Source: Styela clava
Taxonomy: Eukaryota
Reading direction: 5' to 3'
DNA: 64,000 bases
Assembly (NCBI RefSeq): GCF_964204865.1
Contig: NC_135253.1
Location: 2,728,001 to 2,792,000 of the forward strand
Shown: positions 1 to 64,000 of the stretch, one piece after another
How positions within the stretch are numbered: position 1 is the first letter of the stretch
Layout: every line of letters starts with the position of its first letter
The notes under the pieces: generated by a model
Databases searched by the model: none
What the model saw: the letters and a program-made list of their open reading frames with translations, nothing else
What the model was told of the DNA's origin: nothing
Translations under genes and position numbers: made by a program

Positions 1-1310
1 AATCAGCATAATCGTCTAAAGAACAGGGAGACTTCAAATTTGATTATTTAATATTTTTAAAATCAATGTTCAACTGAAATATTTCAGATATTTTGACAAA
101 AAATTTCGCAAACAAATTTGATTATTTCCACTCTCGAATCTAAATCTGGAAATATTATTGATTCTCGAATATATTCCATATTGGGCCATGGGTCGAAAGA
201 AACCATAACATTACACAAAATATAACGCATCTCTAGGTCTCTAAGCACTTATTGTATCAAACACTGTCAAATTTTGCCCTGTAGGGCATGTCCCACTGAA
301 CTCCGGTCCATTGTTCCCAAAGGAAACAAATATTTTCAGACCATCCCACGGCGAAATTCGGAAGGCACATCCACTCGTCAACGTTATGAATATTTTACAA
401 TGCACTATAGCTGAAAAATATCTGACGGTGGTTTGTCATGTTGGAAAGGCTAAAGTAAAAAAAAGAAAAAACTGGAATGATGAAATTTTAGTTTCAACCT
501 CCCAAAACCACTTTCACCCCATAACTTGCGCCGCTCTACCAGTACGTTGTCCGTTCGCGGGAACGTTGTAACTCACCGAAGGGCGGATTGAAACATCGAA
601 CCGTGGACAGGATTGCGGATATAGTATCAGTGTGAAAGCTGATTTTCCACTGTGCCCCATGTCCCAACGTGCCCCAATTTTTACGTTGAGGTAAGTGGGG
701 AAGGTTAAGACAATTTTTTCATTTGCATTTTTTGAGCTGTTTATTTTGCACATTCATTACGAGGATTAATGCGGGGCAAGGAAGTTTTTATTCAGCAACT
801 AAAAAATTCTCTTGCGACAGACATCTTACCACCAAAATGCTTTAAAAAACGTATGTCAAGTGTCCCACTGTCCCCCACTTGTGGGGTATATTCGGACAGA
901 CCCTGTAGCACAATAGGGTGTTCTGTTTAATTCAACGAAATATGCCCTTAAAAAAAAGCAAACAATATTCATCGAGAGAACGACAGACTTCAAATTTCGA
1001 AATTTAATATTTTTGAAATCAATGTTTAATCAAAATATTTCAGATATTTTTCAAAAATACTCCGTAAACAATTTAAATTACTTTCATTTACGAATCTGAA
1101 ACGGAAAATATTATTAGAAAAAAAGCTGGAAAGATGTACTTTTAGTTTCAACCCCCAAAAACAATTCACGTCGTAGCTTGTGTTGCTCTACACAGTCGTT
1201 GTCTGTTTGCGGGACTTTGTAACACATCTAATTGGGGATTCAAACATCGAACCACAGGCTGGATATAGTACGAGTGTGAGTGCTGATTTTTCACTGTGCC
1301 CAATATCCCA
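1..1310. repeat. Two diverged tandem copies of an unclassified interspersed repeat (approx. 1-700 and 930-1310)
   Basis: Blocks recur: gacttcaaattt...aaatcaatgtt...aaatatttcagatatttt at ~30-110 and ~985-1060; tttagtttcaacc...aaacatcgaacc...gatttt at ~487-660 and ~1141-1300. Confidence 0.6.
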
Positions 1311-1959
1311 CTTTCTTCACAGCCTACAGCGTTATGCAAAACGCGTCGCATGAACACCATATGCGTAAATGTCGTAATCGGACCTAGCATTGTTTTGCAA
1401 ACTTCAAAATCATTTACATTGTTTTTTGTTCATAAGCCGCTGAAATCGCGAACATATATTCTGCAATGAAATATGTTATAACTTATAAGTAAGGTAGGAA
1501 AGACGCTCGCACATATCTGGGAGATGTTTTTGTACAACCATCAAAATTATGCGACGTAACAAATAGGCAACTATTCAATTGAATCGTGCAACAACGTGAT
1601 GTAAGAACATTGGGAATTACAATATATTGTTTGCTTATTTGTTGCTGTTTATTTGAGACTCACTGCACTAAAGCACGTTTGATTTTACTGGAGAAAGACA
1701 CACAGGTGGGCCTAACTGTCCATATAGAACAATATCATCCATGGTTTTTCAGCCCACAATTGTTTTAACATTAACAATAACAATATTACTCTTAACTCAG
1801 TTCACTAAAGTTTGCACTGGAGATAAAAACACTATTGCTGGTTAAATCCACATTGAACAAATTAATTACTAATTACCATTGAAGATTTGTTAATTAGCCA
1901 TCGAGATACTCATCGTGACTGAGATTGGGAGATACGGTAGGTAAACAACACAATAGTTG

Positions 1960-4900
1960 TATATGTTAACATCTCAGCTGCAAGGTTAACTTATATTGTA
2001 GCATAAGTGTCAGCATGTTGTTTTAATACTGCTTTTAGTTAAGTGCTATAGACCTTATCGTGATTGAACTGGAATAAAAATAAATAGGCTCATGAGTACA
2101 TGATTGGAAAAAAGTTGGATGGAAAGTACCATTTATCCAAGGCAAATCTTATCAGAGGTGATTGGAATGCTAATGGCATAAGTGTTCGCTGTAATTTGAG
2201 CTAGAAGCATCAATCATTTTTATCATTGCAACTAGCAAGCTAAAAAAAAGCAACGAGTAACACTTATACAAGCTCACTCTTTCAATTTCTTCCCTGCTCT
2301 GCGGGTTTTGAATGAAGTCAGCAATAGAGTCTTGTGTATTTTGTTTTTGGGTTTCTGTCATAAAAGTAAAAAAATATAGAAAATATGTTTTAGATGTTGA
2401 TGAATACGCAGTGCCACTGCATTTGGAAATGCACAAGATTTAGCACAGCTCTCAATAAAAATGATACACTGACTAATTTAATAGATTATGGTCGACAACA
2501 AGTCGATGACCTGTCTGGAGTGGTCAATAGCATACGATCTTGAGGCAGATAATTTGTAGTATGGACAGATCACGGCAAAAATGTGGCCGACGATGCCTCA
2601 TGAACCTGTCCCCGAGCATCGACTTCCTTGTTTACTTCGTGACATTGGCCAATTAGCAAGATGCAAAAAGTGACGTAACAATGCTCCTTTTTCGCATTTG
2701 CTCAGACACTTTTCTCACTCAGACAGATTTTCAAGCGTGGTCGTAAACATTACCTCGTTTTCGTGTTTTTGAACTCTATTCGTTAGTTTTCAGTTGTGTT
2801 TCGGAAACTTAAATATAAATCAGATAATTCAATGATCCCTCCGTCTTCCTAGGAGTTTTAATTTAATTGCAGTAATAAAAAATTATTGTAGAAATAGCTA
2901 TGATAGACAATAGAATAGACTAAAATTCTCAACCGGTACTTCCAAAAAACAGATTATTGTATGCGATGAATCATATTGATGGTTTGAAACACATACCCCA
3001 TTTTACAGGCGTCAGCCCGCAAAAGCACTCTTAAAATAGACCGGAAAATTTTGCAATGGTAAAGCATTGGAAGAATTTTTCGGGGGTCAAAGGTTCATTG
3101 CCTTTAATCATCATCAAACAGATCAAGAATCAAATCAAATCACAAAAACAAAAAGGAAAACAAAAGTATATAACACACATTCAAATCCTATCACACATTC
3201 CCTCCCTTAAAATTTCATGATCTCCTGGTCATACTGTACACGCAAAGTATCAAAACTGGAGGTATACTAAAGTAACACTATCACAAAAATCAATCTTAAA
3301 ACGAAAAAATCGCTGGTAACCATATTTTGTATAAACGCCTCGAAATGTCTTCTGCAGTCTGACTTTATTAGCCAATACTGTAAGTATTCCAAAAAGAGTC
3401 AGTTACCACTAATAAGTAACTATTGTCGGAGCTCGCCGCGGGTAAAGCACAGACTACTTTAATCCAAATATTTTGCAGAAGCCGCAACTCGCTAGATGTA
3501 AGTGAAGGAGCTCTTGGATTTGTAGACGGAATTTTAGCTGATTCACAAACTTTACCACAATTATTATCAATACCCAAACGTTCGCCTTCGTGACAATTAT
3601 CATACGTCAAACGCACAATTTTATTTATCATTGATTCAGAAACCATCAACTGTAAATAAAACAAATCCAAAATTTCAGAATCACCCACTCTTCCATACAT
3701 AACGCGATTTTTAGGTTAATTTACCAAACTGGCCCAACAAATGTTTTAAAGTTGGAATCGTATGATTACCCGTTTTAAAAGAAAGCCATTAACATGAAAC
3801 AATCCAATGAAATACCACTGACAAATTTGGGTCAGTTTTTTGCATTGCACTCAGATTGCAAATCTGCTCAACCCAACTCTCGACAAAAATCTTTGGAGTT
3901 TCTCGTTACCCCTCGTATGTCAAAATCTATCCTCCACGGAAAGTCCAAACGAGCACACATTTCAGAAGATGTCTTTCGACTGATTGCGACTGCATTTCCA
4001 TGCTTCACAAAGCGGTGGTTGCTGTCTAAACATTTATTATTTGAAGTACTTCGAAATTTGCACATTGACGAACTTCACTGGGGCATAGGCACTTCTAACA
4101 GCAACCGCCGCTCTTTCTTTGCCCTGCACGACAACGTCTGCAATTTTTGTGCGTGGAAAATTGTTCAATCGCGATTCAAAATATTTTCGCGGTTACACCT
4201 ACCGAAGCTATCTCCAATTTTATTGCAACACGGTCAGTCTCTTTCAAAATGTCTAACATTATTATCTCGATAGACTCATCGGCAGTTGTGTATTGAATCG
4301 TTGGATCCCCGGGGCTCTCTCAAGTGCTTTTTTGCTTTGATCCAACCTCTCAAACCTCATTTTTATTTCATGACGCATGCTCATAATTTTTTTTAAAATG
4401 GAATCTCTCTCCTCATTTAATTCGCAACTAGACTTCGCTGTTTTTGATACATTGATATAATTAATCGCAATCTCATCATTCGGATCACTGTCTCCGGTTG
4501 CCATAGATAGTCATATTCTAACGGCTTCATGAAAATCCATGCGCTTTCTTTTGCAGTTGTTTTCTGTATTATGTGAACAGTTGCCCTATTAGAAAATCTT
4601 CTCATTAAATAAGGTACAAAATCTGGTTTTCGATATCACTATAGCAACTAACCCCCAAATGTACCCCATTTCATGTTGAAATCATCAAAACAAAGTTAAT
4701 TTTTCCCAAAATTTGAACAAAGACTTTCGTAGGAATCAAATTACACCAGTTTTAAGAACATAACATGTTCCACCCAGTCATTATCAAATTAAAATTTATA
4801 TTCTCAAGAACTTTGGCACTGATTGAAATAATTATACCTAAGTTGCCATCCGTACGATGTACATAATTACCCTTATTGAGATAATAGGAGTTTCTGTATA

Positions 4901-6830
4901 TAACGTGAATCACGAGCTCGCGTTTACAGTTTTTAATTAGATTTATGATCAACGTATAAATACGACTCGATATCTTTCAATGTTAAGCTAGTCTGGATAA
5001 ATGTTTTAAGATTTGTATTCTGTGTGTTGTGGAAATCTACGAATAAAAACATATAGAGATTTTTAACGCATCTTCATTCACGTGGGCATTGGAGCTGAAG
5101 GGTGAACGGGCGACTTGCAAGTCAGAGACAATCTACGAAATAGCAATATACGGTGACATCATATTCATTTACCAATCATACATGCTATAAATGGAAACAT
5201 ATATGCTATACCACGATCGGACTGATTAAGATAAGTCAATATCTCTGATTCGGTTAATCAAAATATACTCTTGGCTGCTTTCATTCTCCTTCTGGATCTT
5301 ATTAAACAGTTCCTGCCTCGACTTATGCAAACACGATGTCCCAGATGCACTCGACCTCAAATCTAAACAAATAATCTTCATATGCTTTCTCGACTCTGGT
5401 GACGCATCCACACCAGCGCAATAAGAATCGAATCCCCTCTTAAATTGCCCAAAATCTTCTTCTTAGTAACATTACACTAATCGCATATCTCACGCCGTAG
5501 TGATATTTTTCAGCTCTTAAGCTGCGAAAATATTTAATTGCTATTGTAGAAAAATGCAAAAGCTCATCTTTGTATGTCAGCTTTATTTCCTAGTGAAAGC
5601 TTTTCCTCCAAATTATGAAACTGTGAAACTCCCTGCGCGAACACTCCACTCGTGAATTTTGGGTCACAACATTGTAGCACAGAAATTTTCGTATTACATC
5701 TACCCTCGAAATTTGCCTGACTATGAGCACAAAATATGCAGTGATTACCTTGCATGAAAATATGGCAAACAAAAAAAAATACATATTTCTGAAAAGGAAT
5801 GGCGATATATATATCACGGTACGCGCACCGTTTGATCTGATGTGCCAGACAATGGGTATTTCTCTTGTTTTCAATGCATAGGAAGAAACGGAATCGGAAA
5901 CAATTTTTAAACCTAGCGGATTAGGCCTTTTTTGACATTATATGCAGTTTAAGGCGAACACCACACTCGTTTTTAAACTGGTATTTAAAGACCGGCTAAC
6001 ATTATGCCGAACGTTCAAAAGTATCCGTTCCACATTGTTTATCTATGGAGCTGATGAAATAAATGACTTTCTCGCGAAAGTTTTGCTTTCTCCAGCTATA
6101 GGTTTGAACAGTTGCTACAAAAACATAGGATTTAAATGTTTTCTTGCCTGGTACTTTGTCAGGCTTCGTGAAATGTATCAAAACGTACGAGCACACATAA
6201 ATAAAATATCGACCACTCGCCGTGTCCACTTGTAATGTTGTCTTCATATTGCAATTGTAGTGCATTCCGCGCATAAGGGTGCTAATAACTCTTCACTATT
6301 TGGGAGCAGGACATTTCTCTTGTTTTGCGTGGGAAAATGTATATTTACCAGTTAAATATTCTAGCGTCACCACCATATCGTTGACAAAACTTGATTGTAA
6401 TTTTGATAGTATCTAAGTAAGATTCACCTTGATCTTTTGGTGCAACCTCGTAAACATGCGGATGTCATATTTTAAGTGCATGCAATTCTTTAACGATCCA
6501 TAGCCGCTCATATTTTTTAGATATTTTTATCTATCGTGCATGATTGCCACCAGGTATATTCATGTCGAAGATAAATAAAACACAACCGGTGTATAGCAAA
6601 ACGACGTAATTTGCCGACTTTTCGACTTTCTATCCAGAAAAACTTCATCAAGGCATGATATGGAAAGCACAGTATCGTAAATATATATATATAGAACAGA
6701 AAAAAGAAAAAGGCCGGACTCGTGAAGTAAACTACAAATGTCGTGTTTCACAACATAGGGATAAAATGCGGGTCTTTCTCGACTTCTGACAGGACGATTT
6801 TATCTGGTTTCCTTCAAAACTGGATCAAAA
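1960..6830 (-). mobile_element. Degraded Ty3/Gypsy LTR retrotransposon relic (LTR/UTR, gag remnant, integrase remnant)
   Basis: ORF 3368-3700 resembles integrase (..LQLMVSESMINKIVRLTYD..LGID..NSYLLVVTDSF). A gag remnant at 4230-4500 matches the CCHC-bearing paralog at 19467-19790. Minus-strand purine tract AAGGGAGGGAA followed by TGTGTGA at ~3209-3191 fits a PPT/LTR start. Confidence 0.65.
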
Positions 6831-6876
6831 TAAAATCCTTTAGTATGTTTAGGTCGGTTGAAATGAACGTTTAGAG

Positions 6877-7269
6877 CAGGGGTCGGTAACCTTTTGTCGC
6901 TCGCGGGCCAAAATTAAGGTTGCAAGTCATTGGCGGGCCGAACATATTTTTAGAAAGTTGATACATCTCTCGAATAGAATATAGATTTATTTCCTCATTA
7001 CATCTCATAAAATCCCATTTGAATATTTTCAGCGCCATTAAACCATTTGCACTTAGCATCAACTTTTCTGCGTTTTGTTGCCATTTGCTTAATTATAACT
7101 AAATTATATGCTCATTAAAAGAGTAATTGTAAATTATATAATTGTTAGGTTATAATATAATTTCGTCTAAAGAATATGTTCGTTTAAACGGATGTTTTGT
7201 TACTATAATTTAGTGAAGCGTCGAGGGCCGGATTATAGTGCTCCGCGGGCCGTAGGTTGCCGACCCCTG
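6877..7269. mobile_element. hAT (Charlie/Buster-type) MITE
   Basis: TIRs caggggtcggtaacc / ggttgccgacccctg; perfect 8-bp TSD GTTTAGAG; related inverted copy at ~28217-28705. Confidence 0.85.
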
Positions 7270-7735
7270 GTTTAGAGTTTTACCACTGCACAAGCTATAT
7301 ATATTAGTAAACTTGCTACACTTCAAAGATCATTTCGTCTAGTATAAGATAGACAGTTTTTAGTGGAGTAAGCAGTTTTCAATGCCATTCGTTGTATTCT
7401 GTTCCGTCTAACAACCCAATACCACGAAGTTGCAAGATAGATAGACAACGTTTAAGCCGAGAGAGATCAAGTCACCATGAACAGACAAACTACATGGACA
7501 TAAAAGAGAGTTACAAGGTGATGAAGTTTAAAAAATAATTTTTGCAAGTATATATATATATGTGACAAAAGAATATTGCGAAAATCATAGTAAAACTGAT
7601 TTGGGTTGAAGAAGTCAGTTCAGATTAATAATACATAATATATTTTCAAATTTGCTTTAATTATGGGAGATTATTTGTATGTTAAATTAAGGTAACCACG
7701 ACGTCATCAAATAGATGATAAAAGACGTCATCACA

Positions 7736-9844
7736 TTAGATGTACAGATCATAACACACTCCCTTGATAAATTCGACTCTCATATTGATGTAGATATACC
7801 AAGTCTGAGGGTGAACTCGGATAAATCGACAAGTGATTGGTTTTGGGAACATGTTGATTACCTTGGTGTCTACGTCAGAATTTCCTGCAAATATCTGGAG
7901 AAAACATAGAGGTGAACTGGTTTCATAATATGAAATGTATTTATTAAAATGGTTTGCTCCTAGCATAAAAGGCTTAATCGAACTATTTGCACATTCTACG
8001 TTTCTTCATCGGGTCTCATATTGTTTCATTATGCCAGTGAAAGGACAAAACGCTAAATATCAATATTCATTTTAGATAAAATTTAAATATATTTTCAATG
8101 ACTCCACAGAAGACGAACAAAATCTGCGTGCAATACAAGCAGTTAAGAAAAAAATAATTGAATTAATAAATTTATCTCAGCTTCCAGTTTCTACAAACTA
8201 TCGTCTACCTTTCATATATTTTTGAAAGACATTTTCGTGCGCTTCGGGTCAAAAAACAATTATCACATTTTCCCCAAAATGTTCGCAAAAATCACATCCT
8301 GGGCGACGCAGGAACAAGGGTACAGCTACCTAACTTACCAGTACCGGTAGACTACCCTAGCTTTTCCAGGCCCAGTGGCGATGATGATTTATGCATCTAT
8401 TCTCATCGTGAACCGAAATACCGAATGATTCGAGTCACACTTGCAGTATCAAATCTTTTACAGTATCTGTAGCCTTGCGTACCTTATTATCTTACCATCT
8501 ACCTTCAGCTTATCAAAAGCTCTCGTTTTCGCTGACCAGGGGTTCGGTGACATACGATCGCGGAAATGCCACAAGTAAATTTAGATGACGTCACCATAAA
8601 TATTTTTTGAGTGAAAAACGAATTCCATAGAGCTCAAGGAAAATCATGAAATGAATAAAAGCAATAGCTTTCTAGCGATAACAACAATCTTTTACCACAG
8701 AGAATTTTAAATTGGTCCGGTAGTTGGAGAGAAAAGCGATTTTTCACGACTACTTGTAAATGAATAGCAACAACAATATCATAATAACAAAACGATCAAC
8801 CGTGTCCAATGAAAAGAATCACCGCAATAATGAGAATGTGAAGTGTCTTTAAAGTACCTTTTCTACCCCACTCTCTTGGATGGTAGCCAGAGAACTAGTG
8901 CTGAGACCACAAAATACTGCGAAAGACGCCACCCATTGTGCAACGGCATCTCTTCCTTGTGTAATTATTCCACCAACTAGTTCCGATCTTCCGAAGTCTA
9001 CTTGAAGCCATTCGCCCTTTTGATCTGGCCGTAGAAAATCAAAAATGTACGTGATTTATTACATTCATATAAAGTTTATTTATTGTTTTATTTTCTAGTA
9101 CTAAAACTAACTGTTTTTTAAATAATAACAAAAAATAAAAGTTCGTACACATAAAAACTTAAAATGTCAATGGAAGATAAAATTTGACATTGTCGATATT
9201 TAGACCATGCTTCTGTAACAGAGCGAAAATAAAATAATGCAACAATTTTATATGATTGTATGTTTTATATGATTGTATTTTGAATAAAGTTCAATGAAAA
9301 AAAAATTTCCCAAATAATTCAAAAGACAAATGGCATTGGAATACTTACTTCTTGGCAAAGCGTCAATGATCTGATTTATCTTTGTAAGTGAATCTTAAAA
9401 AAGTATGAATTCGTGACAGTCATAGATAGAATAGAATCAATAGATTATTATATTTATGCAAACCATTCGTTTTCGCTGGGTGATGCGCATGAGCATGGGT
9501 CGTTTACAGAAAGTCATGCATTTGGAACAACTTGTTATAATTTCTTATTGAAGCGATGATAATAAATAGATATATAAGTCTATGTGTGACCATGATAAGC
9601 CTTCACCTTCAAGTTCTCTAATTCTTTCTTCTAGATTCTCAGCAGTTCCCTGTTCGCCCTTTTGGCCCTTCGCCCCTGTCGGTCCTATTTCACCAGGACT
9701 GCCTTGACATTGGCTCGAATCACAAATCAGCTGACCTGCGTCTCCATTTGCCACAACATGCGAGCAGAATTCATACACTGTTGGCATGTGACAGCTGGCT
9801 AAGTGTAGGAAAATGACAACGCAAAAAGCGAAAGTAATCTTCAT
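7736..9844 (-). CDS. Secreted collagen-stub + F5/8 type C (discoidin) protein, lactadherin-like; exons 9844-9607, 9393-9349, 9024-8858, 7894-7736 (202 aa); discoidin N-terminal part absent, may be a pseudogene
   Basis: Signal peptide MKITFAFCVVIFLHLASC; Gly-X-Y run GSPGEIGPTGAKGQKGEQG; short coiled coil; discoidin motifs GEWLQVDFG..VGGIITQGR..QWVASF and IFAGNSDVDTKVINMFPKPITCRFIRVHPQTW..MRVEF; GT-AG boundaries in compatible phases (1,1,0). Confidence 0.8.
8270..8810 (+). repeat. Interspersed repeat in the discoidin gene's last intron; related inverted copy at ~33000-33320
   Basis: Shared blocks (gacgtca..., gagctc..aaaat..aatgaataaaag, aattggtcc..gagagaa..gcgattttt, aaacgatc..cgtgtccaa) appear reverse-complemented at 33000-33310. 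Confidence 0.5.
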
Positions 9845-10683
9845 ATTCGCTTCGGAAAAAATTAAATGAAACGAATCGAATGTATTTCAAATATCAGCAT
9901 TAGATATTAAAACTTTATACCAATAACGATTTATATACGCGGTGTGAGATTCATATCCAAGCTCCATAATTAGTCCTTTGCGAAAAAATGACTTCAAAGG
10001 AATTCTGCTAAGTTAATCCCACAAATTAACGAACGGACATGCTAACGTGAACTGCTTTCGTTATTGCGCTAAACAAGACCCATAGATTTGAAAACTTCTC
10101 TAACACTCGGCCTATTAGTGATTTTTGTAAACTGCTTGTCAGAAGAAGTCTGATTTTGATCAGACGAAACGTTACAGAAATATATTTGTGTTAGTGTGCA
10201 GCAGGACTCTTGAATTGCACATTATGGCATTTTTATTCCTGCTACAGCAACCTTGCATTATACACATACGGATCCAACCTCTACTGATAGTTGTAATAAA
10301 AGGGTTGTGATATTAACATCTGGTTCCGTTATCTTTGCATCCGCGAGTACTTGTGAACCGCACCCAGGAAGTTTGCATATGCATACTTTTCAACCCACGG
10401 ACATTTGTGCGTAAAGAAATTTGTACCTGTACGCCAGGATTCATGAGGTCATAAGGCAAGAGCCATAGCCATATATGATGACGGCATATGGCTCCCAGAA
10501 AAATCTGATATTCCAAGGCTAAAATTACAATTGTTACTACCAGATTTCAAACTATATAGTTATAGCCAAATTTGGGAGAACATTTGCCAATACGCTTGAG
10601 AACACGCGCTCAGCGCTTTTCTATGTTATGGTAAGAGAAGTGCCAGACAGGCATTGTGACAAAACTAGGTTATTCTGGAACAT

Positions 10684-10870
10684 GGTTCCATTACATTTGA
10701 ACCCACGTACATTTGACCCATGACAATTGCACCTGTATGCTATTGCACCTATGGAATTTTTTTTTGTTTCACGGATAGTTAAACCCATACTAACCCTAAC
10801 CCATGGGTTTTAGCACCCGCATATAGATTGAACCCGTGGATATACGCATGGGTTCAAATGTACGGTCACC
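10684..10870. mobile_element. Small MITE with 9-bp TSD (Mutator-like)
   Basis: TIRs ggttccattacatttgaaccc / gggttcaaatgtacggtcacc; flanking direct repeat CTGGAACAT on both sides. Confidence 0.75.
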
Positions 10871-11346
10871 CTGGAACATATTTTGTGATATCACGAAACG
10901 ATAAAGTTGCGAAGCATAAAAGAAAAGCCTTTCGTCCGTTTGTACTGCTTATTTGTAATGTTTGAATTATTTCAGGAACTACGGATAAGCTTTAAAGAAA
11001 GAAAGGCGATGAGTATTGTGAAGTTCAACATGTGTGGGACGTGAACAGTCGTTCAAGGACGACAACATGCAGCATCAGAAGTCATATTAGAAGTTTATTG
11101 AAACATTGTATGTGTTGACTTTTGAGTAAAAATTTAAGACATGATTAAGGAAAGGAAACCGCTGTATGGCTCGCACGGAAATGCAATTGAAAATATGTAC
11201 CTTTTTTGACTATGCTAATGATTCGGTTTCTGCGAGACTAACTACTTATCCTCCTTCTATTCTTTTGTGCCGGCGGATCCGTATGACTATCTCGGCCAAA
11301 AAGGTTCTCGACCCCTGTCATAAGGTATAAGTGCCAGCTGGCCAAG

Positions 11347-11705
11347 TCAGCTGACTTGCGTCTCCATTTGCCACAACATGTGAGCAGAATTCATACACTG
11401 TTGGCATGTGACAGCTGGCTAAGTGTAGGAAAATGAAATATTTGCTCGGAAAAACATAGAATGAAACAAATCGATTGTATTTCAAATATCAGTATTTAAT
11501 ATTTGAAAATTCTATACCAATACCGTTTCATAGACGAGGTGTGAGATTCATATCCAAGTTCCTCCTCCTCTGTAAAAAAAAAATGACTTCAACAAATTTC
11601 TACTAAGTTAATCCCCCAAGTGAACGAACGGACATGCTAACGTGAACTGTTTTCATTATCGCACTGAACAAGACCGTTAAATATTCAAAAACTTCTTTAA
11701 CACTG
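11347..11705 (-). pseudogene. Partial duplicate of discoidin-gene exon 1 and upstream region, start codon deleted
   Basis: Near-identical to 9727-10105 (tctccatttgccacaacatg..gtgacagctggctaagtgtaggaaaatga..gtgtgagattcatatccaag..gaacggacatgctaacgtgaactg) but lacks the segment holding the ATG. Confidence 0.75.
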
Positions 11706-12314
11706 TGCCTTGCGATGATGATACCTTGCGATTTCATTTATGTACAATGGGTTTAGTATTAAATCCAGATAGTACTTCTGACATAAGCATTCATTTATAC
11801 AATTACACCAGATGTGTCCGTGTTACTTCGTTTGTTTTTACTTACTCGAAACCTGTCTAAAAACGTTAATTCCATCATAAGCGTGTTTGCAAATTTCTGG
11901 CAATTAATTAAGATAATTTGTTCAAAAGTACATGACGCCACACAACTCATGTTCGTGCCGATTGAGTTTACTGACATATCAACAAATGTGAACATATATA
12001 TAACCGTAGTATGTGTGCACCAAATAGTACAGCTACAGGTATTTGTCCAGCTTAATAAATGAAGTATCGGCAGTAAAACATTTTGATCTCCTAAAATTTG
12101 AGCGCGACTTCAACAAGTTATATGGCATTGCCCCCAACAAAGAGGTATGTGTACCATCGCAGTCACGAGGTAATAAAATCGTTTCTAATACTGACTTCAA
12201 TAAAATAATCTCAGATGTTGCCACAGCTGAAACTTTATTTCAGTATAAATATAGGTTTTTATACCAGTCAGGTGGTGTCGGACTAATGCACGGACTTTTA
12301 ATATACAATATCCA

Positions 12315-12484
12315 CAGTGGTGGGATTCAAATTTTTTGTCAGCCGGTTCCATCCATACAAAAGTCATATTTTTCAGCCGGTTCTGTTACAAAAAGTCATG
12401 TTTTTTTCAGTAACGCTAACCGGTACGCTGATCTCATATAATTCCATAAGACGGTTCTATAGGACTGGCTGAATCCCACTACTG
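12315..12484. mobile_element. hAT-type MITE
   Basis: TIRs cagtggtgggattca / tgaatcccactactg; 8-bp TSD AATATCCA/AATATACA. Confidence 0.75.
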
Positions 12485-12840
12485 AATATACATGATTATT
12501 GTTAAAAATGACTTGGTTATATGTTAAGTTCTATACCCAAGCTATTATAGAATAAGGGTTCAACTGAATACGCTTACACTTCTTTACTACACCAGCATAA
12601 CACACAACATGAGATGCTTACAGCAACAGAACAAACTAGGGAGTGATGCAACTGCGACACGTTAGCACTAGACAGACTAGACTAGAACATCATTCGAAAT
12701 CAGAGGGTTATCATTGTCATTGGCAACCGGAAGGTTATTCGGCTTATAGTCAGACAAGAATGGAATATTTGGTACCTATTTTTCGATACTACAACTTTCA
12801 TCAGGACGGATATGAACTCGATTACGTCTATATGTAACAC

Positions 12841-13650
12841 TAGGGATGTAAGTTTGAGAATTTTGAATCGAAGCGATTCGAATCAACATCGATTCGAAGC
12901 AATTTGAGGAAAAACGGCTTAATTCTATTTAAAAAATTATTAATTTATATAACACGAGGCGGCTGCACGACGCAACAGCGTTGTCTCATCATCGAACAAA
13001 AACCCTACGCTTACAGCGTTTCTAAGTCGTAACACTCCACATCACTTCATATGGGTCACTGCCTCAGAAGGAGCAATGGTTTCGTTAAATTGTTTTTAGA
13101 CTATTCAAATGTTAAGAAGTTCTACAAATATTTTTTTATATGAATATGTCTTTAAATTACTTAAGTTATATAATGTCATTATATCAACAACAATATTACG
13201 CAATAAAACATAGGTCTGCGATGCTTTCCTCGTTATCATTTGCTTTCTTTACAATCACGACGCAAGCGGTACTAACGCATATTTCACTGACGTTTATCAT
13301 TAGGATGAATTTTAGAAGAAACCATCACTATACATCCGGTATTGTTTGCGAACATAAATTACTGTAATAAGTAAATATAACTGATTGTAACTCTATATAG
13401 AAATAATACATATTCTCTAATATATTATGTAGTTGAAGCATCAATTTAATGTTTTCTTCAAACTTTACTCATACCTCAAGTTCATTATTGTTATTTAATC
13501 ACTCTTTATGCTATAGTTCTTTCAAATCTAAGGAGAGTTAACGATAATATGATGTTATACTAAATAGAATCAGATTCGAAAATATTCGAATCCGAACATT
13601 CCGATTCGGAATTCGATTCGAAAATAAAATATTCGAAACTTACATCCCTA
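12841..13650. mobile_element. Non-autonomous hAT element (TAGGGATG termini)
   Basis: Perfect 15-bp TIR tagggatgtaagttt / aaacttacatcccta with subterminal (ga)ttcga repeats; TSD degenerate. Confidence 0.75.
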
Positions 13651-14035
13651 TGTAAGTGATGTAACACCATTCTTCGATTTGACAATGTAAGATCCTGTAG
13701 CAATTCGTTTCACAATAGTTTCTCTATTCCATCCCTTCCGTTCTGGTTGTTTGGTTTCGTAATTGTAGGTATAATCGATCTGGTTGATCGACCAAACATC
13801 AGCTTTGAAGGACTACTGGAAAAGTCTTGACGCGGCGTATTTCTTATTTCTAGAAGAGCTAGAAATTGATTGAGCGAATTTCAGATACCGCAGCCACCAT
13901 GTTAATAATGTCTTGGTTATATGTTAAGTCCTATATCCAAGCTATTATGGAATAAGGGTTCAACTGAATACGCTTACACTTCTTTATTACACCAGCATAA
14001 CACACAACATAAGGTGCTTACAGCAACAGAACAAA

Positions 14036-14303
14036 CGAGAATATCGGTCGGAGACCGAAAACTTTTCGATCGAAACTGCGGTTTCGATTCATGACTTTAT
14101 GGTGACACCAAGTGTCCCATCACTAATTAGTTAATAACATGCTAATTATACGACATAATTCATCCAAAATCAATAGGCTTCTGGTCCGAGATATGATGAA
14201 TGCACATGCAAAATTTGGAGCAGATTTAACCACCTTCGTGAGATATCGCGTGCATCTAACAGACAGACAAACAGACAAATATCTATCAACATACTTATCG
14301 ATC
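14036..14303. mobile_element. Short element with (CAGA)n microsatellite and no TSD (DINE/Helentron-like); second copy at ~17920-18203
   Basis: Both copies begin aacgagaatatcggtc.gagaccgaa and end acagacaaata.ctatcaacatactta.cgat; the paralogous empty site at ~12636 shows no duplicated target. Confidence 0.55.
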
Positions 14304-14454
14304 TTTAGCGAGTGACGCAACTGCGACACGTTAGCACTAGACAGATAGCACAATCAATCATTAGGGACGTTACTTGACAATGCATTATAAGCCATCACCA
14401 ACAATTATGCTTGAATATTATCACAATACTTCTTTCCCATCTATGTCGGGAGAC

Positions 14455-14920
14455 TGACTATTGTACATATCGTCGTTGTGCTATACCTCTTTGTCCTGTG
14501 TATTGTACAAGAGTTTTATTTGTATATTTCATGTCTGTTGTCCTACTATAACGCAGCAGTCCTAAACTGCAGTTATACTTGTTGGGGTACATGTCGCACA
14601 TTCGTGTCTTATGCCTGTAAGGTCTTGAACATGTATCCCGTCTCTGTTATACCGTTTAATTATTATGCAGATACTGTTACATTTTTGTTCTGTCATATAT
14701 GTGTATGTCTGTGTATTGTACAAGAGTTTTATTTGTATATTTCATGTCTGTTGTTCTACTATAACGCAGCAGTCCTAAACTGCAGTTATACTTGTTGGGG
14801 TGCATGTCGCACATCCGTGTCTTAGGCCAGTAAGGTCTTGAACAAGTATCCCGTCTCTGTTATCTTATACCGTTTAATTAATATGCAGATACTGTTACAT
14901 TTTTGTTCTGTCATATATGA
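14455..14920 (+). repeat. Interspersed repeat with internal ~210-bp tandem duplication; further copy at ~34165-34400
   Basis: tgtattgtacaagagttttatttgtatatttcatgtctgttg..ataacgcagcagtcctaaactgcagttatacttg occurs twice here and once at ~34210-34300. Confidence 0.75.
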
Positions 14921-15842
14921 ATGGGGCGAAGATTTAGGCTACATTTTAGTGACGTGACGATTGTGAAACTTTCTTTTATTTAATCAATATTTATATAAGA
15001 ACCATAAAATTCTTCTCATCGTTAATACTGGGAAAGCGTCTTTGTTTGACTAGAACGGAAGATTACGTTCCACATTTCCTATTTATATGATAAAATAGAA
15101 TCTTTTGTAAACTTTATATTGGTAATATTGAAGATCTATTTTTTTTTTGTATTTCTAGAAACTAATGTAGATCACAGGACAATAGGAGATTTTATCTGAC
15201 AATTATTTTTAATTTAGCATTTCCTGAATTTGAAATAAATACTTAAGTAATATGATATTTCCTGTTAAAAAACAGGTTTGTATTGATTATAACGAATATG
15301 TGTGGTTTGGCATAGACCATTTTGGGGCATTTTCCTAGCTTTACTCATTAAATTAATTCCTGAACATGGTGATAGGAATTGACACGGTTCCGTAGTTTTG
15401 TGTTCTACTTGTTAGTCTTTTATATACTTGTATATATATGGAATCATATATGGAATTCAGGTATAAATGAAATTACACAGCTGTCTCCGGAGTTTAATCT
15501 CAGCTGCAATCAATAGGATCGGTAACGTGCGCAACATATACAGCCAAAAACATGCAAATACTTCTATATACATATAGAGCCATCAGGTGATTACAAACAT
15601 AGCCATTTCACATATACGTACTCTATTTATATGTTGTATGCCATTGCCTCGACATATGATATGCACAGCCATACGTTTTGAAACGCGCAATTTAAGAAGT
15701 CACCCACATCAAATGATCGCTCATATATTGAGTGCATTAAAAATAAGCTTACACAAACTCTATAAAACGGCTATTCATTTAAATAGGAGAAAGGGTTTAT
15801 AACAAGTGTAATAAATTGCTACGATATAAGCATCATATAGGC

Positions 15843-16320
15843 TAGTGTGTCCCAAACTTTTTTCTGCCAGCGCCCCCCCTGGATGACGTTTTAACTAGTA
15901 AGCGCCCCCCCCTGACAAAAAAGTCAAAGCAACTTTATTCTTCATTTATCTTTAGTATAATGTGAAGGTTGAGCCTGGTGAAATGCTACTAGTTTGATAT
16001 ATGGCTTCATTTCAGTCAAAAACAGTCTTGAGTCTCCTCGTCTGACACTGTCGAGGGAATCTCTCTTGATATGTAAAAGTGCGGTCACTGCACTAAATAC
16101 ACGCTCTACCAAGAATGAGCTGGCAAAAGCAATAAAAAAATATTTAAACCGATCTCACGCGTGAGGATATTTCAATTTTATTGCGTTTCCAAAAAGATGA
16201 AACACTGAAAGACTGTACATGGGTTTGGAAGTATAAGCCCAATGGTAGTGGTGCATGTCCGCTTCTGAAAATTCGGGGTTATCTAGAAAATGGAAACCAA
16301 AAATTTCTTAACTAGCTTCA
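15843..16320 (-). mobile_element. hAT transposon 3' fragment
   Basis: Terminal motif agtgtgtcccaaactttttt; minus-strand dimerisation-domain remnant FASSFLVERVFSAVTALL at ~16070-16130. Confidence 0.55.
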
Positions 16321-16902
16321 AAAAAATTATTTATTTGCGCTTGAACTTCTGTTTGCGTATGATATTCTCAGAAATTCCGCAAAATTTTCAACCACTCAGT
16401 TTTCTGCTGAAGCGCAGGGCATGGAAATGAAAGAGTTCAAACGGTGAATACAGAACATTACGTAGTTGTGCTAAGAAAAATCTGGACATCACTTGAGGGA
16501 TTGATAGAGGACGCCCCATACATGAAATCAGACGCTTGCTTTCTTGAGGAAAAAGTCAGAGCAATGACATCCAGTGGGCACCTCAATTATCGGATTGAAA
16601 CCTTTTGATATGTAGGGTGTTCGAGGGACCTTTGTATCGGAATATGGCCGGGAAAGAATTAGGGAACAGGAAAGTAAATAATTATCATAATCATCAATTA
16701 CGTTTCATTGTTTTGTATATCTTCTATTGACTACACAAAAATATTATTTCAGTAACACCGCTCTACTTGTTGTTTTGATCGCGAATGTTTTTTTAATTTT
16801 CATATATATATATATACACACACATATATATATATATATATACATATCACAAAATTAACAGTAAATCCATTATCTACAAAGAACAAAATCATCTAAGACT
16901 AC

Positions 16903-17057
16903 CTTTTCTGTCCCATGTTCTTGTATAGTGGTATTCAGACCACAGGATATTGTGAATGAAGTAACCCATTGATAAACATTCTCTTTCCCTTGTTTAATCA
17001 TTCCACTAACTAGTTCCGGTCTTCCGTAGTCAACTTGAAGTCATTCGGCCTTTTGAT
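16903..17057 (-). pseudogene. Orphan discoidin exon paralog with in-frame stop
   Basis: AG/GT-bounded exon translating DQKAE*LQVDYGRPELVSGMIKQGKENVYQWVTSFTISCGLNTTIQEHGTEK, homologous to exon 9024-8858; conserved Trp mutated to TGA. Confidence 0.8.
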
Positions 17058-19439
17058 CTGTCGGCAGGCAAGTAAAGTTTAATATTATAAAAAACAAAAA
17101 CTAGAGAGTGAATACTTTATTCAATTTATCAAAAATCAAGTATGTTTGAACTGTTACACCTTCTTTGCTACGTGTTATATACACGTATATGTTATTACTA
17201 ACTATGTCTGGCAGCTAACATCCCCAATCTCCCCTTTTAGATCAATTATCAAGCATCCCGTCATACGCATTATGATTTACGTCGTATATCGATACAGCTT
17301 TATTAGCTGAGTCTGGTATCTCTACTTCTCATTCCCATTTAACAGTATAAGCCTATGCTTCGAATATGAACAAAGAAATATCCTTAAAATGTAGGAAAGG
17401 GTGGGCCGAATAATCTGCGTGTTTCTTCTCCGGTACTATTTAACATACTTTAGCGGAGTGAACCCCAGCTGACTTCTTCAGAGGTCAATAAGCCCACCTT
17501 AGATTGTAATGCCAATGTTCGTATATTGTAAAGTCGTACGATCGATGTATAAATAGCAGATGAGGAAACACACGTAAATTCTTGACACGAATATATAGTG
17601 ATGGAACCAAAATTTCTAACTAAGCAAAAACGATAAAACAAAGACAAGCAACTCCTGGGCGAGGAAAGGTTTGTTCTTCGGACGGTTATTGTGAACCAAT
17701 CACATAAGGTATTCTTCCATAGTACATCCACAGGTGTCGGTGGTTTTTCCAAGCTTCTAAAGCAGTGGTTCCCAACTTTTATGACTCGTGACTCGCTTCC
17801 GGATGTTTTTAGCACTCATGACCCTCTGTTTATCATTACAATGGAATTTATAGTGTTGTTATGATTTGCAGATTCCAAATCCAATTATGTTCGAACAATT
17901 CATGCTCAACAAAATGAAAACGAGAATATCGGTCAGAGACCGAAGACTTATCGATCGAAAGTTAGGGGATACCCAAAACAGCGCTCTTACTCCATAGTGA
18001 CATCTTTGTCCCATCACTAATTAATTAATAACTCGCTAATTATACGACATAATTCGCCCAAAATCTGGTCCGAGATAAGATTAATGCACATGCAAAATCT
18101 GGAGCAGATTCAATCTCGCTTTCGTGAGATATCGCGTGCATCTAACATACATACAGACAGACAAATACCTATCAACATACTTACCGATTAAAATCGATAA
18201 GTAACAACCTGTGAAATAACCTTATCAAGTGTATCGTACCGGTATTCTATGAAATAATTATCCAAGTTCAGAATATCTTCCAATATGATCTGACGTCAAG
18301 TTTCCTCTCAATATTCACTTCAATTTATGCTATTTTATTCTATTTATTAATTATTAATCTTAGTACAACCAAATACTCCAAACTCCACAAAACAGAAAGG
18401 GTACAACGATAAAAACAAAGATACACAACACTTGAACATCACTGACAATAACCAATTCCGTAGTACAACCTATAGCAAAACACCAAACCAACTGCAATTG
18501 CACTACACTCAAACAATAAAATCATCCTATTGACCAATATTAGAATATCCAAATCCGTCATAAACAATAAAATCGAAAATGGGTACCCTTCTCAAGAACT
18601 AACAATAATATAACAGACACAAGAAAAACCTAAAACACTAAAAATTCAACTAAAACAACCACAACTGCACTGCTGCAAACCACAGCATAGAAGGGTTGTC
18701 AACTTTATGTTAAACCATTCCGGGACACTCTTATGTCTAGAATTTGAAAATTGACGCAACAGAAGCTTGGGAAACACGAAAGACATCAGAGGCAACAGTG
18801 CGCGCTGGGCGTCAAAAAGAGATGATCGTGCAGCGTTATTTTCACACACACAACCTTAAGCCTGTAAATAATTTTATCATAATCAAAGAAACTTGTGAAA
18901 TGTTGACTATTTGAGGCAGGAATGAAAAAAAAAACTAAAACACGGAAAATGTGCAATTTGTGCCAAAGTAGATTTAATTATTTAACAGAAACACAAAAAA
19001 TCAGTCTTCATCGTGTTTGAATTTGTATTTTTCTTGTGATTTGTCGCTTCAAGAAGATCTTTGTTAGTTTTCACAAGTGAATTTTCATTTCCTGTTCCTG
19101 CCAAAAGTTTATATTAAAATTCATAATTCCTACGGGAATATAATAATCAATGAACTCTCGCTACGACAAAGAGCTGTCAGCATGACGTCCTATAATATAA
19201 GGCTATTCGAGCCTGAAAACTGACCGAATAATGAAAACCAACTCATAAAAGGGCCTCACACTAGCAGTGCATTATTGCCTAAACTAAAAATAAGAAACGC
19301 AAAATATTGTTACACACCGCAACTTTAATAACTAAATTTTTCAACAAATCTCACTGGATTAAGTTTTTAAAGCTTTGTCTTACTGTACTATTAAATAAAA
19401 AAGCAACATTTAAACTATTTTTAGTTTCACTTTTTTTTT

Positions 19440-20350
19440 TAATTAAATGAAGAGAGAGATTCCATCGTGAACAAATTTATGCAGGTGCGTCAAGAAATAA
19501 AACTGATGTTCGATAGTTTGGATCATTGCAAAATAGCAAATGTGAGCGCTCCGAGGATCCAACGATTCAATACTCAACTGCCGATGAATATATCAAGAAG
19601 TTTTTTATGTAATAAGGAAGGACATTTTAAAAGAGACTGCCCGTGTTGCAATAAAATTGGAGATAGTTTCGGTAGGTGTAACCGCAGAAATATTTTGGAT
19701 CGAGATGGAAACAATTTTCCACGGCACAAAAATTGTAAACTTTGTCGTGAAGAGCGGTGGGTTGCCGTTAGAAGCGCCTTTGCCCAGTAAAGCTCGTAAA
19801 TTAGCAAAATTAGAAGTATTTTAAATTGTAAATGTTTAGACATCAACCACCTCTTTGTGAAGCATGGAAATGCAGACGAAGTCAGTCGAAAGACACTTCT
19901 AAGACATCTTGCGAAATGTGATGCTCGTTTAGACTTTTCATGGAAAATAGATTTTGACATACCAGCGGGAAGGGTGAACTCCATAGGATTCTGTTGAGAT
20001 TTGGGGTATGCAGATGGCAATCCGAGTGCAATGCAAAAACAGACCCGAATTTGTCAGAGGTATTCCATTGGATTATTGCAAGTTGGATTTGTTTTATTTA
20101 CAATTGATGGTTCCTGACTCAATGATGAATAAAATTCTGCGTTTTACGCATGATAATTTTCACGGAGGTGAACATTTGGGTATTGACAATACTTGTGGTA
20201 AAGATTGTGATTTAGCAAAAATGTTGTCCACAAATCCAAGTGCTCCATTAATTACATCTATATAGTGAGTTGCGGCATCTGCAATGAATTGGGATTAAAG
20301 TAGTCTGCGTTTTACGAGCACTGGCAATTGTTATTTATTAGGGGTAACAA
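19440..20350 (+). mobile_element. Gypsy relic (gag zinc knuckle + integrase remnant), inverted paralog of 3370-4430
   Basis: CNKEGHFKRDC CCHC knuckle in ORF 19467-19790; LQLMVPDSMMNKILRFTHDNFHGGEHLGIDNT in ORF 20008-20265; nucleotide match to the reverse complement of 3370-4430. Confidence 0.7.
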
Positions 20351-20389
20351 ACCCGTTTCAACCCCACAAGTTGGGATGTTGCCCTATAC

Positions 20390-22110
20390 CAGTGGTTCAT
20401 AAACTGGGGGGCGCGAGATGCTCACAGGGGGGCGCGAGAGGTCACAAGATGGAGTCGGAAATTTACATGTAACGGCTCCTGAAACGGTCTCCGCGTTCGT
20501 TGAAAATACCGCCTTTTTTCGTGTTATAATAAATTTTTCTGTCTCGTAATAACTACAATAATTCAAAATGTCTCACTATTTTAATTCATTCGTGTTCAAG
20601 GTAACTCGCGGTTGCGGCGACTCACGACAAAATAGACTCATTACCTATCTAAAACACCACGCCAATCCGCGGACATAATAAAGTGTGATCAACTGCCCGA
20701 TTATATTTAGTTTTTATATATATTGCACTCATGCGAATTCGTTGTCGTCATTAGAAAAATCTGGTATAATATCCCAGAAAGTATATTTAATTTAGTACAA
20801 TTAACATACATGTAAAGTATATTAGTAGATGAAAAATACATATTCATCGGAACGAAATCCCCGCGGTACGGTTTCTGAGTCAGTCCTCGAGATTACGCCA
20901 GTCGTTACAAGAGCAGACTTTTTCAGACGGATATGTAATGGTTTTTCTGTAGAATGAAATGTTCAATTCATGATTGATATACTTATTTAAAATGGTTGCT
21001 TTATTCATTTAATTGTGATAAATTAAATCTGCGATTGCGTCGATAAAATAAAAGCACCAGTACTCCAAAATAACACGGTAATCCGCAACCATAAAAATGT
21101 CGATTACATTTTGTTTTGATTTGTATTCTTGCCAATTTCACCAATATGAGCTGTCCCTGCAACTCTTACTCCGCTCTATCGCAATGCCGCTACTCGATTA
21201 ATTTCAAGATATCACCGTTACAGATATTCCTAAGTCTGCGATTCCACGGAGTAAAATTTATATCAAGTCTGTAGTTTTAGAACACTACTGGTGTGCCGCA
21301 CGCACAAAGAATTTATGAGATTTTCAATGTCTAATAAAGTGTTTTTAGTCTGTCGCGGTCCACCCCAAAACAGAACTCATGGCGTTTTCCGTTTTATTTT
21401 TAGTATTTTATAATGCCACTGTTACAATAAATAAAATTTTAGTTACGGATTCACTTCTTTATTCTATCTTTAGCATCTTGTCGCTGATGATTATAATAAA
21501 AACTAACTCGTTTCCCTCAGAGGTGTCATGGTCATGGTTCCATTCGAGAACAAAAAAAAGTAATTATAATCGTCTTCGCGGCACAAGAATATCTCGAGGG
21601 AAATTTCGGATTTAGGAAAAATAAACACCGAAATCAAGATTTTTAGGGCTTAAATAACACGCCACGCTGATGTAAACAATGGAGATTTAAACAAAATGCA
21701 TTTGCAAACGCCCTAGCGACAACAATTGATTGAAATTTTACGTGTCCTATGTAAACGTTTAAGAAGAAAATACATTAAAGCATAGGTTTATTGCCTGTTT
21801 AGTTTTGCTTAATAATTAGTTTGACTTTGCCAAGTATTGCAAACTGAGCGGAAAAACGAGAATGTATGATGACCAACCACTATTTGGCTTTATACATACG
21901 ACAGTGAATGGCGAAGTTGTACCCCGAAGCGTTTTATGCCTAAACCATCTGAGCAATGACGCTGTGAGACCAACACTCAGTTATAGCGCCATCTTAATAT
22001 ATAGCAACCTGCCCATCACAAAAGCATTTTTTCAAAGCAAAAAGAGAGGGGCGCGAAGTTTGTAAAATTTTTCAAATGGGGGCGCGGCTCAAAAAGTTCA
22101 AGAACCACTG
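20390..22110 (+). mobile_element. Non-autonomous hAT (Buster/ZBED5-like) element
   Basis: TIRs cagtggttc / gaaccactg; perfect 8-bp TSD CCCTATAC; N-terminal transposase remnant FGFIHTTVNGEVVPRSVLCLNHLSNDAVRP at 21862-21980. Confidence 0.8.
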
Positions 22111-22487
22111 CCCTATACGAAAGATGTTTAACTGTTCATGGCAATACAGAATCGGTACATTTGGAACGAGAAGAAAATTTCGAAAGCAGAATCTCTGTCG
22201 ATTTAGGTCGAAAAAGGGGATTCAATAAGACTGGCACTGCCCCATATCTTCCGGCCGGAAATGGCGCGTTAAAAAATCGATCAAGGCTGTAATACGAATA
22301 TTGCGAAACTACGTTAACAAAACCCCACAACTGGGAATTTTGCGCTTCCGTTGTAGTAAAGTACAATGCCAGTGTCCGTGCTAGCACTGAGATGACTCCG
22401 CACTGTTTGTTAACTGTTAACTACTTGTGTATCCATGTGGATCAATTGCATGATCATTCACGACGATCGAGTTTTGAGACCCTAGAT

Positions 22488-23200
22488 CAGGGTTGTCCAA
22501 CCTTTTTGGCAAAGGGCCACATTTAGTTTACGAATGATTGCGCGGGCCACTTGACATGGTTGTTATGTTCTAGCTTTCGCTACAATGACTACTGATTAAT
22601 GAAAAAACAAACAAAAAAAACATCACACCAATATTATAAAAACAATGAAAATACGAAGATACAGTTAGGTCAAAAATTTTTACCACACATAGATATTTTA
22701 ATGCCAAGTATGACACCGCCTTTATCCAGTAAGTTTGTCAATATTCGGTGCGATGGACGATGCAGCCATGCATAGCGAATTTTTCATATGACTATCAGAA
22801 ATTAGTGATCTCGCGGGAGATTTGACATGGTGCATCCGCAAAAAAACTTGCTCGTACAAATAACTGCTGTCAAATATTAAGGTCATAAAAAATGCTTCTT
22901 CTAACTTCACAGAAAAAAAAAGGAAAAACAGATTGAAATACAAGGCAGACGATAAAAATAAATTCAAACATTTATTTCCAGCAATAAAGCTCACAAATGG
23001 ACATAAATAAGAAATAAGCTTTCGATAGCTGGATGGTACTTCTCGAGCGTTTGAATGACCAGGAATAACTTTCTTATCAGAGTTTTCAATAACGGCCCAT
23101 ATTTGTGAAAGGCATTGTGATTCGGAGATAACCGCGCGGGCCACTCGGAAACCTTCGGCGTTTCGCATGTGGCCCGCAGGCCACGGGTTGGACGACCCTG
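22488..23200 (-). mobile_element. hAT (Charlie/GTF2IRD2-like) deletion derivative retaining the transposase C-terminus
   Basis: TIRs cagggttgtccaa / ttggacgaccctg; perfect TSD CCCTAGAT; FDSSYLYEQVFLRMHHVKSPARSLISDSHMKNSL. Confidence 0.85.
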
Positions 23201-24799
23201 CCCTAGATGTTGATCTGCATCGCGAAATATCGTTTGTCACATCGATGGGATCGTATAAAATATAGATACCACAAAAGTGCGGTAACGCGTCAACATTGCG
23301 TTGGAGACCTAGTTCTTGTCCCCAGCTGTGCCACCCGGCGGAAACAGGAGCTTAAATGCCATACACAGGTCTATACGTCGATATGCGCGTTTTATCTCGA
23401 GTGACGTATAGCATGCGCAGTGGTAAAACTATAAGCGTTCATATCAAGTGTCTTTAACATACTAAAGGAAATTTTGATAGAACAACCGATGATTGCAATG
23501 CATGCACAACCTACAGAATAGCCCAGAGCCAGAAATATTAGGATTTTATTTTGATTCGGTTTTAAAGAGAACTAGATAAAATCGTCCCGTCAGAAGTCGA
23601 GGAAGACCCGCATTTTATCCCGATGTTGTAAAGCACAATATTTGTAGTTTACTTCACGAGTGTTCGGATTTTTCACGCATTTGTAATTTGTATGTAAGTA
23701 TAGCACCAGTTACACTGATTTGATATCCTTACTAGAATACAATTTTTTATAATTTAGTTGTATGCTTTTTTCGTTTGAGCTTGGTGTTATTTTGGTATAT
23801 ATCCAGTATTTGATACTTTGCATGTGCAGCATGACCAGAAGATCATGACATTTAATTGAGGGACTGTGTGATGGGATTTGTCTGTGTGTCGTTTACCCTT
23901 TTGTTTTTGTCATTCGATTCATTATCTGTTTGATGATGATTGCTGCCAAAATCAAAAGCCAGGAGGCATCGTCGGTCACATTTTTGACCTTGATATTGAG
24001 CACTCCAGACAGGTCAACCATAATCTATTGAATTACTAAGCGAGACATTTTTATTGAGAGCTGTGCTAAAGCTGGTACATTTCTGAATGCAATTGCACTG
24101 CGTATTCATTTACCATCTAAATAACATTTTCTATATTTTTCTGAAGGATACCCAAAAACGAAATAAACAAGACTCAATTGCTGACTTCATTCAAACTCGC
24201 AGAGCAGAGAAGAAATTGGAAAAGTGAACTTGTATGAAGATTAATCGATGCTTTACTATTTAGCTTGGGATCCGAATAAAGAAGGCTTAAGTTGCTAGTT
24301 GCAATGATAAAAATGATCGCGTGTTTTAGCTCAAAGTAAAGCAAACACCTATTTATTCCATTAGCATTCCGAGCACCTCTGATGAAATCTGCCTTGGATC
24401 AATGGTACTTTCCTGTCAATCTTTTTCCAATCATGTGCTCATGAGCCTATTTATTTTTATTCAAGTTCAATCACGATAAGGTCTATAGCACTAAACTAAA
24501 AGCAGTATTGAAACAACATGCTGACACTTATGCTACAATATAAGTTATCCTTGCAGCAGAGATGTTAACATATACGACTGGTGTGTTGTTTATCACTCAT
24601 TCAGAGTGTCAAAAATTAGAAACCAAATTTCTTTGTTCAACTATTTCTTGCAGGACAATTCATGGGTTATTTAAACTTTTATGTAAAGAATCCCAGAATT
24701 CCTTCGCGTAAACATGTTAGGTTAAAATATAGATGATTGCGGTGAATTTCATTGAATTTCATTTCATTTCATTTCATTTCCTGATATTCTGCTGTTTCC

Positions 24800-25510
24800 T
24801 ATCTCCTGCTGTTCATAAGAAATTAAAACTGAACCCGTTAAAATCTACTGAAAGAAAATTGGCAAAATTCGTTTGGAGATTATTGCAGGAGGACTAGACC
24901 AATGAAGCTACAGGTTAGCTATTGAGAATAACTGATTCTTCAGCTCCATTGCTATACGGACTACCCAAAATTCATAAGGAAAGTTTCCCTCTTTAGACCC
25001 ATAATATCATTCATAGGATCACCAACGTACGAACTTTCCCAATTTTTTAGCGAATTAATCAGCCTATTGGTAAAAAATTCGGAAAGACATGTCAAGAACT
25101 CTAAAGGTTTTGTTGACAAAATTCTCCATACAACGGTAGCTCCTGATAAAATTATGGTATCCTCTGACGTCGTTTCACTGTTCACCAATGTCAGATTGAA
25201 GTGGTGCTAAGAGTAACCCGGAAACGATTAGAAAACGACATTACGTTTAAGAAGAGAATAAACATTCAATCGACCAAATTTGTGAAACCCTAACAAGTTG
25301 TTCCAGCGCAGCGAATTTAAGTTTTAGAAGGGAACAATATCAACAAATTTTCGAAACAGCCATGGGTTTTCCTGTTTCGATCGTGGTGGCTAATATGGTT
25401 ATGGAGGAAGTAGAGGAAAGAGCCTTAACGTCTTTCCCTAAGAGCCCAAGAATTTGGGAAAAGTATGTTGACGAAACCTTTAACATTACCAAAAAAGATA
25501 TGGTTCGCAA
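24800..25510 (+). mobile_element. Penelope-like element reverse transcriptase fragment
   Basis: SAPLLYGLPKIHK..RPIISFIGSPTYELS..HVKNS..MVSSDVVSLFTNV..TAMGFPVS..VANMVMEEVE..WEKYVDET, with frameshifts. Confidence 0.8.
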
Positions 25511-26363
25511 GGGAATTGCTTAGTCGCTGAATAAAAACTACATTTACCTCTCTTTTCATTGGTCCCGCAAAGTTAAATAAATATGAAAAATGAACAGGTC
25601 CAATTATGCAAAGAAAAATAAGGGTCCGAACCTTCCTCTAGTCTTGGTAATAACTGCGTACTCTGTCGTTCGCAGATCAGTTTTAGCTGTACCATCAGTT
25701 CAAGTGCCTTAGCATCAGCAGTGGTTATGAACTATATATTTAAAAAATTTTGATCTAACATAGATGAAAATAACTAAAAAAAAATACCTTTAATATATTG
25801 CATGCAGTAAAAATTTATCTCCGCATGTTTAGGAGATTCCACCAAAAGATTAAGGCAAATCCTACTTAGATAGTATCAAAATTGCAAATAAGTTTTGTCA
25901 ACTTCGTGATAGTGACGATAGATTATTCACCTGGTAAATATTTTAAATTTTCCGATATAAATCAAGAAAAGTGTCCTGCTTAGAAAATGTAAAGAGCTGT
26001 TAGCACTCTTATGTGCGGAATTTAATAACAATATGAAGATGAAATTTCGAGTGGACACGGCGACTGGTCAATATTTTAATTTATGTGTGCAGCGTACAAC
26101 GTGTACGTTTTGTTAAATTTCACCAATCTTCTCAGAGTGTGAGGCAAGAGAGCATTCAAATTCTATATTTTTTGTGGCCACTGTCCAAACCGCCAGCTGG
26201 AGAAAGCAAATCTTTCTCGAGAAAATCGATAATTTCATCAGCTTCATGGCATAGATAAACAGTGTGAAACGAATAATTTTAAATGTTCTGTATAATGTTT
26301 GCCGGTCTTTAAATATCAGTTCAAAAACAGGCGTGTTGTTAGCCTAAAACTGCATATAATGAT

Positions 26364-27571
26364 TAGGGATGGCGGAATTGACTCCGGATTTCATTCCAGA
26401 TTCGATTCTTTGTGGAATCGATTCCGGTGCATTGAAATCGATTCTTAGGGTTAAAACTTGGTTTGCAAACAAGTATTCACGTTCTGTGACAAGTTCTTCA
26501 CAAATATGTATGTATAAACTAATCTATGGAGTTGCCACAACGCCGCAAACTTAACTATATTTTTACGATGTCTTTCTCACTCGTTTGCGCTGGTTGAGGG
26601 CACATGCCACTTTAGGCCATTTTTGTATATTTCCTCTTATTTATTGCGTTCATTACGTCTATTTACTTGGAGCAAGGGGCATCAAGAAAAGTGAAAAGCT
26701 TATTGCAGTTTATAGGAAGTTTTACACCTAGGAAAGGAAACAGTCTGCAGTCAACAGACCGGAATAGCAAAATAACTCTTCCCTAGAAATAATGGAGCAT
26801 GTATTGAAAATATAATTAGTGATGGTATGGGTATCTCTGAAATGACTGGCGGTGACATTGGTGAATTGACCAGGGAGGTGGAGGCTTGAGATGAAATATA
26901 AAAATATTTGAATGACAGAATTCTTGTCATATCTATGACCCACGAAGAAATAATGCAATGGTGGCAACAAAGCAACAACAAAAAACGTATCCAAACATCG
27001 CAGTTGCCGCCTAAAAGTACCTCTGTGTCCCAGCAACATCCGCTGCATCGGAAAAGGCATTTAGCTCAGAGTAGCTTTCCATATCCAAATTCCGATCGAG
27101 CTTACAGGAATTCATGTGAACGAATTGAACTTTTTACTATGACAGTAATTGTTTGACACAAAGTGGACATTATCGTTTTGTTATTTAGGTATTATATCTT
27201 TGTTAGAATTCATTTTTTTGTTTTTGTTATGAAAAATATCTTTTATCATTACCTACTGTACCAATTGCTGGAAAACTTTCAGTGTACATTTTTGTTTTCC
27301 AATTTGCCGCTAGAAGGCTATTAAGTTTATTTGGTTCAAGATTTTTTGGGGGCTCTAAGGGATTCGTTTTTTTTTTGTGTGCGATTTTGTCTACTGTGAT
27401 GGATTGAAAACCCATACTACTTGGTTTAGGCTTTCGTGTTTGATTCGCTAGTATTGTTTAGGTATGTATGTTTTCTTGGTAAGCTACATCGAGGAATCGA
27501 GAATTGGAATCGAAAATTTAGGAATTGGATAAGAATCGAATACTTGTAAGTACTCATACTTAGCATCCTTA
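26364..27571 (+). mobile_element. hAT (Ac-type) deletion derivative
   Basis: Termini tagggatg / catcctta; TSD ATAATGAT/ATAATGAC; dimerisation-domain remnant (MQWWQQ..KYLCVPATSAASEKAFS) at 26950-27070; empty site seen at ~5935-5945. Confidence 0.8.
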
Positions 27572-28216
27572 ATAATGACTAAAAAGTCCTAATCCGCTAG
27601 CCTAAAAATTGTTTCCAATAATAAGCAAAACGGATTAAATACACTCATTGCAATGTGTGATTCTATCTATTCTATCAATGATATGTTTCTATCGCCATTT
27701 CTTTTCAGAAATATGTAATTTCTTCCTGTTTGCCATTTTTTCATGCAATGTAATAACACTGCATATTGTGTGTTGATAGTCAGGCAAAGTTCGAGGCTAG
27801 ATGTAATACGTAAATTTCTGTACTTCAATGTTGTGGACCAAATAAAGAAGTGTTCGCGGAGGGAGTTTCCCATTTTTAGAATTTGGAGGAAAGGCTTCCA
27901 CAACGAAATAAATCTGACATACAAAGATGAGCTCTTGCATAATTCTATAATGACAATTAAATATTTTTGCAGCTTGAAAGCTGAAAAAAGATCGCTACGG
28001 CGTGGAATATACCCTTAGTTTACGTACTGGTGCGATAGGGTTTTCCGTGTGTTTCCAGGGAGATCTTGAGGACTTTATGAGATAATATATTCGATTCTCA
28101 TTGCGCTTGTGTGGATGCCTCACCAGAGTTGGGGAAGCACGTGGTGATTATTTGTTGAGATAGTGAAACTAAATTGGACATCAAGGATGTTCGAGGAAAT
28201 AATTACGACTTACAGC

Positions 28217-28705
28217 CAGGGTCAGCAATCTGTGGTTCGGATCCAGCCCGCGGAGTAATATAATTCTGCCCGCGACGCTTCACTGAATTATAGTAATAAA
28301 ACGGCCGTTTTGACGATCATATTCTTTACGTGACAGAATTTATTGTGAGACACTTGTAGACTAAATTATATCATAGCCTAACTATTTAGTGGGCCACTCG
28401 TTTAATGAGCCTATAATTTAATTATGATTAGACAAATGGCAACAAAATGCAGAAAAGTTGATGATGAGTGCAAAGGGTTCAATGGCGCCCAATATATTCA
28501 AATGGAATTTTTTGAGATACAATGCAATGAGGAAATAAATCTATTTTCTTTTTGAGAGATGTATCACTGCTTGATTTTCAATAAAAAAAGTATCATTCGT
28601 TCGGTTTTCAACTTTCTAAAAATATGTGCGGCCCGCTAATGACTTGCGGTTGCTACCCTTAATGTTGGCCCGCGAGCGACAAAAAGTTGCCGACCCCGAC
28701 CCCTG
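28217..28705. mobile_element. hAT MITE, same family as 6877-7269 (opposite orientation)
   Basis: Ends cagggtcagcaatc / gttgccgacccc; internal blocks match the reverse complement of 6900-7240. Confidence 0.7.
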
Positions 28706-30351
28706 GCGACATAATCGAGCGAAAACGGTCAAGCGAATCTGGGTCATTGCGTTTGCATATCAAGAACCATATTTTGTACCTACTTCAATGAGAATATTTT
28801 TTAATCGGACATCTGTTCGTATAACACTATAAACAACTGCGAAAGAAGGCGCATGATTTTTTATGAAGGCGCTAGATTAGAAGGCGCTACAATTTATAGA
28901 AACCGGGGACAGTGATCCGAATGGTGAGATTGCGATCATCAATGCATCAAAAACAGGGAAGTCTAGTTGCGCACTAAATGAGGACAGATAATCTATCGTG
29001 AACAAAATTACGCAGATGCGACAAGTAATAAATATGAGGTTTGATAGGTTGGAGCATCGCGTAAGAGTACATGAGAGCGCCCCGAGGACCCAACAATGTA
29101 ATAATCAAGTGCCGATGAATCGATTGAGACGCTTCTTATGTATTCATTTTAACAAAGACAGAAATAAATTGAGGACAAGATCATACAAAATTCTCTTCCA
29201 CACTCCAATTTGAACAGCACAAGTTTATATTTTGCATGCATAACATAAACACATATTTTTAAATATTAGCTCTACTAAGAATCAAAAAATCGCTTTAACT
29301 GAGTTGCGTGGTTCAATCATTGGACGAAATGATTGCTGGTATTTTGCAGTATGGAGTGCCCACTCGCCCTCAGAAGCCGCTACCTTGTAGTATATTTTAG
29401 GAAGTTCTGCTTGTGAAAAAGTCATCGTACTTTGGTTCCCCAAAATGCTTATTTCAAAATTCCCCTTTTTTCCGCTCGCGCCATGATTCAGATTTTTCCC
29501 CAAAATACTAAAATAGTAACATGTCAACTATGAGTAAGTTTTATCGTGTCATTTGACATCAAGAGTCCGGTCCGACAAATTGTAAAAAGTGAAACCCATA
29601 TTTTTTTTCCTGTTATTCCACTTCACCACGTTCATATTATATTCTATTGTGATAATTAAATTGTAAATTCAATAATTTCATTTAAGACGAAATAAACAAG
29701 TATCGGTCAGATCATCGTGGCCAAAGAAAGATTCGCAAAGCTAATTACGCACTCACGTCGAATACTGGCTATGTTTGTCAGTACTTAAATTTGCGAGCAG
29801 TTTTTCAACTATAAAAGTTAGCAAGTCAGCCCTCCGCACACGACTAACGGTCAACATTTGTATGCTCTATTAGGACTAGCAAACCAAGGCAAAATAAGGT
29901 CAAACATCGAGTCTCTTTCTCTTACGGCTGAAAAACGATGTCAAATATCCAACATAAGTAAATAAATATGTTTCATGTCTCGTTTGTTCTAAGATTCAAG
30001 AGTAATTCCACTAAATACAGATTTTTCTTTTTTATGTATCAATTTTGTACTTAATTTGTTGGTTTGTCGCCCGCGTCGTCAATGAGGTTCAAAAAGTGGC
30101 CCATGACATATTTTAAGTTGGATACCCCTAGTCTAAATTATTGTTTAACCCTAAAACTGAGCAGCAAGTGCGTCACAGTAACCCTGCCTATAGGCGTACA
30201 TTCATCGGATATGCATCTCGAGTAATGACTTTTTAGTGATGATAAAACAGCGTACTAGTTTCTAGAATATTGCGTTTGAAACCTCATAGTAGCTCTTTCT
30301 TGTTTTCCAATAATTCCTCTTGTTATTCTCACGCTTTGTAATGATATTTAT

Positions 30352-31310
30352 CAGGGTGGTCCAAGGTTGCGAGGTTGATGGGCCGCAAAAACGCGTGAGG
30401 ACGTCTCGCGGGCCGCAGTCGGAGACAACCCGGAAGTGATCAAAACATCGCAAGTTTACTCACTTTAAATATATATATATATATATTTAGGAATAAGAGT
30501 TTATCGTTCTAATCAGTTTTTCAAGGAAACTATATAAAGCTTTAGATATTTTAAAATTGCTTCTCGAGAAATACCATGGCCATTTCGGTATCATTTCTCG
30601 TGTTTGGTTTTGTAATGTCGCACAAAATTATATTTTTCGTAACGGATATTACTTGAAAACACCTGAGACACTGTGGTTTAACGTTGGTATGGGTTAGGAA
30701 ATACATTTCCTCTCAGTTTTCTTCGCTCACCTTTTTTCTACACTCATTGTATGGTGAATTGTTATATTTGGAGTCAGCAGGCCTAGTGCTGCCGTCAAAA
30801 AACAAGCAAGTCTGTTTTAGTTGGGACCTCGGACCCATATATATATATATATAAAAAACTTGATCGTGCGGGGCTAAGTCAGCTCTGCGGTTCGTCACTG
30901 CTGACACATGGCCAACGCCTGAAAATAGAGGAGTGTTTGTACTAAAATAAAGGCACAAAACGCCTCTTCAAATGATGAGTCACCGTACTTGACGCGAGCT
31001 CATCCCATCGCCTTGGCCCTGTCTGCACAAAACAATTTATTCTCCTTTTATCGGCCACGGGACGTTCATTCCCATATAGGCACAGTCTTGACGCTTATAA
31101 ATACAACAATGAAATTCCGTGATTTTAACGAAAATCTAACCCGACATCGGGATTAGGGGAAGGACTATTTCCAGTTGGAATAGTTCAAAAATAAATCAAA
31201 ATTGTTCTATTGAAAAATACAAATATCTGCCAATGGTTTAGTAGTGTGCGGTAAAATTGCTCTGCGGGCCGCACGGAGTGTGTCGGCGGCCCGCAGTTTG
31301 GACCACCCTG
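30352..31310. mobile_element. hAT-type MITE; truncated inverted copy at ~31831-32480
   Basis: TIR cagggtggtccaa / ttggaccaccctg; internal sequence matches the reverse complement of 31831-32480. Confidence 0.7.
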
Positions 31311-33522
31311 ATATAGTCTATTCTATATGATTTTGTCATAGAAACCAAAATTAACATATGCATGTTTGTCTTTCCGTATTTCTCAAAGTATATTTACGCT
31401 TTAATACGTACATCAAACATGCACTTCGGGTAACCGATATGCTCAATTTTTTTTATATCATGTCCTTTTATCGGCGATAAACTCGATTTTCTTTCAAACT
31501 GTGCTTGGCTGGTGTCTATCTAGATCAAGCTCGTGCGACTACCGGTACTTTGAACACTACATTTAAACCTCATCAAAAGTTTGCTTGTTTCAGATTAATT
31601 TGATTACTAGCGTTTATCAAGTCTATTATAACAATTGTTATACCATTCTCGCTTTTCCTTAAGTGCTTACTTTTCTATTGCATAGGTGCGCTTAGCTAGT
31701 AATTTTATTGTATAGGGAGGGTGTCCCTGGCCTAGAGTCTTAATTTTTTTTTTAATTGTGAGAGAATTCATCGATAAATATTGTTTTGGCCCTCACAGAT
31801 GTATTAATTAAATGAATTAAAATACCTAAACCAGAGTGGTTCAAACCGCGGACGCATTCCGCGTGGCCCACAGAACAATTTTAGCGTGCATTAAAACCAT
31901 TGGCATTTTTGAGTTATTTTTCCATCCAGCCCTTTTTCTAATCCCGATGTCGGGATTGACGTTTCCCGGAGTTTCAATGTTGTATCTGTAAACGTCAAGA
32001 CAGTGCTATTATGGGAATGACGTCCTGCGATCTGTACAAGAAGAATAAATAGCCTAATTAACGCCGCGCGATCCAGTTTTTGTAGCTGGCTCAGGAGTCT
32101 AAACTAAGACGGACTTGGCTAGCCCCAGGCCTTCTCACGCTACGAGTAATAAAATTACCCACATATACCAATTCATCATACAATGAGTGTAAAGAGGAGT
32201 GACCGAGGGAAACGTGAGCTATTTTCTTTCCCACAACATCGTTGAACCACAGTGTCTGGTGTGTTTTTAGGTAATATCTGTCACGAAAGAATATAATTTT
32301 AAGCGAAATATAAATCCAAACTCGAGAATATATACCGAAAATACCACGGTATTTCTTGCGAAGCAATTTTAAAATAATTAAAGGCTTATAAGAACGGTAT
32401 TCACGATGTTTTGGTCACTTTTGGGTTTTCTACGACTGCGGCCGGCGGGATCTCACAAGTTTTTGCGACCCGCAAACAACGAAACTGGTTAATGTATATA
32501 TATTGAGGACTGACTCCATAACAAAATTAAAAAGGGACTTTATGGAAACCCTGTATATATGAAAGCAAACTAAATGTGGCAAATATGATCTTTGGGTTGT
32601 AGCAAATTCCATATTGGTGGAACACCCAATACCAATAGGTATTCAATTATATTTAGACAATATGCATATAAATGTTATAAAACCTCGGATGTAAATGTTA
32701 ACTTGCGAACCCCTGAGCTGTATTGTCGGAACCCCGTTTGAAAACCACTGCAATTCAGCATATTATATCATTTTTGTAGTTTTGCTAAGAAGACGTATTG
32801 TTATCCGGGAATATTGGCAACGTCTTGGTGGGTGTGGCGGGTGTCGATGCGTGGTTTAACCAACATTGTTTTTTTCTAGTCATGAAATGCCATTTTCATG
32901 TGTTTTTTTTTTAGTTTCTGTTTGCATCTAGTGTATTTCATTTTGAAGAAAAATAAACTACTGACTGACTTTTCAGATATTTCAAATACTTTTGTCAACG
33001 TTGACAATTTTTATCGTTATTGGACACGTAGTGGACATAACGATCGTTTCAAAATTTTGTTGTTATTGTTATTGGACACGTAGTTGGCATAACGATCGTT
33101 TCAAAATTTTGTTGTTATTGTTATTTTCATTATTATTTGTCTCCATCATTTTTAAAAAAATCGCTTCTCTCTTCGAATACTGGACCAATTGCTTTGAAAT
33201 TTTCAGTTGTTGAAGATAAAAATTTTCCCCAGAAGGCTATTACTTTTATTCATTTTAAATATTTCTGTGAGCTCTGTGAGATTTGTTTTTGTTTGCTATG
33301 ACGTCATTAAACGTTCTGCGCACCTCGGACGCCATTTTGTGCCCTACTGTACTGCTTCGCTTGGTTTGAATATATTTGTAGACTGTGATCTGACGTTACG
33401 GTAAACCGTACTGTAGCCTACTGCGAACAGACGTGTTCATATATTTGGGCGTAGCTCTCTTGTTTTGGTATTGAGATGGGATGTGGTTATCGGTCTTTCC
33501 TTGTGCATGTCACGGCGTAGAT

Positions 33523-34085
33523 CAGGGTCGTCCAATCCGTGGCCCGCGGAAGCATTTTGAGTGGCCCGCGCTGTATCGAAACCAACTGGGAAGAAATATC
33601 GATAAATAAAGGTGCCATAGCCGCTTACAAACTTGTTTTTTTACCATTCTATTTGACGTTATAGCAAAACAATCGAAGCCATTCTCAGATTAAGAATTCG
33701 TTAGGTGATGTAGGCTATATATATTATGTATTGTTCGGGTTGCCAATGTTTTACGTCCGGAAATAAAAGAGGTGTTTGCAAAAATAGCCTGTCAAGACAG
33801 ACCATAACTCGTCATGTCGAAGAGCTTGAGCACTCTATAGCGGAAACCTTAATAGCAAAAGCGGGAACATTTCCATCGTATTCCTTGGCGCTCAACGAAT
33901 GCACTATCATCAAGGTTACTGCTCAGTTGGCGTTCTTCTTGCGGCGAGTTAATAGTGATTTTGAAATTACCGCAGAGCTTTTATTAACCTGTAGTCAGTG
34001 TAGCAAAACTAGAACATAAGATGACCCGCGCAATTATTAGTAAACTACATGTGGCCCTTTGGCCAAAAAAGGTTGGACGACCCCG
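33523..34085 (+). mobile_element. hAT deletion derivative of the same family as 22488-23200, retaining the N-terminal catalytic region
   Basis: TIRs cagggtcgtccaa / ttggacgaccccg; TSD GCGTAGAT/GCGTAGAG; SLSRQTITRHVEEL..YSLALNECT..TAQLAFFLRRVNSDFEITAELL. Confidence 0.8.
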
Positions 34086-34899
34086 GCGTAGAGGGTGGCA
34101 CCAGTCAAATCGGAAAGGATCGTTCCAGACACATGGCAATATGCAGTTGGGTGTATAATTATATATATCTATTGTACAAATCGTTGTTGTGCCGTACCTT
34201 TTCATCCCGTGTATTGTACTAGAGTTTTATTTGTCTATTTCATGTCTGTTGTCCTACTATAACGCAGCAGTCCTAAACTGCAGTTATACTTGCTGGGGTA
34301 CATGTCGCACATCCGTGTCTTACGCCAGTAAGGTCTTGAACATGTATCATGTCTCCATTATAACGTTCAAATAGTATGCAGATAGTGTTACATTTTTAAG
34401 AAAATAAACATACATACATACAATAAAAAGATGCTTGTAGCAGCGTTCATGTATGTGTTATTCAGACGTATGGACTTGAAGGTGTAGGCGCATCGCTTCT
34501 TAGAGTGCTCCGTACGGAGCCTCAGGGATCCGTGAGAGAAACCTAGGGACTCCGCGAGCTATTCGATTACTTGTCAAACTCCTGACTTGGCTATTCCGTA
34601 ACTCTTCAAAGAAGCAATAACAGCATTAATAAAATTTGACAACAGTAGCGTCGGAATATGGCAACGAGGCGTTAATTCAAATATGACATTATCTATAAGC
34701 AGAAGCGCAGCCAGGATTTTTAAAAGGGAGGGGTGGGGGTCTTCGAAATTGGAATTTCCCGGGCAACATTATTTGCGATTAGACCACTCGTTAAACAATG
34801 AGTATTTGGCAGTTCATTTAATCTTCGTCAACACTGCAGGGTAATTTTTGCAATATCGTAATACTGGCTGCAAGAAAGTTCGTTAAACTTGTAAGCTAA

Positions 34900-35560
34900 T
34901 ATATTAGTGAGTATACTAGCAACATACTAACCTAGTAAGTTCTCGCGTTCTTTCAACCATTGTGGTTACATTAAATCGAAAATGCGCTCAACGTTGGCGT
35001 TATGCGAAATAATGCTGAAGTTATATTGTGCGATCTTAATCAGTTCGCTGGTGCTGTAGGTTTTGAAATAATCTGTCCATCTTTCATGTGACATGAGTTT
35101 ACAGTTTTGAATTGAAGTTGCTTTTCTACAAACTTGCAAGTTCTGGAATTGGTCGAACAACTTGGCTTCATTAATCGAAACTTTTTTCTCAAGCAAATAC
35201 TCAGCGTACGGTTCAACAATTCTCCACTCGGTGTTTTGAATCAGAAGCATCCGGTCGAAGAATTTGAATTCCTCAAACGGAACTGTCCATTTTTTGAGAT
35301 ATTGTACACAAGACGCATCTGAGAGCAATACATTACGTCCATTCCATTCGTCTTCCAAGTCTACGCAAGATTTAATTTGGGTTTGTATGAAGTTTTTTTT
35401 TTCTTTCTCCAATCGTCGATTTAGCAGTGTTATGACAATATTTGATTTTAATAATGGAAGCCTTTGAATGTTCCACATGCTTAATTTGATCATTAAACAC
35501 AGCAACAAACAATTGCAAATGCTTTAAATACAACTCACTCACACGATTTTCAAATAATAT
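34900..35560 (-). mobile_element. Degraded hAT-like transposase C-terminal fragment
   Basis: ORF 34966-35508 ends SELIKIAQYNFSIISHNANVERIFDLM (hAT dimerisation-domain-like). Confidence 0.6.
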
Positions 35561-36099
35561 TTTTAAAGCAAAAGGTGGCTATTCAATAGACAGGAAATAT
35601 GATTGCAAGGCAGGGCACATGAATTATGTTAGATTAACTTGGATTAAGTGATACCCATTTGGGAAAGTAGTTTTTTATACTGTGTATCCACAAAGTTACA
35701 ATAATCCTCCAGCTCTTCTGTGCGTACAGTGTATATGCAGAAATACTGGTAAGTTTTGTAAATATTATTTTACACATCAATGCTCATCTGATTGGTTCCA
35801 TGGTGTAAACACTTATTCGAAACGTGTGCAGGGAAACCAACCCCAACCAAATCTGGAAGATCGATTTGCAATCGAGAAAATACGTTATTGCCGACTCGAC
35901 GTCGCGCAGTGCGGACGTATTTGTGAGCATAAAATTGGATACAAGCTATCTTCTGTTTTGTGGATTAAACTGGACACAACACTACATCAATACGGTGAGA
36001 TCGTTTCTTTATATCTGGTCTGTATATACTTCTGTATAAAACGTGACTGAAATCCAGTACAAATTTTTTTCTGAGCGTGACCGTTTATCACGGATAAAG

Positions 36100-37330
36100 C
36101 TGTTTTGAGTTATAAGACGGACGGCGAGGAATCGCCAACCTTTCCGGAGTGGGGAAGAGGAAGGGGGACGATAGTAATTTTAAGGCCCCAAGTAAAGTAA
36201 AAATCCACACAATAAGTCAAGAAAATGACGTCACATACACCTACTTTGTTGTACAGGGTACTCAGAATAAGAGGAGAACGTACAATTCTATAGTTATACA
36301 TAGAAATTTAGTGCAAAACTTTGGAACCTTAAAATCGGTTCGTGTGCTTGGTTCTGGGGATTTAAAAATGGAATGTTCAAACGAAAAGCAAATTAAACTA
36401 TTGTTGGAATATATATGATGATATCGGCGATAGCACAACCAGCATTTCAGTGACGACGGAATTGTTTGTAAACAATTATCAAAAAACTAGAGTGATAATT
36501 AGCGATGTGCCAATTGACATGGCCGATAATTGTTTGTTGGACGCATTAGCTGCTGTTTTGTCTTTTCGAAGGCAAGTTTGTGCAGAGTATACCAGTTCTG
36601 CTTAGTTTTAACACATGCATTGTACCATCAATCGTAATTATCGTATCTATCGGCTTTATGCGATTCAGTACCAGAGTTTGCAACCTTCCGCCGATTCGTT
36701 GTTTTAAATGCATTAGATTGACAATGTAGCTAAAAATTGTCGTAGTTCAATTCACATCGCTGCATATGGTGGCTGCGAAGCATATAATCGGGAACGATTG
36801 ATTCAGAAAACAATTGCGACTACAAAACTACCGTATGAGGAGGCAAAGAACCATATTAGAGCAAACTTTTTCAGAACACATGCAATTTTCAGCAAGTGAA
36901 ATGATTTTCCGGCTCTTCCCAGTTGTTATGATTAGAAAGATATATTGTTAACATACAAGTCATCTCAACAAGCGCCTATTATCGATCAATCTAATCAAGT
37001 AAAAGAAGATAAGAATGCACCTATATCTCTGGACCCAATACAATTTTTTGATAAAAAATACGTTTGAGGTTTCTTGAAGTGGAAAAGAATGTGATGTTTA
37101 CTCTATTGTCTCGATTTCCGCTGGCGCTCAATTTGGTTTCGATGTCGACGCTGGCAACCTTAAAAATGCAATAAAACAGCATTCAACCAAAAAATAAAAC
37201 TAACTATCATCCAATAGAATATACCGGAACCTGGGAGAAATAAAATTTTTAATTCGTGCTTCACAACCAAAACCTGACTTGATAGCCCTTCAAGAAAGCA
37301 ATCTGATAGGATGCTTGTTATCTTAAAAGC
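36100..37330 (+). mobile_element. LINE (I-clade-like) 5' part: ORF1 gag-like and start of APE endonuclease
   Basis: NFGTLKSVRVLGSGDLKMECSNEKQIKLLL; LPPIRCFKC knuckle at ~36685-36710; TIIQ*NI..PKPDLIALQES at ~37203-37300. Confidence 0.7.
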
Positions 37331-37871
37331 AATCCTGAATAGAGCTCAGTTAAAAAAAAAGCACAAACTCTCGATTAACTATAGTTTAACCCAGCACACA
37401 AAATTCCCTCTGACCCAGTTAGGGCCCTAATTCGGCCCTAAAAAACGTTAGGGGTTTCGGCATAATAATCGTGTCTAAAATTGTACAAATTTCTACAAAA
37501 TAATAACGTAAAAAACATAAAATTGTAAGATAACAAAGAATTTATAACATAAATAATTGAGTGAATTGAGGTTATCTCTGATGCTAAAATAGTAATTCGA
37601 TTTTCACTAAAAATAACATATATAATAAAGATGATAGCAATGAAGTCAGTATATACTTATTTGTTTCTTTTTTTGTCATTTTTTTTTTCTGAAATATTTA
37701 TTCAAGTATATATATTCACCAAAGATAAATTTACATTTTATATAAGAAAAACATATTACCAAGAGAGGTGAAAATTTCAAGAAGGAGGATTGGGGTATAG
37801 ATTGGTTGGGTCATTGGAAGTATGGGGGGAATGTGTAGGTACAACAGTCCTGAGTGTCTTCTCTATTTGTT

Positions 37872-38715
37872 CTATTTAACTTTGGGCCAGGTTTTACAGG
37901 AATAAGTTCCAGAGCGGGGTTTTTTAAATCTACCGAAAAATTGCCTAGTTCTGTTATATACCGGCGTTGTTGAGGATCTTATTGGTATTGGTATCATACG
38001 CTTTATGAAGAATATGGTCAATACAATACCCCGAAACATAGCTATGTGCCATGCCAGCATGTATATGGCCGATAAAATCGGATGACTATAATAAATGATT
38101 TCAACTTTGTTTTTATTTATATTAAATTGATTGTTAGTATTGGATTTGAAGGACGGCTTGTGTTCCAATAATATCTTTTCGTTGATCAAGTTCAGATGAT
38201 TGATCGAAATTAGAATATTATTGAAATCTTCAAAGCCCGAGTGTCCTCCATGGAGCATATCTTTGAACATCTTTTGATATTCCACGACTTAAGGTTTTCA
38301 TTGATTCTTGTTAAAGTAGGCTATAAGATTGTATGTGGGCATGTGTATGAGTAAGAGTATAAGTTATATAAGTATAGTATCGCCCATTGATTGAAAAAGT
38401 AGACGTTCGTCCAGAAACGTAGTCTCCAAAAAATGTATACCTGCGTAGACATTCGTATCTGTGAATGGTATCATGGTATTATTATTTTTGTTTAGAAAAG
38501 TTACGATTGGCCTTGTCGCATACGTATTATTATAATATAATGAACGTAATATAGTAACATTTATATTCTCACAGTGTATTTCTGTGAGGATATCCCCTAC
38601 CGTTATAGCAGCATGTTTGCCTCCTAACACTTTATTCAAAATTTGACCTGGATATTGTTTGTTAATAATTGTACAATAATTATTTAGTAGTGCAAGCATA
38701 TTGACAGTTAAAATT
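37872..38715 (-). pseudogene. Env-like glycoprotein C-terminal half (copy C), gB-like; frameshifted
   Basis: KQYPGQILNKVLGGKHAAITVGDILTEIHCENINVTILRSL..YATRPIVTF..; hydrophobic TM PILSAIYMLAWHIAMFRGIVLTIFFI; clearly paralogous to 48010-48800. Confidence 0.75.
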
Positions 38716-39469
38716 TTTTTATGTATTGTAATGGTACAAAAAATAGTGGAACCTAATGTTATTAACGTAAAAGAAAGTAATATAAAGTTCAGGCAATTAA
38801 TATTTAACAGATAAAAAATATGTTAACGTACGTAAGAGATAATGCAAATGGAGAACGCACTGGCGACAAAAGAACTAAGAGCTGAGACTTTTTCTAGAGG
38901 CGTAGATGCCGCTTGCTTTGTATAATATTGGTTGGCATAATATGTACCTTTTGATTCGCATTTGACAAGGTCGTTCAACTTTGCCACCGTTATTTAAATG
39001 AGATAGATAGTAGCGCATCATATACCTATTTTGTGAATGGGGCCACCAGAGTATTGCCAAACAATAAAATTGTACCAGTGTAATGTAATGTGTATAATGA
39101 GGGAATATGTTTTCGTCGAAAAATGGAAATACAATATTATAATAACACAATATTACGCAAGAGTTCTAATTAACAAACCATGTAAATGCAATTCTGTTTT
39201 AATCGTTATGAAATTCTAATTTAGGCTATTTGTATTATTTCGTTCTTAAAAATAAATGATTCTGTTGTACAATGACCTCGCCACGTTTCAAAATAACAAA
39301 TTAGTAATTAGCCAGTTAGGGTTCGGGGTAGGAACGGTTTGGAAATTTGAATTTCCAGCGCAATCTGCATTCTGGGCCAAACCTTAACTGAATGATTCCT
39401 ATTTTTTTTTTTAATTTTTGAGCGTGGAAAGGGGTGTTTTGTTTAGTGGGGGCTTTGTACGAAAGATCC

Positions 39470-42400
39470 AAATTAATATATGACCCGATAAAATATCTTA
39501 TGATATTGTGAATTTTTTGCGGACTTTATATATATATACACCCTTTCCATTGTGTTATATTGTTTTAAAATATAGCTCGCAGTAAGCATGGGTGCCATGA
39601 AATGCAAGTTTACCCGAAAAGATTCTAAAAATGGTTTATTTTTTTGTAGCCTATATATCGCATCGACCAGTAATTGTCCAATGTCGGAATAACTTTTTGG
39701 AAACGAGGTGGACCTGTCCATCGTTTTGTCATTCTGTATTCTTATTATCGTTGTTATGAAAAAAAATCGCTTTTCTATCTTTGGAACGCAAAAGATCGTG
39801 TTTTTTCTGAAAAAAAGTACTGAGAATTTGTTGGATGCCTAGGAACTCTACATACTACTTCTCCTTTGTCGTTTTTCCGCTTCAAGCAGCGTTCTCCCGC
39901 TCTCGAATAATCATGCGTTGACATTTTGAGATACAACTTTTTGAGGTCATCGAAGTCGGAGGAATTTTCAACGATGCTTTTCTTCATGAGTGAATGACGC
40001 GTGACCCCGAACCGTTCGTCATTAAAAACAGTTTCGGGATTGCAAGAAATGCGACCCAGTGTTGTTTCCTCATCTTCGTCGAATAAAGCAGCGCCAATGC
40101 GGACGTGTGCTCTGTTGCCAGGTGATCCAGTTGATTGAAATTCCAAGCGGGCAAACATATGCTGTATTGGTCCAGCAGGCTGGTTTGGGCTGTTAACAAG
40201 ATATTTAAAAAAACGTTAATGAAACGAAGCCACATTCTATTAATCATACCCATGTTAGCATTATAAATTTGTGAATAATCAGAACTATACTTGCTCATTT
40301 TTTTCATACTACCGATAATCCGCATGATTCCTGGAGTGTGTACTTCGTTACATGTCATTGTCATCCAGTATTTCCAGGGATATTTTGCAGTGAGCGCTGT
40401 CAACTCCCGAATTTTAACATTGCTGTCAGAAACAGCGTAGGGAAGAGAGCTGTCTTGCGCTAAGCAGTGAAGCGATCTATTATCGGCGATATGTTCAAGT
40501 CCTCGTCTAATAACAAAGTTCAGATGGATGACTAATTAGTTTATCGTTGAGCTGATCAAAATAGGTATGCAAATTAGAATATTGTTGACTCGAAGGAAAA
40601 TGGTGATCGCGTATGCAGATCATATCATCTTTGAACCGTAGATATCTCGAAGTGCGAGAGGCGGATGCAGGACAGAATGTTCTTGATGCATGGCGCCAAC
40701 AGGGGAATTCCTTTCATCCCACAGAAAGTGGTCGGGAGATGTTGTGCTTCAGGAAAAAGTAAAGATGTTGTTGCGGACTCACTGGTACCAGAAAAGTGAT
40801 GAAGTAAGTTTTGTGTCTTCGCATTTTTTGTGTGGCGTACGTTTTTTTTAGAACCTGAAAAGTGTCATTCAGTAAAAAATGCAAAGGAAAGAAATCACTG
40901 CCAGCATTGAATGTAGGAATATTTGTTGCGAGAATGTGCAATAGACAATAAATATCGTGTTTTTCCTGAAAAAAGTACTGAGAATATGTTGGATGCCTAG
41001 GAAGTCTACATACTACCTCTCCTTTGTCGTTTTTCCGCTTCAAGCAGCGTTCTCCCGCTCTCGAATATTCATGCGTTGACATTTTGAGATACAACTTTTT
41101 GAGGTCATCGAAGTCGGAAGAATTTTCGACGATGCCTTTCTTCAGGAGCGAATGACGCGTGACCCTGAACCGTTCGTCATTAAACACAGTTTCGGGATTG
41201 CAAGAAATGCGACCCAGTGTTGTTTCCTCATCTTCGTCGAATAAAGCAGCGCCAATGTGGACGTGTGCTTTGTTGCCAGGGGATCCAGTTGATTGAAATT
41301 CCAAGCGGGCAAACATATGCTGTATTGGTCCAGCAGGCTGGTTTGGGCTGTTAACAAGATACCTAAAAAAAACGTTAATGAAACGAAGCCCCATTCTATT
41401 AATCATACCCATGTTAGCATTATAAATTCGTGAATAATCAGAACGATACTTGCTCATTTTTTTCATACTACCGATAATCCGCATGATTCCTGGAGTGTGT
41501 ACTTCGTTACATGTCATTGTCATCCAGTATTGCCAGGGATATTTTGCAGTGAGCGCTGTCAACTCCCGAATTTTAACATTGCTGTCAGATTCATCGTAGG
41601 GAAGAGAGCTGTCTTGCGCTAAACAGTGAAGCGATCTATTATCGGCGATATGTTCAAGTCTTCGTCTAATAACAAAGTTCAGATGAATGACTATTTAGTT
41701 TATCGTTGAGCTTAAGATCAAAATAAGTATGCAAATTAGAATATTGTTGACTCGAAGGAAGATGGTGATCGCGTATGCAGATCATATCATCTTTGAACCG
41801 TAGATATCTCGAAGTGCGAGAGGCGGATGCACGACAGAATGTTCTTGATGCATGACGCCAACAGGAGAATTCCTTTCATTCCACAGAAAGTGGTCGGGAG
41901 ATGTTGTGCTTCAGGAAAAAGTAAAGATGTTGTTGCGGACTCACTGGTACCAGAAAAGTGATGAAGTAAGTTTTGAGCCTTCGCATTTTTTCTATGGCGT
42001 ACGTTTTTTTTTTTAGAACCTGAAAAGTGTCATTCAGTAAAAAATACAAAGGAAAGAAATCACTGCCAGCATTGAATGTAGGAACATTTGTTGCGAGAAT
42101 GTGCAATGGACAATAAATATCGTGTTTTCCCGAAAAAGTACTGAGAATTTGTTGGATGCCTAGGAACTCTACCTACTACCTCTCCTTTGTCGTTTTTCCG
42201 CTTCAAGCAGCGTTCTCCCGCTCTCGAATAATCATGCGTTGACATTTTGAGATACAAATTTTTGAGGTCATCAAAGTCGGAGGAATTTTCAACGATGCCT
42301 TTCTTCAGGAGTGAATGACGCGTGACCCCGAACCGTTCGTCATTAAACACAGTTTCGGGATTGCAAGAAATGCGACCCAGTGTTGTTACCTCATCTTCGT

Positions 42401-44520
42401 CGAATGAAGCAGCGCCAATGTGGACGTGTGCTTTGTTGCCAAGGGATCCAGTTGATTGAAATTCCAAGCGGGCAAACATATGCTGTATTGGTCCAGCAGA
42501 CTGGTTTGGGCTGTTAACAAGATACTTAAAAAAACGTTAATGAAACGAAGCCCCATTCTATTAATCATACCCATATTAGCATTATAAATTCGTGAATAAT
42601 CAGAACGATACTTGCTCATTTTTTTCATACTACCGATAATCCGCATGATTCCTGGAGTGTGTACTTCGTTACATGTCATTGTCATTCAGTATTTCCAGGG
42701 ATATTTTGCAGTGAGCGCTGTCAACTCCCGAATTTTAACATTGCTGTCAGATTCATCGTAGGGAAGAGAGCTGTCTTGCGCTAAACAGTGAAGTGATCTA
42801 TTATCGGCGATATGTTCAAGTCCTCGTCTAATAACAAAGTTATTCAATTAAATTACTATCACATTGATCGGAATTTTGTACTGGCCTTGCGTGTTTTGCT
42901 CACTACATGTAGTAAGCATCAATCTCCGTTACAAACGTTCCCGAGGACAAATGTTTCTGAATAATTTCTTCGTAATAAACGCCAGACTTTTCTCTGCGAT
43001 GTACATCAGATAAAATTCTACATCCCGTCGTCTACCATGATCTCTAAAAAGTTTTTTTCTAATATCGTTACGTTGTCCTACTATTAAAGAATTAACCATG
43101 TGTTGGTCACGAGAAATAGTCATTTTAGAGGGGTTGGGATTTAGTGAGCATGACGATATTCTAAAATGCCCACCGCGTACGTCTATTACATGTCCTGAAG
43201 AATTCCATTGTTAAATTTTACCTAAACGTTTTGAATGTGGAATCTAGAAAGTCGCAACCTTGTTCAGCATGTGGTCGAAAAACGGGATTGGTTGGTGGAT
43301 GAAGTGTTGGACGTTTGAGAGAATCGTGCTTATTCTTGCACCATAAAATGCATATACCGTGTTCATCCGATACACATATCCCAGCTGCGCAGATGTATGT
43401 TTCAAAAAAGGGTCGTTGGTAAAGGCGGCCAATCAAGACGTGCTCCTCTGAATGTGTCTTGATAAGCTCCTATCAATTTGAGATCTGTGATACCTGTCAA
43501 ATAATGCAAGAATGGAATGTAGTCGCAATTTTCACAAAAATTCCCAGCAACCTAAGGGACATATGACTTCAGCAACGGGAAAGGCATTAAAAGCCTCTTT
43601 AATATATCCTATGTCATGAGTCCCGACGAGCGAGTTAAATGCATGAATATCGTGAGTACGATTTAGGAATCTACATGATGCGTTATTTAATTCCATCCCA
43701 CGCCACATATCCCCAATTGTGATGGTCAAGGCTGACCAAACTGTATGAGAAATAGAACGGTTGTGGCCAGTGAATGACAATTTAGACCAAAGAACGGTTG
43801 GTCAGGAGCAAAACCATGAGGTACTAATAGAACTGAAATTGGAACCTAAGTACTTAAAAACAGAGATCGCACAGTAATACCTGCAGTGGAGTTGCTTTAC
43901 AAAGTTTAATATATCCGTACTTTTTACCTGATACCTGATACGTAACTTAATATTATACTTAGCTTTATTATTTCTGCAGCAATTGGCACATTCCTTTGTG
44001 TCATGTACATTTCCTCGAAGATTCAAAGGTTATTCCGGTTTATCTGGCCGCTCCGTCCGCTGATGTATGCGATTGGTAGAAGTCATTTGTAAAGTAAAGG
44101 TTCGTAAAAAATCGGTGGCAGGTTGTGGTTTTGACTATGCTTCTAATGGTGCTTTTGCGTCTGCGGGTGAATTTATAAATGTTTGTAAATTGGGCAAAAT
44201 AGTCCAAAACGTCTGATTGGATTTGGCTAGCATCAAAGAAAGTTTGTGGTCTTTTCCATAACGAAGTCTTACACCCCCATCCTATCTCAAATTTGAAGAA
44301 GATTTCAATGAATCAACTATAGTCTCATAGAATCCATGAGATGGCATTCTCGGGAGATGCACTGAATGATCAGGACAGCTGGCAGCTTGTAGCAAGTTCT
44401 GAATTCGATGTTGAATGCTTAAGTCTCGAGCTAATGGTAATGAATTGATATTTCTTCTTTGGATTCTGTTCTGTTCGTCTGTTCTTTTCCTAAACAACAA
44501 CTTGTTATATATATATCATT
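39470..44520 (-). mobile_element. Degraded Helitron-like element: Cys-rich N-terminal region + HUH Rep core; helicase not seen
   Basis: Rep motif I YWMTMTCN; motif II FARLEFQSTGSPGNKAHVHI; downstream THDYS..RCLKR..CRVP; upstream VICPLGCWEF, GARLDW, LHPPTNP; boundaries uncertain. Confidence 0.7.
39795..42840 (-). repeat. Tandem array of a ~1160-bp unit covering the Rep core (39795-40953, 40954-42118, partial 42119-42840)
   Basis: Junction atcgtg at 39795, 40954 and 42119; near-identical ORFs repeated three times in the ORF track. Confidence 0.9.
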
Positions 44521-44829
44521 AGCGCGTGCATTGTCAGCCGATCTCAAAAATGGGAGAAGAGCTACGTAATGTAAGTCATTAGATAAATAACCAATATTAA
44601 CCACTTGAGAAAAAGGGCCAAACGAACCAAAATGTTTCGTCCTATCGTTCCATAAACGAATTGTTATTTGTTAGCGGATACAATGCAGCTATAGCATAAA
44701 AACAACATGTCTGAGCCCATTCACGATTGACCTAAATTGCTCGCATTATCCGGTTTATTAGGTAAGCCTAAGTATCGCATACCATCTATAATTGAAATGT
44801 AGGGCTGTAGGCGCAGTCGCCATCTCCAG

Positions 44830-45784
44830 AATTGTTTAAGAGTTTTATTTATTCGGGTTAAAATACTTTCCAGTTGACACTCCAGGTAATTAATGTCTCA
44901 CCATAAATTGCCAATTACCTCGGTTATCCTGCCAGTATTCTCCTGAATAAAGCCCGTAAACGTGCTAGAAACAAAATTCACCATTACGGAACTATACCTG
45001 AGTTTTGGGTATTTAGACTTGATGAATCCAGCGGTCGTCAATGGGTTACATTGGTCCGTCTCAAATGAAAGTCCATTATTCGTGCAAAATGTTTTTGTAC
45101 TAAAACATCATTGTACATACGCACCACATAAGCCCTACTGGTGAATACTAGTTCCCAATTCGGAAAAATCTAATCGGTAAATTTCACCTGACGTATTATA
45201 ATGCAATGCCATTTTTGATTTGAAATTTTTAAAAGGGGGGCAATCTATCAAGGGTAATTTTTCCAAATACTTGTCTGAGTACCTACAGTACAAGATCCCG
45301 AATTAATACTACAATCCTGAAAATGGACCTAATAGAGTGCCCTTAATATGGTCGTAATAAATTGTAGTAAATGCCAAATGTGCATTAAAAACTTCCCCAG
45401 TTGTCGTTGTTGGCCACTTGTATTCATATGCTACTTCATTATTAGTAGACCAAAAATTTTCTGAGGTTGATTTCAGATCACCTATATTTTCAGTCTTCAA
45501 AGAGTGCTTCCAATATTGGCAATATAAAGAAGTCGAAGGATCAGGCAGACATACAGTGTAATATTAGTATATGCTGACGATAATTTATGTGCTGTGGCAT
45601 TGCAATATTCTACTTGGGTGATTGGTTGTTTTTCACAAGTCGGTGGTTCCGTAATGGAGTATTCCGCAATGGTTACCTTGGGATCGCAGAAGTTCACTGA
45701 TACTGTTGGGCTCGAGGAATTAAGAGGTAAAGCAATAGAAATAATATATACGTCTGATATTAAACTAATAGTAAGCGTAATCAT
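44830..45784 (-). pseudogene. Env-like glycoprotein N-terminal half (copy B)
   Basis: Signal-like MITLTISLISDVYIISIALP; TVSVNFCDPKVTIAEYSITEPPTC; YRLDFSELG..FCTNNGLSFETDQC..GFIQENTGRITEVI, matching copy A; directly follows integrase. Confidence 0.75.
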
Positions 45785-45879
45785 GCTGGCGGTTCTGGCG
45801 AGTTGTTCTACCGGAACGCGTTGTTGTTGGCGGTTCAGGCCTGTTTAAAAACAATAACGCTGTTTCAGTACTCGGCTCA

Positions 45880-47445
45880 GTTGGTTTTTCAATGCCATAT
45901 TCAATATGCGCAAGTTTAATTTTATCTATATATACTAACAGTTTGTGGATTACCATTAATATCTACTTTATAGTATTTTGCATACATTTCCAACAATTTG
46001 AATGGACAAACATAAGGCGGTATTAAAAGTTTTTCAACTGCATTAACACGTAAAACTACGTGTGTGCAATCTTTTAGTTCCTTTGATAAAGAGGTTTTTC
46101 TATGTTGGGGGATTTTTGGATTGGCTGGTCTCAAGTCTTAAACGAATTGTCTAAGACGCGCTATAAACTCATAAGGGGATTCTATGTCCTCATTAATATC
46201 GTTTGAAACAAAATCCCCAGATAAACGTAACGACGATCTGTAAACTAATTCAGCCGATGATAAACTTAAATTTAATTTTATTGCCGTGCGTATCCCTAAC
46301 AAAACTAAACTTAAATTTTGATACCACTCATGGTTGTTTGAACATTGTGCCATGCGACTATATGGGTGATAAATTGTAGTGTATATATGCTGACCTAAGA
46401 ATTTTATCATTTTAGCCCATAAAGAACTTCTAAATTGAGCACCCCTGTCAGTAGTTATTACAGTAGGAGATCCAAATCAACTTACCCAGGATAAGAGAAA
46501 AGTTTTTACGACAGTTCCGGCAGTTATGTCTCGCATTGGCGTTACTTCGGCCCAACGGGTAAATTTATCAACCGTTATTAATAAATAAGAATAATCAAGG
46601 TCCAATTATATTCGTATTCACTTCTGAAAATCTTTTATTAGGAGCTAAAATGGGTTGTAATGGGGAAATGGTATGCCTCGTTTCTGGCAAGGTATACAAG
46701 CTCGACACATTTTCCTAATATCTGAATTCATATTTGGTCATGCATATCTAGCTCAAAGTCCCGGGTGGCTAAGGTTATGCAAGTAATCAAAAATCTGTTC
46801 AAAATCAAAGTTAACGCTTGAACTGAGGTATCAACAAAAGCTAATTGTAAACTCATTTGATTAGCTAGCAGTGCCTGTACTTCTGGGTCCCTATTTTGCT
46901 ATTGAGCGATCGAAGCAAGAGAAAGAGGAGGAGAAAGATCAGAAATTGCTGCAATTGTTGATCTGGAGAGCGCATCTGCTACGATATTTGCGGACCCGGT
47001 ATATATCTAATATCACAAGTAAATTGACTGATATAATCGAGATGTCTGCTTTGCCGAGGTGGCGTCTATGTTTTTATGCAAAGCAAATGAAAGAAGTTTG
47101 TGATGAGAAAGAATAAAGAATTCCCGACCTTGAACATAATAGTGAAAGTGTCGAATACTTAGATAGACTGCGAGAAGTTCTCGATCAAATGTAGAATATT
47201 TTTGTTGAGCGCTATTGAGAGCTTTGCTGAACACCACTGCTCTCCTATCTTTTGTTATAAGAAAGCGCCAACATCTGTTAGACTTGCGTCGACGGCTATA
47301 AAAAGTTCTGCATCGGGTTTCGGCTGATTAAGCATAATAAAATTACTCGGAGCATTTTTGGACTTTTCAAAAGCTAATTTAGTGTCGGCTGTCGATAGTA
47401 CAGGCTGATTTTTATTAACATGTAAAAAGATGTAAAAAGTTGTTC
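45880..47445 (-). mobile_element. Gypsy pol fragment (RNase H + integrase), element B
   Basis: FIAVDASLTDVGA; FSKALNSAQQKYSTFDRELLAVYLSIRHF; DKFTRWAEV; VLLGIRTAIK..SSAELVY..LRLSGDF; THVVLRVNAVEKLLIPPYVCPF..IDKIKLAH. Confidence 0.85.
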
Positions 47446-47533
47446 TCAAGTGGATAATTTGGTTTTAACAGGGTATTTCGAATTTACGTTGTTGAAAATA
47501 TATTGGAAATGAAATTTATTTTTACATGGGATG

Positions 47534-47682
47534 GCACCGGAAGGCTATGAAAATTTGAAATTGGATTTCGAGAAATTGATAATTGCTATTGCGGGAATAA
47601 TTAAATCTGTTTTTCATAAGTTTCTCACAAATTGGGCCAATTTGGTGTAGTTTTGTAGTTACATAACAACTAATTGGCTACA
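47534..47682 (-). repeat. 3' LTR (5' portion) of element A
   Basis: Direct repeat of 52640-52782, beginning TGTAGCCAATTAG on the minus strand. Confidence 0.85.
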
Positions 47683-47694
47683 TAACTCCCCTTC
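47683..47694 (-). promoter_or_regulatory. Polypurine tract
   Basis: GAAGGGGAGTTA immediately before the TG of the 3' LTR. Confidence 0.75.
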
Positions 47695-48009
47695 AAGAGT
47701 TCAGAGAATTCGAGGGATGCAATTTGGGCTGAGAAAGCGGAAATGACGTGCTGTCTTCATAAAATTCAACAAAAAATAAAGAATAATATTTAAGCTGTAT
47801 AAAGGTAGAGTGAATATAATTATTCCTGAGAAATTTATGCATGAGGTATATTATTGTTATAGACATTGGTGTAAATGCACAAAGTAATGCATTGTAAAAC
47901 ACATGCTAGAAAAAAATCATGTTAAAGTATAATATGTACAATATGAACATCGCTATTTGACTAATCTGCCAGACTATGGTAAAAGTTCGAATTGAATCTA
48001 TTATTGGGA

Positions 48010-49658
48010 TTTAGTCTAGCTTGAGAGATTTAACCCCCCCCCCCCTCAGTTTTGGGCAAAATTTTTTGATAAAACAAACGGTCCAAATAGTGGCCCAAAT
48101 GAGAGACAAATGGAATAAGAGCATATAAATACCTGATAAAATTGACGTGCTAATGAAGGAGAGAGCATGAGCAAAAGTGTCTTGCACTTCATGTGAGATA
48201 GCATCAGTATCAGTGTCTGATGTGCTATCTGTATTAGGTGGGTTTGCTCACTAAATATTCGTTCTCGAATAGGGTTAATGTAGCTGATTGATAATAACAT
48301 ATTATTTATATCATCATAACCCTGGTGTCCCCTTGGTAATTCGTTATATGCTTCATTGTAATTAATAGGATTAAAATTGTCGACAAAAGGCTTGGATGTG
48401 GGTCTCAATGATTTCAGCATGATTTAAAGTATAATTGACGTAGTTTTAGAACCGACCATCAATTTGAAAAGTGCGTAATAAAATATACGACCATGCGTAT
48501 AATTTTCAAAAAAAATGAATACCCACATAAGCGTTAGAATCAGGGAATATTTGTGCAATGATTGTTTCATTGCTATTAAAGTGCACTTAAGGTCGGGTAG
48601 CATATTTACCCTGAAAAAAAGAGGTTCCTAAGAACGGTAACGTTAATACGTTGGGATTCAATTTCGGTCAATATATCACTTACGATGATAGCTGCTCTGT
48701 TCCCACCTAGTAACTGACTTAGGGTCTTACCGGGGTATTGTTTAGACAGGCATTTAATATTAGTAGTTAGAATGCTTTCAAATTGGAATTCCAAATAATT
48801 AATATCAATTTGTTGATTACTTCGGAAACCCTATCAGTGCTTTCTTGAATAAAACCAACTAGAGGAGAAGATTCTGAAAAATTCTTAACACTATAATCGT
48901 ATTTAAAGGCAGGATATTTGAGAGTAAAAAGGGATGAACCACTAAGTGCAATGCAGTGTTGCGTTTCGAATAACAAACCATTATTTGAACAAAAAGTGTC
49001 AGACTTAAAACATCTTTTAACTGACTTGCCATATGAACCCCAATTATGGATTGATTGCCGAAGTCTTGGAAAATCTAAGCGGTAAATCTGGTTAGAAGAA
49101 TTATAATGTGAAATAAGTTCGGCAACAGTTGTTTCGAATTGAGGACAATCAATTAAAGGTTGGTGTTTCCAAATTAAAGTTTGACTACCTAACGTGCATG
49201 ACCCAGGTAATATGTCGCAGGTGGAAATTGACGGGGAAGATCCTAAGATTACCCGATGAAAAGGATCACATACGAAAATTGAATACGAGACAAATAAGCA
49301 TTGATCACTTGTCTGTGTCTAGAGCATGGCCAACTATAGGTAACTTTTACCTTATTTTAAGTGGACCAAGTATTTGGGGAAGTGGGTTCTAAATCTCCAA
49401 TATTATCAGCTTTTAACGTGTGTACCCAATCTTCACAATATAAAGGGGTGGGTGGTTCTATCATGGTGGAAGTCAGTTTATTCGGTTCCCTAGTACGCTA
49501 CAATTATTAGGCTTCTGAATGAAGTATCCAGCTTTGGGTCTATTGGGATGGCATAGGTTCACTGTAACTGTTGGAGTTGGTAAAGCAGATTTAAATGGCA
49601 GACTAGACAAATAAACAAAAAGATACATACAGTTTGCAAGGCACTTAATAGTAAACAT
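48010..49658 (-). pseudogene. Env-like class III (gB-like) glycoprotein of element A, frameshifted
   Basis: Signal-like MFTIKCLANCMYLFVYLSSLP; VTVNLCHP..IQKPNNC; YRLDFPRL..FCSNNGLLFETQHC; KQYPGKTLSQLLGGNRAAIIVSDIL..NVTVLRNL..YATRP*VHF..IAQIFPDSNAYVG..NYVNYTL; C-terminal hydrophobic segment. Confidence 0.75.
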
Positions 49659-52095
49659 ATTCGTCTCTCTGCGCCGGTCTGCTTGTTCTTCCGTGTCGAG
49701 TCCTTGATTGTAATTATCCCGAACCTTGATGATTGCTATTAGATTCCTCGTTCTGCGTAATAAGTAAAAAGTCGTCAATATCGGTGGATATTGGTACGTT
49801 ATATCTGTGTATTAGTACGTCAAATTCAGTAGTTGGGGTAGTTGAATTAGAAATGTTCTGAGTATCGGGAGTAAAAATCTCTTCATGAGCCGGCTTAACT
49901 CTATCAATAAAAACAGTGGTAGGTTTGCCTTTAAAATCAATCCTAAAACAATTACTGTATTTTTGTATAACACGAAAAGGTCCTTGATGAGGCGGTACCA
50001 GTGGTCTTCTAACTGCGTCAACAGGTAGAAATATGTGACTGCAAGTATTCAATTCCGGTGATAAGAATGTCTTTCTATTTTGAGGTGTTCTCGGTTGGAT
50101 TGGTTTTAACTTATTGATGACATTGTTCAAGCGTTTCAAAAACGCCTGACGGTTAGTGTTGATACCCGCTTGGTTGGTCGAGAAAAATTCTCCAGGTAAT
50201 TTCAATGGTGTTCCATAGAGCAGTTCAGCGCTACTGTATCCTCAGTCTTATTTAATCGCAGTTCGCATGCCAAGTAGAACTAAATCTAAGTTTTGATACC
50301 AATCTGCAGTATTCCGGCAGTGGGTCATAAAAGATGCTTTTAATTGTCGTATTTGTCTTTCAACAGCTGCATTTGAGGCTGGGTGATAGCTAGTTGTTGA
50401 GATAGAAGAAATTCCATTGCTTCTTGCCATAGAATACTTTGATGACAACCTCCACGGTCACTGGTGATAATTGCAGGTACGCCATATTTAGAAATTCCAG
50501 AACAGGAAAAATGTTTTAACTACTGTTTCAGCTGTAATGCCTTTGATAGGAATAGCTTCAACCCATCTAGTAAATTTGTCCACAACGAGAAGTATATAAT
50601 TATATCCGTTAGATGGTGGTAAAGGTCAAACAATGTCAATATTAACATGGTAGAATCTTTCGTCTTGAGTTACGATAGTTTGCAAAGGTGATATGGTGTG
50701 AATTTACATGATTGACGAGAAATACACGCTCGGCACATGTTCCTAATGTCAATGTGCATGTTTGGCCAAATGTATCTTGCTTGAATAGGATCTTGAGTTG
50801 CTCGAATTCCAGGGTGACTTAATTGATGATTCGTATTGAATATACGTTTTCGGAATTTCTTCGGAATAACTGGGCGTGGTGTAGGTAGTTTTGAATCGCA
50901 TAATAGATGTAAATCGTCACTACATTTCACAAATCGTAACTCCATGCTTTTAGGTTCATTGTACAAGTTTTGAATTCTTACGTTGTTCCAAAGCGATGTA
51001 AGACAATGTTAGAGTTGTAGGCAAGTGAGAGAATGCGGCGATTGTCGCTCTAGGCTAGACAAAGCATGGGCTACCACATCACTGCTTTCATCAATATATT
51101 TCATGTCATTTGTGTTTTGACTTCAAGATGATCAAGATGACGAACATGTCGTGGAGATGATCTTTCGGCAATTTTGTGTAGGACATACTTCAATGGTTTA
51201 TGGTCAGATAGAATGAAAAACAATCGTTCTTCCAAATCATATTGAAAAAGTTTGACACTTAGATAAGCAGCCAGTAGTTCCCGATCAAAAGTAGAATTTT
51301 TCCGTTGGGCTGGATTTAACGATTTTGAGAAGAATCCTAATGGTTCCCATTATTTATTTCTCTTTTGTTGTAATACATTTCCAATAGAATCTCCTAAAGC
51401 GTCCACCGCAAGAGATATTTCTGCTTCTGGGTCTGGGTGGTTCAATAATGCAAAATCAATCGATGTATTTTTCGATTTCTCAAAAGCTTCGTCGTGTTCT
51501 TTGGTCCAAGTAATTTTCTGATACTTGTTCGAATAATGAGAGCACATTTTATGAGGTGGAGCCAATATGTTAGCACAATGAGGTAAACATTTTTGGCAGA
51601 AAGTATATATTCCCAAGTAAGCACGTAGCTGTCGATTGGTTTTCGGACGCGTATAGTTCCTTAAAGCATGTACCTTTGATTCGATAGGTCTTATTCCTAT
51701 ATTATTCACATGATATCCAAGAAATGTTAATTCAGGTACTCCAAACAGACATTTGTCAAAATTAAGTATTAGACTGTAGTCGTGTATTCTTTGAAAGTTG
51801 TCTAAGATGCTTTTCGTGTTCTTTCAGTGATTTGGAAAATACCAAAATATCGTCGACATAAGCGAAAACATTTGGAATATTGCAGATTACCATGTCGATG
51901 AATCTTTGGAAAGTCGATCCAGAATTTTTAGTGCCATATGTAGTCACGTGATATCGAAATGCGCCAAAAGGTGTAACTACCGTTGTTTTGTCCATGTCTT
52001 CGGATTTCATCGGAACTTGATGATAAGCAGATCGCAAGTCAACCTTCGTAAATATTTCCGATCCATGGATTATCATGAGGTTGCGCGTTCATAAA

Positions 52096-52110
52096 ACGTC
52101 GGAATCACCA
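52096..52110 (-). promoter_or_regulatory. Primer binding site complementary to the tRNA-Trp 3' end
   Basis: TGGTGATTCCGACGT, two transitions from TGGTGACCCCGACGT; lies 2 nt after the LTR end ...AATCGCTATA. Confidence 0.75.
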
Positions 52111-52112
52111 AA

Positions 52113-52782
52113 TATAGCGATTGGTTACCACTATACATAAATTGTTTGTTGATTGATCCTGTTTGTGGATCATAACTCCAGCATTGACTGACAATAATTT
52201 TTTTTTGCGTTCGTTAACTTGAACTGTCTATCTGTCGATAGCCTCCAGGGAAAAAAAAAAAGAGACTGTCGATAGCAGTAAAGAGACGTTTGAAACACTT
52301 TATGAGTTTTATTGCAATTCTGACAATATACACAGAAATACAGTACACACACAATTAGATCAAATCTAACACATAAAACACATTGCATAATTTTTTGCTT
52401 TCTACAAAGCAATTGAAATATAATAAAAAAACGGATTTTTACATTAACAATTAAAAAAATAACGCGTCATCCCGGTTTCTGGGTATCTTTCGGTATACTA
52501 TAATGAAACATTAAAAGTGTTTTCTTAAAGTTCATTACAGTACTAGCAATTAACTTGTTTTTGCCAAGTCATCGAGTCCTGGTCACGTACTTACTTCAAT
52601 TATGAGATGTAAAAAGGGGGGGGGGGGGGGGGGGGGGGGGCACCGAAAAGCTATTAAAATTTGAAATTCGAGAAATTGATAATTGCTATTGCGGGAATAA
52701 TTAATTTTGTTTTTCATGGGTTTCTCACGAATTGGGCCAATTCGGTGTAGTTTTGTAGTTACATAAGAACTAATTGGCTACA
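52113..52782 (-). repeat. 5' LTR of element A
   Basis: Starts TGTAGCCAATT and ends AATCGCTATA (imperfect terminal inverted repeat); followed by PBS; contains a 25-nt G run (52616-52640). Confidence 0.7.
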
Positions 52783-54830
52783 AGCATTGCAGATGTCTGG
52801 AAGCGCTCTGTTGTAATTCCGATTCTGAAAACCAACAAACAAAAAGACCAGCCGTCTTCATATATGCCTATATCTTTAACTAGCAATTGATGTGAGGCTT
52901 TAGAATGAATAATAGTTCGCCGGCTGAAGTGGTTTATCGAAAAAAATGGCATATATGTAGATAACAAATTGGTTTTAGGTGAAGAAGATCTACGCCTGAT
53001 GCATACCTAAAATTACACGATGAAATATATATATATATATATATAAGGCTTTACCAAATGAAATAAAAGATGTGTATTTGCATTTCCCTAGACACGGAAA
53101 AAAAGCTTTTTCTAAACATGGAAAAGGCTTATGACATGATATGGAAATAACGCCTGTTATACAAACTGTACAACAATCGTGTCACTGGAAAAATTTGGCT
53201 TTTTGTTGCATTTTTTCTGGCGAATCGCTCATTTCAGGTTAGAGTAGTTTCAAGTATTTTCTCATTAGAAAACGGAGTTCCTCAAAGGAGCGTAATTAGT
53301 CTACTGCTTTTCAATATAATGATAAACGATATGCCTAGTACTGTTCCATCAGATAATGTTGGATTGTTTGCGATATCGCTCTATGGCACATTGGGCTCAA
53401 AATCGAAGATTTAATCGTTTCCTTTCAGAATTCATTGGATTGTATTCAGTCCTGGTGCAATCAATGGGGTTTCAAGATCTCGGTCACAAAATCAATAGTT
53501 GTGCTCTTCACCCGAAAACGGAAGTTATCTCCAATCCAAATCATCTCTTTTGTCATTGTACAGATCCCTAGTTCGACCCATTATTGAATATGGTATGGAA
53601 GCGTATTTTTCAGCCCCAATGTATGCCATAAGAAAAATAGAAATGATCCAATCTCAATGTCTACGCACCGCCCCAGGTGACATGATGAGTACGCCTATAA
53701 GTTTATCTTTACAAGTTTGCTCCATCGAAATGCCATTGAATATACGACGACTACAATTATGTCTCTTAAATAAAGCTAAACTGCTAACATTTGTTGACCA
53801 TCCTCGCCACGAAGTCATCGATTACTCATGGCATTGAGATATTTTCCAACTCTTCAACATTTCGTAGATTTGGTATGATTGCTAGAATTTTCGATATATA
53901 TTACCAACTTGAACATTAGTATTAATGAAGCCGAAGAAATTCCACCATGGTTTTTGGATGAAATTGATATTGACAATACATTATCGTATATACTTTTCCC
54001 CTGGTATACGCCTGACCAAACAAAAGCTATATGTTTAGATTATATAAATGAATCCTATCAATCACACGTGCACATCTATACGAATGGACCAAAAATTGAT
54101 GACAAATGCGACGCTGCGGTTTAGGTTCCATGTGATAATTACGTATGGGTTTTAGGCTGGTCATAGACTGTTCCTCGTTTGATTGCGAAGTTTTTGCAAT
54201 CTATAGTGCCCACACATGGTCAAAACATAACTATAGATGGAATATAGTAATAATTTCGGATGGTATATCTGCCATTCACGCTATAAATAATAACTCGGAT
54301 AAAATTAGTAATTTATTAGTAAATTAGTAATTTACTATGGGCTCCTGGACATGTTGGCATTCCGGGTAACAAAATAGCAAAAGTATCAGCGGCGAAAGTC
54401 GATGTGGACAAATGATTATCCCAATCACACAACGATTCACAAATTCGACAATCCTGCGCCAATGAATGGGATCAACATGTTATACACAATGACCAAGCAT
54501 TTCATTACAAGATAATTTTCCCTCTATTGAAGACAGCACCAGGAATTTCACGTGGTTACCACGAATAATGGACAAAATTCAATTTCGACTTCAGACAGCA
54601 CATTAAACAAGCACCTTCATAAAATAGGATGCCATAATAATGGACTACGCGATTGCGGTAATGTATTAAAAAAAATAGAACATTTCCTATTGAACTGCCG
54701 TGCATAGAGATGAAATGCCGCGATTATGACATTGATTTTAAAATCAGCGCTATATTGAGCAACCCCAGCATTCTCCCTTCTCTACTTGATTTGGTCAAGT
54801 CCACCAAGAGAGTACTATAGGCATATAAAT
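52783..54830 (+). mobile_element. LINE ORF2 relic: RT + RNase H (I-clade-like)
   Basis: WKRSVVIPILK..SSYMPISLTS; MEKAYDMIW; ENGVPQRSVISLLLFNIMINDM; LYRSLVRPIIEYG; HIYTNGPK; WAPGHVGIPGN. Confidence 0.85.
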
Positions 54831-54834
54831 AGTT

Positions 54835-55250
54835 TGGTTCAAATTGTTTGGCGCAAAATACTACACTCACACATACTACACACACTGCCGTCTGTTGCTA
54901 CTCCGAGGTGCAAAGTATCATGTTGTTGAATATTATTTAAGGCATTTTGAACAGTCATCCGATAGATGGATAGTTTATTTGAATACTCCATGATATACAC
55001 AAATTTAAAATGGAGAATTCTGAAGTTGACGCACAATCTATAACTCTGGTGTTGTTTTGCACAATGGCTGCAACATTTTCCTCGATTTGAGTTCCAGGCG
55101 CAAAAAAAGTAGTCGGTCACCTTTGCTGATGATGCTTCACCTTCAACACCTGTTTTATGCTTGGAACTCTCAACGTGCAACTATAAGCTGAGCTTGCCTT
55201 CATTCGCCACAGAAACGAAAGTGCCGTAGCCCAGGCTAAATAGTTTGAAC
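54835..55250 (-). mobile_element. hAT-like transposase fragment
   Basis: HVESSKHK (BED-finger end) and LGVATDGS in ORF 54839-55180. Confidence 0.4.
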
Positions 55251-55704
55251 CAATGACATTGGTTTGAACTGAAATGATGGATTTAAACATGTAGACCAGT
55301 TTATAAACGCCAACCAGCGAAACCACTTTTAAAACAAGCCTAAAAAAAGTTGCAATCATAATTATAGAAAGAAAGAACATATGGTTATGTGTTACAACCA
55401 ACGACATGTATATCTATTATTTTTAATAGAGGACAGATGATGAGACATTGGGGTCACGACTCACGACCCTGTGCGCCCTCAGCATTTGACTATTACGGAT
55501 GAACCTCGACCCCTGACCCCCGAAAAATTATTCCCGGGAATATGATTCCTACGCTTTATCATTGCTTTACCATTGTTTTGGTGCTTATTTTGAGAGCCAT
55601 TTCAATGTATACAACCATTATGCCAATGGCAAAATTAAGCTGCCTGTAGCATTGTACTATTGACTTGTTGGCTGAATACAGATTTTGCAGTTTCTGTCTC
55701 GGAG

Positions 55705-58700
55705 ATGTCCGCTTTTAACACTCCTTTATTCAACCGCATTATTGTACCATTGTCGTTTGTGTCTACTCTCGCTGGAGGAGTGATATTGCTCAAGTAAGTT
55801 GAAATTGAAAATATTTGCTCTGTTGATCGGAGTAACGGTTATATCAGCACTATCACATGCAAAATTTATGGTTTTCAAGGGAAATATAAACAAGTTGTCA
55901 GTAAAACGAATCCCTTATGATAGTACTGCAAGGATCCTAAATCAATGAAAATTTTCATTTTTCTTTTTAATCACTTATAAATATTGACCAACTACACTAA
56001 TGCGTTGACTTAAATGAAACCTGGAAACTCTATTGTAGTTCCTTCAACTATGTCTGTATGTGTGCCTCACTTTTCCATCATATGAAAAGCCCAACGAACT
56101 TCGGGTCTCGTGTAGTTTCGTACCTGACGTACTTCTAGTAGGCGTAGCCTAACAATTTTTTGATATGTCAATCCTAACCCCCATCTGACTACGCCATTCA
56201 AAAATTACGTCACTACGACATCATAATCAGGTCATAGAGCTTGCCAAATGTACGTACGATCGCCGAAATGGCATTGGCGCCGACGATAAAGAACAGACTG
56301 ACGTTATGACGACTAAGGTGCAGGGATGGTTATGTGCGAGAGGATTGCTGGACTCCTCGCCGTCGTTGGGTGGTTCACGTAACCGCTGGTCGGTTACGGC
56401 TTCCTCCACCACCAAGTCCATGCTTCCGAAAACAAACAATACAGTAAAAACTAATCCCATACCCGACTTGGAATGGTAACCGGACGAGAGGCCGTGGTTC
56501 GCCATATGGATAAGTCATCTTATCGGCTTTCCTCTCTCCTGGGATAAATATGTAAATCCTATCCTATCGATCTCTCTCCTATTGGAACCTTTGCGACGAG
56601 AAAACGAGAGAAATAACTGTTCGATTTCGGGTGCTTGTTTGCGCGTCTAGGATGGCAGTTCATATAGTTTGAAGGGCTCTATTACGTCACTGTGACGTCG
56701 TAATAATGTAATTTTGGATGGTGTGGGGGTTAGGATTGATACATTACACATTATCAATTTCATTCTCAATTTTTGCTCATTTCCGGACATTTCTGTTATA
56801 TAATTTGTTGTTTCCATTGAGTTTTGTGTTTTCAAATTATCGAACTAAATTTATTGATATATAATCGGTTCGAAAACAAACTATTCATCTGATAAGTGAA
56901 AGGCAATTGATAAAATTTAATGACCTGTATATCGCAGGCGACTCCGTAAAAAAGGTGAAATAACTATTTTTACAATTATAGAGAATACAAAGGTGGAAGA
57001 AAATGTCCTTCTAAAGAGCAAATGAAAGAAAAAGTTTGTGTTATAACTGGTGCAAATGTTGGTATTGGTAAATCAACAGCTGAGGAACTTGCAAGACGAG
57101 GTAATGACTTATTTCATATGTAACTGCTCAGTTGTGCAGTGACTAATTACAGTTATACATTATCTGTGATGGACTATATTGAATCATCATTAAATAGGGT
57201 ATCCTTTTTTCAGGTGCTACTGTAGTGATGGGTTGTCGTCATATAGGAAAATGTGAAAGAGCAGCAAGAGAAATAAGAACGAATACAGAAAATTCCAATG
57301 TTGTTTGCAGATTTATTGATTTGGCTGATTTAGACTCAGTAGAAGAATTTGCTGGAAATGTACGGAAGGGTAAAAGCTCATAACTGATATATCAGAAAAT
57401 TTGGCTCGGTCCTTTTATACTAAATAAAAAAGGTTATCTAACAAGCGTCAAAGCTTAATTTGGATGTAAGTGGATTATTTTATGATGTTTAGATATGCTG
57501 TGCTGTTTATACTCATTTCGTTTTTCTACTTTTCAAGTATATTTTCTGCAAAATTCATCATACCATACCCACTTGCCAATATTCGATTATATGGAGTGAT
57601 TTGGATTTGGAGAATTTTTGCTATTGCATTTTATATATGAATATTCTGCACATTCCTATAAATATAATCAATGTTTCTATTTACAGAGCTACCACATATA
57701 GATGTTTTGATAAATAATGCATGTGTTATGAAACCGAGGCCTCCAAAGACAACACCTCGCACAAAAGATAATTTCGAAAGACAGTTTGGTGTCAACTATC
57801 TAGGTATATGCAAGTATTTATTATTGTTTTTCATTGTGTTAAGGTCATTTTTATTTAAAATTGTGAAAATTATACACAGCAATTCCATAACACATTTAAT
57901 CAATTTTACTATATCAAGGTCTTGGTGGTTTGCTATTTTTAGAATGCCAATTGGTAGCAGTAACACTGATGTATTTACCATAATTCATTTTTCACTTTCA
58001 ACCAAATACTTTTCAAACGACGAGACAAATCAAGTGATGTCACGGAGTGACAAAAAGTTGAATGCATAAAATGACTGCAATATATCAACCAAATTTCGTC
58101 AAAAGCTTCATGACATATCAATAATAATAACTTGTCTCTATATTCTTAGAGATATTTATCTCTACATTTATGCAAAATTTATTGTACAACAAACATTTTT
58201 CAAGAAGCAGCCCAATTATATGGCCGAACTAGTCGCATGTCACTCCGTGACGTCACGAAGTGACAAAAAATCCTTGTCATTAAAATGTTATTAAGAATGT
58301 TGAACAATTAGTTGTATTAGGTCAAAATTGGTTGTTTGTTTGTAATTACAAAACATTTAAACAAAAAATTGGGAAACACTCCTATATATCTGGAATCTTA
58401 TTGCAGTAACTTGACAAAGAATGGGCAATTCAAAATACAGAATCTGGAGGATCCGTTAAAAGGATCCGTGCAATTCAGCTTAAAAAAATTTGCACCATGC
58501 GACGATTTTTGTTATTGGGATATCTAATTTATTAAACATAGAAAAGCATTTCCTTTTGTGTTGAAGTCTCTCTTGTTAGGTAGTACTTGCATCTGCTTGC
58601 AAAGCACACATAGAATCGGTAGGCCCCAAACACAGTTTTCTTAGTCTGCATATTCAGAACAAGAAAACAGTGATAAATATGTCCCTGCGAAAATTCGTTA

Positions 58701-61315
58701 TTGCATCATTTTTGCTATTTCCAGCTTTATGATATAGTTGGCACGTAAAAATAATTATTGGTGACAATGAGTGACGCACTGGCGTTTTCTAATTGGAAGT
58801 ATCTTCAATTTTTGACAAACACCGCATATTTATTTTGCATTTCACAATTTCGATGTTAAAACTTGAGATTTAATATTGTTTGTGATGTTTACAAAAATGT
58901 CGAATTATATTGCAAAACAATGCATTTTGTCATATTTATTCTGCCATTCCAACAGATTACATATTTTTTCAATTGTAGTCTACAATAAGTTCGTTCATAT
59001 TGTCAAAACCGGCATATGTTAGGTCGAATATTTTGGTCATCGATAGTTTTAAAAAAGTTGCCATTGCCATTCAATCATGTCATTCAAGTTTCACTGTGGG
59101 TAAGATCCAAAGTAAGTAGAGGGCAAAGCGGAAGAATTTGCAGTTCAAACCCAATATTATAGTACTTCGCGTACGGAAAAATAATATTTTCAAAAAATTG
59201 CATACTTATGTCACTCCGTGACGTCACGGAGTGACGAGATCTCTAGAAGTGCTACGAAAGAAAAACAAGCAACTATCAACTGCCAAATTGGTAAATTATT
59301 GGGCCCAACCCCCAAAGTGAGTAAGTGACGTCTCAGTTTTTGAGGCAAATAGTTATTGAAATATATCAGATAATTAAAATAAAGTTGAAAAATTGTCACG
59401 GAGTGACAACACAAGGCAAATTCCCATCAGCTCTGTTTAGCCCAGTGTTGCCAATAGTGCACAGTGCAATATTTATATTAAGCACAGATATCAGAGGTAA
59501 AACATAACACATACTTTGGTTGAACAAATACATTTTAAGGTAACATAAATAGCATGAGAGTTTATGTTACAAAACTGAAGAAAATTAGGCAGTAAATCAT
59601 CAATTATTCCGCTGAAGAAAAAACAATTATTTTGAGCCGTAAATGTACCTTCTCATGCGATTTTAAAAACTTCAAGATATGTCCTACACTTTCTGCAGTT
59701 CAATATTTCAATTAGGCAAGATAAAATTTTTACCTAATTGTCAACTAATTTATGGAATTGCTGTACAGGTATTTTGCTATATTGATTTCCACATCATTTC
59801 TGAAAATGGTGTATTTAAATAAATTATGTGTTTTATCCTCCAGGCCATTTTCTTTTAACCCATCTGTTGTCGGACAAAATGACGAATGGCAGGGTCATAA
59901 ATTTGTCATCAGAGGCATATTCACAAGGAGAGGTAAGAAAGATATCCAGGTATTGTATCTTAGAACCAAAATATGTTTTCATACAAATCTAGCAGACTAA
60001 ATATTCTTCAAAATGAGTGATGTATGCCTGTTGTGATATAAAATCAGAAATGAGATCTTCTTCATTACATACATTTAGAATTTACTGATCGATTGGGTAT
60101 TAACTGCTTTACATGCCACATGTTTCATCTCTTAAAAACTATTTGTTTGGGGAATTTAAATTTCAATGCGAGTAAATACACATGTAAAATAAAAATGTTA
60201 CAGCTATCAAGATATTTTAAAACAGCTTCAAGGTAATACTGTCATTTTCAGATTGATATCAATGATATCGACAAATCTAAATTAGATGAAGACGATGAAA
60301 AACTTTCTCAACTTTATTATCAGAGCAAACTTGCAGTTATGTTGTTCACAGAAGCACTGTCACGAAAGCAATCAAATATCACTGTTAATGCTGTTAATCC
60401 AGGCTTATCTAGTACACAAATTGGAAGACATTCTAAAGCACCTATCTATGCACTCGGGATGCACATCTACAGTGAGATTTCCATTATTCATATAATTTTT
60501 TTTAATGCTAGAAGAGCTTATTTTGTACGAATGAATTTGTTCAGTTAATCGTAACCAGTTGTGGAATAATATAAATAAGCTGGTCATTTTCATTTGAAGA
60601 AGATATTAAACGCATTATATGCCAAAACACTAAATCTGGGCTGGCCACTAGTTAACAGCAGAATGTTCATTTCTTTTATCAATCCCATGTTTTCAGGACC
60701 ATTTCAGTGGATTGCAATGAAAACACCTGTACAAGCTGCTCAAACTAGTATATATTTGTCTGTTGCAGCAGAACTTGAAAAAACATCTGGTTCTTATTTT
60801 CAGTAAGTATATTTTTGTTTTACGAGTCTAAACAGCGCTCATGGCTCCTTGCTGGCAGTGTACTGTGTACTCTATGTCAAACATTGCTCATGAAGTTATG
60901 TTTGACAGGGTTGCCTTATTATTGCCTTTGAATGGGTTGAAGCCAACCTTGAGACAAAGTTTTACTAACAGGATGGTTGTGTATGTGCTCCGTTGCCTAT
61001 TTATGAGTGTTATTTAATTTTAATTATTATTGATAAAAGGGAGACAGAAATTCTTGGATAAGTTTCTGCATATCCACATTGTTTTACATCAATTCCATTT
61101 ATGTGGAACCTGAATGGCCTTCTAAATGTTCTAAAACAAGTGTATGAATGCTGACTATTAATCTGATTTTCTTCATTAGTGACTGTCAAGAAATATCAAA
61201 GGTTTGTGACTTGAAAGTTTGCAATTCAAAATTATCCGATGAACTCTGGGAAGCAAGTGAAAAATGGACTAACATGAGAGAAAGGTTAAATCGAATCAAA
61301 TTAATGGGATCTTGA
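55705..61315 (+). CDS. rdh13: Retinol dehydrogenase 13-like SDR; exons 55705-55793, 56982-57100, 57214-57369, 57687-57803, 59844-59932, 60252-60471, 60697-60802, 61180-61315
   Basis: N-terminal anchor IVPLSFVSTLAGGVILLK|EYKGGRKCPSK as in RDH13; Rossmann ITGANVGIG; DVLINNAC; FGVNYLGHFLLT; RVINLSS; catalytic YYQSK; VNAVNPG; KTPVQAAQTSIY; LWEASEKW; all introns GT-AG and in phase, no stops. Confidence 0.9.
56168..56739. mobile_element. Inverted-repeat element (MITE-like) in RDH13 intron 1, with nested SINE
   Basis: tcaatcctaaccccca at 56168 and tgggggttaggattga at ~56724-56739. Confidence 0.55.
56320..56567 (+). mobile_element. 5'-truncated SINE
   Basis: Body matches the reverse complement of 61845-62030 (gttatgtgcgagaggattgctg..aagtccatgctt..ggccgtggttcgccata..ggataaatatgta); (atcct)n tail. 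Confidence 0.7.
58030..59410. repeat. Intronic region with four copies of a GTCACGGAGTGAC palindromic motif
   Basis: Motifs at ~58038, 58238-58265, 59210-59235 and ~59394. Confidence 0.6.
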
Positions 61316-61844
61316 TGATGTGCTATTCTGCGATTGTGTATGCTGTATGTAGCCCATAACATGGCGTAATCAAATGGTGAGCCAGGTCCTATTGTCTGAC
61401 TTTTATAGGGCTAGTCATTGCGAACTGACTGAGCGATGGATTCCATGTTTACAGAAATTTGTGTCTGGAGGGCCCAATAAAATAAAATCCCATACAATAA
61501 CTGTTCATTCAAATATCTTCGGAATATTAGAGATTGCATTCTAAAATTATTCGATTTGATTCTGAAACCATCAGGTATTCGAAAATGCCCAGCCTTGATG
61601 TCTAGTGTACCATATGTGGTGTTTGACATCAACGGTTACATATACACAGACGTTGCTACAAAACATATTCCTGTTGTTGCTATGAGCACAAAGTTGAATA
61701 TCGGCATGTAATGACGGGCTGTTGGCCGTTACATACTTTATTACCATATGATTTCATTTTAAAAATGTTTGTTCCAATTATCTAACAAGTGCGGGGTTCC
61801 AAAAGTATGTGTACAATTTCAATGGATTCTAGTAAGATTTACGG

Positions 61845-62108
61845 TACATATTTATCCTGGGGGAGAGGAAAGTCGATAAGACGGCTTAACCGTATGGCGA
61901 ACCACGGCCAGTATGGGTTTAGTTAGTTATTTGTTTTCATAAGCATGGACTTGATTGAACGTGACGTGGACCACCCTACGGCGGCGAGCAGTCAGCAATC
62001 CTCTCGCACATAACTATCCCCGCATGGGATTCGAACCTGCGAACCCACGCAAAGTAATCAGAGGTGCGGTGGCGAGCGTATTCCTAACGCTTACCACACC
62101 GACGCACC
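61845..62108 (-). mobile_element. tRNA-derived SINE
   Basis: Minus strand has A-box-like GGTGTGGTAAGCG and B-box GGTTCGAATCC; body shared with 56320-56567. Confidence 0.75.
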
Positions 62109-63852
62109 AAGTTAATTCTGGCAGCTGTTATGGAGGTTAATAAAAGGTATTTCTGACTCGCCATGCGAAGACTGATACCTTAATATTAAAAGCAGGGATA
62201 ACCATGATTCTTTGAAAATAGCGGGAACCAGAAGTTGCTAGCATATTCCGTTCAATAGGATAAACGAACCTTGCAAATCCAAGCACCTTCTTTAAACATG
62301 GGCATGTTCCGGGTACCACGTGGGATGAATACACACGGTAAAGAGCGGTTCAGGTTATGTAACGAAGCTGTGCATTAAAAACGCAACTCTTTATTCAATT
62401 GAGGACATAACTTTTTGCTGTTTCAACGAAAATTGTATTAGTGACTCAATCGCCTTAAAGGTAAAACAAGCAAGTCTGTGGTGTTTTAACAGATCTGCTT
62501 CACATGTAGCTTGAGAGTTTTGTTGTAATTCTGCCGTGCGTACGTCCAACCAGTTCTGTTCAATATCGCGTTGATTCCAATATACATTTAGCCGACATAG
62601 GGTGGCTGCATTTTGTTAACATCCACCTCTTCCGAACTTTCATGTCCCCTGTTTTGCCGTGCAAACTGTTTGGGGTGAATAAGCTTGTTAGTGATTCCCG
62701 TGACAGGTAATTTCGGTCAAGTAGATCTTTGCGGCATTCGTAGAGATTGGCATTTTGATCAAAAAGGGATTGGTGGGCCTACAGACTCAGCAGTGGTTTC
62801 CATGGATAGGAAACTTCTCCGTGTGTCGTACTGATATTACCGATAAGCTACCAGTGGGTTAGGTGCTACTTTGGGTGGATAAGTCCGCAATCTGGCAGGG
62901 CTACCATCGCAGAAAAATGTCTTCAAAAAAACCTCTCTGTGGCATCGTGCCAATGCCAAAGCGTTGCTTTTCACACCTGCTAAACCGTGAGCGGTAGATA
63001 GCAATATTGTAGTCCAATGGATGTCTCCCCGACCCCATGATTCAGTCTACCAACAATTCACTGTTGCGAAATTGTAATGCTTCTTTTGAAACTATTTTCA
63101 CGAGTTGGACGTGCAGAGTGCTTTACATCTCCAATATTTCCATCCACACAAAATACACAGCTAGTTTTAAAAAAATTCGACCATTCATCTTTTGATTACT
63201 GCGACTAAAGTAAAACGCTAAGGAAATGGCGGCTTGGTTGTTTGATTATACTAATATTTTAAAAATGAAACTGAAAACTAGTTCACTACAAAAACTATTA
63301 AATGTTCACAATCTTACTAGAAAATTTGTCAGAGTGAGAAGATGTGTGAGCGACTGCTCAACCTCGCGTTGGCACATTGCTGTTCGATTGGCCATTGTTT
63401 CCGCTATAATTTAAGGATGTGTTTTGCGAGTTGCGACACATCCATGGACCAAGGTTTTCAGGGGTATGATCTTGCAGTCCGTCTGTATAGTTCGCAAATT
63501 GTCGGAAATATATCCATGTTTCCTGCTTAGTGACAGAAATTAATTGCTAGAATTACTTTTAAATGCAAGAATTCCCGCCTCTGCCGTATTGCCGAGTTCA
63601 AAACGACGAATAGAATTGTTTCGTCAAATTTCCCTTTCTTGGAGAAAGCGTGGTGCAGAGTGTAACACTGATATCCAAACTAGCGCGGGGCCCTTTCAAT
63701 TTGATCAAATCGGCTTATAACCGGCTTATAACTGCTTTCAACTAGGGAAGATGCCACTGATGTCGTAGTGTAAAAGCGTTTACTTTTTCATGATGTGCTT
63801 TCTGCTTGGGCTGCACTTGTTAAGTACCAAATTCACGATGCATGGACTACAA

Positions 63853-64000
63853 CAGTGGTTCCCAACCGCCGTGCCGCGGCACATTAGTGTACCACAGAAT
63901 GATTACCAGTGTGCCGCAAAAATATTCCATTTTTGAATTTATTTCAAGTGATTCCAAATTCAATAGACAGTTAAAAGTTATCATATCGACTTACAGACGC
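63853..64000 (+). mobile_element. Left end of an hAT-type MITE (runs off the window)
   Basis: cagtggttcccaaccgccgtgccgcggcaca terminus. Confidence 0.5.

What the first reader, a model, noticed from the sequence alone, without database searches (positions are those of the whole stretch)
37872..49658. Three mutually divergent env copies within 12 kb
Seen: copy A (48010-49658), copy B N-half (44830-45784, after its own integrase) and copy C C-half (37872-38715). They share protein motifs (GFIQESTDRVSEVI / GFIQENTGRITEVI; KQYPGKTLSQLLGG / KQYPGQILNKVLGG; YATRP) but differ strongly at nucleotide level. B ends at ..ECQLESILTRINKTLKQF, whereas C reads ..NMLALLNNYCTIINKQYPG over the same residues. 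So B and C overlap with different sequence and are not one split copy. Inference: an old, diversified env-bearing family whose env was conserved while active, accumulating in the same orientation at one site (insertion preference or a piRNA-cluster-like trap).
Basis: partly seen in the sequence, partly recalled or inferred. Interest (0 to 1): 0.7.

Follow-up and report, generated by a model that had tools for sequence, protein, structure and literature searches.

The report
Two decayed enveloped retrotransposons, one split
The three envelope-gene pieces are two broken virus-like jumping genes, likely of a sea squirt, one of them cut in two by a piece of another transposon; the kind is already described, though uninterrupted relatives sit elsewhere in this genome.

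Summary
The env-like pieces are real, but there are two copies, not three. On a natural uninterrupted relative, B covers env codons 0-346 and C covers 345-645, sharing only 7 nt. A is a second lineage (52% amino-acid identity between lineages). Both are Ty3/gypsy elements with a herpes-gB-type env, matching the published tunicate 'C3' errantiviruses (PMC13524379); NCBI names the nearest proteins Styela clava. Both lie in one LINE copy 1.33 kb apart and were likely fused by a deletion. Env was under purifying selection between lineages (dN/dS 0.14) and drifts near neutrally in the dead copies. I found no support for a one-strand trap: 2 of 5 elements in 264 kb are on +, 3 on -. Side result: uninterrupted gag-pol-env copies of three lineages exist here, where that survey listed none for this species. 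The scan noted this kind before in other genomes.

The parts
35894..37304 (+). 5' part of a LINE copy (zinc-knuckle ORF1; the family's ORF2 has RT and RNase H), the target of both gypsy insertions
   Evidence: 77-84% identity to uninterrupted LINE copies L124 and L125; Pfam on L125
37306..37425 (-). Remnant (last ~115 nt) of the 3' LTR of element B/C
   Evidence: 81% to the end of the family-2 LTR in L039
37777..38660 (-).
   Evidence: Covers family-2 env codons 345-645; weak Pfam Glycoprotein_B, E 0.048
38661..44830 (-). 6.17 kb insert that splits the env: internal piece of a Rep/PIF1 Helitron-like ORF (39784-44838 and ~38860-38920) with a 1.16 kb unit in three tandem copies (39791-42841) and an unrelated ~0.87 kb stretch (38921-39790)
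   Evidence: Self-blast 96% repeats; relatives with 2871-aa ORF carrying OTU, PIF1, GIY-YIG; protein map residues 164-1685; 7-nt overlap at the junctions
44831..45784 (-).
   Evidence: Covers family-2 env codons 0-346, 3 stops; junction with the insert bridged by one contig of run X1
45768..47421 (-). Pol remnant of element B/C (RNase H and integrase); its 5' LTR, gag, protease and RT are absent from the window
   Evidence: 80% to L038 and L039 pol; Pfam RT_RNaseH, rve; no gag hit in the window
47428..47682 (-). First 255 nt of the 3' LTR of element A, joined to B/C pol through a short duplicated filler
   Evidence: 91% to family-1 LTR; junction printed
47961..49658 (-).
   Evidence: 92% nucleotide identity to uninterrupted family-1 env; 15 gaps, 4 stops
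49659..52079 (-). Pol remnant of element A (part of RT, RNase H, integrase); gag and protease deleted
   Evidence: 91% to L035, L036, L043; Pfam RVT_1, RT_RNaseH_2, Integrase_H2C2
52094..52782 (-). 5' LTR of element A, followed by a primer-binding-site-like TGG stretch
   Evidence: 12 of 149 aligned bases differ from its own 3' LTR
52783..54862 (+). 3' part of the same LINE copy; 1.33 kb of the LINE is missing between 37304 and 52783
   Evidence: L124 4228 maps to 37304 and L124 5560 to 52783

Best explanation
The region holds two dead Ty3/gypsy LTR retrotransposons of different lineages, each with a herpes-gB-type env; B and C are the two halves of one env split by a Helitron-derived insert, and the two elements were likely fused by a deletion after inserting separately into one LINE copy. 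Shown: element anatomy, contiguity of B and C, the insert's identity, the LINE on both sides, duplication of the block on the same contig. Inferred order: (1) element B/C inserts into the LINE; (2) a Helitron piece lands in its env, likely by microhomology-primed repair, since both sides share a 9-nt word and the piece lacks its natural ends; (3) A inserts about 1.3 kb away, likely later, since it has diverged half as much from its family; (4) a deletion of about 5 kb removes the rest of A's 3' LTR, the LINE spacer and B's 5' half; (5) the block is duplicated. In the active families env is predicted to be a class III membrane-fusion protein kept by purifying selection, likely for cell-to-cell spread; in the window it is non-functional and decays neutrally.
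For: B ends and C starts within 7 nt on uninterrupted relatives. One pol lies upstream of B and one 3' LTR remnant downstream of C, none between. Both halves are equally far from the sister subfamily (third positions 0.45 and 0.44). The same C junction is in two paralogs; in the older paralog the Helitron piece runs on to residue 2686 of 2871. gB identity: Pfam E 5.8e-8 and 6.6e-6, cytomegalovirus gB E 0.0014, fold search E 1.2e-17. Ty3 Gag-Pol is the top solved-structure hit for pol, E 1.7e-97. dN/dS 0.14 between live subfamilies; 0.56-1.45 in 5 of 5 dead-paralog comparisons, all intervals including 1. A dN 0.053 against 0.11-0.12 for B and C. Another env copy split by a LINE insert occurs at L121.
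Against: B is further from the family-2 reference than C at third positions (84/316 against 52/289; about p 0.01 by hand), while a control copy differs less between halves (0.223 against 0.195, L119); this fits a mosaic progenitor but is not explained. No paralog with an unsplit env at this locus was found. The gB scores are below Pfam's cut-off of 43 bits, and the model is weak (mean pLDDT 50, TM-scores about 0.2). The order of steps 2-4 is not fixed by a paralog: the older duplicate has a deletion across A's position. The dead-paralog intervals are wide.
Confidence: 0.93

Rival explanations
1. B and C come from two related family-2 copies that were joined at homologous positions (recombination or a deletion through the Helitron piece), so three insertions contributed.
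For: Third-position divergence differs between the halves (0.27 against 0.18). The insert lacks natural Helitron ends, so deletions did occur near the junction.
Against: It needs two independent breaks to fall within 7 nt of each other on a 1.9 kb gene. No second pol, LTR or env half is present.
Confidence: 0.04
2. The site is a piRNA-cluster-like trap or an insertion hot spot that collects env-bearing elements on one strand.
For: Two lineages lie side by side, and a second close pair of different lineages lies at G000:C18 16.98-17.00 Mb; 0.19-0.34 pairs within 20 kb are expected under uniform placement. The Helitron piece is also on the - strand. The block has been duplicated more than once.
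Against: Only two elements; the host LINE and one further LINE are on + (2 of 5). Recognisable transposon protein is confined to this nest and one LINE in 264 kb. 0 of 60 other env loci hit this LINE family. Family copies are spread over most of the 19 large contigs. The library was only 14 proteins, so other transposons were missed.
Confidence: 0.1
3. The arrangement is an assembly artefact (collapsed or misjoined repeats).
For: The surroundings are 62% self-repeated against 3% and 12% in two control stretches. A 98-99% identical block lies 0.48 Mb away.
Against: Paralogs at 93-95% identity share the C junction. One contig of run X1 bridges the B junction (44608-45100), though X1 may be the assembly's own source.
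Confidence: 0.02
4. One of the env pieces is a domesticated host gene.
For: None found.
Against: All pieces carry stops or frameshifts, and paralog pairs evolve near dN/dS 1.
Confidence: 0.01

Closest known systems
HSV/gB-type env-carrying Ty3/gypsy 'ancient errantiviruses' of ascidians, cysteine configuration C3 (Chary and Hayashi, eLife 2026, PMC13524379; elements of Ascidia mentula, Aplidium turbinatum, Clavelina lepadiformis)
   Same: LTR-gag-pol-env order in uninterrupted relatives; gB-type env; no furin motif; the ten domain I-II cysteines have spacing 19-34-72-7-17-38-7-7-12 here and 19-34-72-7-17-40-7-7-12 in Amen_errantivirus_1 (counted by eye); primer site resembling the Trp-type site listed for Clep_errantivirus_1 (2 mismatches, by eye).
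   Different: The window copies are dead and rearranged. The survey lists no Styela element and marks its Styela clava assembly 'yes - No intact copies', whereas G000 holds uninterrupted copies of three lineages. LTRs here end TG...TA.
Herpesvirus glycoprotein B and related class III fusogens (chu-, nyami-, rhabdo-like virus G)
   Same: Sequence match over the central helix and crown region; fold-search matches.
   Different: 11-17% identity; shorter (646-648 aa); encoded by a retrotransposon; fusion activity untested.
Helitron-like rolling-circle transposons (Rep/PIF1 helicase with OTU and GIY-YIG domains)
   Same: The insert derives from such an ORF.
   Different: Neither natural end is present, and the junction shows a 7-nt overlap with microhomology; canonical Helitron insertion leaves no duplication (recalled, not from a call).

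Membership tests
Ty3/gypsy LTR retrotransposon | Pol order protease-RT-RNase H-integrase, closest to Ty3 | tested here: met
   Pfam order in L035 and L038 pol; top PDB hit Ty3-G Gag-Pol, E 1.7e-97. Window copies keep only parts.
Ty3/gypsy LTR retrotransposon | Paired LTRs, primer-binding site, short target duplication | tested here: met
   L039: 631-nt LTRs 99.8% identical, GGCC on both sides, TGG site after the 5' LTR. In the window both elements have lost one flank, so no duplication can be read.
Ty3/gypsy LTR retrotransposon | Placement by Gypsy Database profiles or an RT tree with reference elements | not testable with these tools
   No such profiles or references were held; no tree was built.
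HSV/gB-type errantivirus (PMC13524379) | gag, pol and env uninterrupted, in this order | tested here: met
   Met by relatives: 4 of 16 loci (L035, L036, L043, L038) and 1 of 20 (L113). Not met by the window copies, which are decayed members.
HSV/gB-type errantivirus (PMC13524379) | Env resembles herpesvirus gB in sequence and fold | tested here: met
   scores below Pfam cut-off and a low-confidence model, but three methods agree.
HSV/gB-type errantivirus (PMC13524379) | Signal peptide and C-terminal transmembrane segment | tested here: inconclusive
   Hydropathy peaks at residues ~553-580 in both families and at the N-terminus of family 2 only; no dedicated predictor was run.
HSV/gB-type errantivirus (PMC13524379) | Tunicate C3 cysteine pattern in domains I-II | tested here: met
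   Ten cysteines with matching spacing (one reference counted by eye). Disulphide pairing itself was not examined.
HSV/gB-type errantivirus (PMC13524379) | Multiple copies over 98% identical across over 98% of the three ORFs | tested here: met
   L036 against L043 99.5% over 6156 nt; L038 against L039 99.4% over 6212 nt; L113 against L112 99.0% over 7264 nt. L039 and L112 have a break in pol.
HSV/gB-type errantivirus (PMC13524379) | 'Mini' domain between RNase H and integrase (ancient group) | not tested
   The bridge is about 85 aa in both families and was aligned, but not folded.
HSV/gB-type errantivirus (PMC13524379) | Trimeric env, fusion activity, infectious particles | not testable with these tools
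   Only a monomer model was made.
One-strand piRNA cluster | Dense transposon fragments mostly on one strand | tested here: not met
   5 elements in 264 kb, 2 on + and 3 on - (small library).
One-strand piRNA cluster | One-strand small-RNA production | not testable with these tools
   No run on record as RNA was listed.
Canonical Helitron insertion | Natural termini present, no target duplication | tested here: not met
   The insert starts inside the ORF (residue ~164) and does not match the family's 3' end; 7-nt overlap.

The most novel reading that the evidence does not exclude
This ascidian still carries at least three mobile lineages of gB-type enveloped retrotransposons that spread between cells through their env, missed by the published survey of this species; the dead copies in the window are their fossils and might feed silencing small RNAs. 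That would give a lab-accessible invertebrate chordate in which to ask whether gB-type errantiviruses are infectious.
Probability: 0.3. Interest if true: 0.55.

Novelty: new member of a known kind. Interest (0 to 1): 0.2.

Why it matters
The locus itself is an ordinary nest of dead transposons. The useful result is the side finding: young, uninterrupted gB-type elements of three lineages in a species recorded as having no intact copies (PMC13524379, supplementary file 6), and in a group of ascidians (Stolidobranchia; classification recalled) with no element in that paper's ascidian list. Purifying selection on env between lineages suggests the protein served the element. The parts of the paper that I read report predicted structures, not tests of infectivity.

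Tried and rejected
Three independent copies: rejected. B's missing 5' half on the far side of A, which would make A nested in B: not found by blastn or tblastn in the window. A single composite insertion with contiguous LINE flanks: rejected, 1.33 kb of LINE is missing. Preference for this LINE family: 0 of 60 loci. Retrotransposed Helitron transcript as the insert: no poly(A) at the junction. dN/dS between families 1 and 2 could not be computed (synonymous sites saturated). Expression: no RNA holder listed; a lay of guessed-RNA runs on a family-2 relative gave no result, so expression and env splicing stay open; high-depth contigs of run X5 over short env and integrase stretches are not evidence, since the run type is a guess. 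Independent confirmation of junctions in run X9 was too shallow (depth 0.8 at the B junction). Protein search found only 4 relatives, all named Styela clava (lengths 355-1131 only). Literature: three searches; the listings showed no paper on these elements in this species; I read only the listings there. Scan notes for this genome and sequence: none. Clusters on C8, C14, C16, C20 and C42 were judged tandem duplicates from equal scores, not fetched (one C8 and one C20 locus outside these clusters were).

Full report
Observation. Six-frame translation shows env-like sequence on the - strand at all three places with the motifs quoted. The window is G000:C4:2728001-2792000 of a 377 Mb genome. A search with a 183-aa piece of A gave 82 matches, including 7 with a 699-aa open frame (family 1, 84-87% to A) and 4 with a 666-aa frame (family 2). 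These natural uninterrupted copies served as references.

B and C are one copy. On L022, B ends at 2041 (window 44831) and C begins at 2035 (window 38660); all six family-2 loci L021-L026 give this 7-nt overlap. In codons, B covers 0-346 and C 345-645. Upstream of B lies one pol remnant (45768-47421); downstream of C lie the 3' region and the last ~115 nt of an LTR (37306-37425). One result is against: B is further from the reference at third positions than C (84/316 against 52/289), more than in a control copy (75/336 against 56/287); both halves are equally far from subfamily 2b.

The insert. 38661-44830 contains a 1.16 kb unit in three copies. It matches a dispersed family whose ORF of 2871 aa carries OTU, PIF1 helicase and GIY-YIG domains; residues 164-1685 map to the window. 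In an older paralog at C4 2.12 Mb the same C junction is present and the ORF runs to residue 2686, so the original insert was most of a Helitron-like ORF, later deleted and triplicated in part. The left junction falls inside the ORF at a 9-nt word shared with env; neither natural end is present. I infer repair-associated insertion or later deletion rather than clean transposition.

Element A and the surroundings. A has a 5' LTR (52094-52782), a pol remnant without gag and protease, env (49658-47961) and 255 nt of its 3' LTR, which joins B's pol through a short duplicated filler. Both outer flanks belong to one + strand LINE copy, with 1.33 kb of it missing. The simplest history is two insertions 1.3 kb apart followed by one deletion of about 5 kb. 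A's LTRs differ at 12 of 149 bases; A has dN 0.053 from its family against 0.11-0.12 for B and C, so A is likely younger. The block recurs at C4 3.24-3.27 Mb at 95-99%, and in pieces at 2.12 and 2.31 Mb at 78-95%.

What the protein is. Uninterrupted env hits Pfam Glycoprotein_B below cut-off (E 5.8e-8, 6.6e-6) and cytomegalovirus gB (E 0.0014). A low-confidence model (pLDDT 50) matches herpes gB structures at E 1e-17 with TM about 0.2 and viral class III proteins. Pol is Ty3-like. The protein search returned four relatives, all named Styela clava by NCBI, one at 99%, so the host is likely that ascidian. Uninterrupted gag-pol-env was seen in 4 of 16 loci and 1 of 20, covering three lineages, with LTR pairs 99.8-100% identical over the stretch held (L035, L043, L039, L113) and copies 99.0-99.5% alike.

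Selection. Codons were compared one by one against natural frames, and codons touching a gap were dropped. Family 2 against 2b: dN/dS 0.14 (0.10-0.18). A, B and C against their families: 0.47, 0.23, 0.42, as expected from a mix of selected lineage divergence and neutral decay. Dead paralog pairs: 1.38, 1.11, 0.56, 0.83, 1.45, with wide intervals that all include 1.

Clustering. From I took 108 hit positions (one per place, overlapping frames dropped); 91 lie on C1-C19 and merge to 76 loci. Expected pairs within 20 kb under uniform placement are 0.19-0.34 for 60-80 loci; I count two pairs of different lineages, this one and C18 16.98-17.00 Mb. That is a mild excess, as expected where dead elements persist in repeat-rich regions (inference). 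A strand test on 264 kb with a 14-protein library gave 8 clusters, which reduce to 5 elements: 2 LINEs on +, two gypsy and the Helitron piece on -. The region is 62% self-repeated.

Comparison with what is known. PMC13524379 (read: abstract, section 5 part 1 of 2, sections 6, 7 and 14, passages on tunicates, and rows of supplementary files 1, 2, 4, 5 and 6; figures not seen) describes gB-type env-carrying Ty3/gypsy elements across animals, with 9 ascidian elements from three species and a tunicate cysteine pattern C3. The spacing of ten cysteines matches. Its Styela clava row reads 'yes - No intact copies' for a 340 Mb assembly. So the elements work like, and belong to, a known kind; the uninterrupted copies in G000 add a species.

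Verdict. The headline (three divergent copies, trap) does not hold. The locus is an ordinary nested, duplicated transposon graveyard of two gB-type errantivirus lineages. Interest 0.2; new member of a known kind.

Noticed in passing
L036, L043, L035 (family 1); L038 (family 2); L113 (family 3): Uninterrupted gag-pol-env copies with near-identical LTRs or sister copies, in a species listed without intact copies in PMC13524379.
   Followed up: partly
window 39791-42841: Three tandem copies (96%) of a 1.16 kb Helitron Rep piece; single in the older paralog at C4 2.127 Mb.
   Followed up: yes
G000:C4 2.129 Mb and 2.314 Mb (L072, L050): The older paralog of this locus is itself broken: it stops at window position 43297 and resumes at 43290 about 185 kb away.
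   Followed up: partly
L119 5367-8922 and L120 4589-6777 (C18 16.98-17.00 Mb): A second group of env pieces from different lineages on one strand; related Helitron copies lie 140 kb away.
   Followed up: partly
L121 (C5 18.375-18.382 Mb): A family-1 env split into pieces by inserts, including a LINE with a 952-aa ORF.
   Followed up: partly
window ~49490 and ~45545: A and B each have a deletion over the conserved aromatic FFFG stretch near env residue 92, which may be a fusion loop (inferred); the older B paralog lacks the deletion, so it is probably coincidence.
   Followed up: no
L111, L115, L117, L047 and others: Several copies keep LTRs and an open env but have lost gag and pol: non-autonomous env-only derivatives.
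   Followed up: no
L039, L041, L047 LTR ends: LTRs of both families begin TG and end TA; 4-nt target duplication in L039.
   Followed up: partly
G000:C42, C14 21.3-21.6 Mb, C16 18.96-18.99 Mb, C20: Arrays of decayed distant env pieces, apparently amplified by tandem duplication.
   Followed up: no
window 7739-8005 (-), 57668-58066 and 60237-60545 (+): Host-like fragments: F5/8 type C domain and short-chain dehydrogenase pieces.
   Followed up: no
window 1-30000: Many 70-80% inverted repeat pairs (e.g. 1942-2532 with 23991-24592), part of a region that is 62% self-repeated.
   Followed up: no
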